Assembly: GCA_041660065.1 (NCBI GenBank)
Contig: JBAZXC010000001.1
Span: 392,535 to 456,534, forward strand
Direction: 5' to 3'
DNA from: Parcubacteria group bacterium
GTDB lineage: Bacteria; Patescibacteriota; Minisyncoccia; Moranbacterales; GCA-2747515
DNA length: 64,000 nucleotides
In this document: one piece after another, positions 1 through 64,000 of the stretch
Layout of the letters: every line of letters starts with the position of its first letter
How positions within the stretch are numbered: the first letter of the stretch is position 1
Notes under the pieces: generated by a model
The model's database searches: none
What the model was told of the DNA's origin: nothing
The model's input: only the letters and a program-made list of their open reading frames with translations
Made by a program: the position numbers and the translations under genes

Positions 1-226
1 TGCCCGTAAAATCGGTTTCGGTAAAATTGCATCCATTGAATACGCAATTGGAAATCTCAAAAGACTCCCGTTTTTCCCCGGACCAATCTTCTTTTTGGAT
101 CGTTTGATCTTCAATGATGTTTTGCATATACGTAATTCGATTATATCATGACGCAAGATCTAACTTCAATAATACAAATAAAAGAGGTAGATTTCTCTAC
201 CTCCAGTAAGAATAATTCCTCCCTTT

Positions 227-511
227 TTACAGAAAACCGCTAGATCTGGCAATCCCAACCAAACCAACAAGAATCCAAAAAGTATTCAGTAAGGCGTAAG
301 CCTTATCCCGCTTCAGAATCGAACACCATGATAATAAAGCCGCATCAGTCGTGTTAAATATCCACACAAACATAAAAGGGCTTTGCGGTCCAAGCCAACT
401 CACTAGTGAAAAACTGAATATGCGCATTGAAACTCCGACCATTTCCAGAGTTTTAATGTTGTTAAGTACAAATGCATTTAATACTTCTACAACATGCCTA
501 AGTCTGCTCAT
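227..511 (-). CDS. hypothetical small membrane protein
   Basis: 94-aa ORF with two hydrophobic segments. No recognisable family. Confidence 0.3.
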   Translation of the reverse strand: MSRLRHVVEVLNAFVLNNIKTLEMVGVSMRIFSFSLVSWLGPQSPFMFVWIFNTTDAALLSWCSILKRDKAYALLNTFWILVGLVGIARSSGFL

Positions 512-841
512 TGTGCCTCCTTTTGTCTGATTTCTATTAAGGTACTTCTTACTATTAGACTAATGTATAAATGCTAACGTGACAAGTTTTGAGTGATAAA
601 AACTCACAACAATAACTCAAAGATCTTACATTGTCAGTAACTTCCACTTAGTGCACAAAAAAGATAATTGCACAAGATATCGCGCAAATATTTATTTCAA
701 TTCATGCCAAATCAAACTAAAAAATAATTATTTATTTGTTCATAATCTATATTTTTTCCAACAATAGTCTTGGCACCGCAAAATTTACAGAACCCACTTT
801 CTTCTAAAATTTGTTTTCCGCAATTTTCACAGAATATATTT

Positions 842-1453
842 TTATGCTAATTGATTACCACAAAATTTACAGAAGTTTCCTTCAAAATTAATTTTTTTTC
901 CACAATTATGACAGAACCTTTTACCCTCAAGAAAATTTTCATCTGTATTTACTGGTTGAATATTATCCTGTTTGTCGGATTTGTTTCTTTTTTTCCTTTC
1001 ATTCTCTATCTTAATTGCTCCATACAGAGGGGCAACAAGTATGAGCCACCAAACTAAAACCATAAAAACTCCTTTTCCATTAAGCGCGATGAGTTGGTAT
1101 CCTTTTTCGATTGTCCATAAAATTATTCCAAGATACATCGCCCATCTGTGCCCCTTATATATAAAAAAGAGAACAGGTATATAAATTATCAAACTATAAA
1201 GAACATCAGCTAGGGGCATAATATCAAAATATCCAAGGATCAGAGATGCTATTATAATTCCCCCAAGAATTAAAGTGGCCTGTCCTCTTTTTGACCTTGT
1301 CATACCTAATTCGTCATACTTTTCTACTTGCATTTTGAATTCTCTCTCTGCTTTTTCACTCGCTTGTTTTTTTTCTTCATCTTTTTCTTCTTGCAACTGT
1401 AATTTAAATGATTTCATAAATAGAGAGTTTATTACAAATAAAAAACAGCCCAA
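842..1453 (-). CDS. membrane protein with C-terminal zinc-ribbon (CxxC-x10-CxxC)
   Basis: 203 aa with several TM helices, a Lys/Glu-rich N-terminus, and a C-terminal CHNCGKKINFEGNFCKFCG zinc ribbon. Start codon is ambiguous. Confidence 0.5.
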   Translation of the reverse strand: MGCFLFVINSLFMKSFKLQLQEEKDEEKKQASEKAEREFKMQVEKYDELGMTRSKRGQATLILGGIIIASLILGYFDIMPLADVLYSLIIYIPVLFFIYKGHRWAMYLGIILWTIEKGYQLIALNGKGVFMVLVWWLILVAPLYGAIKIENERKKRNKSDKQDNIQPVNTDENFLEGKRFCHNCGKKINFEGNFCKFCGNQLA

Positions 1454-1812
1454 AAAAGACTGTCGGCATCAAAAATGTGGTTTTGTGTTTTTCGCAAAAA
1501 CATTGAATTGCAACTTTTTAATATTAATCTATTTTAAAAATAGCACTTAGTTGGGAAAATGCAAGTTTTTTTATTCAAAGAATGAAAATTAGTTCGACTC
1601 AAACCAGACCAAATCAAACTAAAAAATTCCATATGACTATAGCATCCTTTTCACACCATCCCGGTCTAGTACCTCCTTTTAGACAATTTTAAGAGGTTTT
1701 TTGACCTTTTTGGATGAGTATCGATCTTTGTCAAATGAGACAAATGAGACACTGCAATAGTATGAAGTCTCATTCACAAAAATTTGACTTATCAGATTAA
1801 TTGTTACAATAG

Positions 1813-2673
1813 TCACGAAATTCTTTCGTCTAAACGCGAAAATAGATTACTAACCATGATCAGCCTACCAAGTGCCTCATGATGCGGCATTTGCTCCTCA
1901 TCTCCATGACTTAGATTATTACGCCACCAAGTCATCAAACCCATTGTCGTAAGCCTAAAACCCATTTGTTCATTAATTTCCTGAGCTGTTTCAAGATTAT
2001 TAAGCTTAATTTTTGGATCATTCTCATTAAACACATTAGCCATCAGTTTTTGTCCATCCATTTTTTTTAACAAAGATAAGTCCTGCACTGTTTTTTCAAA
2101 TTTCTCTAAAGATTTTCTAACAGCTTCATTTAAATGACCATCCACAAACATTTTCTTGCAATCAGGCAAAAGTGTTGGATGCAGAGGAAACGTATCAAGA
2201 ATTTTTTGTACTGCTATTGGTGGTGGAACGATTTTTGGTCTTTGAGTTGGAAGTTTTAATTCTTTAATTTCTTTTTTTAAATCAACTCCTAGTAGAAACA
2301 ATTGACTTGCAAGCTCAGAGGCTTCTTGTTCCAAAATTGGATTTCCTTCCGAATGTCTCTTTTCAATAGCCCTTGGAAGAATTTCGCGAACAATTAACTT
2401 TAAGGTTCGAGGTTTCTCTTTAATAAGATTCCTTATAAAAACAGAAAATGCTTCCTTCTTATTTACTTTTTTTGGAATATATTCCACAAGCCCTCGTGTT
2501 TTTGCAATCGTCATAAGGGAAAATGAGCTTCTATACCCATCTAACGGAATAAGTCTTCCTAACTGTTCAGCGAGGATGCGTATGTTTTGAATATTCGCAG
2601 CGGATAGCATTTTGAATTTTCGCACTTTATTTTTTTTCGAAACAGTCTTGTGATTGCTTTTTCCTAATTTCAT
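1813..2673 (-). CDS. hypothetical protein with C-terminal Abi_C/TIGR02391-like (HEPN-like Rx4H) region
   Basis: 286 aa. The C-terminal roughly 120 aa carry a WRNNLSHG motif (Rx4H) followed by SNLFSRLDE, resembling the HEPN-type Abi_C/TIGR02391 pattern. 66-bp gap to the upstream 409-aa gene on the same strand. The family assignment is from memory, not a search. Confidence 0.4.
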   Translation of the reverse strand: MKLGKSNHKTVSKKNKVRKFKMLSAANIQNIRILAEQLGRLIPLDGYRSSFSLMTIAKTRGLVEYIPKKVNKKEAFSVFIRNLIKEKPRTLKLIVREILPRAIEKRHSEGNPILEQEASELASQLFLLGVDLKKEIKELKLPTQRPKIVPPPIAVQKILDTFPLHPTLLPDCKKMFVDGHLNEAVRKSLEKFEKTVQDLSLLKKMDGQKLMANVFNENDPKIKLNNLETAQEINEQMGFRLTTMGLMTWWRNNLSHGDEEQMPHHEALGRLIMVSNLFSRLDERIS

Positions 2674-2739
2674 AATTTCTTAAACTATTATATGGTTACA
2701 TAAAATCCCGAGACACCTTAGTGACTCGGGATTTTTTTG

Positions 2740-3969
2740 CTATTTTTTCGCCAACTTCTCCTGCAAGGAATGAATGATCACGGTATTTGCAATATTCTGC
2801 CAAAGCACCTTGCTCTTTCCAGTTTTATTAGGGTTACTATTATATTCCCTAGTATGAGCTTCCAAAACTTGTGAGACTATCTTAGATCCGTGCTTATCAA
2901 GAAATTCCTTCGGATCAATCACCCATACATAACATCCATTCTTCTCTTCCAATAGAAATCGAAGGGCTGCAAAAATCGGCATGGAAAAACCCTTTGATAG
3001 TTTATATCCAACAGTCTTGTTTGAGAATGGAAGCTTCACGGTAACAGGCTTCTTGTTATCTCCCCTTCCACGATATTTTTCAACACCGTTTATACCGCCA
3101 AATTTCTTTACACCAACCTCCTTTGCATAACTCTCAAATTTCGAATAGAGGTGCTCATATGTTTCAAGAATTGAGGGGAGTAGCTTATAAAGTTTTTCAT
3201 ACGTAGGTCTGTTTTTTTTATTCAACCATTTAGTAAAACAGGTAGATATTCCGGTATAAGCAACTGTTGGCTGGCTACTACTATCATACAGATCCTTATT
3301 CAAAGCAGTTAGTAGGGCGAGCAATTCCTCTATGGGAAACATCGCCTCATCGCTATCCAAGTTCTCATTCTCAAAATAAATTACCTTTTGACTATAACCA
3401 CCTAGCGCATCCTTGATAGGTAAAAATTCATTATCAAGATTAACTATAGACTTTTCAGTCACCTGAACACTGGTATTCCTTGCTCTTGCCAATTTGGTAG
3501 CAAACCCCTCAGCACCTTCAACAACAGTAATAAATATAGGAAGATCCTCTAATGATTCATCCTCCATTTTCTTCTTTAGAACCGCGTATGTATGTCCACC
3601 ATCAACTAATCCTCCTTTTGGATTTCCGTCTTCATCCACCCCAAAATCAACCAGGATTTTCTTTTCGTCCCCATCTACATTTGGATAGTAGACTTTTTCA
3701 GCAATCAAGACAAGCCCCCTATTGCAGTCTGTAAAATACTCTGGCTCTTGCTCTAACGTGTCAATCATCTGTCGACAAGGCTTTGCGTTAATATCGGGTT
3801 TTCTAGGATTCGGGGTGGTTGGAAAATTATTAGGTAAGTTTTTAAGCAAAATAAAAAGGAAATGAGTTTTAATAACATCGTTTCCCTCAGGATCGTAATA
3901 GTTTAATTTTCTTCCGATTGTTCTTGCTTGAGAGTAGTTAAACTCCAAGACTTGCTTTGTCTGTGACAT
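2740..3969 (-). CDS. hypothetical protein, AIPR-like / ParB-DGQHR-like putative abortive-infection protein
   Basis: 409 aa. N-terminal region has a GLVDGGHTY motif reminiscent of DGQHR/ParB-like or AIPR nuclease-type motifs. Sits beside the tRNA island. The family call is tentative. Confidence 0.35.
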   Translation of the reverse strand: MSQTKQVLEFNYSQARTIGRKLNYYDPEGNDVIKTHFLFILLKNLPNNFPTTPNPRKPDINAKPCRQMIDTLEQEPEYFTDCNRGLVLIAEKVYYPNVDGDEKKILVDFGVDEDGNPKGGLVDGGHTYAVLKKKMEDESLEDLPIFITVVEGAEGFATKLARARNTSVQVTEKSIVNLDNEFLPIKDALGGYSQKVIYFENENLDSDEAMFPIEELLALLTALNKDLYDSSSQPTVAYTGISTCFTKWLNKKNRPTYEKLYKLLPSILETYEHLYSKFESYAKEVGVKKFGGINGVEKYRGRGDNKKPVTVKLPFSNKTVGYKLSKGFSMPIFAALRFLLEEKNGCYVWVIDPKEFLDKHGSKIVSQVLEAHTREYNSNPNKTGKSKVLWQNIANTVIIHSLQEKLAKK

Positions 3970-4114
3970 AGTTTTGTCATTAAAATTAGTTAATTTTTCG
4001 CTTCGCTGAAAGCAATATTACTTCAGTTAGCTGAACTTGCGGTAAGATTACCTGCAAATCTAATACGAGTATAACAAAAATATTTCAACTTGTCAATATC
4101 TCTTTTCTTTCATC

Positions 4115-4213
4115 TGCACGGGATGTAGGAATCGAACCTACGCCAAAGGTTTTGGAGACCTCTATACTACACCTGTCACTCACGAGTGACGGGTCGGACA
4201 CTATACGAATCAT
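4115..4213 (-). pseudogene. tRNA-Trp pseudo-copy (29-nt hairpin insertion in D-loop, 5' acceptor strand lost)
   Basis: Identical to the intact tRNA-Trp through the anticodon arm (CCA), T-arm and 3' acceptor strand. The D-loop carries the insert acctgtcactcacgagtgacgggtcggac. The 5' acceptor is replaced by aatgatt. Confidence 0.7.
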
Positions 4214-4216
4214 TTG

Positions 4217-4287
4217 CACGGGATGTAGGAATCGAACCTACGCCAAAGGTTTTGGAGACCTCTATACTACCACTATACGAATCCCGC
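4217..4287 (-). tRNA. tRNA-Trp (anticodon CCA)
   Basis: Cloverleaf folded by hand. Acceptor GCGGGAT/ATCCCGT with G1-U72. Anticodon stem GAGGT/ACCTT. Loop CUCCAAA. T-arm GTAGG-TTCGATT-CCTAC. No encoded CCA. Confidence 0.8.
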
Positions 4288-4295
4288 AATTTTTA

Positions 4296-4550
4296 TTATT
4301 TTAAACCCAATCTCTTCATTAAACTCATATATACCGAACCGCTTGTTTTTAATCCCTTCTCCCTATTACGTGCCAACTGTTCATTTTCAAATGCTTCATA
4401 ATAGATCAGTTCCGGTTTTTTGTTCTTTGTGGTGTTATTTTGTCCTGCACAATGTTGCGCGAGACGTTTACGCAAATCAGCTGTATATCCAATGTAAAAC
4501 TCCTTATCGCCACACTTTTGCAATTTTAGCACATACACATAGTACATCAC
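4296..4550 (-). CDS. GIY-YIG domain nuclease (small YhbQ/UPF0213-like)
   Basis: 84 aa. YVYVLKL...FYIGYTADLRKRLAQH is a canonical GIY-YIG motif. Confidence 0.8.
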   Translation of the reverse strand: MMYYVYVLKLQKCGDKEFYIGYTADLRKRLAQHCAGQNNTTKNKKPELIYYEAFENEQLARNREKGLKTSGSVYMSLMKRLGLK

Positions 4551-4568
4551 AATTTGAATTTATTTCAC

Positions 4569-4629
4569 AGGAGACCTCTATTGCACCTGTCACTCACGAG
4601 TGACGGGTCGGACACTATACGAATCCCGC
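4569..4629 (-). pseudogene. tRNA-Trp 5' fragment (acceptor + D-arm with the same 29-nt insertion, truncated after anticodon-stem 5' strand)
   Basis: Reverse complement reads GCGGGATTCGTATAGTG, then the same insert, then CAATAGAGGTCTCC, then diverges. Confidence 0.65.
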
Positions 4630-4731
4630 CTGCCTAAATCTTGTAAAAAAATTGTAGCCGTCACGCCATTCTCACCATTCATCTTTATACCAAAATGTCT
4701 TTACATACTTGCAGTACAAGATTTTGGCAGG
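4629..4731. repeat. extended palindromic element with CCTGCC...GGCAGG terminal inverted repeats (17 of 17 with 1 mismatch)
   Basis: cctgcctaaatcttgta ... tacaagattttggcagg. Abuts the 5' end of the tRNA-Trp fragment. Confidence 0.5.
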
Positions 4732-4785
4732 CACGCCGTATCCACATTCTATTGTAACGATTATTTCATTTTTTGTCACATTCTG

Positions 4786-4858
4786 AGCCCACGAGCAGAA
4801 TTGAACTGCTGGCCTTTTCCTTACCATGGAAATGCTCTACCATCTGAGCTACGTGGGC
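4786..4858 (-). tRNA. tRNA-Thr (anticodon GGT)
   Basis: GCCCACG acceptor. Anticodon stem TTTCC/GGAAA with loop AUGGUAA. T-loop TTCAATT. Confidence 0.8.
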
Positions 4859-4982
4859 ACAATCCTTTACAGATAAAGCCGACACTTTACAGTAATCGGC
4901 CGCATCCGCTATGTCTTCCTCTGTATTTCTTTCGTTTGGGTTTACACTGAGCAAGTCCCTACTTGTGGGACGAGTCGACGTG

Positions 4983-5065
4983 TGGGCCGGGAGGGATTTG
5001 AACCCCCGAAGACCGAAGTCGCCTGATTTACAGTCAGGTGCATTTGACCACTCTGCCACCGACCC
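4983..5065 (-). tRNA. tRNA-Tyr (anticodon GTA), long variable arm
   Basis: Acceptor GGGTCGG/CCGGCCC. Anticodon stem CCTGA/TCAGG with loop CUGUAAA. Long variable arm. T-loop TTCAAAT. Confidence 0.8.
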
Positions 5066-5142
5066 AGTTCAATATCAAATATAAAAAATGAAGAATCAAA
5101 AATATTTTTGATATTTGATTTTTCATCTTTAATTTAATACTG

Positions 5143-5215
5143 AGCCACTTGTCAGACTCGAACTGACGACCTGCGGTTTACAAAACCGATGCTCTACCAA
5201 TTGAGCTAAAGTGGC
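5143..5215 (-). tRNA. tRNA-Thr (anticodon TGT)
   Basis: Acceptor GCCACTT/AAGTGGC. Anticodon loop UUUGUAA. T-loop TTCGAGT. Confidence 0.8.
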
Positions 5216-5447
5216 ATACTTTTTTATAATGTCCTCGTTAAACGTTTTCTCAAATCTTTCTTTTCATCACTACTTTTGAGAAACTTTTCTCTATTCATTG
5301 TTTCTTCTTTGTGTAGATATGCCTCATAACAAATTAATACCACTAGATTCCCGTTTTCACGGGAATGACACTAAAAAATCAACATTAAACAAACCCTTTC
5401 CGTATCAGTATACACTGACAGAAAAAAATAATCAACACGTCTCAAGC

Positions 5448-5987
5448 CTATAGGACACGATCAAGGTTTTTCATTGCAACTTGTGCGCGCTTGTGTCGAG
5501 GATCCAGACGTAACACATATTTGTAACACTCTCGCGCATCTGCAAATTGTTCGTGTTCCATGTAGTAATCCCCCAATTTCTCGTATTTTTTACTGTCTTG
5601 TGGCGCCTCCTCGATCTCGGTCATCAGTGCCAGCTCTTCAGGATCTCTCGTTTCGCCGTTCTCGATCTTATCACTTACCATGCTCTTCTTCCGAAGGGTG
5701 ACGATCTTGTCACCGCTTCCATTGCTTGATCCTGCATATGCCGTTTTTGCATCTTGCGTGCTATGACGATCTTTCCATGAGAGACTGTTTTTGATCCGTT
5801 GCGATGCCCCTTCGCTTGCGCCACGCAAATACCTCTTCCCCGAGCTGAAGTGCTGTCGGATCCCTTTGTGCTCTTGCAAAACAAAATTGCCAGAATCACG
5901 ATCTTTCGATGATACTTTTGTAAGAAAAATGATCAAAATCGCTACAGCAAAAACGATAATTATGGGCGGGACAATCAAATAAATCAT
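5448..5987 (-). CDS. membrane-anchored TPR-like repeat protein
   Basis: 179 aa. N-terminal TM helix. The C-terminal segment (YYMEHEQFADARECYKYVLRLDP) is TPR-like. Confidence 0.4.
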   Translation of the reverse strand: MIYLIVPPIIIVFAVAILIIFLTKVSSKDRDSGNFVLQEHKGIRQHFSSGKRYLRGASEGASQRIKNSLSWKDRHSTQDAKTAYAGSSNGSGDKIVTLRKKSMVSDKIENGETRDPEELALMTEIEEAPQDSKKYEKLGDYYMEHEQFADARECYKYVLRLDPRHKRAQVAMKNLDRVL

Positions 5988-6031
5988 AACAGTTATTACA
6001 AAATGTATTTACACCTAATCCAATAATACAT

Positions 6032-6616
6032 TTAGAATGCAAAACGTGCAAATTCCCCAATCTCGATCTTTTCACCGATCTTTGCGATATGTTCAGTGAG
6101 GTACTCTTCCACTGTTTTATCCGGCTGTTTGACAAAGGATTGTGTCAAAAGTGCGAGTTCCCCGCGCAATTTTTGCTCTTTTCCCGCCATGATCTTTTCC
6201 ATGATATCCGCCGGCTTGCCCTCATTTTTCAGTTGTGCGGTCCAAATTTCCCGCTCTTTGGCGACGAAATCACTGTCCACATCTTCCGGTCGCAGGCATT
6301 GTGGAGCGCTTGCAGTAATATGCATCGCGATGTCGCTGGCAAATTTTTGGAAATCCGCATTACGCGCAACAAAATCCGTCTCACACAAGACTTTTACCAT
6401 CGCACCCATTTTTTGATTGGAGTGTACATACGTGCCAATGATACCCTCACGTGCATCACGCGTGGCTTTTTTTAGCGCCTTACTCTGTCCACTTTTACGC
6501 AAGATCTCAATTGTCTTCGCTTCATCTCCCTTTGCCTCATCAAGTGCTTTTTTTACATCAACAATTCCTGCGCCTGTTTGTTCACGGATTTTTTTTATTT
6601 GTTCTAATGTGCTCAT
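6032..6616 (-). CDS. tsf: translation elongation factor Ts (short form)
   Basis: N-terminal UBA-like domain (IKKIREQTGAGIVDVKKAL) and conserved core. 194 aa. Confidence 0.85.
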   Translation of the reverse strand: MSTLEQIKKIREQTGAGIVDVKKALDEAKGDEAKTIEILRKSGQSKALKKATRDAREGIIGTYVHSNQKMGAMVKVLCETDFVARNADFQKFASDIAMHITASAPQCLRPEDVDSDFVAKEREIWTAQLKNEGKPADIMEKIMAGKEQKLRGELALLTQSFVKQPDKTVEEYLTEHIAKIGEKIEIGEFARFAF

Positions 6617-6674
6617 ATAGCTTTGAATTTTAGAATTTTGAATAGAAAATTTTATCCTCTCCCGTTATCTACAT

Positions 6675-7433
6675 TTATCGCAACGCTTTACAAAAATGCG
6701 CCAAAATCATCGTCAGTGAAGAGATGGCATCGTCATTTGCAGGGATTGGATATGCAATACCCTCTGGATTGACGTTTGTATCCGCCAAAGCGATCACGGG
6801 GATCTTCATATGCATTGCTTCGCGAATCGCAAGTTTGTCCAATTCGACATCCGTCACAAAAATCGCGCCCGGCAGGTCTTTCATGTCTGCAATACCTCCC
6901 ATACGACGATCCAGTTTTTGCGCTTCTTCTATTTTTTTCATTTGCTCAAATTTCGTGTATTTTTTTATCTCACCTTTTTCGATCTGTTCTTGCAAACGCA
7001 CCATGTATCTGGTACGGCGACGAATATTGCTGAAATTGGTGAATGTGCCCCCAAGCCATCTCTCTACAACAAACGGATTACCTGTATATTTTGCAATATC
7101 GGTCACGAGGTCATGCGCTTGTCTCTTTGTGCCTACAAAGAGAATTTGTTTACCACTCTTTTTTACTGAAGCAATAAATGCCAACGCCTCTTTCATTCGT
7201 TCAACCGTCTTTGCAAGATCAATGATGTTGATATTGTTTCGTGTCGTATAGATGTATTGATCCATGCGCGGATTGCGACGTGATTTTTGATGACCAAAAT
7301 GAACACCCGCTTTGAGGAGTGATGCCATCGTTAGGTCAAGACTATTGAGATCGATCGTCTCAAAAATGTTCTTTCGTGGAGTTTTTGATTCCACGACACC
7401 GTCTTCTGTCTTTATGGTCTTCTTTCGTGCCAT
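6675..7433 (-). CDS. rpsB: 30S ribosomal protein S2
   Basis: HFGHQKSRRNPRM and typical S2 core. Immediately upstream of tsf. Confidence 0.9.
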   Translation of the reverse strand: MARKKTIKTEDGVVESKTPRKNIFETIDLNSLDLTMASLLKAGVHFGHQKSRRNPRMDQYIYTTRNNINIIDLAKTVERMKEALAFIASVKKSGKQILFVGTKRQAHDLVTDIAKYTGNPFVVERWLGGTFTNFSNIRRRTRYMVRLQEQIEKGEIKKYTKFEQMKKIEEAQKLDRRMGGIADMKDLPGAIFVTDVELDKLAIREAMHMKIPVIALADTNVNPEGIAYPIPANDDAISSLTMILAHFCKALR

Positions 7434-7650
7434 ATGTTTTATCCTTAAAAATTATACGCATATATCACCGATGCAACCCTTACCGGATCGGGACGAAAAA
7501 ATCCTGCCGGCAGGAATGGATTGCGTGAATATACGCTTGATAAATAATGCACCAATATTAGCGCATAATCAGACCCTTGTCAATTTTTGTTTCTTATGTT
7601 AGGCTGTGTGGAGTATATTAAGTACATATTAACCACTTGACGCACATCCT

Positions 7651-7941
7651 ATGAAAAAAGGCACTCATCCAAAATATTATACACAAGCGATCGCAACATG
7701 TTCTTGCGGCGCAGTTTTTGAAGTTGGAAGCACGCGAGAAAAAATTTCCATTGAAACATGCTCGCAATGCCATCCAATCTACACAGGCAAGCAAAAAATC
7801 GTTGATGCGACAGGACGCGTTGACCGATTCAAAAAACTTGCAGAAAAAACGCAAAAGGCGAAAGAATCACGCAAAGTGGCAAAAAAAGTAGCAGTAAAAA
7901 AAGTGGTAAAATCAAAGAAAAAGATCAAGACTGCTGCGTAG
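7651..7941 (+). CDS. rpmE: 50S ribosomal protein L31 with Lys-rich C-terminal extension
   Basis: [10 protein letters not shown]...CSCG...[10 protein letters not shown] zinc-ribbon L31 core plus a roughly 30-aa K/A-rich tail. Confidence 0.85.
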
Positions 7942-7954
7942 CGATACTTCCCAA

Positions 7955-7992
7955 AAAACACCGCCTTTTCTATGTCGGTGTTTTTATTTTGA
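7955..7992 (+). terminator. rho-independent terminator after rpmE
   Basis: Hairpin acaccg...cggtgt followed by a T-run. Confidence 0.5.
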
Positions 7993-8040
7993 CGACGTGA
8001 CCATTGTGCCATATAGTACATAGTAGAAAGAGAAATTGAA

Positions 8041-9132
8041 TTGAAAATTATGCAAGACATCATTGATAAAGTAAAAAAAGAATATCGTGAGATCGGCGAA
8101 GAACTCGCCAATCCGCTCATCGCACAAAACACAGAACGCATGATCGTTCTGAGCAAAAAACAGGCAGAGATGAATGCCGTGATCGCCAAGATCGATGAAT
8201 TCGAACATGTGGTCAATGCCATGAAAGAAAATGCCACGATCATCAATACAGAATCTGATCCGGAACTCACACAAATGGCTGTAGAGGATAATGTTTCTTT
8301 GGCACAAAAAAGCGAACAGCTGGGGAAAGAATTGGAAATACTCCTTTTGCCTGCAGATCCGCGCGACACCAAAAATGTTATCATGGAAATCCGTGCCGGT
8401 GCCGGCGGTGACGAGTCAGGTCTGTTTGCCACTGATTTGTTCCGTATGTATTTGCGTTTTGCCGAGATCAACAACTGGAAAACATCCATCCTCCATTCCA
8501 ACGTCACCGAAGTAGGGGGCTACAAAGAGGTGATTTTTGAGATCGAAGCGCCTGCCGGTGCCACGTCTGTTTACAAGCTCATGAAATATGAGTCCGGCGT
8601 TCACCGCGTACAGCGCGTACCAGAAACAGAAAAGCAAGGTCGCATCCACACATCTACCGCCACAGTCGCCGTTTTGCCGGAAGCAGAAGAGGTGGAGATC
8701 GACGTCAATGAAAAAGACCTCCGTATTGACACATTTGCGTCATCCGGTCCCGGCGGTCAAAGCGTCAATACGACAATGAGTGCGGTACGCATCACACATA
8801 TTCCCACCAATACAGTCGTTTCTTGCCAAGATGAAAAGTCTCAGCATAAAAATAAAGCAAAAGCGATGAAGGTGCTTCGATCGCGCCTCTTGCAACTCGA
8901 AGAAGAAAAATATGCCAAAGAGATCGGCGATGCGCGCCGAACCCAAGTGGGCACTGGTGACCGCAGTGAAAAGATCCGGACATACAATTTCCCGCAGGAC
9001 CGCATCACCGACCATCGCATCAAACAAAGCTGGAGCAATATAGAAAGCGTCCTCAATGGAAATCTCACCAATATTATTCGCGCACTGCAAGAAGAAGACA
9101 TCCGCATCAAACTTGCCAAACAGGCATCATAA
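8041..9132 (+). CDS. prfA: peptide chain release factor 1
   Basis: GGQ motif ([11 protein letters not shown]) and an RF1-type PxT tripeptide (PET in [12 protein letters not shown]). Confidence 0.85.
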
Positions 9133-9154
9133 AACTCTTCGGAGATCTTACAAA

Positions 9155-9195
9155 AAAACGCTCCTCCCGTTATGGGAAGGAGCGTTTGTTTTACG
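9155..9195 (+). terminator. rho-independent terminator after prfA
   Basis: aaacgctcctcccgttatgggaaggagcgttt hairpin plus T-run. Confidence 0.55.
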
Positions 9196-9367
9196 CAGTA
9201 TAAAACCTACACACTCATATGATACATGAGGTTGAAAATCAAAACGATCGCAAGAATGACCACAAGAAAAAGATAGATCACTTCTTGTTTCGATTGAATT
9301 ATCCCGTTTGTTTTTTCGTCCAAAAATGTTCGTAATCGATCAAGCATATTTTTTTTATTTTAAAAAA

Positions 9368-9820
9368 TTAAAACCCTGCAAAAACCCTGCACGAAGAACC
9401 ATCTGCCGGCGTCACATCTGTAATAACCTCACATCCGTCTTTTTTGCAACAAAACACTTCAGTGTCATGCGGCGTTGGTGGCACAGCACCATTTGTGCGA
9501 TAAACCGAAAAATAATATTCTCCAGTGCCAGAACTAGATCCTGCCTGCGTAGCATATGCGAAATCCAATTTTGCAAGATCAGACCATTGCGCATCAGAGC
9601 CCTCACAAACAGACCCCTGCAAACCTGGTAAAGATATTTCCTTTTTTACCAATACGCACTCTTCGATCTTTGGAAGTAGCTGACGTGCTTCCGCATAGGC
9701 AGCTGAGCGATTTGCCTTGACCTTTGCTGTGGATAATGCAACCAAAACATTCGCCGCCAACAATCCGATAATTGCCATGATAATTAAAAGCTCAATGAGC
9801 GTAAACCCTTTTTTATGCAT
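9368..9820 (-). CDS. type IV pilin / prepilin-type N-terminal cleavage-methylation domain protein
   Basis: MHKKGFTLIELLIIMAIIGLLA is a class III signal peptide. Confidence 0.8.
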   Translation of the reverse strand: MHKKGFTLIELLIIMAIIGLLAANVLVALSTAKVKANRSAAYAEARQLLPKIEECVLVKKEISLPGLQGSVCEGSDAQWSDLAKLDFAYATQAGSSSGTGEYYFSVYRTNGAVPPTPHDTEVFCCKKDGCEVITDVTPADGSSCRVFAGF

Positions 9821-9868
9821 ACCTTGTCATAAATAATTACTTAAAAAATATCCTTACAAAACATTATA

Positions 9869-11200
9869 TCATACTACATCGTCTCTTGCCCATATACTAT
9901 GATTTTTTCGTAAATGATAAAAAGCGATTGCTCCACACACTGTTCGATATGTGATCAATGCGATAAGAAACACCGTGATCGTCACTGTTTGTGTCACATA
10001 TGCAATGCAAATGATACTTGCATAGGTAATGAATCCAAATACAAATGACAGATTGTACCGTTTATACCCCTTTTGCGATATACTTGATAAGATCCACCCA
10101 TAAAGCGATGCGAAGAAATGCACACCCATATACACCGCACCTAAAAAGATCCATAGCCACACAAAAGGATACCCATTACCATACAGCGCAACAATACAAG
10201 CGATGCCCACTCCGGAAAAAAGAACAACCGGCAAGAACGTACGAATACACATGCGATCAATTTTTGCGATCACCGATTGGATACGATCGGCATGCATACG
10301 CACCGATGGAAAAAACACACTGACAAAAAGTTGTGTGATCCGTGCACCGATCACTACGATTGCCGTAAAATATACCGCATATACACCGGCAGTTTTCACG
10401 CCAAGCACAGCAGCAATGATCAACGTGTCCGCATTTTTGATCACGCCATTGACCACCGCATTAATGAGACCAAACGCATTATAATGGAATACTGTGTTCA
10501 TTTTTTCCACATCCCATGCCTTCACCGTCAACAGGCGACGTGTAGCAATTCCTCCTGCAATAGTAAACGCTCCCCCTGCAATCGTCAGTGCCAATGCATA
10601 ACTTGCAAAAGTACGATCATGCATCCCCCACATAAAGATCACCAAAAAGATCACGACAACGATTCCCTCTCCGAGTCGCAAGATCGCCTGCCACACAAAT
10701 TTTTCATCTGCACGTAAAAATGCGTCCATCATGCGTTTTGTAGAAAATACCACCGCAAAACCCAATGCGTACAAAAAAACACCTTGTGACATCTGTACAA
10801 AATGAAAGAAATGAAAAACACTTTCCGCCAAGAGTGAAAAAACAATGATGTTGATCCCAAACATCAAAAGAATTGATGACATGAGTCCTTTTTTATCTTC
10901 TTTTTTTTCTGAAAGAAAATACAACGCCGATACATCCAGCTCAAGCACATACAATAATGACACGATTTGCGCAATAGAGAAAAATACGGAATACAGCCCA
11001 TATTCCTCTGGACCCAAGACGCGCGCAACAACAACATTGGCAGAAAAAAGCAACGCAAAAGCACCTAACCCGCCCACAATCGATACGGTAAGATTTTTGG
11101 CGAACTGCATTGTTCGTGCTCCCGCATCGCCACCGATCACGATCCTATGGATGACATTGGCGAGTCGATGCATTTTTTCTCTTGTAAACAGTGTATTCAT
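9869..11200 (-). CDS. polysaccharide biosynthesis protein / oligosaccharide flippase (Wzx-like, MOP superfamily)
   Basis: 443-aa polytopic membrane protein with the N-terminal pattern typical of Wzx/MurJ-family flippases. Sits in a glycosyltransferase cluster. Confidence 0.6.
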   Translation of the reverse strand: MNTLFTREKMHRLANVIHRIVIGGDAGARTMQFAKNLTVSIVGGLGAFALLFSANVVVARVLGPEEYGLYSVFFSIAQIVSLLYVLELDVSALYFLSEKKEDKKGLMSSILLMFGINIIVFSLLAESVFHFFHFVQMSQGVFLYALGFAVVFSTKRMMDAFLRADEKFVWQAILRLGEGIVVVIFLVIFMWGMHDRTFASYALALTIAGGAFTIAGGIATRRLLTVKAWDVEKMNTVFHYNAFGLINAVVNGVIKNADTLIIAAVLGVKTAGVYAVYFTAIVVIGARITQLFVSVFFPSVRMHADRIQSVIAKIDRMCIRTFLPVVLFSGVGIACIVALYGNGYPFVWLWIFLGAVYMGVHFFASLYGWILSSISQKGYKRYNLSFVFGFITYASIICIAYVTQTVTITVFLIALITYRTVCGAIAFYHLRKNHSIWARDDVV

Positions 11201-12462
11201 GTTGTGTGTTTTTTTATCGCTTTATCATATATATCCATGAGACGTGTATAGTATATTTTTTCATTATTGATCGCAGATACGCGTTCGCGTGCTGACACGC
11301 CCATACGTTCACCCAATGACGGATCATCGATAAATTTCTGCATTTTATCCGCAAGATTTGCCGCATCTTCCGACTGAAAAACATACCCGCTCACGCCATC
11401 TTCGATCATCTCCTTTGTGCCTCCAGCATCCGATACAATCACCGGTGTTGTACATGCCATGGATTCCGAGATTGCGATCGGTGAATTGTCATACCACACT
11501 GACGGAAGTACTGCAACCGCCGCCTGTTGCATCAGCATAAACCATTCCCGACTGCCCTTTTGATGAAATCCCGCAAAACTGATCACATCAACCAGTCCCT
11601 CTTTGTGCACAAGATCACGTAATCTATTTTCTTCCGGACCTTTGCCGGCGATCACACAGCGCCATTCACCCAGCGTACCGCGTTCTTTGAGTTTTTGTAT
11701 CGCCGCAATCAATACCGGCAAACCCTTCTCCTGTGCGATCCGCCCCATATACAAGAAGAAATGACTCTTTGGAACGGTTTGCTCGGGATACGACCGAAAA
11801 TTCAACACGTTGCGCAAAATCACGATCTTCTCTGCGGGTATACCATACGTCACACAGATATTTCGCATAAATTCGCTTGGCGCCACAAAGATGTCCACAT
11901 CATCATAAAACCGACGCCATCGATTGACATAACCCTCGATCATACCAACGAAACTTTCACTCCATGAATTGTCAATTGATTTGTTCAAAAAGATTTTGTA
12001 ATATGACCCGTTCTGGCATGAATTATCGATTTTGCCATGGGAAAACAATGTGTAATTTGGACAGATCGCGTGATAATCCGATAATTTAAATACGATTGGC
12101 ACACCGTGTTTTTTGAGTACGCGAAAAATGCCCGGCGTCAAATAATGATAAATATTGTGCACATGGGCAACATCCGGTTTCTTTTTTTGGAGCAAGAGAT
12201 CCAATTTTTTCATTGCTTCACGATTGTAGAGCACGCGTGGCAAAAGCCGTATTTTTTGCCACATATTCTTGGTAGCGCGAATATCGAAATGCTCGGCAAA
12301 ATACACGTTCTCACGCGCATACTCATTATCCGGATCATGCATTGCAAAAACCATCACTTCATGTCCCATTGATTCAAGAAGTTCTTTGGTCTCAAAAAAA
12401 GCCGACACTGACCCGCCACCGCGTTTTTTACTGTAATATTTGTGTATTTGTAATATTTTCAT
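11197..12462 (-). CDS. glycosyltransferase family 4 (GT-B, group 1)
   Basis: C-terminal EX7E-like GT4 core (GRIAQEKGLPVLIAAI...VIAGKGPEE). Confidence 0.75.
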   Translation of the reverse strand: MKILQIHKYYSKKRGGGSVSAFFETKELLESMGHEVMVFAMHDPDNEYARENVYFAEHFDIRATKNMWQKIRLLPRVLYNREAMKKLDLLLQKKKPDVAHVHNIYHYLTPGIFRVLKKHGVPIVFKLSDYHAICPNYTLFSHGKIDNSCQNGSYYKIFLNKSIDNSWSESFVGMIEGYVNRWRRFYDDVDIFVAPSEFMRNICVTYGIPAEKIVILRNVLNFRSYPEQTVPKSHFFLYMGRIAQEKGLPVLIAAIQKLKERGTLGEWRCVIAGKGPEENRLRDLVHKEGLVDVISFAGFHQKGSREWFMLMQQAAVAVLPSVWYDNSPIAISESMACTTPVIVSDAGGTKEMIEDGVSGYVFQSEDAANLADKMQKFIDDPSLGERMGVSARERVSAINNEKIYYTRLMDIYDKAIKKHTT

Positions 12463-13909
12463 ATCTCTATCATCTCATCCATGTTATAATAAAGCAATAT
12501 ACAAAAAAAGTCTAAAAAATAATCCCTCCATTATGAACGATGATCTCTCAATTGCCTCAAAAGAAACCTCCGGCATACTCCTCATAATTGGCCTCGTCAC
12601 CATTCTTCTCGTTCACATCTTTTTTCTCCTTCCCTTTCCCATCACGTGCGGTGTGACAGCGCTTTATGTGCTTGTAATCTTTTTTCTCCATCGACCGCTA
12701 GAAGGATTTTTTGCACTGCTTGTCATACGTGCATCTGTTGATTTTTTGGATACATATTTTTCCGTCTCTTTATCCGAAACCATCACGTTAAATGTTGCGG
12801 CGATCCTCGGTCTGCTTCTCATCGCCATGACATGTGTACTTGCACTTACACATCGCAAAGACCTGTTTCGTCGCCCACTTGTTGTATCATTTGGACTTTT
12901 TATCATTTTCAGCGCAGGAAGTATCTTTTATTCCATTGACCAAGGTGCGACATTTGAAGAAACCTCCCGCATCATCAGTATTTTTGCCGCATTTCTCGGT
13001 ACGCACATCTTGTGCATAAGAGTACCACACGCACGTAAAACACTCATCACAGCGACACTTTTTGCAGCGATTCTCCCGCTGACATTTGCAATTTTTCAAC
13101 TGGCATCCGGTACCGGTTATAGCGACAATACCGGTACAGAAGGACGTCTCTTTGGCACATTCAAACACCCCAACTCTTTTGCATCTTTTCTTTTGGTCGT
13201 GATCGCACTGCTCACGTATCGTGTCTTTGAAACATTATCCCAGCGGTACAACCGCAACACTGCTTTGACACTCCTCGGTGTTACTGTGACCATTCTTCTC
13301 CTCACCTTCAGTCGTGGCGGTTGGTTTGCATTTTTGATCTTTTTTGGACTTTTCGGACTTTTGCGCGCACCAAAAGTGATCTTTGTTATTATTGCGATCG
13401 CAGTCACATTCTTTTTTACATCACAAACTGTTCACGATCGCATTGAGGATATTTACAATCCACCGGCCGACAGTTCGATCCGTTGGCGCATTCAGCAATG
13501 GAAAAATGCTGTTGCCGCGTGGCAGTTATCACCGATCTATGGCTATGGCGCCGGTACGGAAATTGCGATCTTTGAAAAAGAACAGGGCTATTACGCAGGC
13601 AATCCCTACACGCACAATGACATCATCAAAGTACTCCAAGAAACAGGCATCATCGGCACCGGCTTATTTTTACTGCTTCTCGGTGTCACATGCATCCGCT
13701 TGATCAAAACATATCACGCGACCCAAAACGCGAGCGAGCGACTCTTTGTATTGATCATTCTCCTGCTCTTTATCGCACAGATCGGCTTTGGCATGAGTTC
13801 AAACATCTGGCGTGGTACAGCAGTGCAATGGTTTCTCTGGGCACTTATTGCATGTGCGCTTTCATATAATGCACCACGCAAAAACTCACATCAGCTACAC
13901 AAAAATTAA
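12440..13909 (+). CDS. O-antigen ligase / polymerase family membrane protein (Wzy_C-like)
   Basis: Polytopic, with a TFSRGGW motif and the large periplasmic loop typical of O-antigen ligase-like proteins. Confidence 0.6.
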   Translation: MCICNIFISLSSHPCYNKAIYKKSLKNNPSIMNDDLSIASKETSGILLIIGLVTILLVHIFFLLPFPITCGVTALYVLVIFFLHRPLEGFFALLVIRASVDFLDTYFSVSLSETITLNVAAILGLLLIAMTCVLALTHRKDLFRRPLVVSFGLFIIFSAGSIFYSIDQGATFEETSRIISIFAAFLGTHILCIRVPHARKTLITATLFAAILPLTFAIFQLASGTGYSDNTGTEGRLFGTFKHPNSFASFLLVVIALLTYRVFETLSQRYNRNTALTLLGVTVTILLLTFSRGGWFAFLIFFGLFGLLRAPKVIFVIIAIAVTFFFTSQTVHDRIEDIYNPPADSSIRWRIQQWKNAVAAWQLSPIYGYGAGTEIAIFEKEQGYYAGNPYTHNDIIKVLQETGIIGTGLFLLLLGVTCIRLIKTYHATQNASERLFVLIILLLFIAQIGFGMSSNIWRGTAVQWFLWALIACALSYNAPRKNSHQLHKN

Positions 13910-13933
13910 CTCTTTGGTCATACCAAAACGAAA

Positions 13934-13965
13934 GGAGCAGGTTACAAACCTGCTCCTGCAAAATC
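13934..13965. repeat. hairpin repeat GGAGCAGGTTACAAACCTGCTCCTGCAAAATC (copy 1; likely terminator-like)
   Basis: Perfect 9-bp stem. A related copy lies at 21211-21244. Confidence 0.5.
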
Positions 13966-14023
13966 CCACTGTCCTTCGGACATCTCCCTTTACAAAAGGA
14001 AGAGTCTTCCATGTTTAGCATTT

Positions 14024-14563
14024 CTAATAAGCTGCAACCATTGACAATCGATCGATCTCTTCTTGCAATAAGTCCATGTTCTTTTGGATCATGGTTTTTT
14101 GTTCTTTGGTAATAGTCGGCGCAAAGACCGCTTGCTCCATACTGCGGATGTATTGCCTGATGTACAATGGTGTGTTGCGCGCCTCGTCAAAATACGCCAC
14201 CGTGCGTCCTTGTGGCGGAAAGAACATGTGCACAGAATTATCCTCATCATAATAGATCGTCTCACGATCGATCTGCGCCGCGATCTCATCAAGCGTACGC
14301 AATTGTCGCATGAATTCTTCTTTATCACTGTCAGTCATTTTTGTTTTTACATTCATCAGTAACGCCTGAGATGTCTGCATCTCATTTACCATCGTGTAGA
14401 GACGCGTCATTTTTGCGTGCATGATGTTGTAGTGATCTTGTTGCTCCTCGCGAATGAGAAGTTCACCATACGCCAATCCAGCATTGCACATCAAAAAAAC
14501 GATGTATATGGTACACGCACCTGCAAAAAGTATTCCCGTAATTAAAAGTATTTTTTTCATCAT
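14024..14563 (-). CDS. hypothetical membrane-anchored protein
   Basis: Likely start at MMKKILLITG. Signal or TM helix, then a soluble domain. Confidence 0.4.
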   Translation of the reverse strand: MMKKILLITGILFAGACTIYIVFLMCNAGLAYGELLIREEQQDHYNIMHAKMTRLYTMVNEMQTSQALLMNVKTKMTDSDKEEFMRQLRTLDEIAAQIDRETIYYDEDNSVHMFFPPQGRTVAYFDEARNTPLYIRQYIRSMEQAVFAPTITKEQKTMIQKNMDLLQEEIDRLSMVAAY

Positions 14564-14616
14564 AATTGATTTGATATATATGCCATTTTTTCTTTTGTAT
14601 TGAGACTTGCACATTT

Positions 14617-14686
14617 GTCATCCTGAACTCGTTTCAGGATCTAGTTAAGCCATACATGCGAGATCCTGAAACAAGTTCAGGATGAC
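14617..14686. repeat. nested-palindrome intergenic repeat (GTCATCCTGAACTYGTTTCAGGATCT arms)
   Basis: Two 26-nt arms in inverted orientation (1 mismatch). Each arm is itself a hairpin. Copies at 26028-26087 and a partial copy at 63985-64000. Confidence 0.7.
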
Positions 14687-14795
14687 ATGGCTATTAGATA
14701 AGCTCTAGCACACATCCATCTTATCAATTTTCTGCTACAAAAGAAAGAAGCCCTGCAAACTGTTATAGTTTACAGGGCTTCGGTTGAGGTCCGTG

Positions 14796-15713
14796 TTACT
14801 TATTCGACACATACGTTTCCGTTTGTGCCGCCCAGAGAGCTCTGAACACATTGTCTACCTTGAGGGTAGCAATGTAGTCGTAGATCCGCGAGCCATCCCC
14901 GTTAAACATCCAACGGGGATTGAGGATCCTGATGTCAATCAGCTCCTGTTCGTACCAAGCAAGCTTGGTGCCGAATCCGCCTTGGAGATATCCGGAGTCC
15001 TTACCCCAGAGGTACCCGAGATTGGCGTTGAATGTGGGAGTCAGTCTCCAATGATTGACATCATCGAGATACCAGTCATAGAGATCTGCCGACCCAAACA
15101 ACACGAATTGACGATTATCGTACGGGTCATACTTCCCCTTAGAGTCATGATAACTAACATTATAAGGATGGATGTAGTGAATCCCCACTTCCCAGAATGG
15201 AAGAAGTTTCTCACCGGCACCGCGCCCTGACTCATCGCCGTAACGCAGACGAGCCTCGATCTGACTCTCGGTCTGCTGTGAGCTAAGCTTGGAATTCCAG
15301 CTATCAGTTTCCTGACGCAGAATACCCAGCTCTGCTTCGGTTTCGCGATGCCTGTCGTGATGATATACACCACTCACGCCACCGCCAACCGTCCTATAGT
15401 CGGAATTAGACCATTGGCCTTTTTTCCGATCATAGGTGTCAGCACTCCCTTCGGTATAAGTCACATACCCTCCAGCATCCAACTTGCCCATACGGAGTGG
15501 ACGGACACGTGCCTTGATGTTTGTGCTCTCACCATGCCGATCCTTATCCCCTCCACCAAATGGTGAGAACTTGGAATGAGTAATGTCGAAAGCGTCCACG
15601 GATTGTATTCCGCGGAATTTCACTTTCGGCTCCGGCGGTTGCTCTTCATCACCAGCATACGCCGATGATGCAATGAGCAAACACATTGCGATCAAACATA
15701 AAAGTTTTTTCAT
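14796..15713 (-). CDS. secreted beta-rich protein (possible barrel/porin-like), GC-elevated
   Basis: Signal peptide MKKLLCLIAMCLLIASSAYA. Aromatic- and Gly-rich, with alternating-hydrophobic strands. GC is higher than the flanks. Confidence 0.5.
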   Translation of the reverse strand: MKKLLCLIAMCLLIASSAYAGDEEQPPEPKVKFRGIQSVDAFDITHSKFSPFGGGDKDRHGESTNIKARVRPLRMGKLDAGGYVTYTEGSADTYDRKKGQWSNSDYRTVGGGVSGVYHHDRHRETEAELGILRQETDSWNSKLSSQQTESQIEARLRYGDESGRGAGEKLLPFWEVGIHYIHPYNVSYHDSKGKYDPYDNRQFVLFGSADLYDWYLDDVNHWRLTPTFNANLGYLWGKDSGYLQGGFGTKLAWYEQELIDIRILNPRWMFNGDGSRIYDYIATLKVDNVFRALWAAQTETYVSNK

Positions 15714-15718
15714 AATCA

Positions 15719-16366
15719 CTACCTCCCTATTTGTCTTTGATATTCCTTCATAAAATCCCATGTGCTGGCGACTTTGATGACGGCATTGTTTTCCTGTTGT
15801 GCCACTTTAGAAGGCTTTGATACCTTTTGTGGCTTTTCAACAACAGCATCTTTTTTCTCCACCACCTGCACAGTTTTGACAACTGGCGATGGCGAAGGAG
15901 CTAGCGTTTCCGGCTTTGCAATGACAACCTTCTCCGGCGCCCTTGCAATAACCTCTTGCTTTGGCACTGGTGGCGGTTGCACGCGTGGTTGTGCGATCTC
16001 TTGCGAGACTGCACTTCCACGTTGTTCGCCTGCTTCCAGCGTGACGATCTGACGCGTTGCCGCACCGGAACTGTTCACACTGATCGCAAGAGCCGTGATT
16101 GGCACTTCTGTACTTACTGGTGTGATGAGTCGCCACCATGTACGATTTTTTTCATCGTACCCGATGACATCACCTTTCACCGTGTAGCGCACAGATGCAC
16201 TACCGATCTTGCCATTCTTCCACTGCGCTGTATCAGACGACAGGAGCGAACTCCATGCCGACTGCACGACATCAAGACCTTTTAACGTATCTTGCGTCAC
16301 AGTGGCAGCGAGTAGCATGTGTGGCAGAAGCCACACGAGAAAAGATATAACAAGTATTCTTTTCAT
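15719..16366 (-). CDS. secreted protein with Pro-rich C-terminal region
   Basis: Signal peptide MKRILVISFLVWLLPHMLLAA. PPPVPKQ...PSPSPVVK low-complexity linker. Confidence 0.5.
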   Translation of the reverse strand: MKRILVISFLVWLLPHMLLAATVTQDTLKGLDVVQSAWSSLLSSDTAQWKNGKIGSASVRYTVKGDVIGYDEKNRTWWRLITPVSTEVPITALAISVNSSGAATRQIVTLEAGEQRGSAVSQEIAQPRVQPPPVPKQEVIARAPEKVVIAKPETLAPSPSPVVKTVQVVEKKDAVVEKPQKVSKPSKVAQQENNAVIKVASTWDFMKEYQRQIGR

Positions 16367-16367
16367 T

Positions 16368-17387
16368 CTACATCCCTCCTGTCATGTTTTGAATATGGGC
16401 TTTCTGATACATCCCGAGCAGAAGCTCGAACTGTTCAGAAAAATCCTTCCGTTGACACATACCACGAGCCGTCATCGACTCCCATGCCGTGTCCATAAAC
16501 GACGCAATACTGCCATCCACCATACTTGACAGAGCACCCAGCCCCATCAATCCCGGCGTACCACCAAGTGGCAACCGCAACCGTGACACAAATTTCTGCC
16601 ACGGCGTGATAAGGGGGTTTTTGGCAAGCAATTTCTCCATATCCTCTTCGGACAGGTAACTTGCCACAATTTCCCCATCAGGCAACTTCAACTGATATCC
16701 GATGTCAGAAAGCATCTTCTTGCGAAAAGCCTCCCACTTCGGATCACCGTCGACGACAGCAATCTCTTGCACATCATCAGTGGTCATCACAACCCCGAAA
16801 CCTTCAATACGCTTTTTCCACGTATCGTTGATCACAGGAATTGTCTTGCCAAGTTGCTTCATGAGCTCGATCCGATATTTTGGTTCTTTTTCGAATTTCG
16901 CCCAATCATAGGTTTGCTCATCTACGATCGTGTACTCGTACCCAGGTACGGCACCGATCGGAGACGCCAGCCACACGCCACCATCCTTATTGGTAACTGC
17001 AAAAGCGTATTCACCGCGTAACATATCATCCTTGTCACCAAGGCCAACACACTGCGCAGGGATCATCGCCCACGGATTTTTGTCACCAAATGCCTGACTC
17101 GGCACAGAATAACAAAATCCCTTGACCATCGGTGCATTTTCATCTTTCAATGACACACCGACGAATGGGAATACACCCGAGAATGACTTATCCATCTCGA
17201 CAAGAAATCGCGATGGTACAACACCGGTAAAATTAAAAATTTTACCACCGGCTTTTTCCAGCTGGTCGGGATGCATTACCGTCATCCCTTGCTCTGGTTG
17301 TGTAAGTGCAAAATTTGGCATTTGACTAGCACAGCCAGTCAAAAACAAAAACCCTAAACAAATAGAAATCACTGTGATATTTTTCAT
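16368..17387 (-). CDS. lipoprotein (hypothetical)
   Basis: Lipobox LFLTGCAS after a signal peptide. 2-nt gap to the downstream gene. Confidence 0.55.
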   Translation of the reverse strand: MKNITVISICLGFLFLTGCASQMPNFALTQPEQGMTVMHPDQLEKAGGKIFNFTGVVPSRFLVEMDKSFSGVFPFVGVSLKDENAPMVKGFCYSVPSQAFGDKNPWAMIPAQCVGLGDKDDMLRGEYAFAVTNKDGGVWLASPIGAVPGYEYTIVDEQTYDWAKFEKEPKYRIELMKQLGKTIPVINDTWKKRIEGFGVVMTTDDVQEIAVVDGDPKWEAFRKKMLSDIGYQLKLPDGEIVASYLSEEDMEKLLAKNPLITPWQKFVSRLRLPLGGTPGLMGLGALSSMVDGSIASFMDTAWESMTARGMCQRKDFSEQFELLLGMYQKAHIQNMTGGM

Positions 17388-17625
17388 GATCCTTCTCCTT
17401 TTATGTAGATTTATAAAATTTTTAAATTAACACGAACCATTGTGACCTGTGTAGATCACGCATAAATACACAATTTTTTCTGTATTTATGCGCCATATCT
17501 CTACAGATTGTTAACCGTTTATTTTATCACAAAATCAAGAAAAAGTCAATAGCTGTGGCAAAAAGAAAAAACCGGGGTAATCCTATTAAGAATTACACCC
17601 GGCTCGTGATCACTGACACTGCTAC

Positions 17626-18042
17626 CTACTTATACAGGTTGGCTGGCACGCTGTAGAGCGGTCCCCTGTTGACTGTGAGATGGTGCCCACTTGGTCCACC
17701 ATCTTCCGATCCATCTTGCCGGAAAGTGTATCCCCGACTTTTCAGCCAGCCAATGGCTGATTCATGGGACGGCAGGTCTCTTGCGCAGTCCAGGTGGATC
17801 ATCCATCCATCTACGTTGGCGAGAGTCTTGACCTTGTATCCGGAACCTTTCTTAATGATTTCGAATGCGTAGTCATAGTCCTGCGCCCATCCGTCTGCGC
17901 GGAACCTTTCACCACACGACAGATTTTCCGTGAATGTGACGTCGGCATTCCTGCTATTTCTTGCAGGCGCCGGTGAGGCACACGCAGAAACGATCAATAC
18001 CGTCAACATCATAAAAAAGAACCCTGTAACTTTTGTCTTCAT
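17626..18042 (-). CDS. lipoprotein (hypothetical)
   Basis: Start MKTKVTGFFF preceded by aaggagag. Lipobox VSACAS. Confidence 0.5.
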   Translation of the reverse strand: MKTKVTGFFFMMLTVLIVSACASPAPARNSRNADVTFTENLSCGERFRADGWAQDYDYAFEIIKKGSGYKVKTLANVDGWMIHLDCARDLPSHESAIGWLKSRGYTFRQDGSEDGGPSGHHLTVNRGPLYSVPANLYK

Positions 18043-18162
18043 GACATTCTCTCCTTGTTTGTATTTTTTTAATATCATGCCATCATGCGATAGCACAAAA
18101 AAAATTGGTCTGTCATACTTTAATAGCATAACAGACCATTATACACCTTTTTAGAGTCCTTG

Positions 18163-19035
18163 TCAAGGGGCTCTGGGAAGGCTTTTCTTGAAAACCAGTG
18201 ACTCACTGCTTTTGGGCACTGTACTCACTGGCACCGTTGATGTCGGCGATCCGCTGATGATAAAGAGAGAAATCGTATCATAACTCCCTCGATGATCAGT
18301 GAATGGCTCTTGTGTACCTGGCTCAAACACTTGTTTGTAACTTTCGCCAGGATATGTCAACTCTGGTAATTTTGCCAAAATAGTGGTTTCGTTACCATAA
18401 TTGTGCATACAACTACCATCCGGCCATGCGCGAGGATAAAAAACCCCTCCACTCACACGACCACGCTTAGCTTTGTACTGAATGCCCTTTGATTTTGTCG
18501 GGCGATACTGCACTTCGATAGCATCAGCGCCATTTGGTTGCAACGCCATGATCGCATCTGGTACACGTCCGCTGAACTCACCTTCATCACACGTCGCCAC
18601 AATTGCAGCGGATGCAGGATGTTTCACAGCAGGCGTCGGTGGTGGTGCAACGGAAACTGTTGTAGTAACCAGTGGCTGTAAAGCCTCACCCCATACACGC
18701 TTGAATTGACTGCCCTGTGTCGGACAAACATCAAGCAGGGTTAATCCTGATTGAGGATTTTTGAGATAATTCTGCAATTTGCGCAGAAGCTTATCACTGA
18801 TATCAATATTTTCCTTGCCACCAGGTCCGGTAATGATCACCGTTCGACCTGTTCCCGATACTCGCACAATTTCCGTGCCGATCGTGAACGATCGAGTAAG
18901 TTTTGCGGCAACATCACCGCGTTGCTTTTCTGCAACAATTGTGACTGTTCTCGCCGCATACGCCGATCTGGCCATGCCAACTAACAGCACACAAAACAAC
19001 ATTACAATACATACACGCCACGTTTTCATACCCAA
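18163..19035 (-). CDS. secreted protein (hypothetical)
   Basis: Signal peptide ending in SAYAARTV. No recognised domain. Confidence 0.5.
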   Translation of the reverse strand: MGMKTWRVCIVMLFCVLLVGMARSAYAARTVTIVAEKQRGDVAAKLTRSFTIGTEIVRVSGTGRTVIITGPGGKENIDISDKLLRKLQNYLKNPQSGLTLLDVCPTQGSQFKRVWGEALQPLVTTTVSVAPPPTPAVKHPASAAIVATCDEGEFSGRVPDAIMALQPNGADAIEVQYRPTKSKGIQYKAKRGRVSGGVFYPRAWPDGSCMHNYGNETTILAKLPELTYPGESYKQVFEPGTQEPFTDHRGSYDTISLFIISGSPTSTVPVSTVPKSSESLVFKKSLPRAP

Positions 19036-19217
19036 CCTCCCCTATTTAAATTTGGTATTTTCCATACCTTTTTTTTCAAGAACAACCTTTGAAGTCAGAC
19101 CTCTTCCGACTCTGCATGTGGCGCAACTATTTTGCGCCACACAGCAGAATTGTGATCTTTTGAACACTTTTCTACGGATAGACAAGTGTATCACAGATCA
19201 CGGGTGCATGCAATCTC

Positions 19218-20036
19218 TTATGCGTTTCTGGCACGAAAATCACTGATCCGCTTGTGTAATTCATCCATTTCCGGATCAAATTCGATCGTAGCCTCACTGT
19301 TTTGAAAGTGTTCCAAAACAACATCCTTTTCTTCATCTTCCTCCTGAACATAAGGAATCGTAGCTATCGGTTCATATACCTCTTCCCGTACTTCATTCAC
19401 ATAATTATTTGTTTTTTTGCCGCCAAATCGTACTGCGGGGAAAAAGTACACGATCACCATCGCGATCATCAAGCCGCCGATTGCACCGGCAATCGTGTTT
19501 GGCGCGATGCGTGGCACTGTCGGTCGCAGGGGTGTGTTTGGTCCGTCGATCAGACGCACTTCCACACGCTCGCCACCACCGTGATACGCCTCACTGTTTG
19601 TCGTCAGAACATATGCGATCGCCTTGGCTGTTTCTTCTGCCGTTTTGCGCGACCCATCATATACACTAATCTTGAGGATGCCGGTATTATTCACTTTCTT
19701 TACATCAATGAATTTTTCCCATTCTTTTTGACGTTGTTCCGGATCGCGGGAAAATGTACGTCGCGCTTCAAACGGCGCGTCTTGCACGCTGTTGAAAAAC
19801 GATGTGGTATAGATCGCCTGTGCAAAGATATTGCTCAAAAATTCCGCAGATTTGGTCGCGCTGAACGCGTCAACCTTTTCATCGGCTTGTTTTTGGACAA
19901 CGATCATTTGTATATCGCTCTGGAATTTTGCCGGAAGCAAAGCGGATATGATAAATGCACCAAGTCCAAAGATAATCGTAAATACACAGATCATCTGCCA
20001 CCGCTCCAGTATATTTTTTATTGTTGTGTGATTCAT
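19218..20036 (-). CDS. Wzz-like chain-length determinant / polysaccharide co-polymerase family protein
   Basis: N-terminal TM (ICVFTIIFGLGAFIISALL), a periplasmic domain, and a C-terminal TM (GAIGGLMIAMVIVYFF). This is the PCP topology. Confidence 0.6.
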   Translation of the reverse strand: MNHTTIKNILERWQMICVFTIIFGLGAFIISALLPAKFQSDIQMIVVQKQADEKVDAFSATKSAEFLSNIFAQAIYTTSFFNSVQDAPFEARRTFSRDPEQRQKEWEKFIDVKKVNNTGILKISVYDGSRKTAEETAKAIAYVLTTNSEAYHGGGERVEVRLIDGPNTPLRPTVPRIAPNTIAGAIGGLMIAMVIVYFFPAVRFGGKKTNNYVNEVREEVYEPIATIPYVQEEDEEKDVVLEHFQNSEATIEFDPEMDELHKRISDFRARNA

Positions 20037-20045
20037 ATGCGTTTA

Positions 20046-20996
20046 TTAATTACTTTTAATGGAAAAATCTTTACCGATATAACTGCCGAAACCTTTTTGC
20101 GATTCCCAGAGTGATGTACAGCTTTTTGCCACATACTTCTGGAACGTCAGACGGATCTTTGGCGATTTCTTGCGCATTTCGAGATATTTGGTCTTTGCGA
20201 CATAATCCTGAAATGCATAGAAAAATGCGATCATAAATCCATAGCGTCCATCCAGAAACCCCAATCGCAACACAAACATATACACAAATCTGATCAGTGG
20301 TGTAAACGGGATAAATGTCCATAGATCTTTGACCACTGCTTTTGCATAATACGGATTGGTCATAAACATCGCCAATGAGATCTTTGTCATACCGTTTTCA
20401 TACACGCGAATCATATAATTTGCCTGCCATGAAGAATATCGGTTGAATTTCTCAAAAAATTGATCCAATGATCGATCGCTGTAATGCAAGATATCTCCTG
20501 CGATATTTTTCATACGATCTTTTGCAAGAATGATATGTGCATGCACATTGCGATCCTCATAACGACATTCCTTGCGGAAAAGTCGAATGTTGTAAAGCGG
20601 ATATCGTCCGCCCCATCGCAAGAACTTCCCCAAGAAATAATGCTTGCGTGCAATACCAAAACCATCGAATTTTTCTATTTCTTCTGATGTAAGCATTGCT
20701 TGGATCGTTTTTTGCAATTGATCCGTAACAACCTCATCACTATCCAAAAGAAGGACCCACTCATGCGTTGCTTGCGGGATTGCCCAGTTCTTTTGTTTTG
20801 CGCTGTAAACATATTCATGTTGCAAAACACGCGCGCCAAGATCCTTCGCAATTTCCACAGTACGATCTGTCGAGAAAGAATCCACAACCAAAACCTCATC
20901 CGCCCATGTTACAGAGCGAATTGCCTGTGCGATCAAATCCTCCACGTTAAATGTAGGAATGATCACAGTGATCTTTTTTTGCAGTTTTTGCGCCAT
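20046..20996 (-). CDS. glycosyltransferase family 2
   Basis: VIIPTFNVEDLIAQAIRSV...LLLDSDE GT-A core. Confidence 0.75.
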   Translation of the reverse strand: MAQKLQKKITVIIPTFNVEDLIAQAIRSVTWADEVLVVDSFSTDRTVEIAKDLGARVLQHEYVYSAKQKNWAIPQATHEWVLLLDSDEVVTDQLQKTIQAMLTSEEIEKFDGFGIARKHYFLGKFLRWGGRYPLYNIRLFRKECRYEDRNVHAHIILAKDRMKNIAGDILHYSDRSLDQFFEKFNRYSSWQANYMIRVYENGMTKISLAMFMTNPYYAKAVVKDLWTFIPFTPLIRFVYMFVLRLGFLDGRYGFMIAFFYAFQDYVAKTKYLEMRKKSPKIRLTFQKYVAKSCTSLWESQKGFGSYIGKDFSIKSN

Positions 20997-21210
20997 AAAA
21001 TATGTTATTATTGCTCATTTATTGGTCAATATGCCTCTTCTCCGCACACTTTCGAGATAACAAACTATATTAGCAGAAAAACGCTTATTTGTCAAGTGCT
21101 GGTTTTTGGCTAGATTTTGCCATTTTTTGTCGTCCTGACGACCATTGTCATTATCGCAAGAAAACCATTATAGCATAATCCACATATTGACAAGATGTAA
21201 CAAGACGAAA

Positions 21211-21244
21211 GAGGCAAGTTGCAAACCTGCTCCTGCAAAATCGC
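21211..21244. repeat. hairpin repeat related to 13934-13965 (copy 2)
   Basis: Shares caaacctgctcctgcaaaatc with copy 1. Confidence 0.45.
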
Positions 21245-21340
21245 AATGACGATGAAGAAACTACTATCTGCATTTATCCCTTGTTGGTGTTTTGACATAG
21301 TGTGCTATAATAAAGATGTTTAATATGTAAAAATACAACA

Positions 21341-21583
21341 ATGGCACAAAAAGTAGCAAAGAAGAAAGTGGACCCACGAGCTCTCGCCAAAAAAGAAGCA
21401 CAAAAACTTCAAATGATGGCAGAAAAGGAAATGAAGAAAGTCAAAAAAGAACTCGTTGCCGCAGAAAAAAAAGTTGCTGATTTTATCAAAAAAAATCCTG
21501 CAAAAGCTGCAGCAATTTCTGCTGGCGCTGGTGCAGTGATCGGCGCAAGTATTGCCGCTCTTCTCACAGGACGCAAAAAATAG
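21341..21583 (+). CDS. small Lys-rich protein with C-terminal hydrophobic segment (hypothetical)
   Basis: 80 aa. Followed by a strong bidirectional terminator. Confidence 0.4.
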   Translation: MAQKVAKKKVDPRALAKKEAQKLQMMAEKEMKKVKKELVAAEKKVADFIKKNPAKAAAISAGAGAVIGASIAALLTGRKK

Positions 21584-21596
21584 ATTATTCTATTGA

Positions 21597-21632
21597 TCAA
21601 AAAATCGCCCCAATGGGGCGATTTTTATTTTA
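21597..21632. terminator. bidirectional rho-independent terminator
   Basis: aaatcgccccaatggggcgattt, A-run upstream and T-run downstream. Confidence 0.6.
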
Positions 21633-22889
21633 TGAAGAAATCGCTTGCATGGGTGAGATTTCCGCTGCCCGTCGCGCAGGATACACACCAAAAACCACAC
21701 CAGCCGTCACCGAAAAGATCATTGCGACAAGAATAGCGCGCGTTGGGATAAAAAAGTGAATGTCATCAAACCCCGCATAACGAATCGCACTAAATGCCAG
21801 AGAAAGCAGGATTGTCGTGATCACGATCCCGATCACCGATCCGGCACATGCGATCACGATCGACTCAATGACAAACTGTTTGACCACATCTTTCTTGCGC
21901 GCACCCAATGCTTTGCGCAAGCCAATTTCCATTCGCCGTTCCTCGATCGACACAAGCATGATGTTCATGATCCCGATTCCGCCCACCACAAGAGAAATGG
22001 ATGCGAGTGCCAAAAGTAAGATGTTTACACCACCCAAAATCGTATCAAACATATCCTGCGCCTCAATGATCGTCATGGCAGAGAAATCATCCTCGCTTGG
22101 TTTATCGATCTCATGGCGCGAACGCAAGATTATGCGCATATCCTCCGCCGTTTGATCGATCTTTGTCACATCCCGTACTTTGAATGTCACGTACCCCAAA
22201 TAATCCACACCAAGAATCTTTTTTTGTAACGTTGTATGTGGCATATAGATCATATCATCAAAAGAAAACCCAAATGATGCCCCACGCTCCTTCAAGATGC
22301 CCACCACTTTATATCGATTGTCATTGAGTGTCACTCGCGTCCCAATCACATCATCTCCTACTGCCGTACCAAAAAGCGCCTCCGCAACAGTAGAACCCAA
22401 CACGATCACATTTTCCGATGTGCGATGTTCCTCTTCACTAAAAAACCGTCCATATGCAATTTCAACTCCAGGATCAACAAGTGGCGCATCAGCACTTGAG
22501 CCGAGCAATGTCACATACCTTTTGACATCCTTATATCGTGCGCGAGCTTGACCGAGTAGACCCGTATTGTATGCCATAACATTTGGCAATAATGCCAAAG
22601 CTTTTGCATCATCTTCGGTAAGTGTGGTGATCTGCGCTCCCATCGCCATACTTGACGCGTTTTCTGTCGAAACGTGGCTTGTCTCCGGCAAAGATGGCTC
22701 TACTTGGATCACATCAGTCCCGAAAGCCTCAATTTCATTGCTAACATAGGATTGAAAGGATTCTCCCATAGTTACAACGCTCATGATCGCCATCACACTG
22801 ACAATGATCCCCAAGAGTGTCAAAATCGTACGCGCCGTATGCGAAAAAAGACTTTTGATCGAAATGATAATGAGTGCAAAAATATTCAT
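21630..22889 (-). CDS. ABC transporter permease, MacB/FtsX family
   Basis: MacB-like periplasmic domain plus C-terminal FtsX 4-TM core. Likely start at MNIFALIIISIKSL. Confidence 0.75.
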   Translation of the reverse strand: MNIFALIIISIKSLFSHTARTILTLLGIIVSVMAIMSVVTMGESFQSYVSNEIEAFGTDVIQVEPSLPETSHVSTENASSMAMGAQITTLTEDDAKALALLPNVMAYNTGLLGQARARYKDVKRYVTLLGSSADAPLVDPGVEIAYGRFFSEEEHRTSENVIVLGSTVAEALFGTAVGDDVIGTRVTLNDNRYKVVGILKERGASFGFSFDDMIYMPHTTLQKKILGVDYLGYVTFKVRDVTKIDQTAEDMRIILRSRHEIDKPSEDDFSAMTIIEAQDMFDTILGGVNILLLALASISLVVGGIGIMNIMLVSIEERRMEIGLRKALGARKKDVVKQFVIESIVIACAGSVIGIVITTILLSLAFSAIRYAGFDDIHFFIPTRAILVAMIFSVTAGVVFGVYPARRAAEISPMQAISS

Positions 22890-22893
22890 ACAA

Positions 22894-24141
22894 TTATTCG
22901 TAACGTAATGCTTCCATCGGCGAAATTTTTGATGCCTTCCATGCCGGGTAAATACCAAAGAAAAACCCCAAAATTGTCGACGTGACCAGCGCCATCACCA
23001 CCATGTCCCATGAGAGGAAAACCGTCCATGTATAACCTTGCGCACGTGCAATATATCCCACGAGATACACAACGCCCACACCGCACAAAAATCCCATGAT
23101 CCCGCCAACACTGGCAATTGTCATGGATTCAAAAAGGAACTGCATGACAATATCTCTTTTGCGCGCACCGACAGCCTTGCGCAAACCGATCTCGCGAATA
23201 CGTTGTGACAACGCGATAAACATGATATTCATCACGCCAATCCCTCCGACAACAAGTGACACAGCAGCAACAGCGGCGAGAAAATATTTCATGATATTTG
23301 TGACATTGTTGATGGTCGACAATGCACTCGCCATATTGCGTATGGAAAAATCCCCATCCTCATCATCAGGAATATCATGTCGTGAACGCAACAACGTATC
23401 AACATCTTGCTCAGTCTGCGCCATGTATTCTTCACTATCCACACGCAAACGAATAAAATTCAAGTGATTGATACCGAGAAGATTTTTTTGCGCTACATGA
23501 AGTGGCACGTAGATCATCTCATCAAAATTAGAAATGAGTGATGACCCTTTTGGCTCCAGCACACCGATCACACGAAATGACTGATCATCGATCTTGATCT
23601 TTTTACCCAATGGATCCGCATTATCAAAGATGTCTTTCGCAATTGTCGGCCCTAAAACAGCCACCGGTGCATTTTTTTCGTCCTCCACGACAGAAAAAAA
23701 CCTCCCGACAGCAATCGTATTGTTTTCCACATTGATCATATCTGCAGATACCCCTTGAAATGTCTGTGATTTTGAATAATTTTTACTTTTGACAACAGCA
23801 TTACCTGTCACATAACCGGAAATCGCAACAGCGTGTGGCACATTACTCTGCTCTTTCATCGCATCAAGATCATCATTGGTCAGTGTCGTGATCACAATGC
23901 CAAAAGCACTCGCAGGTGGCCCATCTTTTTCTGCGGCACCCGGCAAGATGCCGATCAAATTTGATCCCACGGCACGGATCTGCGCCAAGATCAAGTCTTG
24001 CGCACTGGCACCAATGCTCATCACAACAAGAATTGCACCGATTCCGATCACAATACCAAGAACCGTCAATGATGTGCGCAATTTCGCTGCAGAAAAATTC
24101 TGCCATGTGATACGAAGGGATAGGAGAAATTGACGGATCAT
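22894..24141 (-). CDS. ABC transporter permease, MacB/FtsX family (second paralog)
   Basis: Same architecture. Tandem with the previous permease. Confidence 0.75.
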
Positions 24142-24159
24142 AAGAAAAAAATTGTATCA

Positions 24160-24981
24160 TTATTTTACAAGAGTTCCGTTCTGGGCAAAACGACGGTTTT
24201 CCACTTTTTCATCAGCGACAATCTGTCCATCACTGATACGCAAAATCCTTTCTGCATGTTCTGCTGTTTCGTGTTCATGCGTGACCAAAATGATCGTATG
24301 TCCATGCTTGTGCAACCCCTGCAAAATGCGCAGAACCTGTGTACCCGACTTGGAATCCAAATTACCCGTCGGTTCATCGGCAAAAATCACATCCGGATCA
24401 TTGACCAGCGCCCGCGCGATCGCAACACGTTGTTTTTCTCCGCCAGACAACTGGTGCGGCATATGATCAATCCGATGCAACATATCCACATCCTCCAGCG
24501 CTTTTCTCACACGCTCTTTTTTGTGTGTTGACCCCCACAAACGTCCGAGAAATGTTTTTTTATCCTCTGTATCCTCACTATAAAAATCGTATAGAAGTGG
24601 TAGCTCTACGTTCTCTGACACGCTCACCCGAGACAACAGATTAAATGACTGAAAAACAAAACCGATTTCCTGATTGCGGATCCGCGCGAGCTCCTCATCA
24701 TCGAATTCCAAAGCATTTTTTCCGCGAAATGAATATGACCCACCAGTCGGCCGTTCCAATAAGCTTAGCACATGCATAAATGTTGATTTGCCGGATCCGC
24801 TCGGTCCCATGATCGACACAAACTCTCCTCGTCGAATATCACACGACGCATCACATAATGCCTGTGTTTTTGTTTCACCCATATCATACACCTTTGTAAG
24901 ATGCCGGCATGAGATGATCACTTCCTGCACCATAGAATTATTTGGTTTCATCATATATTGCAAAAATTTCCTGTCCTTCAC
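24160..24981 (-). CDS. ABC transporter ATP-binding protein (MacB/LolD-like)
   Basis: Walker [13 protein letters not shown] signature [15 protein letters not shown]. Walker B IFADEPT. Confidence 0.85.
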
Positions 24982-25933
24982 TCAACCCGCTTACGATCTC
25001 CACATTGCCATTATCTCCTTCCAATCCGCGCGAAATGTATTGCTTTTTATATGTGTCCTTGCCGTCAGCAACATAAACAAAATCACCCGCATCATCCGCG
25101 CGAACAAATCGAACCGGAATTGCCAAGACAGATTCCTTTTGTGCTACGATAATATCCACATCAACACTCATGCCCGGACGCATCCGCTCTTCCATATGAT
25201 CCATTGTGAGGAGAGTGCGATAATATGTCACGTCTTGGATCTTTACAGCCTCAGGGTCAATCTGTGTGATCTGCGCGCGAAAAGTCTCATCATCAAAAGC
25301 ATCAAATGTGATCTGCGCTTCTTGTCCTACATGCATCTTTGGGATATCGGACTCAGACATAAACGCCTCAATGTGCATTGCCGTCGGATCGATCACACGC
25401 ATCACCGTACCACTTGCCACCTCTCCCACACGTCCATCTTGTTGTGTGACAACACCATCGATCGGCGACACGAGTTCTTTTTTCATCCACTGCGATTGAG
25501 TTGCTGATAATTGCGCACGTGCTTGCTCCACATCTTTTAGGATATTATATCGTTCTTCCGGTTTATAGTCCTCCCATTTTCGCCGCGCAAGTTCCTCCGT
25601 AGAAATCGCTTTTTCCACAGTTACCCTCGCACTGTGAATTTGTGCTGCCAATTGATCACTGTCGATACGGATCATCGTTTGACCTTTTTTGACCTCATCA
25701 CCTACATCCGCACCGATCCATTCGATCACACTCGGCACCTCAAAAGAAAGATTGGCATACGATATCGGCTGAACTTCTCCACTGTCGCTCACCGTTTCCA
25801 CAACGGTGTCCTTACCGACAATTATGGATTCATGTTGTTGATCACTTGATTTACCGCCAAACCGTTGCCACAAAAAAAAGATGACAAAAATGGCAATAAG
25901 TCCGTATATGATTTTTTTGATATGTTTTTTCAT
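24938..25933 (-). CDS. HlyD/MacA-like periplasmic adaptor (membrane fusion protein family)
   Basis: N-terminal TM. Biotinyl/lipoyl-like and beta-barrel segments typical of efflux adaptors. Confidence 0.65.
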   Translation of the reverse strand: MKKHIKKIIYGLIAIFVIFFLWQRFGGKSSDQQHESIIVGKDTVVETVSDSGEVQPISYANLSFEVPSVIEWIGADVGDEVKKGQTMIRIDSDQLAAQIHSARVTVEKAISTEELARRKWEDYKPEERYNILKDVEQARAQLSATQSQWMKKELVSPIDGVVTQQDGRVGEVASGTVMRVIDPTAMHIEAFMSESDIPKMHVGQEAQITFDAFDDETFRAQITQIDPEAVKIQDVTYYRTLLTMDHMEERMRPGMSVDVDIIVAQKESVLAIPVRFVRADDAGDFVYVADGKDTYKKQYISRGLEGDNGNVEIVSGLSEGQEIFAIYDETK

Positions 25934-26027
25934 AGAAGCGTTATATTTCCGTATTCACATTATTTAACTGATTTAACATAAATGTCATTTTTTCTTTTAT
26001 ATAACAATTATTTAAAAGAAAACTTCT

Positions 26028-26087
26028 GTCATCCTGAACTTGTTTCAGGATCTCACATCTTAGATGCTGAAACAAGTTCAGCATGAC
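26028..26087. repeat. nested-palindrome intergenic repeat (second copy, variant right arm)
   Basis: Left arm gtcatcctgaacttgtttcaggatct. Right arm agatgctgaaacaagttcagcatgac. Confidence 0.7.
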
Positions 26088-26154
26088 ATGAATCTTAAAT
26101 GAACTCTATTAGTATTCATTCTATCACATTCTTGCTGCCATCGCCATCAATTTT

Positions 26155-27288
26155 TTATTTGATCACCGCCGCAACCGCTTGTGCCACGCGCGCATCAAAA
26201 GGATCCGGGATTACCATATCAACAAAAGGCTTCTCCACACACGCAGCGATGGCATATGCCGCGTTGATAAACATGTCTTCTGTAAATTGCGCAATGTGAT
26301 GATCCAATGCTCCACGAAAAATACCTGGAAACGCTAGCACATTGTTTACCTGATTTGGGAAATCACTCCGCCCAGTCGCAACAATAAGAGCGCCTGCTTT
26401 TTTGGCGATATCTGGCATGATCTCCGGCTCAGGATTAGCAAGCGCAAAAATGATCGGGTCTTTTGCCATCAGTGCGATATGCTCTGCCGTAAGCAAATGA
26501 CCAACTGATACACCAATGAACATATCTGCTCCAACAAGAGCGTCCTCCATCATGCCGGAAACCTTGCGCGGATTTGTTTTTCCCGCCATCATTCTCTTGA
26601 CATCGTTGAGATTTTCACGATCTGCCGTTACAATTCCTTTGCTATCTGACAAAATAATATCCGTAACACCCCACTGTAATAAAATATTTGTGATCGCAAT
26701 ACCAGCGGCACCTACGCCGTTGATCACTACTTTAAGTTCTTCTTTTTTACCGCCACGAATTTTGACTGCGTTGATGATCCCTGCGAGAACGACAACTGCC
26801 GTACCATGCTGGTCGTCATGCATCACGGGTATATCTAATTCTTTGCGCAGACGTTCCTCGATCTCAAAACATCGTGGCGAACTGAAGTCTTCCAAATTGA
26901 TTCCACCAAAAACCGGCGCGATCCGTTTGATTGTCTCAATGATTTCTTCTGTATCTTGCGTGGTGAGACAAATTGGAAAAGCATCCACATTGGCAAAACG
27001 TTTGAATAACGCCGCCTTGCCCTCCATCACAGGAATTGCCGCATACGCACCGAGATTGCCCAAACCCAAAATCGCACTCCCATCCGATATGACAGCAACG
27101 GTATTTCCCTTGATCGTTAATTCTCTCGCCATTGTCGCATCTTCACTGATCGCACGCGATACACCGGCAACCCCGGGCGAATATGCCAATGAAAGATCAT
27201 TTTTTGTGTTGAGATCGACTTTCAGACTGAGAGAAATCTTGCCGTGCGCCTTTTTGTGCAGTGCGATCGATTCCTGGTAGATGTCCAT
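26155..27288 (-). CDS. NAD(P)-dependent malic enzyme (short form)
   Basis: N-terminal LSLAYSPGVA and the GLGNLG...NGVGAAG Rossmann motifs of malic enzymes. Confidence 0.8.
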   Translation of the reverse strand: MDIYQESIALHKKAHGKISLSLKVDLNTKNDLSLAYSPGVAGVSRAISEDATMARELTIKGNTVAVISDGSAILGLGNLGAYAAIPVMEGKAALFKRFANVDAFPICLTTQDTEEIIETIKRIAPVFGGINLEDFSSPRCFEIEERLRKELDIPVMHDDQHGTAVVVLAGIINAVKIRGGKKEELKVVINGVGAAGIAITNILLQWGVTDIILSDSKGIVTADRENLNDVKRMMAGKTNPRKVSGMMEDALVGADMFIGVSVGHLLTAEHIALMAKDPIIFALANPEPEIMPDIAKKAGALIVATGRSDFPNQVNNVLAFPGIFRGALDHHIAQFTEDMFINAAYAIAACVEKPFVDMVIPDPFDARVAQAVAAVIK

Positions 27289-27311
27289 ATTTTTTGTAAA
27301 TTTTTATTTAT

Positions 27312-27430
27312 TAGGACTTATGCATTTACATTTAGAAACGTCATTCCGGACTTGATCCGGAATCTAAGATTATACGAACTGATATTTTTTAGATCCTGAC
27401 TCAAACTCAGGGTAACAGGTGCATAAGTCA
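27312..27430. repeat. MITE-like element with TAGGACTTAYGC terminal inverted repeats and two internal hairpins
   Basis: Left TIR ttaggacttatgcat and right TIR tgcataagtca. Internal hairpins attccggacttgatccggaat and cctgactcaaactcagg. Fills the intergenic gap. Confidence 0.5.
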
Positions 27431-27435
27431 TATAT

Positions 27436-27984
27436 TTATTGAATGTGTGAAATAATGTCTTGTAATGTCGTACTATTTGTCCATCGTGCGATTTCATTAC
27501 CCGCCTGATCAACCTGCACGAATGTGTGTTGTTTGTCCACATGATACTTCTCTCGCAATTGTACATTTGTATCATAATCCACCGCATAGATTGCAACAGC
27601 TGTCGGGATTGTTTTTTGCTCCGCAGTCACGTCATTCTCCGCAGTGACACAACTAGGACACCATGGTGCTGTAAAAAAGAGAATGTTCTTTTCATGTTTT
27701 GCGATGGAGCTCTCATCAAATTTTTGATAGACTCCTGGCACATCGTTTTCCACCGTAAGCATTTTTTCACCTGTTTCTTTGAGTTTTTCTCCCACTGCCG
27801 TACGACCCTCTTCTGCCACTCTATCGATCACCTTTCCCCCGTTTTCTTTGAGCGCTTCCTGGGCTTTATTTTGTACATCTTCTGTGATGTTTTGATCATT
27901 GAAGGAAAACATCGTCGCAGACAACCCGATCACGATCACAATGAGCAGAAGAAGGAGTATTTTGATCCCGCCTTTGTGCGTCAT
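27436..27984 (-). CDS. membrane-anchored thioredoxin-like protein (TlpA/ResA-like)
   Basis: N-terminal TM. WCPSC active-site motif. Confidence 0.65.
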   Translation of the reverse strand: MTHKGGIKILLLLLIVIVIGLSATMFSFNDQNITEDVQNKAQEALKENGGKVIDRVAEEGRTAVGEKLKETGEKMLTVENDVPGVYQKFDESSIAKHEKNILFFTAPWCPSCVTAENDVTAEQKTIPTAVAIYAVDYDTNVQLREKYHVDKQHTFVQVDQAGNEIARWTNSTTLQDIISHIQ

Positions 27985-28037
27985 AATTATATATTATTAC
28001 TTATCCTCTCTTATCATACTCGCTCAACACCCATTTG

Positions 28038-28070
28038 GCAAAACCAAAAGTCGAGGACTGTCCTCGACTT
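28038..28070. repeat. 33-nt direct repeat with hairpin (caaaaccaaaagYcgaggactgtcctcgactt), copy 1
   Basis: Second copy at 29106-29140. The two flank the 28145-29002 gene. Confidence 0.6.
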
Positions 28071-28077
28071 GCATAAA

Positions 28078-28112
28078 TAAAAAAAGACGGAAATGGTTCT
28101 TCCGTCTTTTGT
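28078..28112. terminator. bidirectional rho-independent terminator
   Basis: A-run, gacggaaatggttcttccgtc, T-run. Confidence 0.6.
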
Positions 28113-28144
28113 ACACTTTTCAGTGAATTTAAACCACATGCACT

Positions 28145-29002
28145 TCATTTTCTCTGTAGTATTTTCCTCCCTATTGCCTCTATACCTAAGCCAATAAGAA
28201 AGCAACAGGTGGAGATCATGATAATGAAAATAACATAATTATTTATTGCCGCATTTTCCCATCCTATACGAGCGGCAAAAACACTTGAGTAGCCACTCAT
28301 GATCAGTCCACAATACGCACCAATAACCGCCCCAATCCAACCAAGAACAGAAGCGCCGACTACGATTCCAAAAAGAAGACTGACGATCATAGCCAGCAAA
28401 CAACCGTTAGTGGCATAATGTACCCCAAGATATGCCCCGCCTAAAACAACAAGTGGCATGCCTACATAAAAAATCAACAAACGCTTAGTGTGTCGCGTAA
28501 AGACCATTATAAACAAAAGGATAACGACCACATCTCGAAAAATTACTTCTGACAGAATTGCATCCCCGATCATGGCAGGTGAAGATTCTTTGGTTACAGA
28601 AATTTTTTTCTCCTCATTCAAGACAAACTTCCATTTTTCAAATGATGTCTCAACCTTAAGAGGATGATGCCAAAAATACACTTTTTTTACATTTTCATCT
28701 GTCCAACCATAATAACCATGCGTTGGCAGAAACTCTGAAATTTCCCCCTTGACCAATCGACTTAATTCCATCTCATAATGACTGGCTTTGATCTTTTCCA
28801 CATCGACCGATGCATCAAAGATATCTTTATACGTCTCCAGGATCTTTGGCTTTGCCGGCAATGCATAAACCACCAAATCATTGCCATCGATCTCCACTTG
28901 CGGATAAAGATATTCGTCCGGAACGGCATCAGCAATGGAAATCGCGATATTGCACATACTTACGATAACTACCAAGACCATCAATGCGATTATTCTTTTC
29001 AT
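28145..29002 (-). CDS. hypothetical protein with N-terminal extracytoplasmic domain and C-terminal polytopic membrane domain
   Basis: Start MKRIIALMVL preceded by ggaggaagg. Four or more C-terminal TM helices. Confidence 0.45.
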   Translation of the reverse strand: MKRIIALMVLVVIVSMCNIAISIADAVPDEYLYPQVEIDGNDLVVYALPAKPKILETYKDIFDASVDVEKIKASHYEMELSRLVKGEISEFLPTHGYYGWTDENVKKVYFWHHPLKVETSFEKWKFVLNEEKKISVTKESSPAMIGDAILSEVIFRDVVVILLFIMVFTRHTKRLLIFYVGMPLVVLGGAYLGVHYATNGCLLAMIVSLLFGIVVGASVLGWIGAVIGAYCGLIMSGYSSVFAARIGWENAAINNYVIFIIMISTCCFLIGLGIEAIGRKILQRK

Positions 29003-29105
29003 CTTTCCTTCCTCCAGTTTTTTATGTAGGATTTTCATCACTGTAGTTGACAAGGTACTTCGACGGAATATAGCACAAATTTTAATTTTTGTCAAGCCAC
29101 TTTTT

Positions 29106-29140
29106 CAAAACCAAAAGCCGAGGACTGTCCTCGACTTTTG
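29106..29140. repeat. 33-nt direct repeat with hairpin, copy 2
   Basis: One mismatch relative to copy 1. Confidence 0.6.
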
Positions 29141-29174
29141 GTTTATACTCTACTTACAGAAGTATTCAGGAGGT

Positions 29175-29867
29175 TTATTTGAATTGCGCTTCGCAATCGA
29201 TCTTGTCTTGTCCGGAAAGCATGTTACAGATCTGTTTCATGTCCACACCGCCACCCGCACCAGCACCCTCTTTTACCGGAGCGCTCATTTGTTCCATCAT
29301 TGCGCTGAGATCTGTGAATGTCACATTCGTCGGCGGGACAAATAGCGTCGCATCTGCATTCCATTTCTCGCAATCATAATTGTATTTCGCATTCATATCC
29401 ATTGCACCGTCACCTTTTATGTCCCCAGTATTTTCCTTTTGGATATTTCCTGCCGCTTTTGCGAGGTCTTCTTTTTCCATCTTCATCTTTGTGCCTTGTA
29501 GAGATGTTGACGTCCACATATATAACCATGTTCCATCGCTGATCGCATATGCCTCACCGATCTCCCCATTCACACCAACGGGCATATTCATCGTCTTACT
29601 GTTCATTTTTTCCCCATCAACATAGGTGATCCCACTCATACCGCTCTCGCCATCCTCCCATGTACATTTCACCGCGCCACCCATGAGCATGATGTCTTTG
29701 ATGCTTCCTGTCACTTTTTCACTTCCTTCTTTTACCTCTGCCACTTTTTGTTGTGCGGTATTTACCGTTTCCTGTATTTGCTCCTGTGCCGGCAATTTTG
29801 CACTGCATGCACTCAACATGATCACTGCTCCAAAAAGCATTGTCATGACAACGATATTCTTTTTCAT
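29175..29867 (-). CDS. lipoprotein (hypothetical)
   Basis: MKKNIVVMTMLFGAVIMLSACSA lipobox. Confidence 0.5.
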   Translation of the reverse strand: MKKNIVVMTMLFGAVIMLSACSAKLPAQEQIQETVNTAQQKVAEVKEGSEKVTGSIKDIMLMGGAVKCTWEDGESGMSGITYVDGEKMNSKTMNMPVGVNGEIGEAYAISDGTWLYMWTSTSLQGTKMKMEKEDLAKAAGNIQKENTGDIKGDGAMDMNAKYNYDCEKWNADATLFVPPTNVTFTDLSAMMEQMSAPVKEGAGAGGGVDMKQICNMLSGQDKIDCEAQFK

Positions 29868-29939
29868 ATGTTGTTATTTAGCTAGTTATTTATATGCCTG
29901 TATTATACATGCAGTTTTTTATAGTGACAATATCTATCC

Positions 29940-30040
29940 TCGTCATCGCGAGTGAAACGAAGCGATCTTTTTGCAATGTGAAATTCTCGTCGGAGATTGC
30001 CTGCCTACCGGCAGGCAGGCTTCGTTCCTCGCAATGACAG
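29940..30040. repeat. roughly 100-bp imperfect palindrome centred on the GC-rich hairpin CCTGCCTACCGGCAGGCAGG
   Basis: Core at 30000-30019. Outer arms tcgtcatcgcgagtgaaacgaagc and gcttcgttcctcgcaatgacag. Reverse complement of the cores at 31840 and 31931. Confidence 0.6.
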
Positions 30041-30202
30041 GTGTGTATTTTCCTATTACCAATTCTATTTCAACATAAAAAAGACCTTATGTATTCACAT
30101 AAGGTCCCAGATTGTATTCGCACAATCCTAAAGCGTTGACAAAAATTTGCCGATCTTAAGGACAAAGGATCCATAGTTCAAAGATCTCCACAGTTCTCAG
30201 GA

Positions 30203-30916
30203 CTAACTTGCGCAACACGCAGACGGACGGTCGGCAGCATACCGAAGGCCAAGCCAAAAGTGGTTCCATGTCCACGTGCCATCATCGCCCCGAAGGAGAA
30301 ACAGAACATAGCGCCAGCCATTCGAATCGCGAAGAATAAGACCAGAAAAGTCCAGAAAAGTGATTCCGAAATTCTGGTAGAGCCACTCGAGAGCGCCATT
30401 GATCCCATTTTCCTGATAATCTTCCCAAATGGCGAGAAAAACATTTCCTCCAAATCGGATGAGATCTGACTTTTTTTCTTTCAGACGACGGATTTTTTCC
30501 TCGCAATCGATCGATTTTTCCTTTGTCCGAAGACATGTCTCAAAAACAAACTTTGTGAGTTCAATCTCAGTGAGAGTCTCTGATCGCGGATCGACATCTC
30601 TCTCGCCGGTAAGTCCGTCACCATCAGCAGACCCCTTCCAGACAGTCCAACCTTTACCGAGAAACTCAGTTGGGTCAAACGGTTTGGTCAGGAGCAACTT
30701 TGAGTTATTGATAGTAAGACGAAATCTATTTTCTATAAAAGCAGCAAACAGCTTTCCTTTTTGATCTGGCGGAAGGTCAATAAAAGGCTGAACATCAACC
30801 TTAATTTTGTCCCACGGAATATCAACAGAAAATGATGCAATTAAACTGCGAGCTTGACCACCAGAGATAGCTTTACCCATGACAATTCTCCTCTTTACAT
30901 GTGCGCTTGACCACAT
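30203..30916 (-). CDS. hypothetical protein (GC-elevated; 3' end ambiguous, overlapping alternative frames)
   Basis: 237-aa ORF. Likely start MGKAISGG. The C-terminal 80 codons overlap ORFs that are open in two other frames. Confidence 0.35.
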   Translation of the reverse strand: MWSSAHVKRRIVMGKAISGGQARSLIASFSVDIPWDKIKVDVQPFIDLPPDQKGKLFAAFIENRFRLTINNSKLLLTKPFDPTEFLGKGWTVWKGSADGDGLTGERDVDPRSETLTEIELTKFVFETCLRTKEKSIDCEEKIRRLKEKKSDLIRFGGNVFLAIWEDYQENGINGALEWLYQNFGITFLDFSGLILRDSNGWRYVLFLLRGDDGTWTWNHFWLGLRYAADRPSACCAS

Positions 30917-31246
30917 CTGCGATATGCAGAATAAGCTTAACGCATTTATGAACGTAGATATGACACAATATAAAATCCTTTCTTTTGGAGAAAGAATACG
31001 AATTTACCATTGTTAATGAGCTAACGTTACATTGTACACCTAAATAGCCTTTTTGTCAATGTTTTTGACTACCCCAAATGCTTTCTTATCACTGTTTTTT
31101 TAAACAAATATGTGCGCGCTACATGCAAAAATCTCCCCTGCCCCTCTTTACAAAAGAGGGGGTCTTAAAAAATCATTTTACAAATGATGCAATGCGGAAG
31201 CAAGCCTCACAAAAAAACACCGCGTGTTGCGGTGTTCTTCTTTATG

Positions 31247-31480
31247 CTAGTTTTTGACAAGTTCGCGCAGATCGTACTGCTTGCCTTCTCTTTGCCACTT
31301 TTTTAGTGTACGGAGTGCAGTTGTCGATAGACGCACGGACATTTTTGTACCGGTAGCGGGATTGACCAATGTTCTCTTTTGCAAATTGATCATAAATGTT
31401 CTCCTTGTTTTCCTCTGGGAATGAGAAACATTATTTCCCACTGCAGTGCCTTTGCCTGTTATTTCACATATGCGAGACAT
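31247..31480 (-). CDS. rpmB: 50S ribosomal protein L28
   Basis: [11 protein letters not shown]...SHSQRKTRR is the L28 signature. Confidence 0.85.
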
Positions 31481-31509
31481 ATTTTTCCTTATAGTTAAAA
31501 ACGAATAAT

Positions 31510-31680
31510 TTATTTCTTTTCACGATATACTGTATGCTTTTTTGCTACCGGATTGAATTTTTTGACCTCAATTTTGATCCCGCGAAGCTTTTTGGTATTT
31601 TTGTGCGACCAAATAGTATGGCCTTTGCCTTTGCCTTCTTCATCACCCTGTGATACGAGTTTAATAAGATTGTCCTGTGA
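31510..31680 (-). CDS. rpmG: 50S ribosomal protein L33
   Basis: The start [12 protein letters not shown]... is trimmed from the track [20 protein letters not shown] is the L33 C-terminus. Confidence 0.75.
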
Positions 31681-31839
31681 CATAATTGCTATAAAAAAAT
31701 AAACAAACATCAACAAACGCACGGTATTATTTCGTGCTTTTCATGTATGAAGGTCATTATACACGATTTCAAAAATATTGCAAGTTCACGCACTTTTTAC
31801 ACAAAAAAACAACTCTACTTCTAAATTCACAATTGTAAA

Positions 31840-31859
31840 CCTGCCTGCCGGTAGGCAAG
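31840..31859. repeat. GC-rich hairpin repeat CCTGCCTGCCGGTAGGCARG (copy)
   Basis: Same family as 30000-30019 in opposite orientation. One mismatch. Confidence 0.6.
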
Positions 31860-31930
31860 GTTGAAAATTATACTTGTGTGACCCCACGGAGAAGCTCACA
31901 CGGTGACACATCACCTTTTAAAAACCCACG

Positions 31931-31950
31931 CCTGCCTGCCGGTAGGCAGG
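31931..31950. repeat. GC-rich hairpin repeat CCTGCCTGCCGGTAGGCAGG (copy)
   Basis: Exact reverse complement of 30000-30019. Confidence 0.6.
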
Positions 31951-32073
31951 GTTTTCAATGCTTTCCTCCAGCAGGAAAACAATTGTTTTCCCGACCCCTT
32001 TCATTGTTCGATTTTTTCACTGAACAAAAAACAACAAAACGATATGTCCATTCTCATTTTTATTACTTTTTTG

Positions 32074-32145
32074 TGACCCCACGGAGAATCGAACTCCGGT
32101 TTCCAGGATGAGAACCTGACGTCCTAGCCGCTAGACGATGGGGCC
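32074..32145 (-). tRNA. tRNA-Glu (anticodon CTC)
   Basis: GGCCCCA acceptor. D-arm TCGTCTAGCGGCTAGGAC, as is typical of tRNA-Glu. Anticodon loop UUCUCAU. T-loop TTCGATT. Confidence 0.75.
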
Positions 32146-32242
32146 GAATTAAGTTAAAAGTCGAAAGTCAAAAGTCAAAAATAAAACATCAAAAAGATAC
32201 AAAGAGCATTATAGCAGAATCGTGGAAAAAATCAACTTACGC

Positions 32243-33523
32243 TTACAACGCCTGTGTCGGATCCTCTACGATTGCGCGTACGATCCTTTCCATGTGCATG
32301 CCACGCGACCCTTTGACCAAAATCACATCCCCTTGTTCGATATAATCGACAATGCTTGGAATGACCGTCTCCGCATCACTAAAATATTTCTTTTGTATAT
32401 GTTTTTGTTGCAACTGCTCATATGCATCGCGCATTTTTTCTCCCACAAAAAATACTTCATCAATCTTGTTTTCTTCCATGTATATTGCAACTTTTTTATG
32501 TTCTGCAACAGATATATCACCCAATTCACGCATATCCCCCACAATCGCGATCTTTCTTTCTGCCGGAATTTTCCCAAGTGTTTCAATCGCCGCTTTCATT
32601 GCTTTTGGCGATGCGTTGTATGTATCATCAATGAGGAGAGCACCTTTTTTTGTTTTAAGAAGTCGCATCCGCCCTGGAGATGGCACAAAATCCTCCAGAT
32701 CATTTATTGTTTCAATGACATTAAGATGCAATTCATGTGCAACAGCAAGAGCAGCGAGAGCAGCATAGATCATGTGCTCGGCACACAAGTTATGCAAACG
32801 CACAGGGATCATCTTGCCCTCATAATTCAATTTGAAAGACAACCCCGTTGTATAGCACTGTTGAAAACAAACATCAATGTCTGTGGCGACAAAGTCCGCA
32901 CCATGCACCGTACCATATGACAGACAGCGATTTTTGGTCTTCGCGCAAACATTAGCAACGTTACGATCATCAGCATTAACGATCGCCACGCCACCATCTT
33001 TCAACTTCGTTACGATCTTTTGTTTTTCTTCTGCAATATGTTCGATCGATGGGAAAAATTCACTATGCGCCGGTGCAATCGCCGTCAAAATGGCAATATC
33101 CGGTAATACGATATGCAAAAGTTTATCCATGTCATACATACGATCCACACCCATTTCCACGACAACAATCTCCGGATAACGCACAGTGCACAGCGCATAG
33201 ATCCATCGGAAAAAAACCTGCATTACATTCAAAACAGAATCCACACTGTGTTCAACGCCACAGATCGTCAAGGGAACACCAACTTCATTGTTATAATTTT
33301 TGCGCGTATACCACACTTTTCTGTGACGACGCAAAATATGCACGATCATATCTTTTGTCGTTGTCTTGCCAATGGAGCCTGTAATACCAATTACGAATGG
33401 TTTTTGTCGCCACAATACACTACGCGCCATCCACCGCAAAACTGTTTCACACACATAACGTTTCCATGAACTTTCTTTTATATCATTATTTTGAATCAAT
33501 TTTCTCTGTCGGTGGTATATCAT
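32243..33523 (-). CDS. murF: UDP-N-acetylmuramoyl-tripeptide--D-alanyl-D-alanine ligase
   Basis: GITGSIGKTTTKDMI P-loop. Mur ligase central and C-terminal domains. Sits in the division/cell-wall cluster. Confidence 0.8.
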   Translation of the reverse strand: MIYHRQRKLIQNNDIKESSWKRYVCETVLRWMARSVLWRQKPFVIGITGSIGKTTTKDMIVHILRRHRKVWYTRKNYNNEVGVPLTICGVEHSVDSVLNVMQVFFRWIYALCTVRYPEIVVVEMGVDRMYDMDKLLHIVLPDIAILTAIAPAHSEFFPSIEHIAEEKQKIVTKLKDGGVAIVNADDRNVANVCAKTKNRCLSYGTVHGADFVATDIDVCFQQCYTTGLSFKLNYEGKMIPVRLHNLCAEHMIYAALAALAVAHELHLNVIETINDLEDFVPSPGRMRLLKTKKGALLIDDTYNASPKAMKAAIETLGKIPAERKIAIVGDMRELGDISVAEHKKVAIYMEENKIDEVFFVGEKMRDAYEQLQQKHIQKKYFSDAETVIPSIVDYIEQGDVILVKGSRGMHMERIVRAIVEDPTQAL

Positions 33524-35261
33524 AAAAATTCAACAAATATTTCATCACCTGTCCAAATGTTGGTGCCGCACTGGACTCCGCCCATATAATATTTTTTGGA
33601 TTATCGATCCGCACCACGATCACAAACCGCGGATCATTGATCGGACCATAGCCCGCAAATGTACCGATCGTTTGTGTATCATCATAGCCCTTTTCACCGG
33701 TCTTTGCGACTTGTGCCGTACCCGTCTTTCCTCCGATCAAATATCCCGGTACATCAGCACGCTTTCCGTGCCCATTTACCACAACACTACGTAACATCTC
33801 ACCGATCTGTCGTGACGCATCCTCACTGATCACACGATGCACGGGATATGGTGGGATCACCTCTTGTGTGCCGTCTGAATACACTTTTTTTTCAATAATT
33901 TGCGGTTTCATCATGAAGCCGCCATTTGCCAATGCGCTGTATGCACTTGCCAGCTGTAACGGCGTCACAGTGATCCCTTGTCCGAACGATGCTGTATAAT
34001 ATTCCACATTCCGATTGATATGTGCAAGATTAGAAATGTTACCATCGGCTTCCGCAGGCAATTCGATACCCGTTACACTTCCAAAACCAAATCTTTCCAC
34101 ATATTCTTTAAATTTTTTGTTTCCTACCAACGTCTCCACATGAATGACACCCGTATTGATCGAATTTTCCAGAACTTGCGTCATCGTCTGCAACCCATAC
34201 ACCTTATCTTCAGAGTTTCTGATCGTATACTCGGCAGCTTTTATGGAACCTGTATCAACATACGTTGAATCTTTCGTCACTTTACCATCATCCAATCCCA
34301 TCGCCATTGTGACCGGCTTAAATACGGAACCACACTCATATTCATCCGAGATAGCGTGATTGCGAAACACGGCGACATCTTCCACTTCATTATAATTATT
34401 TGGTGTGAACATCGGATCATTTGCAAGCGCGAGAATCTTTCCCGTCTTCGGATCCATGACAATGATAGAGCCACCCGTTGCCTCATACTGCTTTATTGCA
34501 CTCTCCAATATCCTTTCAACCTCATATTGTACAGTATAATCGATTGTCAAATACATATCCGTCCCGTCTTTTTTTTCAGAAACGATACGATCCGTATTGG
34601 CGAGCCACCCACCACGTGCATCACGCTCCTGAACTACTTTTCCATCACTGCCTCGCAATTCCTCATCAAAAAATGCCTCAATACCATAACGACCTCGATA
34701 TGTCTCTCCATCCGATCCCACAAATCCCACAACATGCGATGCAAGCGATCCTCCTGGATAGAATCGGAAATATTCAGATAAAAAATTCAGTCCTTTGATA
34801 TTTTTTTTCTCAATGTCTTCCTTTTCTTCTTTTGTTATTTTATGTTTCAGTTCCTCATGGATATCATTTCTTTTGGCAATTTTTTGCAAGACTGCTCCTG
34901 TATCCAACTGTAGAGCTTGTGCGATCTGATCAGCAACCGTAGACATTTCTTCGTCAGGCACATCTCGTGGCGACACATATGCCATAAAATATTCTCGGTT
35001 TACACCAAGCGGATACACATCATCATTGTTTTTGAGAAAAATTTCTCCTCGAGAAGATAAGATATTTTTTTCAACCGTATGTTGTCGAAATGCCAAAGAA
35101 GAATATTTTTCGTATCCAAAAACCTGAATGAAGACCAACCGTACCACAACTACAAAAAATACCGTTATGACAAAAACAAAAATGACCGATGTGCGCGTCC
35201 AACGCATAGCATACCTGCTTTTTTCAGAATTTTTTGTTGTTGTATATTTCTTATTTTTCAT
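33486..35261 (-). CDS. ftsI: penicillin-binding protein 2/FtsI-type peptidoglycan D,D-transpeptidase
   Basis: N-terminal TM, PBP dimerisation domain, and transpeptidase motifs SVFKP and KTGTA. Confidence 0.8.
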   Translation of the reverse strand: MKNKKYTTTKNSEKSRYAMRWTRTSVIFVFVITVFFVVVVRLVFIQVFGYEKYSSLAFRQHTVEKNILSSRGEIFLKNNDDVYPLGVNREYFMAYVSPRDVPDEEMSTVADQIAQALQLDTGAVLQKIAKRNDIHEELKHKITKEEKEDIEKKNIKGLNFLSEYFRFYPGGSLASHVVGFVGSDGETYRGRYGIEAFFDEELRGSDGKVVQERDARGGWLANTDRIVSEKKDGTDMYLTIDYTVQYEVERILESAIKQYEATGGSIIVMDPKTGKILALANDPMFTPNNYNEVEDVAVFRNHAISDEYECGSVFKPVTMAMGLDDGKVTKDSTYVDTGSIKAAEYTIRNSEDKVYGLQTMTQVLENSINTGVIHVETLVGNKKFKEYVERFGFGSVTGIELPAEADGNISNLAHINRNVEYYTASFGQGITVTPLQLASAYSALANGGFMMKPQIIEKKVYSDGTQEVIPPYPVHRVISEDASRQIGEMLRSVVVNGHGKRADVPGYLIGGKTGTAQVAKTGEKGYDDTQTIGTFAGYGPINDPRFVIVVRIDNPKNIIWAESSAAPTFGQVMKYLLNFYDIPPTEKIDSK

Positions 35262-35264
35262 TGC

Positions 35265-35345
35265 TAGGACTTACGCGTTTGAGCACAGTTCGAGATGCAA
35301 TCAAGGATCGGCTGGCGAGAAATGTGCCAAATGCGCAAGTCCTAA
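35265..35345. repeat. MITE-like element with TAGGACTTACGC terminal inverted repeats
   Basis: taggacttacgcgtttg ... caaatgcgcaagtcctaa (2 mismatches). Exactly fills the ftsL-ftsI gap. Confidence 0.5.
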
Positions 35346-35741
35346 TTACATTGCGCCATCCAGTGCAACATAGGTTTCCTTATCGATATACACCGGATCA
35401 GATATTTCTTCCATACCCTTATCTTTCACAATGCTCTCAATGTTTTCCAATGAGCGCAACTGTGCCTCCTGAATCGTCAATTGTTCATTTTCACGCGACA
35501 ATTCACTGATCTCTTTTTCCACTGTATAAATTTCTCCCCCCTTGATCGCAACATCATTTGCGCTAAAGAGATACAAAATTCCCGTCAAGACAACACAAGA
35601 AAAAACAAAAACACCAACTGACCCAAATCCTTGCGCCGTGGTACGTTTTTTTGTATTTTCTTTTTGTACACCGCGACGATACACGCAGTATGATCGTCGT
35701 CGTGCAGTATTACAATATGGCATGCCGGTTATATTAACCAA
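35346..35741 (-). CDS. ftsL: cell division protein FtsL/DivIC-like (septum formation initiator family)
   Basis: Single TM followed by a coiled coil (EISELSRENEQLTIQEAQLRSLENIESI). Positioned between rsmH and ftsI. The start is probably internal to the track ORF. Confidence 0.55.
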   Translation of the reverse strand: MVNITGMPYCNTARRRSYCVYRRGVQKENTKKRTTAQGFGSVGVFVFSCVVLTGILYLFSANDVAIKGGEIYTVEKEISELSRENEQLTIQEAQLRSLENIESIVKDKGMEEISDPVYIDKETYVALDGAM

Positions 35742-35801
35742 CGTGCCCCCCTCACACGTTATTTTTTTGTTTTACCTTTTCCCGCGCCGTAAATTTTTAT
35801 T

Positions 35802-36749
35802 TTACACGGATAACTTCTGCACAACACGCAATCGTGCGCTTCGTGCACGCGGATTTTGTCGTACTTCCTCTTCTGATGGAGCAATCGGTTTTTTGGCAAC
35901 AACACGCACTGTCGGCACAATATTACATGTGCAAATCGGCGCATCCTCCGCACAAATGCATCCCCTCGCATGTGTACGAAAAACATTTTTTACCAATCGA
36001 TCCTCTCCAGAATGGAAGGAAACGACCACAAATCTTCCTGAATCCTGTAATGCTTTTATTCCCTCTGTAAGAAAAATCTGCAAATGCCGGTATTCATCAT
36101 TCACGGCAATCCGCAACGCTTGAAATGTTTTTGTTGCCGGATGTACTTTGAGCGATCGTCGAACACTTTGCGGGATCGCATCACCAACGACCTGCGCGAG
36201 TGCTTCGGTTGTTTCCAACGGACGGGATGCACAAATTGCACGCGCAATTCGCTGTGCAAATTTCTCATCACCATACGTCGCAATAATATCCGCAATATCC
36301 TCTTGCGCATACTGATTGACGATCTCCAAAGCGCTTACCACATTGTCCTGATCCATGCGCATATCGATCAACCCGCCATACTTGAAACTGAATCCCCTAT
36401 CAGCTTCATTGAGTTGGTCTGATGACACGCCAAGATCTGCGACAATTGCATCGACTTTTTCGATTCCTTGCTCTTGCAAGACTTTTCTTATATGAGAATA
36501 ATTTGAATGAACAATTGTGATTTCCTGTGCTATTTTTGGGTTGTGTGCGATAAACCGATCAATCGCTTTTTGATCCTGATCAAGTGCGATCAGCCGTCCT
36601 TCCGGTCCGATTTTTTCATGGATCATCTTTGCATATCCTCCGCCACCAAGTGTTGCATCCACCACCGTCATACCACGACGCAATTGCATCATCTCCAACG
36701 CCTCCAGAGCCATTACCGGTATGTGCTGTGTCTTTTCCAGTGCATTCAT
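35802..36749 (-). CDS. rsmH: 16S rRNA (cytosine1402-N4)-methyltransferase
   Basis: VVDATLGGGGYA SAM-binding motif. Follows mraZ. Confidence 0.85.
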   Translation of the reverse strand: MNALEKTQHIPVMALEALEMMQLRRGMTVVDATLGGGGYAKMIHEKIGPEGRLIALDQDQKAIDRFIAHNPKIAQEITIVHSNYSHIRKVLQEQGIEKVDAIVADLGVSSDQLNEADRGFSFKYGGLIDMRMDQDNVVSALEIVNQYAQEDIADIIATYGDEKFAQRIARAICASRPLETTEALAQVVGDAIPQSVRRSLKVHPATKTFQALRIAVNDEYRHLQIFLTEGIKALQDSGRFVVVSFHSGEDRLVKNVFRTHARGCICAEDAPICTCNIVPTVRVVAKKPIAPSEEEVRQNPRARSARLRVVQKLSV

Positions 36750-36769
36750 GAATATCCCGCTTTCCCAAA

Positions 36770-37213
36770 TTAATACATGCCAATCTTTCCCAAATTTTCT
36801 GCTATTTCATCCGTATTTTTCTCCGCATTTTCTTTATACTCTTTCCAGTTCTTTTCATCCCAGATTTCCAATCGATTGAATAGTCCCGCGACAACAACGT
36901 CTTTACCGATTCCTGCATACTGCTTCAAATAATCCGGAATGAGCACACGACCCTGTCCATCGGCATTTACATCTGTTGCACCTGCAAGCATGAGTCGCAC
37001 AAATGATCGTGTCGCAGATTCACCGATCGGCATCGTACCCAACTTTTGTGCCAGCTCTTGCCACACAACAAGTGGATAGACAAAGAGACATTTATCCAAC
37101 CCTCGCGTCACTACAACCGTCCCTCCAAGCTCTGCACGAAATTTTGACGGTAATGCCACTCTGTTTTTTACATCAACAACATGATTGTATTCTCCAATAA
37201 ACATATATGACAC
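36770..37213 (-). CDS. mraZ: transcriptional regulator MraZ
   Basis: MFIGEYNHVVDVKNRVALP with a duplicated MraZ fold. First gene of the division/cell-wall cluster. Confidence 0.85.
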   Translation of the reverse strand: MSYMFIGEYNHVVDVKNRVALPSKFRAELGGTVVVTRGLDKCLFVYPLVVWQELAQKLGTMPIGESATRSFVRLMLAGATDVNADGQGRVLIPDYLKQYAGIGKDVVVAGLFNRLEIWDEKNWKEYKENAEKNTDEIAENLGKIGMY

Positions 37214-37452
37214 AACATCTAAATTTCACCACTTTTCACCACCTATCTGTTCTCTAGTGACATTCTACACCACTTTACATTTCCCCGTCAAATTTTTAAT
37301 ATACCAGCCCCCACAAAAAATGGCCACTTATCAACATCTTATCCACAGATCAGATATTTTGCTTAATTCCGTAAAATTGCACTATTGTCCCCCACAAGGA
37401 AAAAACTGAGTTTTGCTCAGTTTTTACAGCTTTTCTTAAAAAAGTTACATGA

Positions 37453-37932
37453 TCAACGCCCCCTCATGCCGGCAACACGACTGACACTAGCGCCCCCACC
37501 CAGCCGTGATGACAAATTGCGATTTGCACCGATGTTCAAATTCATATTCGTCAATGGTTTATGAGCAAGTGATGACGGTTTGACAATGGGATTTTTTTGC
37601 ATATCGGTTTTTTCTAGTGACATTTTCGGCGAGCAGTGTTTTTTTTCAATTCTTCCAAGATCAAAACTTTCCGCGATTGCATCAATACCCTTGCGGTCAA
37701 AATGATGTTCTCCATACTTATGATCTGCCAGGATCGTCTTTAGTTCTTTTTTTGTCACATTATTATCGCGCACATTCTTTAGTTCTTGAAAAATTTCTTT
37801 GGTCCGCGCATCACGATTGAAAACCGAATGGCGCGTATCACTTTCCTTTAATACATCTATTACATCACTGGTATGCATATTGCCACCAAATAATGTATTT
37901 TTCTTAAAAATCACTTTTTTATCATCTTTCAT
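37453..37932 (-). CDS. hypothetical protein
   Basis: 159-aa ORF. No recognisable family. Confidence 0.35.
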   Translation of the reverse strand: MKDDKKVIFKKNTLFGGNMHTSDVIDVLKESDTRHSVFNRDARTKEIFQELKNVRDNNVTKKELKTILADHKYGEHHFDRKGIDAIAESFDLGRIEKKHCSPKMSLEKTDMQKNPIVKPSSLAHKPLTNMNLNIGANRNLSSRLGGGASVSRVAGMRGR

Positions 37933-37939
37933 ATTTTTT

Positions 37940-38009
37940 AGACTTTAGCTAAAACTTTACAGACTTTTCACTTTACAAACTTTATGAACTTTCCACCTTA
38001 TAAACTCTT
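37940..38009. repeat. degenerate roughly 10-nt tandem repeats (ACTTTACAAAC / TTTATGAACTTT / CTTATAAAC)
   Basis: Same repeat family as 47501-47575 and 48131-48190. Confidence 0.5.
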
Positions 38010-39923
38010 TTACTCAATTATCGCTTTGATCCTCCGGACACCTGCGCTGGACGATTCTTCTTTCTTGATCTTGAATACACCTTTGATATCTCCCGTATTG
38101 GTCACATGGGGACCACCGCAGATCTCATTGGAGAATCCTTCCACAGAATATACTTTCACCACATCACCATATTTATTTTCAAAAGCACCTTCCGCCCCAC
38201 TCGCTTTGGCGTCGTCCAAGCTCATTTCTTTCATCACCACCGGCACCTTTGCGTGAATTGCCTCATTGACATAATCCTCTACAGCCTTTTTTTGTCCATC
38301 GGTCATTTTCTCCGAATGGGAAAAATCAAAACGTACACGCTCCCCGTTGATATTGGATCCCTTCTGATGCACGTGTTCACCGAGAACTTTCCGCAACCCA
38401 GCTAGCATCAAATGAGCCGCAGTGTGCAACTGCATCGTTTCTTCTTTATTATCAGCCAAACCACCCTTGAACATACCCGCACTTGCCGTACGTGAAAGTT
38501 CTTGATGTTTTTTTAATTCTTCTGAAAATTCTTTTTTTAATAACTCCTTCTGTTGATTATTTATTTTTTTTCCTGCTATTTCTTCCAACTCTTCCAGTGT
38601 CATTTCCAAAGGAAAACCATAACTTTGGTAAAAATCAAAAAGCCATTTACCTCTTTTTGTCTCAGGTAGCATTTCTGTATTTCGATTTTCTTCATCATAC
38701 AAAAATAATATTTTATACTTTTCTTTAATTCTAAAACGTTGTTTTTTGATTTCTTTTATTCCTCTTTCTATAGTTTCTCTAAATTTCTCCTCCTCCTTTC
38801 CCAGTGCAGCCAAAATATTATCATCCAAAATTTCCGGATAAATTTCACCATAAATTATCTGTACCACTTTGGCAATTTCTACGGTAAAATTATTTTTAAT
38901 ATCTAAAAAATGACCTTGTCTCACAGCGCGACGAATTAACCGACGGAGAATATAACCTCGTCCTGTGTTTTCTGGAGTTACTCCATCGGCAATAATAAAA
39001 ACACTTGCCTTAATATGATCAGCAATAATTCGCATCGCGCGCATATCGCCAATCCAACATTCTGGCATTTCATCAAAACCTAAATCACCTTTTTTAAAAG
39101 AATATTTTTTTCCAGAGAGTTCTTCAATTTTTTCAATTATTGGGACAAACAGACTAGTTTGATAATTATCACTGAGACCGTTGATAGCGGATAACACACG
39201 AATGAGCCCCATCCCCGTATCAACATTTTGACTGGCCATTTTTACATATTCACCTTTTTCATTTTTGTGATATTCCATGAAAACATCATTCCAGATCTCC
39301 ACCCACAGATCATTGTCATCGTTAAAACTCTTCGGAACATCATTTGCATCCCCTACCCAATAAAACATTTCCGTGTCCGGTCCACAGGGTCCAGTCTCTC
39401 CTGCAGGTCCCCACCAATTATTTTTGCGTGGTAACTTGGCAATTCTTTCGATCGGCAAACCATTTGCGTCAAATATCTCTTTCCATAATCCATATGCCTC
39501 ACTGTCAAAAGGAATTTCACTGGAAGTCCCTTCATTTTCTCCCGTAAATACCGAAACAGCAATTCTGTTTTTATCAAGCCCCAACCATTCTGAAGATGTC
39601 AAAAACTCCCAACTCCATTGAATAGCATCTTTTTTGAAATAATCTCCCAGCGACCAATTCCCCAACATCTCAAAAAAAGTATGATGTGTCGCATCTCCCA
39701 CTTCATCAATATCGATAGTACGAATGCATTTTTGCGCATTTGCCAATCGCGTCCCTTCAGGATGCTTTTCCCCCATCAAATATGGCACAAGCGGATGCAT
39801 CCCCGCTGTGATAAAAAGCGTGGTCGGATCATTTTCCGGCACGATCGACGCTGATGGAATGATCCTGTGTCCTTTGGATTGAAAAAATTCCAAATATTTT
39901 TTTCGTAATTCTTCTGCTTTCAT
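38010..39923 (-). CDS. alaS: alanine--tRNA ligase (short form lacking C-terminal C-Ala domain)
   Basis: Class II catalytic core (FFEMLGNWSLGDYFK), tRNA-recognition domain, and editing domain (HTAAHLM...H, CGGPHV). Only 637 aa, with a Lys/Glu-rich insertion. Confidence 0.8.
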   Translation of the reverse strand: MKAEELRKKYLEFFQSKGHRIIPSASIVPENDPTTLFITAGMHPLVPYLMGEKHPEGTRLANAQKCIRTIDIDEVGDATHHTFFEMLGNWSLGDYFKKDAIQWSWEFLTSSEWLGLDKNRIAVSVFTGENEGTSSEIPFDSEAYGLWKEIFDANGLPIERIAKLPRKNNWWGPAGETGPCGPDTEMFYWVGDANDVPKSFNDDNDLWVEIWNDVFMEYHKNEKGEYVKMASQNVDTGMGLIRVLSAINGLSDNYQTSLFVPIIEKIEELSGKKYSFKKGDLGFDEMPECWIGDMRAMRIIADHIKASVFIIADGVTPENTGRGYILRRLIRRAVRQGHFLDIKNNFTVEIAKVVQIIYGEIYPEILDDNILAALGKEEEKFRETIERGIKEIKKQRFRIKEKYKILFLYDEENRNTEMLPETKRGKWLFDFYQSYGFPLEMTLEELEEIAGKKINNQQKELLKKEFSEELKKHQELSRTASAGMFKGGLADNKEETMQLHTAAHLMLAGLRKVLGEHVHQKGSNINGERVRFDFSHSEKMTDGQKKAVEDYVNEAIHAKVPVVMKEMSLDDAKASGAEGAFENKYGDVVKVYSVEGFSNEICGGPHVTNTGDIKGVFKIKKEESSSAGVRRIKAIIE

Positions 39924-39943
39924 AAATATAATTATCTTGGCGT

Positions 39944-40195
39944 TTATCTAAAATACTCTTTCTTTAACTTTGTGGTCACATCGCGGAAATCACTGATGAG
40001 CAAACCCGCACTCTTTAATCGATCGTCCAAAAGTGAATAGTTTGTCATGACTGCATCGAATTCTTCCTCATTAGACGTTTTTTCCAATTCTTCGCTACAT
40101 GATCTCAACGTATAAAGCAGTGATGATGGAATCTTTTTTTCTTTGGCGTCAAAAATTTCCTCGATCATTTCATGTAATGTTTTTTCTCTTTTCAT
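39944..40195 (-). CDS. hypothetical small protein
   Basis: 83-aa ORF. Confidence 0.3.
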   Translation of the reverse strand: MKREKTLHEMIEEIFDAKEKKIPSSLLYTLRSCSEELEKTSNEEEFDAVMTNYSLLDDRLKSAGLLISDFRDVTTKLKKEYFR

Positions 40196-40205
40196 AGATA
40201 ATTGT

Positions 40206-40481
40206 TTACGATAAATCGATCAAACTCTTTTTGAGATGACGCAACTCATCGGTTATAAATGTCGTGCGATCCACCATTGTCCGTGTTTCTTCCTTATTCT
40301 CCTTGATATACATTTCAAGTCTGCTCCGCTCGTCTTCCAAGCGTCGCAGATCATCTTTCAATTCACCTTGGCGACGTTCCAATTTTTTGAGATCGGATTG
40401 ATATGAAATCTGCTGCATCATCAGCTGTCGCCTCTTTTTTGAACGATCTTCCTCCGTCATGTCCCGTGTATCCGTATACAT
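40206..40481 (-). CDS. hypothetical coiled-coil protein
   Basis: 91 aa. Charged heptad-like repeats. Confidence 0.35.
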   Translation of the reverse strand: MYTDTRDMTEEDRSKKRRQLMMQQISYQSDLKKLERRQGELKDDLRRLEDERSRLEMYIKENKEETRTMVDRTTFITDELRHLKKSLIDLS

Positions 40482-40595
40482 AATTGTGTCTCACACTCAA
40501 TAATTATTCCCCCACAGTATTATGATACGACAAAACACTGTGGAATTCAAGTGATTTCACTCTATTGAAGAAAAAGCTTATGTCAATCAAAGATA

Positions 40596-42374
40596 TCATT
40601 CCGTATCCTTGCGTGTTTTGTCAATCAGACTTCTCACCGATTGCAGATCCACTGACGGTTTTTTGGACGAGTGTTGAAATTTCTTTGGAGCCACATGCTG
40701 CAATCGTGACAGACTCATCGTTTTTTCCCCCGTGGACAAGATGATATCCTCTTCAACGATTTCTTTTTTTTCCACCGGTGGTTTTTTTTGATATGGTTTT
40801 TTTTGTGGAGATTCACCCGCATTTCCTTGCACTTTTGCCACTACACGCTGATGATCTTTGAAGCATTCTTTGCAAAAAACAGGACGATTACCATCCGGCT
40901 TGAACGGTACCTGAATCGCCAAATCACATGTTGCACACACAGCATCATATATTGGTTTATCCACTACAACCGCGTTATTCTCATTATTGACGACAATGCG
41001 TGGTTCCTCGCTTTTTGTTGCCGGAATAACTACAGTCGTTGTTTCTTGCGGATTTCTCACAACACTTTTTTCTCCAGCATCACTTTGTGGTGTTGCCGTC
41101 ACGACCATGCCACTCCATCGTGCAATTTTTTCTTCCACTTCTTTCTTGTCTTGCGAATATCGTTCTCGTGACACCTTGATCACTTTTTCCGTACTATCCT
41201 CAAATCTTCTTTCAATCGGAGGCAACGTCGTTGCGCTAAAAGCATCGCCTGCAATACCATCGATCATCAACTTCAAATAGATATTGAATTTTGGCAAATT
41301 CACGATATCATTCATTGTGAAGATCGGTTCAAATTCTTTCTCCAAATATTCCGCATCCGCCGCGCCAACACGAAACGATACCAACGTCCCGACGTTTCCA
41401 AAAATTGCATCACGCACCACTTCTTCCAACTGTGTGATATATTGATTTGCCAATATGAGATTCAAACGATACTTACGCGCCTCGGACAAGATGTTCGCAA
41501 ACGATTCTGTTGAAAAGTTTTGAAACTCATCCACATATAGATAAAAATCCTTACGATCACCCTCTTCCATATCCACACGAGCCATTGCGGCAAGCTGGAT
41601 CTTTGTGATAAGCATCGCACCGATAAGCGCGCTATTGTCTTCACCGATCCGCCCCTTGGACAAGTTGAGTATGAGGATCTTTCGTTCATCCATGATCGTT
41701 CGCACGTCAAATGCTGATTTCGTTTGTCCGATAATATTACGAATGATCGGATTTGTAATAAATTGTCCAACTTTATTTTGGATCGGCGAGATCACTTCCT
41801 GCAAAACACGCTCATTCCATTTGGGAAATTCTTCCGCCCAAAAAGCCTTTACTACAGGATCTTGGATGTGATTGACAACACGAATGCGATACTTTTTGTC
41901 CACCAAGATACGCATAACGCCGAGTAGCGTGCTACCCGGGTATTCCAATAGCGCAAGGATCGCATTGCGTAAAATATATTCCAATCGCGGGCCCCACGAA
42001 TCCGCCCATAATTTCTGGAAGACGCCAATCATACCTGACGCAACCAACGGGCGAAATTCCGGAGCAACCTCCTCCATAACATTGAATGAGATCGGAAAAT
42101 TTTGATCCGCGGGATTGAAATAGATCACATCATTAATGCGGTTCGGCGGGATCATACTGATCAACTTTTCAGCAGTGTCCCCATGCGGATCGATAAAACA
42201 CACACCATGCCCATTGAGAATATCTTGCACAGCAAGATTTTCCAGCATATTTGTCTTTCCCATACCGGTCTTACCAATAGCATACATATGTCTGCGACGA
42301 TCATCAGTTTTGATACCAAATGCTGCTCTTCTGTTGCGAAAATTTGTTTCTGCAAATGCTGTAATTTCACTCAT
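40596..42374 (-). CDS. type IV secretion coupling-protein-like ATPase (TraD/TraG/VirD4 family) with C-terminal zinc ribbon and Lys-rich tail
   Basis: Walker A GKTGMGKT. DPHGD box. Walker B with a TraG-D_C-like pattern (YLYVDEFQNF...RKYRLNLILANQYITQL). CxxC-x17-CxxC ribbon. No N-terminal TM anchor. Confidence 0.55.
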   Translation of the reverse strand: MSEITAFAETNFRNRRAAFGIKTDDRRRHMYAIGKTGMGKTNMLENLAVQDILNGHGVCFIDPHGDTAEKLISMIPPNRINDVIYFNPADQNFPISFNVMEEVAPEFRPLVASGMIGVFQKLWADSWGPRLEYILRNAILALLEYPGSTLLGVMRILVDKKYRIRVVNHIQDPVVKAFWAEEFPKWNERVLQEVISPIQNKVGQFITNPIIRNIIGQTKSAFDVRTIMDERKILILNLSKGRIGEDNSALIGAMLITKIQLAAMARVDMEEGDRKDFYLYVDEFQNFSTESFANILSEARKYRLNLILANQYITQLEEVVRDAIFGNVGTLVSFRVGAADAEYLEKEFEPIFTMNDIVNLPKFNIYLKLMIDGIAGDAFSATTLPPIERRFEDSTEKVIKVSRERYSQDKKEVEEKIARWSGMVVTATPQSDAGEKSVVRNPQETTTVVIPATKSEEPRIVVNNENNAVVVDKPIYDAVCATCDLAIQVPFKPDGNRPVFCKECFKDHQRVVAKVQGNAGESPQKKPYQKKPPVEKKEIVEEDIILSTGEKTMSLSRLQHVAPKKFQHSSKKPSVDLQSVRSLIDKTRKDTE

Positions 42375-42416
42375 AAATACACATTAAATTACTATTCTAC
42401 GATTATACCAGCTTTA

Positions 42417-43685
42417 TCACCCAAACGGAAGATTGCTTGGTGCACTACCACGACGAGAATCCGTCCATCGCACACCCGGTGCGGCAACCGACATATCCGG
42501 CAAATGAAACACCGTTGCCAATTCCTCCGTACTAAGATGAAACTGATACCCCGTATCATCACGATCGCGATAGCGTTCGAGGATCTTGCGCATACGATAT
42601 GCCGATCGGCTCTCTGTAAACACATAATCCGCATACACCTTTGAGCGATCAACAGGAACAAATTGGTTGGTATGGTTGTCAGAAAATTGTTTGATCGAAG
42701 ACATCGCACCGGACAACATCGTTGCTGTAAAAAAATCTTTCTTTCCCACAACAACTAATCGCATATTGACTTGAAACATCGCCTTTGCAATATTTTCTTC
42801 GAGAGATTTCAACGTTTGTTTTTCTCCCGGCGTCAAGCGAAACTCCAAGGGACCCTCCTCTTTTTTTTGTTCGCCAAAGGGCGTAAACTCCGGCGGTTGA
42901 AACAATCCTGTAAACAGATTGCCAAAAACATCTTTTATATCATGAAACACACGATCAAAAATACTTTTTGGTTTTGCCTTCTTTCCTAAAAATTCTTGTA
43001 CGGTGTCCTTGCCCCAACTATCAAACCAGTCCGGACGATCTGTCTGAATGATATATTGCAACCAGATATGTTGTCCCGGACCCAATACACTGATCGACTC
43101 CAAAATACTCGCAAGCGGATCAATCATCTTTCCTGTGACGTCTTCTTCGAAATATTTATATGTTTTGATCGGATATGCGTCTGCTTTTAATAATTTGAGA
43201 TCAAAGCCCTTGAGCGTCCATTCCTTATTTGGGATTACACGCGGAATTTTATATACATAATCTTCCACCTCCATGATCTCGAGACCGGGATATTGTGCAT
43301 AGAGAGAACTTTCCACAAGTGAGCGAAAAATACCTGGCGTTCGAATATAGAAATGTGCCACACCCTCCGTGCCAACGATCTCCAAACTAAAAAATGGATT
43401 TTGTGCACAATGGCAATATTTGTTGATCATGTTAACGCCCGCATCTGTTGCCGCAATACTGTCAAAAAATCGCTCCATGATCTTTGGGCTTTTTTCTATA
43501 TCGCGTGGAGCAAAAAGCTCCAATAACACTTCATTTTGACTGCCCAAAAAATCCTTGATACACACATAGCGCATCCATAAACTGCGAAAAATCAAATAAA
43601 AAGTCACCGGTATGGCAATATACCAGGTCATGTGAAATACATATAGTAGTTGAGAAAAAAATTCTATCATGAAAACGCTGATCAC
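42417..43685 (-). CDS. hypothetical membrane protein (2 N-terminal TM helices + large soluble domain)
   Basis: 422 aa. Immediately upstream of the ATPase on the same strand. Confidence 0.4.
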   Translation of the reverse strand: MISVFMIEFFSQLLYVFHMTWYIAIPVTFYLIFRSLWMRYVCIKDFLGSQNEVLLELFAPRDIEKSPKIMERFFDSIAATDAGVNMINKYCHCAQNPFFSLEIVGTEGVAHFYIRTPGIFRSLVESSLYAQYPGLEIMEVEDYVYKIPRVIPNKEWTLKGFDLKLLKADAYPIKTYKYFEEDVTGKMIDPLASILESISVLGPGQHIWLQYIIQTDRPDWFDSWGKDTVQEFLGKKAKPKSIFDRVFHDIKDVFGNLFTGLFQPPEFTPFGEQKKEEGPLEFRLTPGEKQTLKSLEENIAKAMFQVNMRLVVVGKKDFFTATMLSGAMSSIKQFSDNHTNQFVPVDRSKVYADYVFTESRSAYRMRKILERYRDRDDTGYQFHLSTEELATVFHLPDMSVAAPGVRWTDSRRGSAPSNLPFG

Positions 43686-43724
43686 ATATGATCACATATT
43701 ATCCATCACAGAATTATTATAGCA

Positions 43725-44789
43725 TTATTTACGCTTCGTATCTAGAGTATATTTTTTGTTGAGTTTTTTTGCAACCGCATTCAGATTTACCTTGATCGTT
43801 GACGGTTTGACATAACGCATTGTCAATACGCGCTCAACCACTTCCTCTGCTGTAAGAGGTTCATCAGAGTTGTTCAATACATTTTCAATCACATCTTTCA
43901 CCGTTCCTTTAATATAGCTCTCCGTATTAAGCGCGTAAACGCCACGTCCAACCAAGACGAAATTTTTATCACGGATCAACTCGTTATGCACTGTTTGTGG
44001 ATGAGATTTTTTTCCTTTTTTCCCAAGTCCGTAGTGATCGATCGCTTCTGCAATCTCGCGAAAATGCATCGGTTTGTTTTGCTCTTTCATAATGAGCAAC
44101 GCTTTCTCACGCACACCGCGCGGTGATACATCATCCCATTCAACAATCCCCCATTTATCAAATGGATTTTTCCCAATTTCACGTGAAACAATGAGATATT
44201 TTATCAGCTGATCATGGTCAATATTTTCGTGTGTAGATGCAACATGTTTATGAATATGATCGATCGTATGCACTTTTTGTTGCGCCTCTAATAGTTCTTT
44301 GACGAGATTATGCACAGCAAACCACTTTTCCACATCAAAATCAGCGTGCATGACAACGCGCTCTTCAACCGGATACTTCTTTACATTCACAAACTCCACA
44401 TCTGTTAAACCCTCTATAAAAAAACGCACAGAGCCTCGTGAAGAATATTCTTCTCCACCAAGAAAATCAATGATCGCATTCTCTGCAACAATGCCATGAT
44501 GCTTTTGCACAAAATCCGTAATTGCATTTTGTACCATTTCCAGATCATCATGCTCTTCGACATCCCGCATACTTTTAAGACCGGATTGGACAATTTGTCG
44601 CACCCTCTCTCTCGTAATGTTATATTCATCACCGATTGCCTGCAATGTCAGAGGTTTTTTTTCTGTTACACCAAATCGTTTTGCAATGATATCCTGTGAT
44701 CTTTCCGGCAAATGACTTAAAACAGCACGAAAAACGCCGTGCAAATCAATGTGTTCTTTTTTTTCATCATTTTTCATATAATTCCTCAA
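43725..44789 (-). CDS. DNA-binding protein with N-terminal sigma-70 region-4-like HTH and C-terminal HARE-HTH-like domain
   Basis: LPERSQDIIAKRFG...LQAIGDEYNITRERVRQI is region-4-like. C-terminal PMHFREIAEAIDHYGLGKKGKKSHPQTVHNELIRDKNFVLVGRGVYAL is HARE-HTH-like. Confidence 0.45.
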   Translation of the reverse strand: MRNYMKNDEKKEHIDLHGVFRAVLSHLPERSQDIIAKRFGVTEKKPLTLQAIGDEYNITRERVRQIVQSGLKSMRDVEEHDDLEMVQNAITDFVQKHHGIVAENAIIDFLGGEEYSSRGSVRFFIEGLTDVEFVNVKKYPVEERVVMHADFDVEKWFAVHNLVKELLEAQQKVHTIDHIHKHVASTHENIDHDQLIKYLIVSREIGKNPFDKWGIVEWDDVSPRGVREKALLIMKEQNKPMHFREIAEAIDHYGLGKKGKKSHPQTVHNELIRDKNFVLVGRGVYALNTESYIKGTVKDVIENVLNNSDEPLTAEEVVERVLTMRYVKPSTIKVNLNAVAKKLNKKYTLDTKRK

Positions 44790-45032
44790 TTAATAACCGA
44801 TAAAAAACGCTTAAATATTCCATTACTAATGCAACTTTTTCATAAAAACGAGAAAGAAACACCTATAAGGACCGGTTGTTTATTATAATACAAAAATACT
44901 ACTATGCCAAGTCCTTCCTTTCGTCTTTATGCATAATTTTTATACTTCGTGCCATTCTACCAAATATTTGATTTTTTGTCAAGTTTTCCGTCCCGTGATA
45001 TACTGTACGTGTAATTAATAAATATAAAGAAT

Positions 45033-45560
45033 ATGTCCCCCACACAACCAGTTGTACACTGCGTTTCTTGTGAAGAATTACACGGTGACGCACGAAAGAT
45101 CTTTGACGACTTCATCCAAAAAACCGGCAAAGTACCAAAGTGGCTCCAAGTCATGGGTAATTGTGAAGACACGATGGTCGGATTCTTTTCACTGTTCAAA
45201 TCTGTAATGGACAATGCTCCCGTATCAGCAACGCTCAAATGGAAAGTGGCATATGTCGTGTCAGACATCAACAAATGCGAATTTTGCATTGGCGCAACAA
45301 AAATGAAATTAGTAGAATTTAACGTCTCAGAAGAAGATCTTGCCAATATCGACCAGTCAACAGACGAGAAAGAAAAACTCGCGATCGAATACGCGCGCGC
45401 AACAACAGAGCATGCATATAGCATTGATCCGGAACTGATCGCAAAAATGCAAGCGACATTTACCGACGAAGAAATTGTCGAGATCACTGCGGTAATCGGC
45501 ACATTCAACTTCCTCAATCGTTTCAACGACGCTTTGCGCATCCTGCCGGATACAAAATAA
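45033..45560 (+). CDS. carboxymuconolactone decarboxylase / AhpD-like family protein
   Basis: CEFCIGA motif in a roughly 175-aa all-helical protein. Confidence 0.45.
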   Translation: MSPTQPVVHCVSCEELHGDARKIFDDFIQKTGKVPKWLQVMGNCEDTMVGFFSLFKSVMDNAPVSATLKWKVAYVVSDINKCEFCIGATKMKLVEFNVSEEDLANIDQSTDEKEKLAIEYARATTEHAYSIDPELIAKMQATFTDEEIVEITAVIGTFNFLNRFNDALRILPDTK

Positions 45561-45587
45561 CAAATTTTTCCTCTACTATTTAGAATA

Positions 45588-45627
45588 AAAAAACAACCGT
45601 TCGTGTATAAACGGTTGTTTTTTTATT
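45588..45627. terminator. bidirectional rho-independent terminator
   Basis: aaacaaccgttcgtgtataaacggttgttt flanked by an A-run and a T-run. Confidence 0.6.
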
Positions 45628-45663
45628 ATAAGTCGCATACAGCATGTTCCTTGCACCGTATCT

Positions 45664-46089
45664 TTATAATCCTCTGCGTGAAAGATACTTTTTGGCGATC
45701 TTGATCTTTGATAACTCTTGTTCAAGTGCCGCCGCAACGCGCGCGTATTCCACTTCATCTGTACGAATGACGTTGTTTTTGATATCCTCTGCACGTTTGC
45801 GCGCCGCTTCTGCCGCTTCGATATCAATCTCTTCTGCACGAAGTGCCTCATCCGCAAGCACTGTCAATTGATTATCCGCAAATTCCAAGAAGCCTCCCAC
45901 CACAGCAATATTGCTCTCCTGCGTACCTTTTTTTGTCGTGATCTCACCCACCTTGAGAGACGCAATGTACGATCGATGTTTTGGCAAGATCGTCACTTCT
46001 CCGTCACTGACCGGCAATGTGACTTGGTCCACCTCGCCCTCAAATACGACTCTTTCCGGCGTGATCACTTTTAGTGTAATAAGTGACAT
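45664..46089 (-). CDS. atpC: F0F1 ATP synthase subunit epsilon
   Basis: LKVITPERVVFEGEVDQVTLP. Downstream of atpD. Confidence 0.85.
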   Translation of the reverse strand: MSLITLKVITPERVVFEGEVDQVTLPVSDGEVTILPKHRSYIASLKVGEITTKKGTQESNIAVVGGFLEFADNQLTVLADEALRAEEIDIEAAEAARKRAEDIKNNVIRTDEVEYARVAAALEQELSKIKIAKKYLSRRGL

Positions 46090-46107
46090 AATATACTCAC
46101 GTAAAAA

Positions 46108-47575
<1,468 letters not shown>

Positions 47576-47741
47576 CCTTGCTCTACAAATTTCATCTGTG
47601 AAAATCACGGTCAAAACTCAAATAATTTTAAGTTTTGAATGGTAATTTTAGCTATTGACTTTTGCTTATAAATATGCTATAATGAAAGAAAGTGATAAAT
47701 CCAACAAAACTCTCAAAACGTTCTTTTAAAGGAGTCAGACC

Positions 47742-47978
47742 ATGAAAAAAATAGCAGTAATACTTTTGGCGTCAGTGTTGTCCATTTCCCTTGTGACAAG
47801 CGGGGTTGGGACACTGGTTGACGATTGGAAAACCGCCAATTTATACGGTTCAACTGATTGGGGTTGGGCACTTAGCAGTGTGCCCCTCCTGATATTTATG
47901 GTCATCACGGCGATTTTTATCATAATCTGTTCGATAGGATATGCCTCCTTGACACCATCAGAACAGCAGACCAACTGA
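47742..47978 (+). CDS. small membrane protein (hypothetical), inserted on opposite strand within atp operon
   Basis: RBS aggag upstream. Two TM segments. A terminator hairpin follows. Confidence 0.5.
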   Translation: MKKIAVILLASVLSISLVTSGVGTLVDDWKTANLYGSTDWGWALSSVPLLIFMVITAIFIIICSIGYASLTPSEQQTN

Positions 47979-47997
47979 CCCACTGTTGTTCATATAC

Positions 47998-48042
47998 CAC
48001 ATTTTGCAAACAATATTTGCAGAGTGTGGTTTTATTTTTTAA
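47998..48042 (+). terminator. putative rho-independent terminator
   Basis: Imperfect hairpin ccacattttgcaa...ttgcagagtgtgg plus ttttatttttt. Confidence 0.4.
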
Positions 48043-48130
48043 ATAACTTTTTTCCAAAATTTCAATTTTGGAGTCTGGATCATTGTGTATTGATCCACAA
48101 TTCAAAATTGAAATTTCTTTTTATTTCTAC

Positions 48131-48190
48131 TTTATGAACTTTACAAGCTTTACAAACTTTCTACTTTATAAACTTTACAAACTTTCTACT
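48131..48190. repeat. degenerate roughly 10-nt tandem repeats (CTTTATGAACTTTACAAGCTTTACAAAC...)
   Basis: Same family. Abuts the atpG stop. Confidence 0.5.
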
Positions 48191-49142
48191 CCAACGCTGC
48201 TCTCCCTGCGCTGATCTCCGCGATCTCTTGCGTGATCTTCATCTGACGGATTTGGTTATAGGCGAGTGTCAGGTCTGCGCTCATATCCTTTGCAGCATCT
48301 GTGGCGTTTTTCATCGCAACCATGCGTGCGGATTCTTTGGATGCGTTGGATTCCAAGATCGCATGATAGAGTTGCATCTCGATGAGTCTGGGAAAAATGT
48401 GCGTCAAAACCGCGTCAGGACTCGGCTCAACCTTATATTCTGTCAACGGTTTTTTGAGGCCATGCTCTTTCGCGAGATTGTTCATCTCCACAATTTGTTT
48501 TTCGAGATCCACTTTGGATATCGGTAATATTTGTCTGATCTTTGGCTGTTGCATCACTGTGGACACATAATCCGTATAAGCGATCACCACCTTGTCATAT
48601 TTTTTCTCCAGATAATCATCGATCACAATTTTTGACAAAGGACGCACTTGCTCAATGCCCGGGAGATAGGTCAGATCCGGGAAGGAGGCAATGATCTCCC
48701 TGCCCAGTTTTTTGACCAATGATTCTCCTTTGCGGCCAACAGTGATAAAATCGATCTTCAAATCTTCATTCGCAACATGTGACTGAATTGTTTTTGTGCC
48801 GATACGATTGACCTTGAGTTTTTCCGGATGCGTGATCTCTTCTTTGATCTTTTTCATGATCTGTGCATTGAATGAACCACATAATCCGCGATTTGATGTG
48901 ATCGCCACGATCAAGACGTTCTTCACCTCACGTACCTCCAACAAACCGTAATTGTACTGGTCAAACGACCGCGCGAGATTGGTCAAGACGCTCCATGCGG
49001 CATGCGCATAAGCACGAATTTGCAATACACGCTCTGTGGATTTGCGCATTTTTGCAGCAGAAACCATCTCCATCGCACGTGTGATCTTGCCCGTATTATT
49101 GATTGATTTGATCCGTCGCCGGATTTCCTTGGAATTTAACAT
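48186..49142 (-). CDS. atpG: F0F1 ATP synthase subunit gamma
   Basis: Typical gamma N- and C-terminal helices (ITQEIAEISAGRAALE). Confidence 0.9.
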   Translation of the reverse strand: MLNSKEIRRRIKSINNTGKITRAMEMVSAAKMRKSTERVLQIRAYAHAAWSVLTNLARSFDQYNYGLLEVREVKNVLIVAITSNRGLCGSFNAQIMKKIKEEITHPEKLKVNRIGTKTIQSHVANEDLKIDFITVGRKGESLVKKLGREIIASFPDLTYLPGIEQVRPLSKIVIDDYLEKKYDKVVIAYTDYVSTVMQQPKIRQILPISKVDLEKQIVEMNNLAKEHGLKKPLTEYKVEPSPDAVLTHIFPRLIEMQLYHAILESNASKESARMVAMKNATDAAKDMSADLTLAYNQIRQMKITQEIAEISAGRAALE

Positions 49143-49144
49143 AC

Positions 49145-50647
49145 CTATTCTACAAAAGTTTCTTTAAAATCTTTGATCGCTTGTTCCAGACGCGCAGTGA
49201 TGTCATCAGTGAGCTCTTTCTTTGCAACGATATCTTGTAATAATTCTTTTTGCTGTGTACGCAAATACAAGCAGAACGCCTTTTCCCATCCGAGAACTTT
49301 TGCCACGTCCACATCATCGACAAAACCGTTGATCAACGCATAGATCACTGACGCCTGCTCTTCAAAAGGCATCGGGGAATACTGATCTTGTTTCAATAAT
49401 TCTACAGTACGACGACCGCGTTCGATTTGCGCTCGTGTCTGTGCATCGAGATCCGACCCAAACTGTGCAAACGCTTCCAATTCACGAAACTGTGCAAGAT
49501 CCAAGCGTAACTTTCCCGCAACCTTTTTCATCGCCTTTGTCTGCGCACTTGATCCCACGCGTGACACCGAAAGACCCACATTCAACGCCGGACGGATGCC
49601 CTTATTAAACAAATCTGCTTCCAAGTAGATCTGACCGTCTGTAATTGAGATCACATTCGTCGGAATGTATGCACTAACATCACCCGCTTGTGTCTCGATG
49701 ATCGGCAGTGCAGTGATCGAACCTCCGCCATATTTCTCGTCGCGTTTTGCACTGCGCTCCAACAAGCGTGAATGCAAGTAGAAAATATCTCCAGGATATG
49801 CCTCGCGTCCCGGCGGACGCTTCAAGATCAGAGAGATCTGACGATATGCCCACGCATGTTTGGAAAGATCATCATATACCACCAACACGTCTTTCCCTTG
49901 ATCCATAAAATATTCCGCAATTGCCGCTCCCGCATACGGTGCGATAAATGAATATGCTGCCGGATCTGACGCACCCGCAATAACAATCGTCGTGTACTCC
50001 ATAGCGCCACGCTTCTCCAATTCATTCATGATACGTGCAACTTTAGACTCCTTTTGACCGATTGCTACATACACACAGATCATATCTTGTCCCTTTTGAT
50101 TGATGATCGTGTCAATTGCAATCGCCGTCTTGCCCACCTGTCGATCACCAATGATCAATTCACGCTGTCCACGACCGATCGGGATCATTGCATCGATCGC
50201 TTTGATGCCTGTTTGCACCGGTTGGTGCACAGATTTACGCTCGATCACACCCGGTGCAAGTTTTTCGATCGGATATCGAACATCTGATACAATTTCTTCT
50301 TTCCCATCAACCGCTTTGCCGATTGGATTGATGACGCGACCGATCACTTTTTCTGACACAGGGATAGAGAGAATATTTCCCGTTGAACGCACCTCGTCAC
50401 CCTCTTTGATACCCTTAAAATCACCTAAGACCATGGCACCAACCTGATCCTCCTCAAGATTGAGAGCAACGCCCACCGTACCGTCTGCAAATGTGATCAT
50501 CTCCGACGCCATCACGTCCGACAGACCATCCATGCGCACGATACCATCACGCACTTCGAGCACAGTGCCCACTTTTTCCGATCGCGCATCCATCTCAGCT
50601 TGCGTGATCTGCTTTTTAAGTTGTTCAATGATATAATCTTTGCTCAT
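49145..50647 (-). CDS. atpA: F0F1 ATP synthase subunit alpha
   Basis: GDRQVGKT P-loop. Confidence 0.95.
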
Positions 50648-50682
50648 AAATATTGTATAAAAATTGTTACTTTTTGAATTAT

Positions 50683-51090
50683 TTAAAAATTACGCATCAA
50701 GGCCTTTTTCATATTTTTCATGCGACCCGCTATGCTTGCATCGATCACCTCATCACCCACACGCACGATGATACCGCCCTTGATTGATGGATCAACACTG
50801 TATCTGAGTTCTGCATTGCTTGTGCCAAAACGTTTTTGCACAAATTTCATGATATGCGTTTTTTGTGCGTCATCAAGAGAAATTGCACTCGTCACTTTTG
50901 CCACAATGATACTGTTCTCTGCATTATATACATCCTCAAAGCGCGAAACAATTTGAGATCCCATCTTGACATGACCATTCTTTTTGAGCAACTGCATAAA
51001 TTGAACAATCACGCCGCGCGCATCCTGTTGATCTTTTCCTTTTGTGAGATCATACACTGTCTGTGCATATTGTTTTGCCGATACCTTCAT
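50683..51090 (-). CDS. atpH: F0F1 ATP synthase subunit delta (short OSCP)
   Basis: Position between atpF and atpA. 135 aa. Confidence 0.7.
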
Positions 51091-51093
51091 AAA

Positions 51094-51588
51094 CTATTTT
51101 GTATTAATGACATCCGCAATGATCTTTGCATCGAGTCTCTCGTCTATTTTTTCGCCAATCACTTTCTCCACTGCAAGTGACACAAGAGATGCAATTTCCT
51201 TTTTTGCCTCGCTTACCATTTTATTTTTTTCTTCTTCGATGCTTTTTTGCGCCTTTGTGATCATTTTTTGCGATTCATCTTTTGCCAGTGCGATCAATTC
51301 TTCACGTTGCACCTGCGCTTGTCCTTGTGCTTTTTCGATAATATCCTTTGCCTGCTTTTTTGCTTCAATAATTACCTCTTTTTCTTTCTGTACGATATCC
51401 TCCAGCTTCTTTTGTGATTCTTCTGCATCTGCAAGACCTTTCTCGATCTTTGTCGTTCGTTCGTCGAGCATCTTTAATACGGGCTTGTATGCAAAGCGAT
51501 ACAACACAAAAAGCACAATACAAAAATTTATGACTTGTGGAATAAACAATTTTATATTTAGTCCGAGACTGGATAGCAACTCACTCAT
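51094..51588 (-). CDS. atpF: F0F1 ATP synthase subunit B
   Basis: N-terminal TM plus a long charged helix. Confidence 0.8.
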   Translation of the reverse strand: MSELLSSLGLNIKLFIPQVINFCIVLFVLYRFAYKPVLKMLDERTTKIEKGLADAEESQKKLEDIVQKEKEVIIEAKKQAKDIIEKAQGQAQVQREELIALAKDESQKMITKAQKSIEEEKNKMVSEAKKEIASLVSLAVEKVIGEKIDERLDAKIIADVINTK

Positions 51589-51684
51589 ATTGGTAATTTT
51601 AAATTTTCTAAATAGTAATCAAATGACCACAATGCAATGAGCGGGACTTCACCCACCCACTGTATGTATTCACGTGATCCTTTA

Positions 51685-51966
<282 letters not shown>

Positions 51967-52037
51967 TTACTTAGTTACGAAGTTATTTATTCGGAAACAG
52001 TGATCCGATCAAATAACTATTTAACCAACTAAAAAAA

Positions 52038-52793
52038 TTAATGATGTGCCTCTGTTGCCATCTTGAAAAAAACCAATGTCAACATTGCAAACACAAGCGC
52101 TTGAATAAACCCCACAAAAACCTCCAACAACATAAACGGTATCGGCACGAGCGGTGGCACGAGCGACAACATCACCAAAAGCAAAACTTCTCCCGCAAAT
52201 ACATTGCCAAAAAGACGAAAGGAAAATGAAATGACTTTAGCAAATTCTGAAATGATTTCCAACACACCCACAAAAGTCCCAATACCATACGGTTTTTTAA
52301 GCGGACTGACAAAAAACTTCCCAAGATATCCTCTGAGACCGACAGCACGCACGCCAAAAACCTGCGCCGCAATAACAGCAAAAAGCGCAAGCGTGATCGT
52401 CAAATTCAAATCCGCACTAGGACTGCGCACAAAAGACACGAGTACATTCTCCTCGCCATGCATCTGCTCCACACCAAATGTCCCCATACCAGGGAGAAGT
52501 CCGATCCAATTGGATAAAATGACAAAAATAAAAATCGTGGCAACGATTGGAAAAAATTTCTTACTTTGCGCACGATCCCCTGTCACACTATCAACAAGAT
52601 CCAGAAGTGCCTCCAATACTATTTCAACAATATTTTGAAAGCCACGCGGTACAATAGTCATGCGACGATTCAAAATGTACGACCCTATGATGATCAAGAG
52701 GCTTACGACCATCGTCATAAAAAAAGTATTTGTAATTGGAAAACCCGCAACACTCGTCAATACTTCCGGCACCAATGAAATGTCTATGTCCAT
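52038..52793 (-). CDS. atpB: F0F1 ATP synthase subunit A
   Basis: Polytopic. Conserved arginine-containing helix (SFSFRLFGNVFAGE). Confidence 0.9.
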   Translation of the reverse strand: MDIDISLVPEVLTSVAGFPITNTFFMTMVVSLLIIIGSYILNRRMTIVPRGFQNIVEIVLEALLDLVDSVTGDRAQSKKFFPIVATIFIFVILSNWIGLLPGMGTFGVEQMHGEENVLVSFVRSPSADLNLTITLALFAVIAAQVFGVRAVGLRGYLGKFFVSPLKKPYGIGTFVGVLEIISEFAKVISFSFRLFGNVFAGEVLLLVMLSLVPPLVPIPFMLLEVFVGFIQALVFAMLTLVFFKMATEAHH

Positions 52794-52850
52794 AAAATTT
52801 GTATGTGAATCTTCACCAATTACATGAGACCTGCAAAAAACCGTAACATC

Positions 52851-53081
52851 CTACTGTAGTTGCTTCACTTTTTTGTACACCAGATATGATGACAACATGA
52901 GTGAACCCACGATACCAAGCAGAAGAAATAGCGGTGATGTCCCAAAATGGATGTCCAGATATCTCCCGCCAAAAGAAAACCCAACAGCTGGGATAGCGAT
53001 CATATACCCTATTTCAAAAACTAACGACAGCGCAATAAACGTGCTGCCTTCTGCGGTTTTTTGTCCTTTATTTTTCAACAT
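52851..53081 (-). CDS. AtpZ/AtpI-family small membrane protein
   Basis: 76 aa with two TM helices. Immediately upstream of atpB. Confidence 0.6.
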   Translation of the reverse strand: MLKNKGQKTAEGSTFIALSLVFEIGYMIAIPAVGFSFGGRYLDIHFGTSPLFLLLGIVGSLMLSSYLVYKKVKQLQ

Positions 53082-53196
53082 ATTTAATATTACCGCTACT
53101 TTTTTGAATTGTCAATATTTTTTAAATAGTTCTACCATCCCCAGCACCGTCAAAAAATCCTATTGTCATATATATGACAATAGGATTTTTCATTCT

Positions 53197-54552
53197 TTAG
53201 AAAAACTTTGTCACATCACGAATCGTGATCACTGCCATCAGGACCAATAATGCAATAAAAAATGCAGAATGCATGATTCCTTCAATGCGCTGATTAACCG
53301 GTTTCCCTTTGATTTTTTCAATGATCAAAAACAAAATTCTCCCGCCGTCAAGCGCAGGAATTGGCAGGATATTGATGATGCCCAGGTTCACACTCAAAAT
53401 TGCGGCAAATTGCAAAAGATATGCGAGTCCCATATCACGCATTTGTTGTGTCATCATTGCAATTCCCACCGGACCGGCAATTTCTGCATGCACTCCCCCA
53501 CCCGCAAAAATTGAAACAATGAGCGCACCAAACGCAGAGAGGATCATGATCGTCAAGCTGATCACGCGCATAAGACTCTCCCACAACGCCGCATACCACG
53601 CATACCGCACGATGGTAATATCAGCCAAACTCACACCGATCATTCCTTTTCCGTTTTGGTTTTTTGGCGTCATAGAAAGAGAAATATCCTCTTTTCCGCG
53701 AAGAATATGCACGATGATCTCTTGATCCGCATGACTGCTGACAAACTTTTGAAATTCTCCACTATTTTCAATGGTGCTACAGACATCATTCTCACACAAA
53801 GAAACAATTTTATCTCCGATCTTTATGCCGGTTGCACTTGCAACAGAATCCTCCTGCACGCTCTCGATCATTACCGTCGGTAGAGAAAGTGTTGTGATCT
53901 TTTTTATTTTTTGTGCCGTGTCAAAATTGATTTGTCCAAAAAGTACGCTTTTTCCACCGGATGTTCGCATGACATACCCCTCCTTTATATGTGAAAAATC
54001 ATATGTATCCTCATTGTGCCGTGAAAAAATCTCAATGCCGAAAGGACTAAATGAAAAATCTCCCATATTATCATTAAGCGGTTCTGGTGCACCGATCATG
54101 AGCACAATGCTAATCAATACCCACGCAAGCACAAAATTCATCATAACGCCCGCAACAAGGATCTTGAAACGCGCCCAAATGGATTGGACCGAAAAGCTAT
54201 CAGGATCCGTTGCCATGCGAATATACTCTTTATCTGCTTCTGTCAATTTGTCAAAATTTTTAACATCTTTTTCATCCACAGGATTTTCTCCCTTGATCCG
54301 CACAAAACCCCCTAGAGGAATTGCATTAATCGAATACAAGGTCTTTTCTCCGTAATATTCCTGATTACCGAAAATAATTTTTTTCTTTTTTGTAGATGGA
54401 TTTTCTACGATACCAATAATACGTGGCGGAAAACCAAAACCAAACTCATGTGCAGTCACGCCGTTTCGCCTCGCTGTAAGAAAGTGCCCAAGTTCATGTA
54501 CAAAAATCAAAAGACCCAAAATCAGCCCAAAAATAATGATTGTTACAAACAT
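53197..54552 (-). CDS. rseP: RIP metalloprotease RseP (site-2 protease, M50 with PDZ)
   Basis: HELGHFLTARRNGV HExxH in TM1. PDZ region. C-terminal LDGG. Confidence 0.85.
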   Translation of the reverse strand: MFVTIIIFGLILGLLIFVHELGHFLTARRNGVTAHEFGFGFPPRIIGIVENPSTKKKKIIFGNQEYYGEKTLYSINAIPLGGFVRIKGENPVDEKDVKNFDKLTEADKEYIRMATDPDSFSVQSIWARFKILVAGVMMNFVLAWVLISIVLMIGAPEPLNDNMGDFSFSPFGIEIFSRHNEDTYDFSHIKEGYVMRTSGGKSVLFGQINFDTAQKIKKITTLSLPTVMIESVQEDSVASATGIKIGDKIVSLCENDVCSTIENSGEFQKFVSSHADQEIIVHILRGKEDISLSMTPKNQNGKGMIGVSLADITIVRYAWYAALWESLMRVISLTIMILSAFGALIVSIFAGGGVHAEIAGPVGIAMMTQQMRDMGLAYLLQFAAILSVNLGIINILPIPALDGGRILFLIIEKIKGKPVNQRIEGIMHSAFFIALLVLMAVITIRDVTKFF

Positions 54553-54570
54553 AGTAATATATATTTCAAT

Positions 54571-55128
54571 TTAAATAGTCATAATCTCCTGCTCTTTCTT
54601 TTTGCGAATTTCTTCGATTGTCTTATTGTACGCATCAACCACCTCTTGCAATTCGTCTTTACCAATAAACTTTTCATCTTCTGTGATCTCACCGGACTTC
54701 TCCTGTTTTTGAATATCTTTCCACGCATCTTCCCGTACGGTGCGCACGCCAACACGCGCCTCTTCCGCTTTTTGATTGAGCACTTTTACGAGACTTTTAC
54801 GATTTTCCTCTGTCATCGGCGGAAATGATAGTCGCGTTGCAATACCGTCATTAGACACATTTGCGCCAACGTCAGCAATTACAATCGCCTTTTCTATCGC
54901 CTGCAAATTCGAGCGATCCCACGGCTGCACAAGCAACTGACGAGCCTCCGGCACAGAAATGTTTGCAATTTGTTTGACCGGCGTTGCCGTACCATAACAA
55001 TCCACCATGATATTTTCCACAATTCCCGGATTAGCCCTTCCTGTGCGAATTTTTGTAGTCTCCCCCTCAAAATGCTCGATCACATCTTTTAATTCCTCCT
55101 TATGCAAAGCAATGATTTCTTTATACAT
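54571..55128 (-). CDS. frr: ribosome recycling factor
   Basis: IRTGRANPGIVENIMVDCYG. Confidence 0.9.
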   Translation of the reverse strand: MYKEIIALHKEELKDVIEHFEGETTKIRTGRANPGIVENIMVDCYGTATPVKQIANISVPEARQLLVQPWDRSNLQAIEKAIVIADVGANVSNDGIATRLSFPPMTEENRKSLVKVLNQKAEEARVGVRTVREDAWKDIQKQEKSGEITEDEKFIGKDELQEVVDAYNKTIEEIRKKKEQEIMTI

Positions 55129-55142
55129 ACTATTTTTTATGA

Positions 55143-56204
55143 TTAATTAGCTGCTTTTCTCAAACCGATATATACAACATTTGGATCGATCGGATCATGC
55201 CTGATCACGTCCACAACACGTTCACTTGTCGTATCCGTAATTGCCCATCCGCCCGGCACGCTGGTATAAACCGCCTTCGCAGCAGCATATACCAACTGAT
55301 TTGGATCATGCGGACTCACCTTAATCGCATGAATAGGAATGCCGATCGTACTCGCAATCACATCAACACTTGTCCATGACAATCCATAATCCGCAGATCG
55401 GAAGACACCTTGATCAGTACCGACAAAAATCACACCGGACACTGCCGGACTTACTGCTATAGAAAATAGATTACCATCATATACCCCCTCAACATCTCTT
55501 ACGCGCTTCAGATCACCAATGCTTTCAAACGTCGTACCTCCATCCCGCGTCCGCACAATGTCATCATTGCTCACAAGTGCATATAGCGTATTGAGGTCGC
55601 TGGCATCGATCAACAGATCATTGATGATACTGTTTGCATGATAAAGATTTTCCCAACTCTCGCCACCGTTTCCTGTGCGTGCAATTGTTCCGCCACTCGT
55701 GCCAATATATACAATATTACCATTTGTCAGTGATGTGATCATTGATGTAATATTTGTTCCATCTTCCGGTTCTACATATACCCGTCGCCAATTCACACCA
55801 CCATCATCAGTGAGGATCACACTTCCGCGACCATTATACATCCCGCTAACATATATTCTTTGTGTATTTATAGGGCTGATCGCAACATTGGTGATATCGC
55901 TCAAACCAACATCGATTTGTTTCCACGACAATGCTCCATCCATACTGACATATACCCCGCTACGGTCTGTGCCGATATATACCGTACTATTATTTACAGG
56001 ATCGATCGCCATGGATAAAACATTTGTCCGTGCAAGAGAATTTTTCTCATCAATTGTCACACGCGATTCAAACGTCTTGCCCGCATCCACGCTCTTCATG
56101 ACGCCACCTGTTGTACTACTGCTTCCGCCAAGAGTACACCCAAAAAGCATCATGATTCCAGCAATCAAAATTGTCATTAAAAAATATCTCATATATACAA
56201 TCAT
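55143..56204 (-). CDS. beta-propeller repeat protein (BNR/Ycf48-like), probable lipoprotein
   Basis: LFGC lipobox. Repeated S/TxDxGxTW-like blades (SMDGALSW, TDDGGVNW, TGNGGESW, TRDGGTTF, SADYGLSW). Confidence 0.55.
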   Translation of the reverse strand: MIVYMRYFLMTILIAGIMMLFGCTLGGSSSTTGGVMKSVDAGKTFESRVTIDEKNSLARTNVLSMAIDPVNNSTVYIGTDRSGVYVSMDGALSWKQIDVGLSDITNVAISPINTQRIYVSGMYNGRGSVILTDDGGVNWRRVYVEPEDGTNITSMITSLTNGNIVYIGTSGGTIARTGNGGESWENLYHANSIINDLLIDASDLNTLYALVSNDDIVRTRDGGTTFESIGDLKRVRDVEGVYDGNLFSIAVSPAVSGVIFVGTDQGVFRSADYGLSWTSVDVIASTIGIPIHAIKVSPHDPNQLVYAAAKAVYTSVPGGWAITDTTSERVVDVIRHDPIDPNVVYIGLRKAAN

Positions 56205-56287
56205 ACAACATCACACGAAAAAAAACCACTGTTGACACACCGCTCATTCTTCTATATAATCAACACTGTTATTATGTATTATTGCGC

Positions 56288-56360
56288 GGGCGCATAGCTC
56301 AGTCGGTAGAGCAACTCCCTTTTAAGGAGATGGTCGGGGGTCCGAATCCCTCTGCGCCCA
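56288..56360 (+). tRNA. tRNA-Lys (anticodon TTT)
   Basis: GGGCGCA acceptor. Anticodon loop CUUUUAA. T-loop TCCGAAT. Confidence 0.8.
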
Positions 56361-56416
56361 CAACAGCAGTCTCTCGATCATATCGCGGTGGCTGTTTTAT
56401 TTTGCTTTGATAAGCG

Positions 56417-56869
56417 TTATCTTTTTATAAATAGGATCACAAAGATGAGCGGTGCAACGGCAAAATAAAAGATATAATCTATGAACACTTGCCACACCTC
56501 TTTTGTCATAAAAAAACTTATCAAAGAAAAAGGAAGAAAATAACAAAATAGTGCAGAAAGATAAAAAACTGTCAGTACGGTCAAAACAAAAGCCTGATAG
56601 CTAAACCGTCCCGTCATCCACTCTCCCGTATCAAAAAGTCGCCATTTTTCCACCAAAGCAAGCCCCAACATGAGTGCTGTAAAAAAAATGACATCTGCGT
56701 ACGGATTGAATGCAAATTTGTCCGGCATTAGCAAAACAAGGGCATAGGCAACGTAACTCGCCATAAGAAAACGGGATGCCCAGACAACCTGAACAACTGG
56801 CGCAAGGACAACGCCAATAGCTACAATAATTCCAATGATCATCCATGAGTTTGTTGAAAAAAAATCCAT
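56417..56869 (-). CDS. hypothetical polytopic membrane protein
   Basis: 150 aa with 4 or more TM helices. Confidence 0.4.
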   Translation of the reverse strand: MDFFSTNSWMIIGIIVAIGVVLAPVVQVVWASRFLMASYVAYALVLLMPDKFAFNPYADVIFFTALMLGLALVEKWRLFDTGEWMTGRFSYQAFVLTVLTVFYLSALFCYFLPFSLISFFMTKEVWQVFIDYIFYFAVAPLIFVILFIKR

Positions 56870-56979
56870 ACGTTTTTATATTATTGAGGGACTACATCAT
56901 TATACATCACTTTATGGTTGATTTGTAGTATAATGTATACTATACTGGTAATTCAACATCATTTATTGTTATATTTGTT

Positions 56980-58443
56980 ATGAAAACCCCTATTTCACGA
57001 CGTATTTTCTTTTGGATCCTTTTTGTTTCCTATTTTGTCACAACAGCATCCGTGCTTTTCTTTGTCTTTGGCTATCGCCATGATTTTGCACAAAAGATAT
57101 TTGTGCACACAGGTTCGATCACGGTAAAAGCGAACCCCAAAACCATTTCCGTATATGTAGACGACCGCGCACCTCAATCGAAACTGATCAATGTCATCAA
57201 TGATTCTTACTACATTAGTGGCATCCGCCCAAAAACACACACCCTAAAAGTTTCTGCCGAAGGATTTAGAACATGGGAAAAATCAGCCATTGTACATAGT
57301 GGCCTCTCCACAGAATTTTGGAACATTACACTGTTGCGCAACGCTTATGAACCAACAAGCTATGCTATTTCTGATATCGATCAATTTTTTCCTGCTCCGG
57401 ATGAAAATCTCTTTGCCTGTTCAAAACAAATTGGCAAAGTGCAAACTGTCCACATTTTCGATGCAAAAAAAGATGAAACCACAAATACCTTTCTTTTTAT
57501 GCAAAAAAAATTCACAGCAAATACACGTGAAAATATCGAGTGGTCACCAAACAGTCATGAGCTGATTATTCCTCTTGAAGATATTGAAAATTCCTCCAAC
57601 AAGGACTATGCGATCGCTTATAGTAAAACGAATGACTCATTTCTCCTCTCGGAAAAAATCTCTCTTGGTCAGTTACAATCGGTACGCTGGGATCCCAAAG
57701 ATCGCAACGCTCTTTTTTTCCTTGCTCAAAATAAGTTATGGCGAGCACAAATAGATGACGAGAATACTGTCGTTCCGGAAATTGTTGCCGACCGCGTACT
57801 CGCTTATGACTTTACCGATGACGGTCTCTATGTGTTTACAAATGAATACGCTGTGCTTCATGACCGAGATATCAATGGAAAAAATTTGGAACAAATCACT
57901 GCTTTTGATATTCTACAAGGAGCAACAAGCATTCGCCTTGACGCTTATGATACACATCGCATTGCCGTTTTGGATGACACGAATAAAACTGTATACATAT
58001 ATAACAAGGGCGAGCGCAATATTTACAATAAGAAAATCGGATCGGATATTATTGGCGCAAATTTCTCAGATGATGGGAAAAAATTGTTGTTTTATTCTCC
58101 TTTTGAGATCTTTGTCTATTTCACACGTGATTGGGATGCACAACCTGTACGACAAGAGGATGATGCGCACTCCATTGTACGATTTTCACAATTTATCAAT
58201 AATGTACATTTTGCGAAAGATTATGAACACGTCATTTTTACAATCAACAATGATATTAAAATTACCGAACTAGACTATCGTGGCAGTCGTATCACAGACA
58301 CAATTATCTCACTCAATGAAAAAGAAACCAAAGTGATCGACAAGCAAAAAATGGATCGACTTTATTTCATTGATTCTTATGACACAGTCAGACGAGGATT
58401 GCGCTCGATCGAATTTCCCGAAAAAGAAAGTCTTATATTCTAA
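56980..58443 (+). CDS. hypothetical membrane-anchored protein with PEGA-like and beta-propeller-like regions
   Basis: N-terminal TM. The KTHTLKVSAEGFRTWEK segment is PEGA-like. The rest is beta-rich. Confidence 0.4.
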   Translation: MKTPISRRIFFWILFVSYFVTTASVLFFVFGYRHDFAQKIFVHTGSITVKANPKTISVYVDDRAPQSKLINVINDSYYISGIRPKTHTLKVSAEGFRTWEKSAIVHSGLSTEFWNITLLRNAYEPTSYAISDIDQFFPAPDENLFACSKQIGKVQTVHIFDAKKDETTNTFLFMQKKFTANTRENIEWSPNSHELIIPLEDIENSSNKDYAIAYSKTNDSFLLSEKISLGQLQSVRWDPKDRNALFFLAQNKLWRAQIDDENTVVPEIVADRVLAYDFTDDGLYVFTNEYAVLHDRDINGKNLEQITAFDILQGATSIRLDAYDTHRIAVLDDTNKTVYIYNKGERNIYNKKIGSDIIGANFSDDGKKLLFYSPFEIFVYFTRDWDAQPVRQEDDAHSIVRFSQFINNVHFAKDYEHVIFTINNDIKITELDYRGSRITDTIISLNEKETKVIDKQKMDRLYFIDSYDTVRRGLRSIEFPEKESLIF

Positions 58444-58460
58444 ATAATTCAAAAGGAAAA

Positions 58461-58490
58461 CACATCCTCAAGGGATGTGTTTTTTTATGA
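58461..58490 (+). terminator. rho-independent terminator
   Basis: acacatcctcaagggatgtgt followed by ttttttt. Confidence 0.65.
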
Positions 58491-58508
58491 ACAACTCGCC
58501 GTGGCGAG

Positions 58509-58551
58509 CTTGAACATCGGACATCGTCATTACCCGCCGCGACGGGCGCGC
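58509..58551 (-). pseudogene. tRNA-Ile-derived 3' fragment
   Basis: Matches the 3' part of the pseudo-tRNA-Ile (GCGCGCCCGYCGCGGCGGGTAATGACGAKGTCCGAKGTTCAAG) with substitutions. Confidence 0.5.
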
Positions 58552-58579
58552 TTTGGTTAGCGATTTATTTAAAAATGTG

Positions 58580-58653
58580 TGGGCGATCGAGGACTTGAAC
58601 CTCGGACCTCGTCATTATCAGTGACGCGCTCTAACCACCTGAGCTAATCGCCC
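58580..58653 (-). tRNA. tRNA-Ile (anticodon GAT)
   Basis: GGGCGAT acceptor. Anticodon stem CGTCA/TGACG with loop CUGAUAA. T-loop TTCAAGT. Confidence 0.8.
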
Positions 58654-58680
58654 TTATACTTTTATTCTTTTCTTTCTCCA

Positions 58681-58774
58681 GCGATCGAGGACTTGAACCT
58701 CGGACCTCGTCATTACCCGCCGCGGCGGGCGCGCTCCCTGCCTACCGGCAGGTAACCACCTGAGCTAATCGCCC
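58681..58774 (-). pseudogene. tRNA-Ile pseudo-copy with 16-nt GC palindrome in D-loop and 14-nt GC palindrome replacing anticodon 5' stem/loop
   Basis: GGGCGATTAGCTCAGGTGGTTA, then the insert [CCTGCCGGTAGGCAGG], then GAGCG, then [CGCCCGCCGCGGCGGG], then TAATGACG..., with the 3' acceptor truncated. Confidence 0.65.
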
Positions 58775-58873
58775 GTTAATAAGTAAAAAGTCAAAAGTAT
58801 AAAGTAAAAAGATTTTTTGCAAAACATCCTTCTCAATTTTTTACTTTTAATTTTTGACTTATAACTTATTTTG

Positions 58874-58946
58874 TGGACCGGACAGGACTCGAACCCGCCA
58901 CTTCCTCAGTGCAAGTGAGGCGCTCTACCAGATGAGCTACCGGCCC
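58874..58946 (-). tRNA. tRNA-Ala (anticodon TGC)
   Basis: G3-U70 identity pair. Anticodon loop CUUGCAC. T-loop TTCGAGT. Confidence 0.75.
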
Positions 58947-59150
58947 AAACTTATGCTATATTTTCAAACAATCATCAAAAATGTGTTCTGCAAAACCACA
59001 ATGATGACCACTACCCATCCACCTTTTGCGGAATCCGCTAAGTCCATACGTGTTACGGACGACTTCATATCACAGTGGCTATTATATCAATAAATAAAAA
59101 ATAACGCAAGGATCCATTATGACTCACGCTTGAATTAGTTCCCGCCCCGT

Positions 59151-60548
59151 CTACAAAGACATCACGACTGTTCTAAATTGATTACCTCGATCAAATTCAT
59201 TGGCAAACACACCAAAGCTTGCAGCTCCAGGCGACAGGAGAACGACGTCCCCTTTTTGTGCACCCATCGATGCAATTTCCACAGCCTTATCCATTGCATC
59301 CACGATCTCAAAGGAAATCTTGCCTTTATCACCACTCAGCTCCTTTTTGATCAATCGCACAATCTTTTCTGTGGCATCCCCTTTTATGAAAACGACACCT
59401 TTCACTTTTTCTACAATCGCTTTTGCAAATTCCGTATACTCTAAATTTTTGTCCGCACCGCCTGCGATGAGAATGATCGGCTCAGTGAATGAATTGAGTG
59501 CTGCAATCGCAGATTGTGGATTTGTAGCTGCGGTGTCGTTATAATATTTTACACCCTTTTTCTCATCCACAAGCTCTAGGCGATGTGCAATACCACGAAA
59601 GTTTTTTACCGCTGAAACAATCGTTTTTGATGGTACGCCATAAGCAATTGTCGCTGCCATGGCGCACATAACGTTGTTGATATTGTGTGTACCGCGCAAG
59701 GGACTTTCTTTCACAGACATAACGGGGGAAATATCAATACCATCGTTGATATAAATCTCATCCTTTTCGCAAAACACGCTACGCCCACCGGAAATATGGT
59801 GTGATGCAACCATCATCACATGTCCTTTTGCTTCACGACAAAGACTGCCGACTGTGGCATCGTCCTTATTACAAATAAACCAATCTTGCGGTTTCTGATG
59901 AATAAAAATATTTTTTTTATCAAAAAGATAATCTTCCATTGATCGATAGTAATTCATATGATCTGGAAAAAAATTCGTAAAAACACCAATGTGCGGACTA
60001 ATTTCGGATTTTGTCAGTCCGGACAGACGCCAACTCGATAACTCAAAAACGACAACGGAATTCTTTTTAACCAGCTTTAACCGATCAAGAACCGGCATTT
60101 GTCCAATGCCGATTTTAATCGGATTTTTATTTGCTTTTTTCAATATATGATGAATCAAGTGTGATGTTGTTGTTTTGCCTTTTGTGCCCGTAATCCCGAT
60201 GATCGGCGCTTTGCATAATTTAAAAAACAAACTGGAATCAACTTCAACAGAAATACCTTCCTTCATAGCAAGTACCACATGCTTGTTCGTCCATTGTGCC
60301 TGTGGCGTCTTGATCACCATGTCAACCTTGGTGAAGTCCTCTCGTCGATGTTGTCCCAAAACATACTCAACATTTTTCAAGTCTTTCATTTGCTCCAATG
60401 AATGTGCCAATTGCTCTTTATTTTTGATATCGGTTGCAATCACTTTTGCACCATTTTCCACCAAAAAACGAATCGTCCCAACTCCTCCACCGAGCAGTCC
60501 AATGCCAAAAACTGTCACTCTTTTCCCTTTAAACCATTTTACATCCAT
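59151..60548 (-). CDS. murD: UDP-N-acetylmuramoylalanine--D-glutamate ligase
   Basis: N-terminal Rossmann (VFGIGLLGGG), GITGTKGKTTT P-loop and Mur ligase domains. Confidence 0.85.
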   Translation of the reverse strand: MDVKWFKGKRVTVFGIGLLGGGVGTIRFLVENGAKVIATDIKNKEQLAHSLEQMKDLKNVEYVLGQHRREDFTKVDMVIKTPQAQWTNKHVVLAMKEGISVEVDSSLFFKLCKAPIIGITGTKGKTTTSHLIHHILKKANKNPIKIGIGQMPVLDRLKLVKKNSVVVFELSSWRLSGLTKSEISPHIGVFTNFFPDHMNYYRSMEDYLFDKKNIFIHQKPQDWFICNKDDATVGSLCREAKGHVMMVASHHISGGRSVFCEKDEIYINDGIDISPVMSVKESPLRGTHNINNVMCAMAATIAYGVPSKTIVSAVKNFRGIAHRLELVDEKKGVKYYNDTAATNPQSAIAALNSFTEPIILIAGGADKNLEYTEFAKAIVEKVKGVVFIKGDATEKIVRLIKKELSGDKGKISFEIVDAMDKAVEIASMGAQKGDVVLLSPGAASFGVFANEFDRGNQFRTVVMSL

Positions 60549-60555
60549 ACACGCA

Positions 60556-62106
60556 TCATTTTTTAATTATTTCACCAGACCGTACGCCTGTATACTTACC
60601 ATATTTAACCGCAATTTGTCCATTAATGATCGACCATCGAACACCTTGTGCATAATGATATACATATACTTGTTCCACATGGTCAGCGAACTCCTTCGGA
60701 TCGATAATGACAATATCCGCTTTCATATTGTTTGCAATCTTTCCCCGATCACGCAAGCCAAGCTCTTGCGCTACTTTATATGTGCATTTATTGATCATCG
60801 TTTCAATATCGCACACGCCTTGTTGTTGTACATATTGTGCAAATACTCGCGGAAAAGCACCGAATGAACGGGGGTGCTCAATATTCTCATTTCTTTTGGT
60901 AATCGTCAAGCCCATGCCATTTGATGATATAACGGAGTTTTTGCTACGAATACCTCGTGCAATATTTTCTTCACTGATACTCTCACAAAACACAACGACT
61001 TGACCATCCGATGCCAGTAGAACATCCATAACGGCTTCGTTAACACTGTTGCCTTGTTTTTTTGCAATATCGCGAAATGTTTTTCCGCAATAGTAATGCG
61101 ACCGTTGCGTTTCTGCAACAACAACATCGGAGAGATCATATCCATTATTCATTTCGGACACAACGCGTTCACGAATTTTTTTATTGCGCAATCGTTCCAG
61201 CATCATCCGGCGTCCACCTTCACTCACCCACTCCGGCAAAAAAGTATACAGAACGGTTGCCGAAAATGTATATGGATAAATATCAAAAACAACCGGTGTT
61301 TTTTCGATTTTTTCAATTAGTTTTTCCATAAGTGACCAGTTTTTCTTTTGCATGACTTTGAGATGCGAGATGTGCGTGCGTGCGTGCGACACATTTTGAA
61401 CATCCAACACCTCATCAACCGCTTCGAGAATACGCTCTCCTTCATCCCTCAAATGCGCAACAAACAATCCTCCATTTTCCGCAACAATATTTCCAATCAT
61501 CATCAGTTCCTCTTTTGTTACTTTCTTTTCATGCGAATACACCAACCCTGTCGAAACACCCAGAGCACCTTGTTGTATGCTTTCTGTAATGTGTTTTTTG
61601 ATCGATACCAATTCCGTATCAGTAAGTGTGCGTGATACATCACCGGTAATCCCTCGTCGCAAAGTTCCATAGCCGACAAATGTGCCAAAATTCACCGCGA
61701 GATTTCGCTTTTCGATCACGGCAAGAAAATCTTCCATGCTTTGCCAATCGATATTGATACTGCTTACATCATGCCATTTGCGCAATGCCTGCATCATTTC
61801 TTCGTTATAGATCGGCGCCAACGATGTGCCGGAATTCCCTCCAATGATTGTCGTGACGCCTTGATAGATCATACTCTCCATCTGCGGATCCAAAAACAAT
61901 CGCCATCGCGTATCCGATCGGTTGGAAATATCAATGAACCCCGGCACAACGGTCAATTCACTCGCATCAATGACCTCTCGCGCTTGATCACCTGTGAGAT
62001 CGCCGATTTCCGTAATCATACCACCATTGATCGCGACATCTTTTTTTTCTCCCTTTGCACCTGTGCCATCCACAACAGTGCCATTTTTGATCAAAATATC
62101 ATGCAT
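60556..62106 (-). CDS. N-acyl-D-amino-acid deacylase family amidohydrolase
   Basis: N-terminal IKNGTVVDGTG. Metal-dependent amidohydrolase fold. About 516 aa, as in D-aminoacylases. Confidence 0.65.
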   Translation of the reverse strand: MHDILIKNGTVVDGTGAKGEKKDVAINGGMITEIGDLTGDQAREVIDASELTVVPGFIDISNRSDTRWRLFLDPQMESMIYQGVTTIIGGNSGTSLAPIYNEEMMQALRKWHDVSSINIDWQSMEDFLAVIEKRNLAVNFGTFVGYGTLRRGITGDVSRTLTDTELVSIKKHITESIQQGALGVSTGLVYSHEKKVTKEELMMIGNIVAENGGLFVAHLRDEGERILEAVDEVLDVQNVSHARTHISHLKVMQKKNWSLMEKLIEKIEKTPVVFDIYPYTFSATVLYTFLPEWVSEGGRRMMLERLRNKKIRERVVSEMNNGYDLSDVVVAETQRSHYYCGKTFRDIAKKQGNSVNEAVMDVLLASDGQVVVFCESISEENIARGIRSKNSVISSNGMGLTITKRNENIEHPRSFGAFPRVFAQYVQQQGVCDIETMINKCTYKVAQELGLRDRGKIANNMKADIVIIDPKEFADHVEQVYVYHYAQGVRWSIINGQIAVKYGKYTGVRSGEIIKK

Positions 62107-62119
62107 ACTTTTATTTTAT

Positions 62120-62818
62120 TTAAAGCGACAAGTAGAAGAAAATATTCCACATAAACATTATTCCTCCATAGAAAATGGAAGAAAAAACGGGGATCACCAG
62201 CAGTGCGATAATAATGAGAAATCCCCATTGTTCAAAAAACATTTGTGTCTGCGGTCTCATGCGAAAGAAAACATATAATATCTTCGATCCGTCCAGTGGC
62301 GGGATCGGAATGATATTAAACGTCCCCAGCAGTACATTCCAAAATATCACCATCGCGCAAAGTGTGAACAGCACCATCGCCGGTGACCCAACAATGTTTT
62401 GTGCAACAGCATACCATTGCGCGCTCATCAAGTTATTTATCACGATCATTTTTTGATCCACAGAAACATTGATCATCGATGCGATCAGTGCCGCAATCAA
62501 TGCGATAATATAATTTGTGATTGGCCCGGAAAATGCAACGATCACCTCTCCCCATTTTTTGATCCGCAAATTGTTGGGATTATATGGCACAGGCTTCGCC
62601 CATCCAAACGCAAATCCCGTCATGACGATCATGACAATCGGCAAGACGATCGACCCAATGAGATCAATGTGACGCAATGGTTCCAATGAAAGTCTCCCCG
62701 CATATTTAGCCGTCTTGTCTCCCAACCACAGTGCAACAACACCATGCGACACCTCATGCAAGATGATGCTGTAAATAAGGATGATCAAATAAAAGACAAT
62801 CAAAAAAAATTGTTCCAT
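62120..62818 (-). CDS. site-2 protease family (M50) zinc metalloprotease
   Basis: HEVSHGVVA HExxH in TM1. Polytopic. LDGS motif. Confidence 0.7.
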   Translation of the reverse strand: MEQFFLIVFYLIILIYSIILHEVSHGVVALWLGDKTAKYAGRLSLEPLRHIDLIGSIVLPIVMIVMTGFAFGWAKPVPYNPNNLRIKKWGEVIVAFSGPITNYIIALIAALIASMINVSVDQKMIVINNLMSAQWYAVAQNIVGSPAMVLFTLCAMVIFWNVLLGTFNIIPIPPLDGSKILYVFFRMRPQTQMFFEQWGFLIIIALLVIPVFSSIFYGGIMFMWNIFFYLSL

Positions 62819-62992
62819 AATCGCGCAACAATACGGTGATAAAATCTTACTCCTTTATCATTATATACCACATTCAACCTCTTGGTAAGACACAAGGTCA
62901 CCAGTCATTGCATGCCGATAGACAAACTTTGTTTCACTCGCAATAACATATGCATAATATGTATTGCCTACATTTATTAAAAAATGGAACAA

Positions 62993-63952
62993 CTATGCGC
63001 CTCCATGTGATTGTCGCGCCTTCATGAGTTCGATCGGTTCGGTAAATACCATATTTTCTTTTACAGTACTTACATGTTTTACAATCGCACTATCCTGTAC
63101 AAAACGACCTACAATTTCTTGCACTTTATACTCAGGCGCACTTGCACCGGCACTGATCCCGACATGCTCAATGCCTTCAAGCCAGTCTGACTGAATTTCC
63201 TCAACAGAATCGATGAGATATGCGTGGCATCCATTTTGTTCTGCAACTTCTCGCAAACGATTAGAGTTTGATGATGTCTTCGATCCGACAATCAGCATAA
63301 GATCAACCATGTGTGACACGTGGCGAATAGCCTTCTGACGATTCGTCGTCGCGTAACAAATATCCTTTGCCGGCGGCTCTACGATCTGTGCACACCGCTT
63401 TTTGATCGTTTCAATAATTTCCCTTGTTTCATCAACACTCAGTGTCGTCTGTGTCAAACATGCGACCTTTTCATTCGGTTCACAAAATATTTGTTCTGCG
63501 TCTGCGACACTCTCTATAGTAGGCACATCAACACCATACTGAAGCGCCTCGCCAATCACCCCCAGACCTTCCACATGCCCTTTATGTCCGATATAAATGA
63601 TCTTATATCCATCTCTGATATATTGCTTGATCTCCATATGCACTTTTGCGACCAATGGACATGTTGCATCAATAACGCGAATATTGCGCCTCACGGCCTC
63701 CTCATAGTGTTCCGGCGGTGACCCGTGTGCGCTGAACACAGCGACCGATCCTTCCGGAATATCAGAAACGTGTTCCACTGTGATTACGCCTTTTTTTTCC
63801 AGATCACTTACAACAGTTTTATTATGCACGATCGCATGTTTGACATAAATTGGTGCACCAAAGATTTCCAAGCAATCTTCCACCACTTTGATCGACCGCG
63901 CCACGCCGGCACAAAAACCGCGCGGTGACACAACAATAACCTCTTTTATCAT
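62993..63952 (-). CDS. ispH: 4-hydroxy-3-methylbut-2-enyl diphosphate reductase
   Basis: SPRGFCAGVARS. Conserved Cys/His positions of IspH/LytB. Confidence 0.85.
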   Translation of the reverse strand: MIKEVIVVSPRGFCAGVARSIKVVEDCLEIFGAPIYVKHAIVHNKTVVSDLEKKGVITVEHVSDIPEGSVAVFSAHGSPPEHYEEAVRRNIRVIDATCPLVAKVHMEIKQYIRDGYKIIYIGHKGHVEGLGVIGEALQYGVDVPTIESVADAEQIFCEPNEKVACLTQTTLSVDETREIIETIKKRCAQIVEPPAKDICYATTNRQKAIRHVSHMVDLMLIVGSKTSSNSNRLREVAEQNGCHAYLIDSVEEIQSDWLEGIEHVGISAGASAPEYKVQEIVGRFVQDSAIVKHVSTVKENMVFTEPIELMKARQSHGGA

Positions 63953-63984
63953 AAAAATATCATCAAAAGTTAATTTCCACCTTT

Positions 63985-64000
63985 GTCATCCTGAACTTGT
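63985..64000. repeat. partial copy of nested-palindrome repeat (GTCATCCTGAACTTGT...) cut by window end
   Basis: Identical to the first 16 nt of the repeat at 26028. Confidence 0.5.

What the first reader, a model, noticed from the sequence alone, without database searches (positions are those of the whole stretch)
1813..3969. Two-gene putative abortive-infection/HEPN-like module at the edge of a tRNA island
A 409-aa protein (2740-3969) and a 286-aa protein (1813-2673) form a tight co-directional pair (66-bp gap) with no housekeeping context. The larger one has an N-terminal GLVDGGHTY motif of the ParB/DGQHR/AIPR type (the NGxQT-like position). The smaller one ends in a domain with an Rx4H motif (WRNNLSHG) followed by SNLFSRLDE, the pattern I associate with HEPN-type Abi_C/TIGR02391 proteins. 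These are predicted RNase toxin modules of abortive-infection systems. The pair sits right beside a four-tRNA cluster that also holds a nested GIY-YIG element. tRNA loci are classic landing sites for defence islands. The combination of these two families as an operon is not one I can name as a described system. Family assignments here are from recalled motifs, not a search.
Basis: partly seen in the sequence, partly recalled or inferred. Interest (0 to 1): 0.7.

Follow-up and report, generated by a model that had tools for sequence, protein, structure and literature searches.

The report
Two unlinked defence genes beside tRNA-Trp
Two adjacent genes in a Parcubacteria genome do belong to known phage-defence-associated families (AIPR and a HEPN-type predicted RNase), but they are independent neighbours in a small swappable gene island next to a tRNA gene, not a new two-gene system.

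Summary
Both ORFs, the 66-bp gap, the motifs and the tRNA/GIY-YIG neighbourhood are there, on the minus strand.

The "two-gene module" reading is not supported:
- None of 80 AIPR loci, 79 loci of the 286-aa family, or ten further loci of close relatives holds both genes.
- Each family has its own, different neighbours.
- A strong terminator-like hairpin (-22.4 kcal/mol, z -5.9) separates the two genes.
- The HEPN protein has a self-contained N-terminal-domain-plus-effector architecture.

The "island at a tRNA" reading is supported. The pair lies in a ~3.9-kb low-GC segment just after tRNA-Trp. A sister genome (EF-Ts 91% identical) has the same flanks but carries RelA_SpoT, a GTPase and HEPN_AbiU2 there instead. 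A third relative has an almost empty site.

An AIPR gene next to a HEPN gene has a described precedent, lactococcal AbiU. This is an ordinary new member of known kinds.

The parts
2740..3969 (-). 409-aa core-only AIPR/AbiU1-family protein. It has a small N-terminal beta region, a ParB/DGQHR-like region around the DGGHT motif, and a helical C-terminal half. No HEPN or other nuclease domain is detected.
3589..3603 (-). Codons for D123-G124-G125-H126-T127, the DGQHR-like motif of the AIPR protein
   Evidence: Sequence read. D123 and G124 are invariant and H126 is kept in at least 90% of 34 homologues.
4068..4096 (-). Sigma-70-like promoter (TTGACA, 17-nt spacer, TATACT, with TG extension) about 100 nt upstream of the AIPR start codon, directly after the tRNA-Trp 3' remnant
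   Evidence: 11 of 12 matches, the best site in the region. This is a consensus match only; function is inferred.
2696..2735 (-). Terminator-like stem-loop (CCCGAGUCAC / GUGUCUCGGG) followed by UUUUAU, in the 66-bp gap between the two genes
   Evidence: Inverted repeat I17. RNA fold -22.4 kcal/mol, z = -5.92, and 0 of 200 shuffles fold as well.
1813..2673 (-). 286-aa protein: a basic N-terminal tail, a helical N-terminal domain, and a C-terminal Ymh/TIGR02391 HEPN domain
   Evidence: ORF. Pfam Hypoth_Ymh, E=9.7e-23. TIGR02391, 61.4 bits against a cut-off of 39.45. PADLOC PD-Lambda-3_B, E=3.3e-10, and Aga_HEPN, E=4.6e-9. Model pLDDT 87.3.
2194..2610 (-). N-terminal helical domain (residues 22-160), with no Pfam family. 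It is a narrow, swappable module also found fused to Mrr-type REase and YgjP-like peptidase domains.
   Evidence: A profile search of 1.84 billion representatives gave 72 hits, all in proteins of 326 aa or fewer and always N-terminal. Of 36 proteins scanned, 20 carry Hypoth_Ymh, 5 Mrr_cat and 1 YgjP-like.
1831..2184 (-). HEPN (Ymh) domain, residues 164-281
1906..1923 (-). Codons for R251-N-N-L-S-H256, the Rx4H catalytic motif of the HEPN domain
   Evidence: Sequence read. R251, N252, S255 and H256 are invariant in 33 homologues.
190..4110 (.). Variable low-GC cargo segment downstream of tRNA-Trp. It holds AIPR, the HEPN gene, a 203-aa membrane/Zn-ribbon protein gene (842-1453) and a 94-aa membrane protein gene (227-511). 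It is absent from close relatives that share both flanks.
   Evidence: GC is 0.348 for 1-4000, against 0.40-0.46 in the other fifteen 4-kb blocks; the profile continues in L179. tblastx against the sister genome L180 shows collinearity up to the tRNAs, resuming at the pentapeptide gene at about window position 158. The boundaries are approximate.
4110..4287 (-). Boundary of the islet: the complete tRNA-Trp (4216-4287) and a 61-nt duplicate of its 3' part (4110-4170)
   Evidence: repeat D1, 98% identity; Rfam tRNA 32.6 bits at 4117-4176.

Best explanation
The two genes are two separate, self-sufficient, single-gene modules of defence-associated families. They happen to lie side by side in a small (~3.9 kb), low-GC, horizontally exchanged cargo segment at a hypervariable site just downstream of tRNA-Trp in a Parcubacteria (CPR) genome.

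Module 1 is a core-only AIPR/AbiU1-family protein with its own promoter-like site and terminator-like hairpin. By analogy with lactococcal AbiUi, which alone confers modest phage resistance and delays phage transcription, it probably acts on nucleic acid through its ParB/DGQHR-like region. This step is inferred.

Module 2 is a one-polypeptide sensor/regulator-plus-effector protein. Its N-terminal helical domain also occurs with Mrr-type DNase or YgjP-like peptidase effectors, and here it controls a C-terminal Ymh-type HEPN domain. As in other HEPN toxins, two HEPN domains would dimerise to form a composite Rx4H active site that cleaves RNA (tRNA, rRNA or mRNA) when triggered, stopping translation and aborting infection. 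This step is also inferred.

Shown here: family membership, motif conservation, the HEPN fold, the absence of any conserved linkage between the two genes, the modularity of the N-terminal domain, and the replacement or absence of the segment in close relatives. Not shown: anti-phage activity, RNase activity, the trigger, and the transcription units.
For: Families. HEPN motif invariance. HEPN fold.

No linkage:
- HMMs of both families run against six-frame ORFs of 159 anchored loci find both genes only in the window.
- The denominators are adequate: 75 of 80 AIPR loci have room for a partner downstream, and 51 of 79 Ymh-family loci have room upstream.
- The nearest AIPR relatives (77-83% identity) sit after an Eco57I/MmeI-type methylase in an AbiEii/PLD-helicase island, next to DUF3800 and an integrase, among HtrA and ClpB, or after an N6_N4 methylase.
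- The nearest relatives of the 286-aa protein (77-80% identity) sit after a KAP NTPase, an unknown 301-aa gene or a DUF4238 gene, in elements with an S24 repressor and a serine recombinase. A 59%-identical relative sits in the same kind of element.
- In the homologue tables, no contig length other than the window's own 469,125 bp is shared between the two families.

Family-specific neighbours: a divergent XRE HTH gene in 53 of 80 AIPR loci and a 640-730-aa partner in 17 of 80. For the Ymh family: HsdS/HsdM in 20 of 79 loci (gaps of -4 to +1 nt to HsdS), an N6_N4 methylase in 10 and a serine recombinase in 12. No HEPN family recurs among 140 AIPR neighbours.

Separate expression signals: a promoter-like site before AIPR and a hairpin with z = -5.9 between the genes.

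Modular N-terminal domain.

Variable islet: low GC. The sister genome L180 has the same flanks but RelA_SpoT, a GTPase and HEPN_AbiU2 as cargo. L183 has only about 130 bp between tRNA-Trp and the conserved PRPP-synthetase-like gene.

Literature: AbiUi alone suffices for resistance (PMC13064643). Ymh occurs solo, fused, or in RM operons (PMC3710099).
Against: The genes are co-directional and only 66 bp apart, and no convincing -35/-10 pair was called for the downstream gene. Only a lone TATAAT lies between the hairpin and the ATG, so read-through co-transcription cannot be excluded.

The AIPR protein has no recognisable effector domain of its own, while AIPR/COG1479 domains are often fused or adjacent to nucleases, including HEPN (PMC3632139, PMC3506569). 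AbiU itself pairs the two domain types. A functional liaison in this one lineage is therefore conceivable.

Only 14 CPR-clade AIPR loci (12 distinct contexts) could be inspected. No integrase or att duplication delimits the segment, so horizontal acquisition is inferred from GC and synteny only. No experiment exists for either family in CPR bacteria.
Confidence: 0.72

Rival explanations
1. A true, lineage-specific two-component system of the AbiU type. The effector-less AIPR protein senses or binds phage nucleic acid, or regulates, and the neighbouring HEPN protein is its RNase effector or modulator. The two would be expressed together by read-through.
For: The genes are adjacent, on the same strand, with a 66-bp gap. 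Lactococcal AbiU is AbiUi (AIPR family) plus AbiUii (HEPN). AIPR/COG1479/DndB domains are repeatedly fused to HEPN. The 409-aa protein lacks any effector domain. The gene upstream of the Ymh protein varies between genomes (KAP NTPase, DUF4238, HsdS and others), which could mean interchangeable partners.
Against: The pair occurs in no independent locus out of more than 170 examined. A strong terminator-like hairpin lies between the genes. The N-terminal domain of the HEPN protein stays about 60-80% identical whatever the upstream gene is, so it is not adapted to AIPR. No HEPN family recurs next to this AIPR clade. In AbiU the HEPN partner was dispensable and lowered activity.
Confidence: 0.13
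2. The HEPN protein is a displaced 'guard' of a restriction-modification system, analogous to PrrC. Normally it would be embedded in a type I RM operon and switched on when phage inhibits the RM complex. Here it is an orphan, and AIPR, a family also linked to RM, is an unrelated RM-associated leftover.
For: Twenty of 79 family loci carry HsdS/HsdM, with the Ymh gene overlapping or abutting hsdS (gaps of -4 to +1 nt). The literature proposes PrrC/RloC-like roles for Ymh in RM neighbourhoods and links AbiU1/AIPR to RM. Close AIPR relatives follow methylase genes.
Against: No RM gene lies within the window islet or in the 10 kb beyond it. The closest relatives of the HEPN protein (77-80% identity) are in recombinase/repressor elements without type I RM. 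Both ORFs are intact with invariant catalytic residues, so they are not decaying leftovers.
Confidence: 0.1
3. Neither gene is a defence gene in this organism. They are selfish or regulatory cargo, for example a DndB-like DNA-binding regulator and an addiction toxin, carried on mobile DNA.
For: There is no experimental evidence for either subfamily. AIPR has no PADLOC or PHROG model hit. The Ymh family often rides on integrative elements. DndB is a regulator, not an effector.
Against: Both domains are enriched in defence contexts according to the literature. The HEPN domain matches PD-Lambda-3_B, a component of an experimentally validated abortive-infection system. The neighbours of relatives are RM, AbiEii, CBASS, GmrSD and PifA-like KAP NTPase genes. 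The same hotspot in the sister genome carries other defence-type genes.
Confidence: 0.05

Closest known systems
Lactococcal AbiU (AbiUi of the AbiU1/AIPR family, plus AbiUii, a HEPN_AbiU2 protein; Dai et al. 2001 as reviewed in PMC13064643)
   Same: An AIPR-family gene lies next to a HEPN-family gene in a defence context, and the AIPR component is thought to be able to act alone.
   Different: The HEPN family differs (Ymh/TIGR02391 here, AbiU2 there). The window's AIPR protein matches no PADLOC model of any system. The pairing is not conserved for these subfamilies. HEPN_AbiU2 does occur at the same hotspot in the sister genome, but without AIPR.
Ymh (PF09509/TIGR02391) HEPN family as described by Anantharaman et al. 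2013 (PMC3710099): found solo, fused to AbiJ-NTD1/2, AbiTii or paraMORC, and in RM operons
   Same: The C-terminal domain is a bona fide member, with the Rx4H motif and the HEPN fold. The architecture is an N-terminal accessory domain plus HEPN. Relatives lie in type I RM operons.
   Different: The N-terminal domain has no Pfam model. The subfamily is concentrated in Patescibacteria and metagenomes.
PD-lambda-3 (Vassallo et al. 2022; used as an abortive-infection control in PMC13190303)
   Same: Residues 158-283 match the PADLOC model PD-Lambda-3_B (E=3.3e-10). This is the closest experimentally validated relative of the HEPN domain.
   Different: Only the C-terminal domain matches (profile positions 136-262 of 270). 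No PD-Lambda-3_A-type partner is present; the system is listed with a PD-(D/E)xK nuclease domain in PMC10952713, and the AIPR protein has no PADLOC hit.
DndB / DGQHR / COG1479 (DUF262) ParB-superfamily domains
   Different: There are no profile hits to the DGQHR, DndB, ParBc or GmrSD_N models. The final R of the motif is replaced by T. No fused nuclease or HEPN domain is present.
Firmicutes/Bifidobacterium clade of ~400-aa AIPR proteins with a divergent XRE-type HTH gene and, in some, a PDC-M33A-like partner
   Same: Same Pfam family, the same length, and 28-34% identity over the full length.
   Different: The window gene and its CPR relatives lack both the divergent HTH gene and the 640-730-aa partner.

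Membership tests
AIPR (Pfam PF10592) | Profile match above the curated gathering score over most of the model | tested here: met
   88.5 bits against a cut-off of 25, E=8.2e-25, profile positions 3-301 of 308. All 61 homologues carry PF10592.
AIPR/AbiU1 proteins with a fused HEPN or other nuclease domain (as described in PMC3506569 and PMC3632139) | An additional HEPN, HNH or PD-(D/E)xK domain in the same polypeptide | tested here: not met
   [not shown]
DGQHR / DndB (NCBIfam) and ParB-like nuclease (Pfam ParBc, GmrSD_N) | Profile match, the DGQHR motif and a ParB-N fold | tested here: inconclusive
   [not shown]
TIGR02391 / Hypoth_Ymh (PF09509) | Profile match above the curated cut-offs | tested here: met
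   Pfam 80.8 bits against 25, residues 164-281 on profile positions 3-119 of 119. NCBIfam 61.4 bits against 39.45.
HEPN superfamily | A conserved Rx4-6H motif on the last core helix | tested here: met
   R251-N-N-L-S-H256. R251, N252, S255 and H256 are invariant in 33 sequences of 39-80% identity.
HEPN superfamily | The four-helix up-and-down HEPN fold | tested here: met
   [not shown]
HEPN superfamily | Metal-independent endoribonuclease activity and toxicity | not testable with these tools
   This requires biochemistry and genetics.
Abi_C / AbiJ-type HEPN (PF14355) | Profile match | tested here: not met
   No hit at E<=1 in the Pfam scan.
AbiJ-NTD-type accessory domains (Anantharaman 2013) | An N-terminal helical domain of ~100-140 aa that recurs in front of different effector domains (HEPN, Mrr REase and others) | tested here: inconclusive
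   The behaviour is met: the domain is fused to Ymh (20), Mrr_cat (5) and YgjP-like (1) in 36 representatives. Sequence identity with AbiJ-NTD1 or NTD2 could not be tested, and the whole-protein Pfam scan at E<=1 gave no hit other than Hypoth_Ymh.
PD-lambda-3 system | Both components, A and B, present | tested here: not met
   Only the B model matches, and only on the HEPN domain (E=3.3e-10). The upstream gene has no PADLOC hit.
Conserved two-gene operon or system (AIPR + Ymh) | Recurrent adjacency of the two families in independent genomes | tested here: not met
   No co-occurrence in 80 AIPR loci, 79 Ymh-family loci, or ten further loci of close relatives. Only the window, and an identical assembly of the same strain, has both.
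Conserved two-gene operon or system (AIPR + Ymh) | A single transcription unit | tested here: inconclusive
   A terminator-like hairpin lies in the gap (z = -5.9) and a promoter-like site was called only upstream of AIPR. No transcript data are available.
Variable genomic (defence) islet at a tRNA hotspot | Conserved flanks with different or absent cargo in close relatives, and atypical composition | tested here: met
   L180 (EF-Ts 91%) has the same flanks with different cargo. L183 (80%) has about 130 bp at the site. L182 (81%) has other genes. GC is 0.30-0.375 against about 0.42.
Integrase-mediated genomic island | An integrase gene and flanking att duplication of the tRNA 3' end | tested here: not met
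   No integrase lies within 10 kb beyond the pair. The only second copy of the tRNA-Trp 3' end is 100 bp from the first, on the same side of the islet.

The most novel reading that the evidence does not exclude
In this Parcubacteria lineage the effector-less AIPR protein and the NTD-Ymh HEPN protein have recently been combined into a working AbiU-like two-component system. AIPR would act as the nucleic-acid-sensing or regulatory part and HEPN as the RNase effector. This would be a first defined Abi-type system in CPR bacteria, and an example of a defence system being assembled at a tRNA hotspot. A smaller novel point is that the N-terminal domain of the HEPN protein is a previously unnamed sensor module shared by RNase, DNase and peptidase effectors.
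Probability: 0.12. Interest if true: 0.5.

Novelty: new member of a known kind. Interest (0 to 1): 0.22.

Why it matters
The finding adds little beyond cataloguing. Both proteins belong to families that were computationally linked to defence more than a decade ago, and both are already named correctly in the public annotation.

Three points have modest value:
1. It gives a clean example of a hypervariable cargo site downstream of tRNA-Trp in CPR/Patescibacteria, a group reported to carry few classical defence systems. Alternative occupants are seen in close relatives: AIPR plus Ymh-HEPN, RelA_SpoT plus GTPase plus AbiU2-HEPN, or nothing.
2. The N-terminal domain of the HEPN protein is a narrow, swappable module placed in front of RNase, DNase or peptidase effectors.
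3. The ~400-aa core-only AIPR clade has its own recurrent partners elsewhere (a divergent XRE HTH gene and a PDC-M33A-like protein) and is absent from PADLOC.

The result also shows that adjacency of two defence-type genes inside an island is not evidence for a system.

Tried and rejected
1. Conserved pair: searched in both directions with family HMMs over 159 anchored loci, plus the contigs of the nearest relatives. None was found.

2. 'AIPR next to any HEPN family': Pfam scan of 140 neighbours. No HEPN family recurs.

3. Second assembly with the pair (L179): rejected as independent evidence, because it is 100% identical over 2,445 nt.

4. Integrase/att-bounded island: no integrase, and no distal copy of the tRNA 3' end within 12 kb. 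The duplicated tRNA-Trp piece belongs to the GIY-YIG cassette, not to the AIPR/HEPN segment.

5. Solved-structure relatives by sequence: none for either family.

7. Abi_C, DGQHR, DndB and ParBc profiles: no hits.

8. Phage origin: 9 distant AIPR relatives and no relatives of the HEPN protein on viral contigs. PHROGs gave only a marginal hit.

9. AbiJ-NTD1/2 comparison: the supplement is not held.

10. An Rfam hit to BTnc005 inside the HEPN gene (23.5 bits against a gathering score of 174.8) was dismissed as noise.

Full report
**Observation**

The ORF list shows a 409-aa ORF at 2740-3969 and a 286-aa ORF at 1813-2673. Both are on the minus strand and are separated by 66 bp, so the larger gene is upstream. 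The quoted motifs are present: GLVDGGHTY at residues 120-128, WRNNLSHG at 250-257 and SNLFSRLDE at 275-283. Four tRNA genes (Trp, Thr, Tyr, Thr) lie at 4216-5215 on the same strand. An 84-aa GIY-YIG ORF lies between tRNA-Thr and tRNA-Trp.

**Family assignment**

The large protein matches Pfam AIPR (PF10592) at E=8.2e-25 over residues 53-377, and nothing else of significance. It has no hit in NCBIfam, PADLOC or PHROGs.

The small protein matches Hypoth_Ymh (PF09509, E=9.7e-23, residues 164-281) and TIGR02391 (61.4 bits against a cut-off of 39.45). In PADLOC the same region matches PD-Lambda-3_B (E=3.3e-10) and the Argonaute-associated HEPN model (E=4.6e-9). Abi_C (PF14355), DGQHR/DndB and ParB models do not match.

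The public records already name the proteins 'AIPR family protein' and 'TIGR02391 family protein', from a Parcubacteria-group MAG contig of 469 kb.

In an alignment of 33 homologues (39-80% identity), R251, N252, S255 and H256 of the Rx4H motif are invariant, as are N182 and E183. In 34 AIPR homologues, G120, D123 and G124 and the block A161-x-A163-R-N-x-S-x-Q-V170 are invariant.

**Structure**

**Is it a two-gene system?**

I fetched 80 loci encoding AIPR relatives from reference genomes and 80 loci encoding relatives of the 286-aa protein from metagenomes. I then searched their six-frame ORFs with HMMs of AIPR and of the N-terminal and C-terminal halves of the small protein. Only the window contains both.

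The denominators are adequate. Seventy-five of 80 AIPR loci have room for the partner downstream, and 51 of 79 loci of the other family have room upstream.

The nearest relatives give the same answer.
- AIPR at 78% identity follows an Eco57I/MmeI-type methylase in an island with AbiEii and a PLD-SNF2 helicase.
- AIPR at 83% identity is followed by DUF3800 and an integrase.
- AIPR at 79% identity lies among HtrA and ClpB genes.
- AIPR at 77% identity follows an N6_N4 methylase.
- Relatives of the small protein at 77-80% identity follow a PifA-like KAP NTPase, an unknown 301-aa gene or a DUF4238 gene. They lie in elements with an S24 repressor, a ParB-methylase and a serine recombinase.
- A 59%-identical relative sits in the same kind of element.

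In the two homologue tables, no contig length other than 469,125 bp is shared. The second assembly that carries the pair (L179) is 100% identical over 2,445 nt, so it is the same strain.

**Each family has its own partners**

Outside the CPR, 53 of 80 AIPR loci have a divergently transcribed XRE-type HTH gene immediately upstream. Seventeen of 80 have a 640-730-aa protein downstream, one form of which is PADLOC candidate PDC-M33A (E=4e-183).

The family of the 286-aa protein sits in type I RM operons in 20 of 79 loci, overlapping or abutting hsdS. It lies next to N6_N4 methylases in 10 loci and next to serine recombinases in 12.

A Pfam scan of 140 further neighbours of the AIPR loci shows a generic defence-island mix (HTH, Dcm, GmrSD, CBASS cyclases, Fic) and no recurrent HEPN family.

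**Local signals**

The best promoter-like site of the region (11 of 12 matches, TG-extended) lies about 100 nt upstream of the AIPR start. The 66-bp gap holds a stem-loop of -22.4 kcal/mol (z = -5.9, no shuffle folding as well) followed by UUUUAU. This suggests, but does not prove, separate transcription units.

**The small protein is self-contained**

A profile of its N-terminal domain (residues 22-160) finds only 72 representatives among 1.84 billion proteins. All are 326 aa or shorter, with the domain at the N-terminus. Of 36 scanned, 20 carry Ymh HEPN, 5 carry an Mrr-type restriction-endonuclease domain (N-terminal domain at about 4-114, Mrr at about 170-280) and one carries a YgjP-like metallopeptidase.

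This is the pattern described for the AbiJ-NTD accessory domains, which occur in front of Ymh, Mrr REases and other effectors (PMC3710099). I could not test identity with AbiJ-NTD1 or NTD2. Such architectures are read as one-protein sensor/regulator-plus-effector modules.

**The genomic setting**

The first 4 kb of the window has the lowest GC of all sixteen 4-kb blocks (0.348 against 0.40-0.46). In the extended contig, GC stays at 0.30-0.375 for about 4.5 kb and then recovers.

A sister genome with 91%-identical EF-Ts (L180) is collinear from prfA through tsf, the TPR gene and the four tRNAs. Collinearity resumes at a pentapeptide-repeat gene (77% aa identity), a PAS-GGDEF gene, a PRPP-synthetase-like gene (81%) and a 3D-domain gene. 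Between tRNA-Trp and the pentapeptide gene, however, it carries a small RelA_SpoT protein, an RsgA-like GTPase and a HEPN_AbiU2 protein instead of AIPR, the Ymh protein and the two small membrane proteins.

A relative with 80%-identical EF-Ts (L183) has only about 130 bp between tRNA-Trp and the PRPP-synthetase-like gene. Another at 81% (L182) has unrelated genes, followed by secE-nusG-rplKA.

The site is therefore a hypervariable cargo hotspot: 0.13, 6.5 and 9 kb in the three genomes. No integrase or flanking att duplication was found.

**Comparison with what is known**

The literature places AbiU1/AIPR/COG1479 in the ParB superfamily. These domains are often fused to HNH, PD-(D/E)xK or HEPN domains and are linked to RM systems (PMC3506569, PMC3632139).

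Lactococcal AbiU consists of AbiUi (the AIPR-family component), which alone confers modest resistance and delays phage transcription. AbiUii, a HEPN protein, lowers that activity (PMC13064643).

Ymh is a recognised HEPN family, found solo, fused, or in RM operons. PD-lambda-3, whose B component resembles the HEPN domain here, is a validated abortive-infection system (PMC13190303).

**Conclusion**

The pair consists of two independent members of known defence-associated families, lying side by side in a variable low-GC islet at a tRNA-Trp hotspot of a Parcubacteria genome. The conserved-system reading is not supported. A lineage-specific functional liaison of the AbiU type cannot be excluded, and I rate it at about 0.12-0.13. 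Novelty: new member of a known kind. Interest: low.

Noticed in passing
window 4110-4629 (minus strand): The tRNA-Trp locus is composite. In order it holds the first 17 nt of tRNA-Trp (4629-4613), a 28-nt hairpin box TCCGACCCGTCACTCGTGAGTGACAGGT, the 84-aa GIY-YIG ORF (4550-4296), a complete tRNA-Trp (4287-4216), then 13 nt of the tRNA 5' part, the same 28-nt box, and the 3' 61 nt of tRNA-Trp (4170-4110, 98% identical). It reads like a GIY-YIG cassette that carries its own tRNA-Trp copy and inserted into the D-loop of the resident gene. The sister genome L180 lacks it (Thr-Trp spacing of 80 nt).
   Followed up: partly
L180 12009-15024: At the same tRNA-Trp hotspot, the sister genome carries a 209-aa RelA_SpoT protein (PADLOC candidate PDC-S33, E=3e-11), a 366-aa RsgA-like GTPase and a 212-aa HEPN_AbiU2 protein. 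This is a different putative defence cargo, and it again includes a HEPN protein.
   Followed up: partly
L006-L080 (for example L042 7561-7824, L063 9193-11391, L040 9128-11056): The ~400-aa AIPR clade of Firmicutes, Bifidobacterium and other groups has a divergently transcribed XRE-type HTH gene in 53 of 80 loci and a 640-730-aa downstream protein in 17 of 80. One form of that protein is PADLOC candidate PDC-M33A (E=4e-183), yet the AIPR proteins themselves match no PADLOC model. This may be an under-described HTH/AIPR(/PDC-M33A) module.
   Followed up: partly
P0213, P0215, P0217, P0222, P0227 (Mrr_cat fusions); P0220 (YgjP-like fusion): The N-terminal domain of the 286-aa protein also occurs in front of Mrr-type restriction-endonuclease domains and a YgjP-like metallopeptidase. 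It has no Pfam model. It may correspond to AbiJ-NTD1/2, or it may be unnamed.
   Followed up: partly
[not shown]
   Followed up: no
window 3460-3489 (AIPR residues 161-170): The block ARARNTSVQV is invariant except T166 and V168 (>=90%) across 34 AIPR homologues down to 26% identity. It contains R164-x4-Q169, which resembles a HEPN Rx4H motif with Q in place of H, and it lies next to a low-confidence loop (pLDDT below 50 at 166-176).
   Followed up: no
L179 4655-6964 (just beyond the window's left edge) compared with L180 15937-16368: There is a second variable spot between the conserved pentapeptide-repeat and PAS-GGDEF genes. The window genome has a patatin-like phospholipase (weak match to CBASS phospholipase effector models, E about 1e-6) plus an unknown 405-aa protein. 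The sister genome has a MarR gene there.
   Followed up: no
L150, L152, L153, L157 and others: In type I RM operons, the Ymh-family gene overlaps or abuts hsdS (gaps of -4 to +1 nt). It is often followed by a 378-aa protein (weak Aga_Nuclease match) and an AAA_15/21 ATPase with DUF3696. This is a recurrent RM-embedded arrangement reminiscent of PrrC.
   Followed up: partly
window 775-874: Three copies of an 18-nt direct repeat (ACCGCAAAATTTACAGAA-like) occur at a spacing of about 40-42 nt, at and just beyond the 3' end of the 203-aa membrane/Zn-ribbon gene.
   Followed up: no
L172 9297-9530 and L184 7675-7920: A small DUF2188 gene lies directly downstream of a close AIPR relative in one genome and directly upstream of a Ymh-family relative in another. 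This may be coincidence, or DUF2188 may be a common small cargo gene of these islands.
   Followed up: no

Follow-up and report, generated by a model that had tools for sequence, protein, structure and literature searches.

A minimal GIY-YIG nuclease gene nested among tRNA-Trp copies is probably part of a selfish, hairpin-bearing cassette of CPR tRNA genes

Why does the gene of a small nuclease lie between an intact tRNA-Trp gene and broken copies of the same tRNA? The question is raised by a locus in the window, the 64-kb stretch of DNA analysed here. Read along the minus strand, the locus begins with a tRNA-Trp 5' fragment (A, 4569..4629), followed by a GIY-YIG ORF of 83 aa plus stop (4296..4547), an intact tRNA-Trp(CCA) (B, 4216..4287) and a 5'-truncated copy (C, 4116..4211), which confirms the order and positions given in a preliminary description of this DNA. 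Fragment A holds tRNA positions 1-17 (4629..4613), 17/17 the same as in B, followed by a 28-nt hairpin insert (TCCGACCCGTCACTCGTGAGTGACAGGT, 4585..4612) in the D-loop between G18 and G19, and by a degenerate stretch (GCAATAGAGGTCTCC, 4584..4569) that resembles positions 19-35 with a 2-nt deletion and substitutions. Its homology stops within the anticodon, after C35. Comparable 5' fragments lie upstream of homologous ORFs at other loci. The ATG at 4547, which gives the conserved MYYVY start, is likelier as start codon than the alternative GTG at 4550; the ORF ends at 4296. B begins 8 nt past the stop codon, was recognized by ARAGORN and scored 62 bits as an Rfam tRNA. A 3-nt spacer separates it from C, which lacks at least the first 4 nt and is composed of positions 5-17 (4211..4199), a second copy of the insert (4171..4198, 28/28 the same as the first) and positions 18-72 (4170..4116, 55/55 the same as B). 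The start of C could be position 5 or position 8, because the trailer RATGA that follows the tRNA 3' end is also duplicated. Rfam scored the 3' part of C alone (32.6 bits), and neither A nor C gave a full-length match, as had been expected of two pseudo-copies beside one true tRNA-Trp. A and C overlap by ~56 nt (the insert and positions 5-35), the length first proposed. The insert is palindromic and identical in A and C, as had been reported; its length of 29 nt included one tRNA base, the unambiguous insert being 28 nt. All three copies in the window are one allele, and the window itself carries no sign of foreign origin. A promoter-like site found purely by consensus match (GTGACA-17-TACAAT, 10/12 matches, minus strand, 4751..4779) lies ~120 nt upstream of A and is a candidate promoter for an A-ORF-B-C transcript. 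No terminator-like site was found between it and C.

The ORF product is, judged by its sequence and predicted structure, a minimal Slx1/UPF0213-type nuclease and not an I-TevI-type homing endonuclease. It matches the Pfam family PF01541 (GIY-YIG, E=1.2e-12, 48.3 bits against a cutoff of 22.6), and homology search recovered an identical database protein, P0001, from a Parcubacteria-group contig of 469 kb. Homologues number 2790 representative clusters at E<=1e-3. Y5, Y18, H32 and E63 do not vary among 25 of them, and R28 is conserved in at least 90%; catalytic roles (GIY Tyr, YIG Tyr, His, metal-binding Glu and Arg) were assigned to these five residues by eye, by alignment to the I-TevI and UvrC motifs. 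The AF2 model (pLDDT 87.7) has the topology E-E-H-E-H-H, a three-stranded sheet with helices. The best sequence and fold matches are the UPF0213/Slx1 proteins BH0048 (1zg2; E=2.6e-10 in a profile search against the PDB) and EF2693 (1ywl; 8.8e-7). Foldseek placed UPF0213 first and Slx1 next, with probabilities of 1.0 for 1zg2 and 0.99 for Slx1, and also matched the UvrC N-terminal domain (~0.3). The preliminary description had left a choice between homing endonucleases and housekeeping YhbQ-like proteins; both the PDB profile search and Foldseek put UPF0213/Slx1 closest, and I-TevI matched poorly (0.12). NCBIfam gave no match above cutoff, and the group I intron endonuclease model TIGR01453 scored 18 bits against 56; by that model, therefore, the ORF is not an intron-type endonuclease. 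In Pfam, NCBIfam and the AF2 model all 83 aa are GIY-YIG core and no DNA-binding module or any further domain was detected. Therefore classical sequence-specific homing is doubtful: the DNA-binding module with which homing endonucleases read long recognition sites is absent here, and a catalytic core of 83 aa would be unlikely to read such a site.

The hairpin is probably the partner of this nuclease, as far as its distribution and evolution in sequence tell. The 28-nt insert occurs exactly twice in the 64 kb, even with up to 3 mismatches allowed, and shuffled sequences are expected to contain it 0 times. Its RNA fold (-11.3 kcal/mol, z -1.4) has a CGUG loop on a stem of 10 bp that is interrupted by a single C.A mismatch. 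In folding energy, A, C and the hairpin by itself are unexceptional (z -0.2 to -1.4), so the case for the hairpin rests on covariation. The window insert belongs to the palindrome family of alignment A2, in which 93.9% of the cells are paired and 6/11 pairs have compensatory changes. The covariation score is 0.418 against 0.150 in shuffles, of which 0/500 reached 0.418, and slid controls gave <=0.12; at the level of sequence, these figures show selection for dyad symmetry. A GC-rich palindrome stands within a loop of the broken copy at 34/35 loci where the ORF is linked to tRNA-Trp, usually 9-38 nt before the ATG or ~31 nt past the stop codon. Its centre is nearly always TCGCGA and stays constant, and its arms vary between nuclease subclades. 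In ~400 kb of sampled CPR DNA, hardly any member of this TCGCGA-centred family lies more than ~100 nt from an ORF of this clade. The insert had been suggested to be perhaps the original target or a transposition scar; it is instead a member of a conserved family with compensatory arm changes that accompanies the nuclease clade across CPR. Rfam has no family for it. A scan of viral contigs with the hairpin pattern gave 11 matches, most of them not palindromic at the free positions and 0 with a GIY-YIG gene or tRNA-Trp-fragment context; there is therefore no sign of phage carriage in these contigs.

The arrangement is not peculiar to the window. Through the ORF family we collected 80 genome loci, a sample drawn by ORF and not by tRNA-Trp genes, in which tRNA-Trp(CCA) adjoins the ORF on the same strand in 35/80; in 22 of these 35, at most 15 nt separate it from the end of the protein match. 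The hosts are Parcubacteria, Moraniibacteriota, Kuenen-, Magasanik-, Uhr-, Woese-, Levy- and Gottesmanbacteria, Microgenomates and Saccharibacteria. Most of the 35 Trp-linked loci also have partial tRNA-Trp copies on the flanks of the ORF, in three layouts: A-ORF-B, B-ORF-C (L002, L005 and L024) and A-ORF-B-C (the window, L001, L010 and L012). The breakpoint, which is also the hairpin site, is constant across loci, after T33. Related ORF clades have a comparable arrangement at tRNA-Glu, Ser, Ala and Tyr, and the ORF clades track tRNA identity (Trp, Glu, Ser/Asp, Tyr). An assembly artefact was rejected, since the pattern recurs in dozens of independent assemblies. Some gene-caller predictions give homologues N-terminal 'extensions', which are translated hairpins and thus artefacts.

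Taken with the comparisons that follow, the locus is best explained, with somewhat better than even confidence and on the evidence of sequence, as a selfish, tRNA-gene-nested nuclease cassette made of the hairpin, the minimal GIY-YIG ORF and a working tRNA copy. We favour a cassette that would be mobile and decaying and would bring or preserve the working tRNA, because of chimeric alleles at three loci, pseudogenised ORFs, one syntenic locus without the ORF and one tRNA-Trp without the cassette. At L074, a tRNA-Glu locus, the 5' acceptor of A (GGCCCGT) forms a stem with the 3' strand of C (ACGGGCT) and not with B (GCCGCCA/TGGCGGT), and A and C share one double hairpin within the anticodon. At L004, a fragment A2 is a tRNA-Trp allele other than that of the resident A1, B and C, and at L001, C resembles the L010 allele. 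These appear to be the chimeric, donor-derived flanks of co-conversion, of which the window itself has none. Furthermore, in L003 A is 85% identical to B. As for decay, ORF1 of L004 starts with GTG and is interrupted by TAG at codon 10, the ORF of L011 has lost its start codon, and L006 and L015 hold tandem A units with ~50-nt ORF remnants.

The window has a decayed example of its own, a second cassette at 5224..5370 on the minus strand, detected by hmmsearch with the A1 (ORF) profile (E=1.6e-7) and by its translation and sequence. Past a hairpin (attcccg-tgaaaa-cgggaat, 5366..5347), a GIY-YIG ORF is preserved in its C-terminal half only, with homology from ~5343 and a stop codon 8 nt before tRNA-Thr(tgt) (5215..5142). 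An Rfam match to FtrB (24 bits against a cutoff of 66, E=0.33) was rejected as a chance match to this hairpin. Together with L004 ORF1, L011 and L006/L015, the segment 5370..5224 fits a cycle of invasion, degeneration and loss. It is missing from L082, a distant comparison (protein identity to the window ~50-60%) that keeps the synteny rpmE-rpsB-tsf-TPR-Thr-Tyr-Thr-Trp. In L082 no ORF lies upstream of tRNA-Trp, no ORF or remnant is present at tRNA-Thr(tgt), and a different GIY-YIG clade is found downstream of tRNA-Trp. Such presence and absence at an otherwise syntenic site is what a free-standing homing endonuclease gene would be expected to leave. Finally, the tRNA-Trp of L081 is identical to B, and its contig has no ORF, hairpin or C copy there. 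These loci and the pseudogenised ORFs back the earlier proposal that the ORF and a working tRNA copy are nested in a split tRNA gene, and the flank comparison suggested with it did yield sites free of the ORF. B being the unoccupied L081 allele, no immunity and no target polymorphism are visible; were the tRNA sequence the target, the functional copy would not be immune.

How such a cassette might act can be proposed in outline. Its core would be the short TCGCGA-centred palindromic hairpin and the 83-aa ORF, the latter packed against the tRNA-Trp gene and presumably sharing its transcript. The cassette would occupy a tRNA-Trp gene and always leave or bring one intact copy (B), and the interrupted pieces, A from the 5' part and C from the 3' part, would survive as hairpin-marked pseudo-tRNA fragments. 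Duplication of the hairpin-bearing segment at both junctions would account for the overlap of A and C. From the comparisons we infer mobility and cleavage: the nuclease would cut within or beside tRNA-Trp DNA, and repair with the tRNA-derived flanks as homology arms would copy hairpin, ORF and tRNA into the target. The constant breakpoint corresponds to anticodon loop positions 33/34; in the sub-lineage of the window the hairpin is in the D-loop. The hairpin would be the cognate structure of the nuclease and may serve as substrate, as binding or operator site, or as disruptor of the cut site in dead copies. We reconstructed no single unambiguous series of events that yields the A-ORF-B-C order of the window. 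More tentatively, and as a rather unlikely extension, the locus may represent a new class of mobile element, in which a minimal Slx1-like GIY-YIG nuclease with structure-specific action would target the cruciform or single-stranded hairpin of its own TCGCGA-centred palindrome and not a long DNA sequence, and would spread among CPR tRNA genes with tRNA-derived flanks for portable homology arms.

Much of the recurrence could also be read as residence. The ORF adjoins tRNA-Trp across many CPR lineages, always co-oriented with the tRNA and tightly packed against it; the three window copies are the same allele; and the ORF subclades roughly match host taxonomy (Saccharibacteria, Microgenomates, Parcubacteria/Moranbacteria), which also fits long vertical residence. 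In addition, ancient and mostly vertical inheritance has been proposed for the prokaryotic Slx1 family (PMC1564403). The ORF might thus be a vertically inherited Slx1-like housekeeping gene co-transcribed with tRNA-Trp, the tRNA pieces being decaying local tandem duplications and nothing being mobile. We consider this unlikely, since it does not accommodate the chimeric or foreign-allele fragments at L074, L004, L001 and L003, ORFs that are pseudogenised or deleted, the site in L082 without the ORF and with another clade on the opposite side of the tRNA, the identical L081 tRNA without a cassette, or the repetition of the architecture, with ORF clades to match, at tRNA-Glu, Ser, Ala and Tyr. 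The preliminary description would have given way to an ancestral, functional arrangement shared by relatives; the arrangement is indeed widespread among them, though as a variable, chimeric and decaying one and not as conserved, working tRNAs. A less probable alternative would leave the ORF a mere neighbour and make the hairpins autonomous, MITE-like palindromic insertions into loops of redundant tRNA copies. Hairpin insertions are indeed flanked by short target-like duplications (TCT/GTCT or CC/TCC), stand in tandem at L013, L014, L016 and L024, and occur at D-loop, anticodon-loop and 3'-end positions. Moreover, tRNA-Ile and tRNA-Glu pseudo-pieces in the window are marked by other hairpin families and have no ORF; therefore hairpin insertion may be separable from the nuclease. 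However, the near confinement of the TCGCGA family to ~100 nt around the ORF clade, with 2 copies in the 64-kb window, arms that shift together with the nuclease subclade and the lack of any other candidate transposase nearby make the ORF an improbable bystander.

Two further readings concern the surroundings of C and the fate of the broken copies. AIPR and Hypoth_Ymh genes, which are defence-like, lie directly downstream of C, and tRNA genes are classical integration sites; a genomic island with these genes could have integrated site-specifically into tRNA-Trp and left C as a displaced att-site remnant. This is very improbable: window 1..4100 holds no integrase and no direct repeat of a tRNA 3' end at an island border, C stands beside B, across the 3-nt spacer, and not at the distant end of the island, the window has no additional tRNA-Trp fragment, and the same A/B/C anatomy is found at loci with unrelated downstream genes. 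It is scarcely credible that the copies with hairpins still work, be it as intron-containing genes that lose the insert or as split tRNA genes with two halves brought together at the RNA stage. At several loci the position of the insert does coincide exactly with a loop, the tRNA sequence continuing unbroken on either side, and the palindromic hairpins of A and C could pair with each other. However, A has nothing past position 35 and C lacks the 5' acceptor strand (first 4-7 nt), Rfam finds no full-length match and scores C in its 3' part only, the anticodon is replaced by a hairpin in the tRNA-Ile copy of the window and in L017/L018, an intact B is present every time, and no bulge-helix-bulge splicing context is apparent. 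Bacteria are not known to have a tRNA-splicing endonuclease. The earlier proviso that the pseudo-copies might fold as valid intron-containing tRNAs is thus set aside, as A has no 3' half and C no 5' acceptor strand.

A mobile, decaying cassette in tRNA genes has partial parallels in known systems. In T-even phages, breaks made by SegB in tRNA-containing DNA, together with homologous recombination, move or amplify the nuclease gene with neighbouring tRNA genes (PMC13096335), and free-standing GIY-YIG homing endonucleases of these phages are treated in a review (PMC2988022). The gene of SegB, in the tRNA gene cluster of T4/T6, is like the window ORF a non-intron GIY-YIG gene among tRNA genes. 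Seg proteins are larger and have DNA-binding regions, whereas the window protein is an 83-aa predicted catalytic core with an Slx1-like modelled fold, and its element is nested in a duplicated tRNA gene of a bacterial chromosome with a conserved palindromic hairpin. In Allomyces atp6, a mitochondrial GIY-YIG ORF is reportedly inserted with a replacement copy of the gene terminus. A duplicated or foreign segment keeps the host gene working there and the displaced segment becomes a downstream pseudo-fragment, as here; such mitochondrial cases differ in concerning protein-coding organelle genes and larger ORFs. The GC-rich hairpin elements of fungal mitochondrial DNA are separate entities. Within CPR, rRNA-gene insertions encode homing endonucleases, mostly LAGLIDADG/group I, with GIY-YIG proteins in non-intron rRNA insertions, and the report mentions tRNA genes 0 times (PMC11270868). 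Both cases concern the same host group and structured-RNA genes invaded by nuclease-encoding DNA; here duplication takes the place of splicing or excision in keeping the tRNA intact. In 'fractured genes', a free-standing homing endonuclease gene reportedly splits the host gene and split inteins rescue it (PMC2677866). There too a nuclease gene lies between host-gene halves with a compensating mechanism, which is protein trans-splicing in that case and a complete extra tRNA copy in ours. The hairpins also recall IS200/IS605, REP/RAYT and integron attC, with imperfect palindromes whose structure is kept over arm sequence beside a small nuclease-type gene. In those systems HUH/Y1 or tyrosine recombinases religate the DNA, and a GIY-YIG hydrolase alone is incapable of strand transfer. 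No Y1/HUH transposase (TnpA) stands by the hairpins, the GIY-YIG gene being the sole ORF between them.

In the literature that could be searched, GIY-YIG genes nested in bacterial tRNA genes were not found described, and the cassette is apparently an as yet undescribed selfish DNA element that would live in tRNA genes without destroying them. To bring or keep a full copy would be an unusual way to invade an essential gene. Small stand-alone GIY-YIG proteins (UPF0213/Slx1-like) are widespread, and no role has been assigned to them in the time since their structures were determined. The prokaryotic Slx1 family has been described as a stand-alone GIY-YIG core of ~80-100 aa with no auxiliary domain; apart from one protein fused to a TrmH-like tRNA methyltransferase, that 2006 survey connects the family with neither tRNA genes nor palindromes, and its authors asked if such minimal members might be molecular parasites (PMC1564403). 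The locus and its relatives pair a nuclease of this kind with a conserved hairpin and a defined genomic target, tRNA genes, and so offer a concrete, testable answer on the role of Slx1/UPF0213; if the element is indeed hairpin-directed, this would be the first biological role for the prokaryotic family. For annotation, the arrangement accounts for pseudo-tRNA clutter in CPR genomes and for gene-caller artefacts, and tandem near-identical tRNA pieces such as those of the window may mislead repeat or tRNA annotation.

Re-reading of the minus strand of the window confirmed the gene order that the preliminary description had given for 4115-4731: a tRNA-Trp 5' fragment (A), a GIY-YIG ORF, an intact tRNA-Trp (B) and a 5'-truncated copy (C). 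Fragment A (4629-4569) opens with tRNA-Trp positions 1-17, continues with an insert of 28 nt (TCCGACCCGTCACTCGTGAGTGACAGGT) and finishes, within the anticodon, with slightly degenerate positions 19-35. The ORF extends from GTG 4550 or ATG 4547 to 4296, the ATG being the more likely start in view of the conserved MYYVY beginning. B, a normal tRNA-Trp(CCA) detected by ARAGORN, is found at 4287-4216, eight bases downstream of the ORF stop codon, and C (4211-4116) starts three bases past B; it has positions 5-17, then the 28-nt insert in identical form, then positions 18-72, this last part matching B at 55/55 bases. Rfam scored B at 62 bits and recognised C in its 3' part alone (32.6 bits). All three copies represent one and the same allele. 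The insert lies in the D-loop, between G18 and G19; its fold has a 4-nt loop on a 10-bp stem that includes one C.A mismatch, and its folding energy taken alone is unremarkable. Exactly two copies are present in the 64-kb window with three mismatches tolerated, where shuffled sequences lead to an expectation of none. A promoter-like site at 4779-4751 is a candidate for tRNA/ORF transcription, and no terminator-like site was found across 3900-5400.

The ORF product has 83 aa, matches the Pfam GIY-YIG family (E=1.2e-12) and is identical to P0001, a protein annotated on a 469-kb 'Parcubacteria group bacterium' contig. Y5, Y18, H32 and E63 are invariant in 25 homologues and R28 is nearly so; our alignment with the I-TevI and UvrC motifs suggests that Y5, Y18, R28, H32 and E63 are, respectively, the GIY Tyr, the YIG Tyr, the catalytic Arg, the His and the metal-binding Glu. 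A PDB profile search matched the UPF0213 proteins BH0048 (1zg2) and EF2693 (1ywl) only. With the AlphaFold model (pLDDT 87.7), Foldseek placed 1zg2 closest, followed by several Slx1 structures (probability 0.99), with UvrC (about 0.3) and I-TevI (0.12) well behind Slx1. These profile matches and structural rankings place the product, as a predicted minimal stand-alone nuclease without a DNA-binding domain, in the 'prokaryotic Slx1 family' defined by Dunin-Horkawicz et al., to which no function was assigned (PMC1564403). The family is not rare: at E<=1e-3 the ORF has 2790 representative clusters, and at E<=1e-10 it has 87. P0003, P0007, P0020 and many cluster-search matches carry predicted N-terminal extensions of about 20-45 aa. 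These are gene-calling artefacts, in which hairpin and tRNA anticodon-loop sequence upstream of the true MYYVY start has been translated; the extension SHPSVATDGCLQN, found in three database proteins, is such a translation.

A scan with the family alignment against one genome per species returned 80 loci, which were sampled via the ORF and thus describe tRNA linkage among ORF-bearing loci, not tRNA-gene occupancy. A tRNA-Trp(CCA) lies beside the ORF on the same strand in 35/80, and in 22 of these it starts <=15 nt from the end of the protein match. The Trp-linked hosts belong to Parcubacteria, Moraniibacteriota, Kuenen-, Magasanik-, Uhr-, Woese-, Levy- and Gottesmanbacteria, Microgenomates and Saccharibacteria, and some MAG taxon labels may be unreliable. 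Partial tRNA-Trp copies, located with a tRNA-Trp profile and short-word BLAST, adjoin the ORF in most Trp-linked loci, and reading of the sequences revealed three layouts: A-ORF-B (type 1; e.g. L003, L007, L009), B-ORF-C (type 2; L002, L005, L024), where the end of the intact tRNA directly meets the ATG, and A-ORF-B-C (window, L001, L010, L012). The palindrome, of about 26 nt, usually occupies the anticodon loop of the broken copy, immediately past T33 and ahead of CTCCAAAAC; in the sub-lineage of the window (L006, L011, L015) it is in the D-loop, and tRNA homology still stops at about position 33-35. ORF clades track tRNA identity (Trp, Glu, Ser/Asp, Tyr), and Glu, Ala and Ser loci show partial copies, hairpins or flanking repeats of their own.

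The hairpin appears to be a conserved partner of the ORF. A GC-rich palindrome is present in 34/35 Trp-linked loci, almost always centred on TCGCGA, typically 9-38 nt ahead of the start codon or, in type 2, about 31 nt past the stop codon. Within about 400 kb of CPR flanks the family is almost confined to the ORF neighbourhood, and it is absent at the cassette-free locus L081. Its arms vary by nuclease subclade (ACCNGTC.. in the window clade, ACCCCGTCG.. in Saccharibacteria, CCCGCC.. and CCCAGCC.. in Microgenomates-type clades), and dyad symmetry is retained despite these differences. In an alignment of 37 members of the window's hairpin family, 93.9% of cells are paired and both-sided changes occur in 6/11 pairs; the covariation score was 0.418 versus 0.150 in shuffles (0/500 reached 0.418), and slid partner columns gave <=0.12. 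At the centre, four nucleotides vary as CNNG with no symmetry retained, as would suit a hairpin loop or else a non-specific spacer separating two half-sites. Anticodon-loop insertions are bordered by short duplications (TCT/GTCT or CC/TCC), as would be expected from a staggered cut. The hairpin could serve the nuclease as a structural substrate or binding site, could disrupt the cut site in dead copies, or could stabilise or regulate the ORF mRNA; the first possibility is favoured, given that the fold is Slx1-like, a DNA-binding domain is lacking, the centre is conserved and the arms are compensatory.

Movement of the cassette is suggested by several loci. L074 is a tRNA-Glu(ttc) locus whose ORF is related. 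There, GGCCCGT, the 5' acceptor strand of A, pairs with ACGGGCT, the 3' strand of C, and does not fit the intact B between them (GCCGCCA/TGGCGGT); within the anticodon, A and C contain the same double hairpin. This looks like a resident tRNA gene split by insertion of the ORF plus a tRNA, the event first proposed for the window, where, however, A, B and C are one allele. L004 has two serial cassettes, the second preceded by a fragment of a tRNA-Trp allele other than the resident one, and C of L001 resembles the allele of another lineage. Decay is seen in the first ORF of L004, which starts with GTG and has TAG as codon 10, in the ORF of L011, whose start codon has been lost, and in L006 and L015, where the remnants between tandem A units are roughly 50 nt long and have endings like the 3' end of the ORF. 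An uninterrupted locus had been proposed as a check, and a metagenome scan with the window tRNA-Trp sequence, unbiased as to the ORF, returned two contigs, L081 (truncated upstream) and L082 (distant), the only ORF-independent comparison loci. L081 has a tRNA-Trp identical to that of the window, with no C copy or hairpin and no ORF within the 67 nt of upstream sequence at hand. L082 has the gene order rpmE-rpsB-tsf-TPR-Thr-Tyr-Thr-Trp in common with the window, with rpmG upstream of tRNA-Trp where the window has the ORF, on the downstream side of tRNA-Trp a GIY-YIG ORF that belongs to a different clade, and no cassette remnant at tRNA-Thr (the window segment 5370-5224 is missing there).

The best-supported reading is that the locus is a selfish cassette residing in tRNA genes and formed by the hairpin and a putative minimal nuclease. 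It would survive because one complete tRNA copy always accompanies it, would be transcribed from the tRNA promoter, and may spread by break-induced or transformation-mediated recombination, probably with the tRNA-derived flanks as homology arms. Such recombination would account for the duplicated overlapping fragments, the constant anticodon-loop breakpoint and the chimeric alleles. Of the original proposal of a homing or mobile cassette, mobility agrees with the split gene at L074, the foreign alleles, the decay and the unoccupied sites, but classical homing faces two difficulties: the protein is too small to recognise a long site, and B has the same sequence as the unoccupied allele of L081. 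A hairpin-directed mechanism, which would make the cassette a new class, is a serious possibility, if rather unlikely.

The main rival, a purely vertical housekeeping arrangement, is in keeping with the ORF subclades roughly following host taxonomy and with the single allele of the three window copies; as it leaves the chimeric fragments, the pseudogenes and the empty and alternative occupancy unexplained, we consider it improbable. That the hairpins are independent mini-insertions, as hairpin-marked tRNA-Ile and tRNA-Glu pseudo-pieces without an ORF in the window suggest, is more doubtful still, and is partly compatible with the selfish cassette. The anatomy gives poor support to island integration and to intron-containing or split tRNAs.

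Those mitochondrial GIY-YIG ORFs that come with a replacement gene terminus are conceptual relatives of the cassette. So are the 'fractured genes' (PMC2677866) and the nuclease-encoding insertions, some of them GIY-YIG, hosted by CPR rRNA genes (PMC11270868, where tRNA genes are not mentioned). Among characterised systems, SegB of T-even phages comes closest: this free-standing GIY-YIG endonuclease belongs to a tRNA cluster, and the breaks it makes cause tRNA-containing segments to recombine (PMC13096335). A full-text literature search found no description of the tRNA-nested GIY-YIG and hairpin architecture, and we rate the cassette as a free-standing nuclease cassette of a known kind in a new form.

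Other features were observed in the window. A remnant of a second cassette (5370-5224, minus strand) retains only the C-terminal half of a GIY-YIG ORF, ending in LICYEAYLHKEETMNREKFLKSSDEKKDLRKRLTRTL; a hairpin (5366-5347) precedes it, and its stop lies 8 nt before tRNA-Thr(tgt) at 5142-5215. The 123-nt tRNA-Tyr/tRNA-Thr(ggt) spacer (4859-4981, minus strand) has hairpins gtcccacaagtagggac and gccgattactgtaaagtgtcggc, with no tRNA or GIY-YIG remnant detected. At 58509-58774 (minus strand), an intact tRNA-Ile(gat) (58579-58653) lies between pseudo-copies with no ORF: the upstream one consists of positions 1-22, D-loop hairpin cctgccGGTAggcagg, hairpin cccgccGCggcggg, which takes the place of 7 nt including the anticodon, and positions 35-71, and a 3' piece with a similar hairpin is found downstream. 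A second hairpin family, GCCTGCCTACCGGCAGGCAGGC, has two copies within 31840-31950, which bracket a 16-nt tRNA-Glu 3'-end copy (31878-31893) about 180 nt downstream of tRNA-Glu(ctc); further copies are present at about 30000 (29999-30020) and in the tRNA-Ile pseudo-copy at 58735-58754. Directly downstream of C (1813-3969, minus strand) there are defence-like AIPR-family (Pfam 8e-25) and Hypoth_Ymh (1e-22) genes with a promoter-like site at 4068-4096 (TTGACA-17-TATACT), the region's best match; this stretch may be a variable island beside the tRNA cluster.

In L082 (4620-5095 and 4150-4310), an 18-nt leader, ccgaagctttagcgYagg, precedes tRNA-Trp and recurs after the other-clade GIY-YIG ORF, where a collapsed tRNA end (ataccgtgc) comes next; in addition, the 3' end of tRNA-Tyr is found duplicated between that gene and tRNA-Thr(ggt). 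In L037, an Uhrbacteria contig, hairpin GCCACGTCGCTCGCGAGCGACGTGGC is joined to the tRNA-Trp 3' end, with copies at 2877-2902, 3666-3681, 4527-4542 and 4680-4695. Three of the four, spread across about 2 kb among other genes, each follow a tRNA-3'-end-like ccctgcca, the left flank of the copy at 4680 being different, a pattern that looks like dispersal of units of tRNA end plus hairpin. Finally, in the non-CPR Porticoccus and Paracoccus (L025, L035), a homologous GIY-YIG ORF (3001-3240) follows tRNA-Ile and tRNA-Ala at a distance of about 0.8-1 kb, and is probably part of an intervening sequence within the 23S rRNA gene.

Follow-up and report, generated by a model that had tools for sequence, protein, structure and literature searches.

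A putatively inherited cell-surface gene set with a predicted 12-stranded β-barrel beside a surface-glycan locus in Moranbacteria

Intimin, of the intimin/invasin group (type Ve), joins LysM with a 12-strand barrel, and the β-domain of type Va autotransporters (PF03797) is likewise a 12-stranded barrel. The OmpM/SlpA-type tethers of diderm Terrabacteria are built from an N-terminal wall-binding module, a spacer and a C-terminal membrane β-barrel (PMC10628300; 10.1101/2021.05.31.446380), and the CPR bacteria are assigned to this same large clade (PMC10628300; 10.1101/2021.05.31.446380). In the composite OPX/β-barrel translocons of Wzx/Wzy pathways, the genes of a barrel and of an accessory exported protein accompany those of a Wzz-like co-polymerase (PCP), a Wzx flippase and a Wzy-family protein (PMC9601211, PMC9603273, PMC12819527). 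Variable surface-antigen loci, such as O-antigen, capsule, S-layer and OMP allele-replacement islands, show conserved flanks around a diverged segment and a non-homologous cassette. CPR bacteria are regarded as single-membraned, having lost their outer membrane (PMC10160955; 10.1101/2021.05.31.446380; PMC11809585).

The locus described here shares features with these systems and comes from a metagenome-assembled genome (MAG) of Parcubacteria/Moranbacteria (CPR). The stretch analyzed, termed the window, is 64,000 nucleotides long, and its relevant features are listed in Table 1.

Table 1. Positions of the block, its genes and signals, and the neighboring genes in the window.
Feature	Position	Strand	Description
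Pilin-like N_methyl protein	9368-9820	-	downstream glycan locus
Wzx-type flippase	9869-11200	-	downstream glycan locus
GT4 glycosyltransferase	11197-12462	-	downstream glycan locus
Wzy_C-family ligase/polymerase	12440-13909	+	downstream glycan locus
g0	14024-14614	-	coiled-coil protein anchored in the membrane by one N-terminal TM segment
Nested palindrome	14616-14687		27-nt arms, each with an 8-bp hairpin ATCCTGAA/TTCAGGAT; directly upstream of g0 start codon
Intrinsic-terminator-like hairpin	14747-14781	-	15-bp stem then TTTCTTTTGT; 15 nt past g1 stop; operon end
Block g5, g4, g3, g2, g1	14790-19040	-	five consecutive genes, all on minus strand; ORF and gene calls
g1	14796-15713	-	305 aa; signal peptide (AYA|GD), predicted 12-stranded transmembrane-type β-barrel, C-terminal helix (residues 286-301)
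g2	15719-16366	-	secreted; N-domain of ~100 aa, Pro/Lys/Val/Glu-rich spacer of ~70 aa, conserved C-terminal tail
g3	16368-17387	-	conserved 339-aa lipoprotein; lipobox LTGC and three more invariant Cys residues
Structured 5' leader of g3-g2-g1 operon	17442-17491	-	13-bp hairpin 17491-17460, then 7-bp hairpin 17459-17442
Promoter of g3-g2-g1 operon	17521-17549	-	TTGACT, 17-nt spacer, TGnTAAAAT
g4	17626-18042	-	small lipoprotein, 138 aa; lipobox VSAC; RBS AAGGAGAG
Hairpin and T-run after g5 stop codon	18138-18106	-	overlaps g4 candidate promoter; consensus match only
Candidate promoter of g4	18166-18138	-	perfect sigma-70 consensus TTGACA-17-TATAAT; consensus match only
g5	18163-19029	-	secreted; 288 aa from ATG at 19029; ORF extends to TTG at 19035; RBS GGGGAGG
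Wzz-like polysaccharide co-polymerase	19218-20036	-	two TM segments; PF02706 E 9.8e-6; TIGR01006 E 1.2e-11
GT2 gene	20046-20996		opposite side of block from glycan locus 9368-13909

An earlier note on this DNA had described the block as a cell-surface module of five consecutive secreted proteins or lipoproteins lacking recognizable domains. N-terminal hydrophobic signal segments are present in all five proteins and lipoboxes in g3 and g4 (both judged by eye from the sequences), and none of the five has a Pfam or NCBIfam match. The data thus support a cell-surface module made of protein families not described before. The block would hold three transcription units, namely the g3-g2-g1 operon, g4 and g5. 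The operon genes are closely spaced, with 5 nt between g2 and g1 as claimed, and 1 nt rather than 2 between g3 and g2. In seven relatives the -35 hexamer and most -10 positions of the operon promoter are invariant, and the proteins are only 50-74% identical. The leader hairpins lie some 45 nt before the RBS; RNAalifold folds them into 20 pairs with compensatory changes in eight, and paired cells amount to 99.2%, compared with 91% for shuffles and 27-57% after sliding. No Rfam family matches the leader, and its model finds matches solely in front of g3 and solely in the seven near relatives.

The 3'-proximal gene, g1, had been called aromatic- and Gly-rich and barrel- or porin-like, and its composition (F+W+Y 13.1%, Gly 10.2%) and predicted structure both bear this out. 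The AlphaFold2 model, built on only 14 sequences, arranges 12 long strands into one barrel (pLDDT 85.6, pTM 0.79). Foldseek returns 56 PDB matches at E<1e-3, and the best 50 of these 56 are all outer-membrane barrels. Autotransporter β-domains match best (Hbp, 2e-8; AIDA-I; BrkA, TM 0.59; EspP; NalP), and PgaA, PelBC, intimin and FadL are also among the matches. In 14 homologues, the positions that would face the lipid show a mean hydropathy of +1.73, are 74% hydrophobic and have a conservation of 0.59, while the other strand face shows values of -1.87, 21% and 0.75. Nearly every strand carries a hydrophobic belt of 4-5 alternating residues, variable in sequence. This hydrophobic-outside/polar-inside pattern fits the predicted assignment of g1 to the barrels that span a lipid bilayer. 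The final strand is not C-terminal, being followed by a conserved helix of 20 residues, and g1 does not finish with the aromatic residue that BAM substrates typically have at their C-terminus. The IMG label of the protein is "opacity protein-like."

The fold might be right and the barrel still not be embedded in lipid. In that case g1 would be an abundant β-rich wall or S-layer block of a monoderm cell, with its hydrophobic face buried in protein-protein (lattice) contacts, and the block as a whole would just supply that cell's surface-layer proteins. Such an arrangement would suit the single membrane and murein wall, without an outer membrane, described for CPR cells (PMC11809585, PMC10160955), and also the position of the last strand. 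The operon has a strong promoter and a stabilizer-like 5' hairpin leader, and most relatives show a raised GC at codon position 3 (GC3) within the block, in line with abundant expression. However, integral membrane barrels make up the best 50 of the 56 structural matches, and variable belts of this kind suit lipid contact, not specific lattice contacts, so that this explanation is unlikely.

The resemblance to autotransporters also brings to mind type V secretion, in which the C-terminal 12-strand barrel would export an N-module (LysM, the g2 N-domain, or g2 in trans) to the surface. Besides the fold matches, the order found in relatives (signal peptide, N-module, spacer, C-terminal barrel) is that of type Va, and two of the 69 aligned barrel-family members weakly match PF03797. 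Yet g1 itself has no Pfam match at E<=1, PF03797 included, and, unlike autotransporters and intimin, it carries no passenger on either side; the conserved helix comes after the barrel, and none precedes it. In addition, the supposed passengers are small wall-binding domains whose ligand would lie beneath any outer layer, not outside it. Type V secretion is therefore improbable.

The wider barrel family is small, with just 68 clusters in 1.84 billion representatives, and all its named members are Patescibacteria. In most relatives the barrel gene opens with either a peptidoglycan-binding LysM or the g2 N-domain, and a spacer comes next; LysM is N-terminal in 31 of the 69 aligned members, weakest matches included. 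It is this N-domain of g2 to which the barrel is joined in other genomes, as indicated by alignment and by phmmer (3e-6 to 3e-3 against the N-termini of fused barrels). It is not itself a LysM (hhalign probability 0.1). In one remote locus (L015) the protein in the g2 position bears LysM, and the window also encodes peptidoglycan synthesis genes. From the LysM frequency, the fusions, the L015 protein and the peptidoglycan genes, we infer that g2 (or LysM) would tie the barrel to the cell's own peptidoglycan. This arrangement resembles OmpM/SlpA, but LysM or the new g2 N-domain takes the place of SLH as wall-binding module, and the barrel has 12 autotransporter-like strands where OmpM/SlpA is a trimeric porin of 16-30 strands. 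Furthermore, the window encodes the two halves as separate genes, and the phylum is considered to have no outer membrane.

The lipoprotein gene g3 always lies directly upstream of the barrel gene or of the gene of its wall-binding partner. The g3 family has 13 members of 47-100% identity; more remote relatives occur in L011 and L012 (~35% identity), and phmmer finds more distant ones in L014 and L015. The AF2 model of g3 is poor (pLDDT 62), and no PDB entry matches it by fold or by sequence, so that it is gene adjacency that suggests g3 would pair with the barrel.

The core set comprises g3, the wall-binding module (either g2 or LysM), g1 and, in most cases, a Wzz-like protein; it is kept together beside the Wzy_C/GT4/Wzx glycan locus in 12 independent relatives' loci. 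Seven near loci have in common the order GT2-Wzz-[variable]-g3-g2-g1-g0-Wzy_C(-)-GT4-Wzx-pilin. In the remote loci (L011 to L015), g3 immediately precedes the gene of the barrel or that of its partner, Wzy_C adjoins wherever the fetched DNA extends that far, and a Wzz-like gene occurs in four of the five. The core thus recurs in relatives at only about 35% identity or less, and the Wzz-like upstream neighbor accompanies g3 and the barrel even there. On the other side, g0 is kept beside g1 in all near relatives and weakly matches a polysaccharide chain-length-determinant family (E 0.007).

The earlier note had proposed a horizontally acquired block of foreign origin, with a GC content of 48-54% against 38-40% in the flanks. 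The rise exists and its size was overstated: GC is 47.5% in the block and 41.6% elsewhere in the window. The block is the most GC-rich of all 4.25-kb windows, about 2.6 SD over the mean; 500-bp windows inside it give values of 40 to 51%, and the adjoining flanks have 41-47%. Most of the excess comes from codon position 2 (0.44 vs. 0.35 ± 0.04), position 3 contributing partly (0.50 vs. 0.42 ± 0.06). The block proteins are richer in P, G, S and W and poorer in I, E, N and F, and amino-acid composition with background codon usage alone would give their genes 45-49% GC, which largely explains the excess. Since it recurs in nearly every relative, regardless of genome GC, it is a property of the genes and not the scar of a recent import. 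The nested palindrome named as a boundary is real; it does not mark an island border, because the strong terminator separates it from g1, it adjoins g0, and a second copy lies at 26031-26084. Both copies are also found in the closest relative, L002.

A recently acquired island carrying a surface or host-interaction system would agree with the GC maximum, with the orphan-like proteins, and with the raised dS and replaced cassette relative to L002. Nevertheless, it is very improbable: all near relatives keep the gene set in the same place, between the Wzz-like gene and Wzy_C within a glycan locus, pairwise identity matrices of block and flank genes group the relatives alike, every named member of the family belongs to the Patescibacteria, and no mobility genes, integrase, tRNA or att-like or direct repeats are found at the block borders. 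On this synteny, congruent grouping, recurrent GC excess and lack of border signatures, the block is, as far as sequence comparison tells, an inherited cell-surface gene set and not a foreign gene island.

Against L002, the conserved flanks show 93-97% amino-acid identity and dS of 0.36-0.55; the segment they bracket shows 69-79% identity and dS roughly 1.5- to 3-fold higher (about 1.2 for g3 and g1). L002 carries an unrelated gene instead of the g5 and g4 segment (17552-19070), with no nucleotide match to g5. Among 5.8 billion proteins the only homologue of g5 is g5 itself. Partial matches occur in L010 (35%), in L013 (46% over 87 aa) and to the C-domain of the L011 "x5" protein (E 2e-5), and the Cys-bracketed C-terminal domain of g5 (residues 147-235) is common to the relatives' x5 proteins. 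The same domain is weakly matched by g4 (E 0.006 with the domain HMM, E 0.012 with the C-domain of L011 x5), which is 50% identical in L010. Together, g5 and g4 are a putative swappable cassette. They would be surface-exposed and fast-changing, built around the shared Cys-bracketed domain and swapped between related strains. The elevated dS and the replaced cassette point to allele exchange or replacement among related Moranbacteria, as at surface-antigen loci, although here it is the exported proteins that vary while the sugar-transferase genes stay conserved.

Fast turnover and cassette swapping of neighboring surface proteins are also expected of host-range determinants. The barrel could accordingly be a host-directed device, placed in the outer membrane of a diderm host, with LysM or g2 gripping the epibiont's own or the host's wall, as an attachment tether and/or uptake pore, and with g5 and g4 as variable host-contact proteins. 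The long flexible spacers that link the wall-binding module and the barrel would suit this, as would the occurrence of a membrane-type barrel in a phylum whose members are described as having a single membrane and depending on hosts (PMC11809585, PMC10160955). But the sole evidence of export is a Sec signal with no sign of a host, the partner lipoprotein, g3, is attached to the membrane of the producing cell, and the module sits among the cell's own genes for glycan assembly. No features of toxins or of oligomeric pore-formers are seen, and we know of no precedent for a monomeric 12-strand barrel that inserts spontaneously into a foreign membrane. This role is doubtful.

The preferred reading, to which a probability of about one half is given, is that the block is a lineage-specific, vertically inherited envelope part of a surface-glycan locus in Moranbacteria/Parcubacteria. 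The Pfam assignments of the glycan locus were taken from the L002 orthologues (enzymes 93-97% identical, pilin 82%), and the glycan-export link follows from guilt by association. Compared with OPX translocons, g3 has no Poly_export or SLBB domain (Pfam, NCBIfam), a tyrosine kinase is absent here, the barrel has 12 strands while known polysaccharide porins have 16-18, and CPR bacteria are not known to need export over a second membrane. According to this proposal, g3-g2-g1 would yield a membrane-anchored lipoprotein, a secreted protein with an N-domain and long Pro-rich spacer, and a 12-stranded barrel. The barrel would lie in a lipid-containing layer outside the wall. There it may anchor the glycan, or the glycosylated surface material, made by the adjacent Wzx, Wzy_C, Wzz-like and glycosyltransferase genes, and/or let it pass as a channel. 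Against this stands the single membrane attributed to CPR bacteria, which leaves the barrel no obvious lipid layer to sit in. A confidently predicted outer-membrane-type barrel is thus unexpected in bacteria that are thought to have no outer membrane.

The block at 14790-19040 is a real, conserved and previously undescribed envelope module composed of five minus-strand genes, g5 to g1 (see the table). The earlier note's description of the products as exported proteins without recognisable domains stands: five of five carry signal segments, and none of them matches Pfam or NCBIfam. Gene g3 encodes a lipoprotein, g2 an N-terminal domain followed by a spacer and a tail, and g1 a predicted β-barrel. 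These three genes are tightly packed, with gaps of 1 nt (g3/g2) and 5 nt (g2/g1).

Coordinates of the block genes, their regulatory elements and related features (window coordinates unless a relative's locus is named)
Feature	Position	Strand	Remarks
g5	18163-19029	-	hydrophobic signal segment at N-terminus
g4	17626-18042	-	hydrophobic signal segment; lipobox
g3	16368-17387	-	hydrophobic signal segment; lipobox
g2	15719-16366	-	hydrophobic signal segment at N-terminus
g1	14796-15713	-	hydrophobic signal segment at N-terminus
g3-g2-g1 promoter	17549-17521	-	-35 hexamer and most -10 positions invariant in 7 relatives
operon leader, two adjacent hairpins	17491-17442	-	20 pairs, 8 with compensatory changes
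nested palindrome	14616-14687		past the terminator, immediately 5' of g0
nested palindrome, second copy	26031-26084		upstream of gene 24938-25933
x5 in L002	8524-9573
x5 in L004	8171-9184
x5 in L005	8552-9583
x5 in L012	11999-13132
x5 in L011	13207-14196

The g3-g2-g1 unit has a conserved promoter and leader RNA. In this leader 99.2% of cells are paired, compared with 91% in shuffled controls and 27-57% after sliding the structure, and G-U pairs fall on the sense strand. The leader matches no Rfam family, and its model finds no additional copies within the window or the remote loci. The unit is closed by a 15-bp terminator hairpin 3' of g1. Gene g4 has its own ribosome-binding site and, by sequence match, a perfect consensus promoter, and a hairpin with a T-run lies downstream of g5. 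A suspected common operator 5' of g5 and g3 (GTGATCT...GATCACAAT) was dropped for want of enrichment. The nested palindrome, once taken as a boundary of the block, is instead a dispersed repeat, having a second copy elsewhere in the window. It recurs at both corresponding sites of the closest relative, L002, and the two window copies match the equivalent L002 palindrome (12646-12763). It consists of ATCCTGAA-N5-TTCAGGAT units within longer inverted arms; a REP-like element and a shared operator are both candidate identities.

The rise in GC content reported in the earlier note is real, but the contrast is weaker than stated there: 47.5% in the block against 41.6% elsewhere (42.0% for the whole window). 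The block tops all 4.25-kb windows; its 500-bp windows span 40-51% and the adjoining genes 41-45%. GC at the three codon positions is 0.54/0.44/0.50, against 0.52/0.35/0.42 in the other 39 tabulated genes, and the proteins are enriched in Pro, Gly, Ser and Trp and depleted in Ile, Glu, Asn and Phe. Because this amino-acid content, combined with background codon usage, already predicts 45-49% GC, most of the rise is due to protein composition: the signal is genuine, but chiefly one of the proteins themselves. A residual third-position excess is left in g1, g3 and g4. It may be linked to expression, and the third-position values for the ATP-synthase, S2 and EF-Ts genes of the window (0.43-0.55) overlap the block.

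That rise had suggested a module of foreign origin, a proposal contradicted by the conserved synteny in relatives, which the earlier note had itself named as its test. In NCBI both g3 and g1 are annotated as hypothetical proteins, from a MAG named 'Parcubacteria group bacterium' (469-kb contig), and the species-representative genomes with g3 relatives belong to 'Candidatus Moraniibacteriota'. GCA_034522495.1, a 1.3-Mb contig, is one Moranbacteria genome with the module, and SRR18595301 is a sample in which such MAGs occur. Seven near loci share the order GT2, Wzz-like, variable gene(s), g3, g2, g1, g0 (a membrane-anchored coiled-coil protein), Wzy_C (on the opposite strand), GT4, Wzx flippase, pilin-like protein and RF1, and in every near relative the module is found at the corresponding site. 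Five remote loci also retain the core set together, with barrels that are about 46% identical in L013, 30-35% in L011 and L012, and matched by profile only in L014 and L015. L013 carries g3 and a fusion of the g2 N-terminal domain (g2-N) to the barrel, followed by Wzy_C, GT4 and Wzx; L011 and L012 carry a g3-like gene and a LysM-barrel fusion, then GT2, Wzz, x5-type proteins (x5 being an alternative cassette gene at the g5/g4 position), Wzy_C and GT4. The order in L014 and L015 is Wzz-like, g3-like, a protein at the g2 position (with LysM in L015), a LysM-barrel fusion and a small secreted protein; Wzy_C is also present in L015, and the L014 contig stops short of its position.

Pairwise identity matrices give the same groupings for g3, g2, g1 and g0 as for GT2, Wzz, Wzy_C, GT4 and Wzx. 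The GC excess over the flanks recurs across relatives regardless of their base composition (L005, 38.1% vs 28.9%; L007, 39.1% vs 30.7%; L010, 40.5% vs 31.0%; L004, 41.2% vs 35.1%), and is thus a standing property of the block genes. The third-position excess recurs too (0.35 vs 0.19 in L005), is stronger in AT-rich relatives and is absent in L011. Neither mobility genes nor att repeats were found at the block borders, no tRNA gene lies at either one, and the nearby repeat is the dispersed palindrome. Given same-site presence, congruent groupings and borders free of tRNA genes, a horizontally acquired genomic island is rejected; on sequence comparison so is foreign origin in general, bar exchange of alleles or cassettes within the clade. 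As for the L005/L009 locus (CAZHQB010000011.1, GCA_964534895.1), its 25.5-kb contig holds a full Moranbacteria-type module within a MAG labelled 'uncultured Micavibrio sp.'; its flanks have about 29% GC and a CPR-like dcw gene order, and it is probably a mis-binned CPR (candidate phyla radiation) contig.

Such an exchange is the best reading of the comparison with L002. Flank proteins are 92-98% identical (dS 0.36-0.55, dN/dS 0.03-0.12), whereas dS reaches 1.23 in g3, 1.17 in g1 and 0.71 in g2 and g0 (dN/dS 0.12-0.25). Nucleotide similarity is unbroken over 6370-17551 and resumes at 19071; the intervening 17552-19070, with g4 and g5, has no counterpart in L002, which carries an unrelated 349-aa x5 gene instead. 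The pair L007/L010 lacks this contrast between block and flank. Related Moranbacteria exchanging alleles and a cassette, as at surface-antigen loci, with the replacement having taken place either in the lineage of the window or in that of L002, would account for this pattern.

Among other features of the window, the lowest GC (33-35%) is found at 1-4000 and 4117-5215, where an AIPR abortive-infection-type gene (2740-3969) and a Hypoth_Ymh gene (1813-2673) lie beside a four-tRNA cluster. As a candidate for an acquired defence islet, this region ranks above the block. At 4117-4176, beside tRNA-Trp, a weak Rfam tRNA-like match (32.6 bits, barely over the gathering score) is not called as a tRNA by ARAGORN, and could represent a piece of a tRNA or a decayed copy of one, for instance a scar left by integration. 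The pair tRNA-Ile(GAT) and tRNA-Ala(TGC), whose usual place is the 16S-23S spacer, stands alone at 58579-58946, with no rRNA gene within the 64 kb. A type IV secretion coupling-protein-like gene (40596-42374; TrwB/TraG domains, C-terminal treble-clef zinc finger) is followed downstream on the minus strand by a functionally unassigned 159-aa ORF and the alanyl-tRNA synthetase gene; on its upstream side are a 422-aa ORF without a Pfam match and a sigma-70 region 4 plus HARE-HTH protein (43725-44789). GC skew is negative in nearly all 1-kb windows and nearly all genes are on the minus strand, so the whole window lies on one replichore with its genes co-oriented.

The centre of the module is g1, which the earlier note had recognised as barrel- or porin-like, a call borne out by structure prediction. 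The AlphaFold2 model (14-sequence alignment; pLDDT 85.6, most 10-residue blocks above 90; pTM 0.79) has twelve antiparallel strands of 10-21 residues each and a C-terminal helix. Foldseek gives 56 PDB matches at E<1e-3, and all matches listed are integral outer-membrane barrels. The best are the 12-stranded autotransporter β-domains of Hbp, AIDA-I, BrkA, EspP and NalP (E from 2e-8 for Hbp to 1e-5; TM 0.40-0.59, highest in BrkA at 0.59), and further ones include PgaA, PelBC, intimin, FadL and OpcA. IMG labels the protein 'opacity protein-like'; searched against Pfam it returns nothing at E<=1, and its family profile matches no PDB sequence. Ten of the 12 strands show an alternating hydrophobic belt of 4-5 residues. 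Across the family this face has a mean hydropathy of +1.73, is 74% hydrophobic and has a conservation of 0.59; the opposite face (-1.87, 21% hydrophobic, conservation 0.75) carries many invariant Arg, Lys and Gln residues, with eight invariant Arg/Lys contributing to the charge of the predicted lumen. As modelled, the two-face pattern is characteristic of a barrel that faces lipid on the outside and encloses a polar, functional lumen; a rival reading gives g1 a role in a non-lipid wall or S-layer.

The close g1 family comprises 14 clusters among 5.8 billion proteins, and a profile search of 1.84 billion representatives widens it to 68 clusters at E<=1e-3. Most of these span 400-700 residues and have a C-terminal barrel. 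Of the 69 aligned members (the 68 plus the window protein), 31, the weakest matches among them, have an N-terminal LysM. All source-named members come from Moranbacteria, Parcubacteria or Patescibacteria. No account of the family was found in the literature on barrels, porins or autotransporters in Patescibacteria or Moranbacteria, and no paralogue of g1 or g3 in the window.

Six close g1 homologues start with a domain alignable to g2-N, so that g2 and g1 together correspond to a split version of a module-spacer-barrel protein. In g2 this domain is followed by some 70 residues of spacer, rich in Pro, Lys, Val and Glu, and then by a conserved tail; that g2-N is itself a LysM was ruled out (hhalign probability 0.1). 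The g3 family numbers 13 clusters among 5.8 billion proteins. The AlphaFold2 model of g3 (pLDDT 62, residues 35-240 best) has no fold match in the PDB, and no PDB sequence match is better than E 0.019. Invariant Cys residues and the motifs HPD...E, NKDGGVW.ASPIG and ARG.CQRRD indicate a constrained, putatively extracytoplasmic protein, whose role is suggested solely by its invariable position adjoining the barrel. For the variable cassette, a search of 5.8 billion proteins with g5 returned itself only. A C-terminal Cys-bracketed domain is common to g5 and x5: g5 matches an x5-like protein of L011 at E 2e-5 and is 46% identical over 87 residues in L013, and g4 matches the L011 x5 C-domain weakly (pairwise E 0.012). 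The x5 C-domain HMM reaches g4 and g5 only marginally (E 0.006 and 0.017), so their homology to x5 rests on the bridging pairwise match. The x5 proteins themselves are secreted and combine a LysM-like segment, divergent in sequence (hhalign probability 88%), with a run of short coiled-coil repeats and the Cys-bracketed C-domain; extra paralogues in L011 and L012 consist solely of this last domain.

Three known systems resemble the module, each in a different respect. Closest in fold are the 12-strand barrels of autotransporters and intimin, and a type V-like secretion unit is one of the rival readings of g1. The predicted fold is that of the C-terminal autotransporter β-domain (PF03797, type Va), yet g1 has no sequence match to that profile, which finds only two of the 69 relatives weakly (E 2e-4). 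Type Va proteins also have a passenger and a linker helix before the barrel, whereas g1 has a signal peptide only, its sole helix comes after the barrel, and LysM or g2-N modules replace the passenger in its relatives. BAM-assembled outer-membrane proteins bear a C-terminal β-signal whose final residue is aromatic. By contrast, the last strand of g1 is not C-terminal, the protein ending in ...QTETYVSNK after the helix, and C-termini vary across the family; no Omp85-like ORF or barrel paralogue was seen among the scanned part of the window ORFs. Closest in design are the OmpM/SlpA tethers, which join a wall-binding module, a spacer and a barrel (PMC10628300). This one-polypeptide order is found in most g1 relatives and is split in the window between g2, with its putative wall-binding domain, and g1, but the N-terminal SLH of the tethers is absent from g1, g2 and the 69 relatives, 31 of which have LysM. 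Closest in genomic context are the OPX/β-barrel polysaccharide translocons (PMC9601211; PMC9603273). Their linkage to PCP, Wzx and Wzy-family genes is reproduced, as Wzz-like, Wzy_C, Wzx, GT2 and GT4 genes flank the block here and in relatives, but Poly_export (PES)/SLBB domains are absent from g3, g2, g4 and g5, and the translocon barrels have 16-18 strands against 12 in g1. Since defining features of all three systems fail, the module is filed under none.

The simplest model has five parts. The g1 barrel would sit outside the wall, within a layer that contains lipid; g2 would tether it to peptidoglycan, as LysM would do in relatives, wall binding by g2-N being a prediction; the barrel would be paired with the lipoprotein g3; it would be coupled in function to the neighbouring Wzx, Wzy_C and Wzz-like glycan machinery, either anchoring the glycan or providing a channel; and g4 and g5 would be surface proteins that are exposed and diversify fast. 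Peptidoglycan synthesis genes are present in the window, so a ligand for LysM is available. The description of CPR bacteria as monoderm (PMC10160955; 10.1101/2021.05.31.446380; PMC11809585) is a difficulty for a barrel in such a layer, and insertion of g1 into the host membrane is a rival. The proposal that Moranbacteria and related Parcubacteria build a lipid-containing outer layer, or plant barrels in the host membrane, using peptidoglycan-tethered 12-strand barrels without a canonical BAM signal and a new-fold lipoprotein, is a tentative one, with a probability of roughly 0.3.

What stands out is the distribution of the barrel family: predicted to be of membrane type and tethered to the wall, it appears so far to be limited to a phylum regarded as having no outer membrane. 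In current accounts of envelope evolution, CPR belong to a monoderm clade in which the outer membrane and porins were lost. The g1 family is confidently predicted to be of membrane type, is limited to CPR among named members and in most cases carries a peptidoglycan-binding domain. This leaves three explanations: the cells have an outer lipid layer that has yet to be described, they insert barrels into host membranes, or barrels of this kind can work in a wall layer that is not lipid. The module also adds new protein families (g3, g2-N and the Cys-bracketed domain), as well as a conserved leader RNA, for a group whose surface biology is almost unknown. If the outer layer or the host-planted barrels are confirmed, outer-membrane tethering would have either survived as a remnant or been re-invented in a presumed monoderm phylum.
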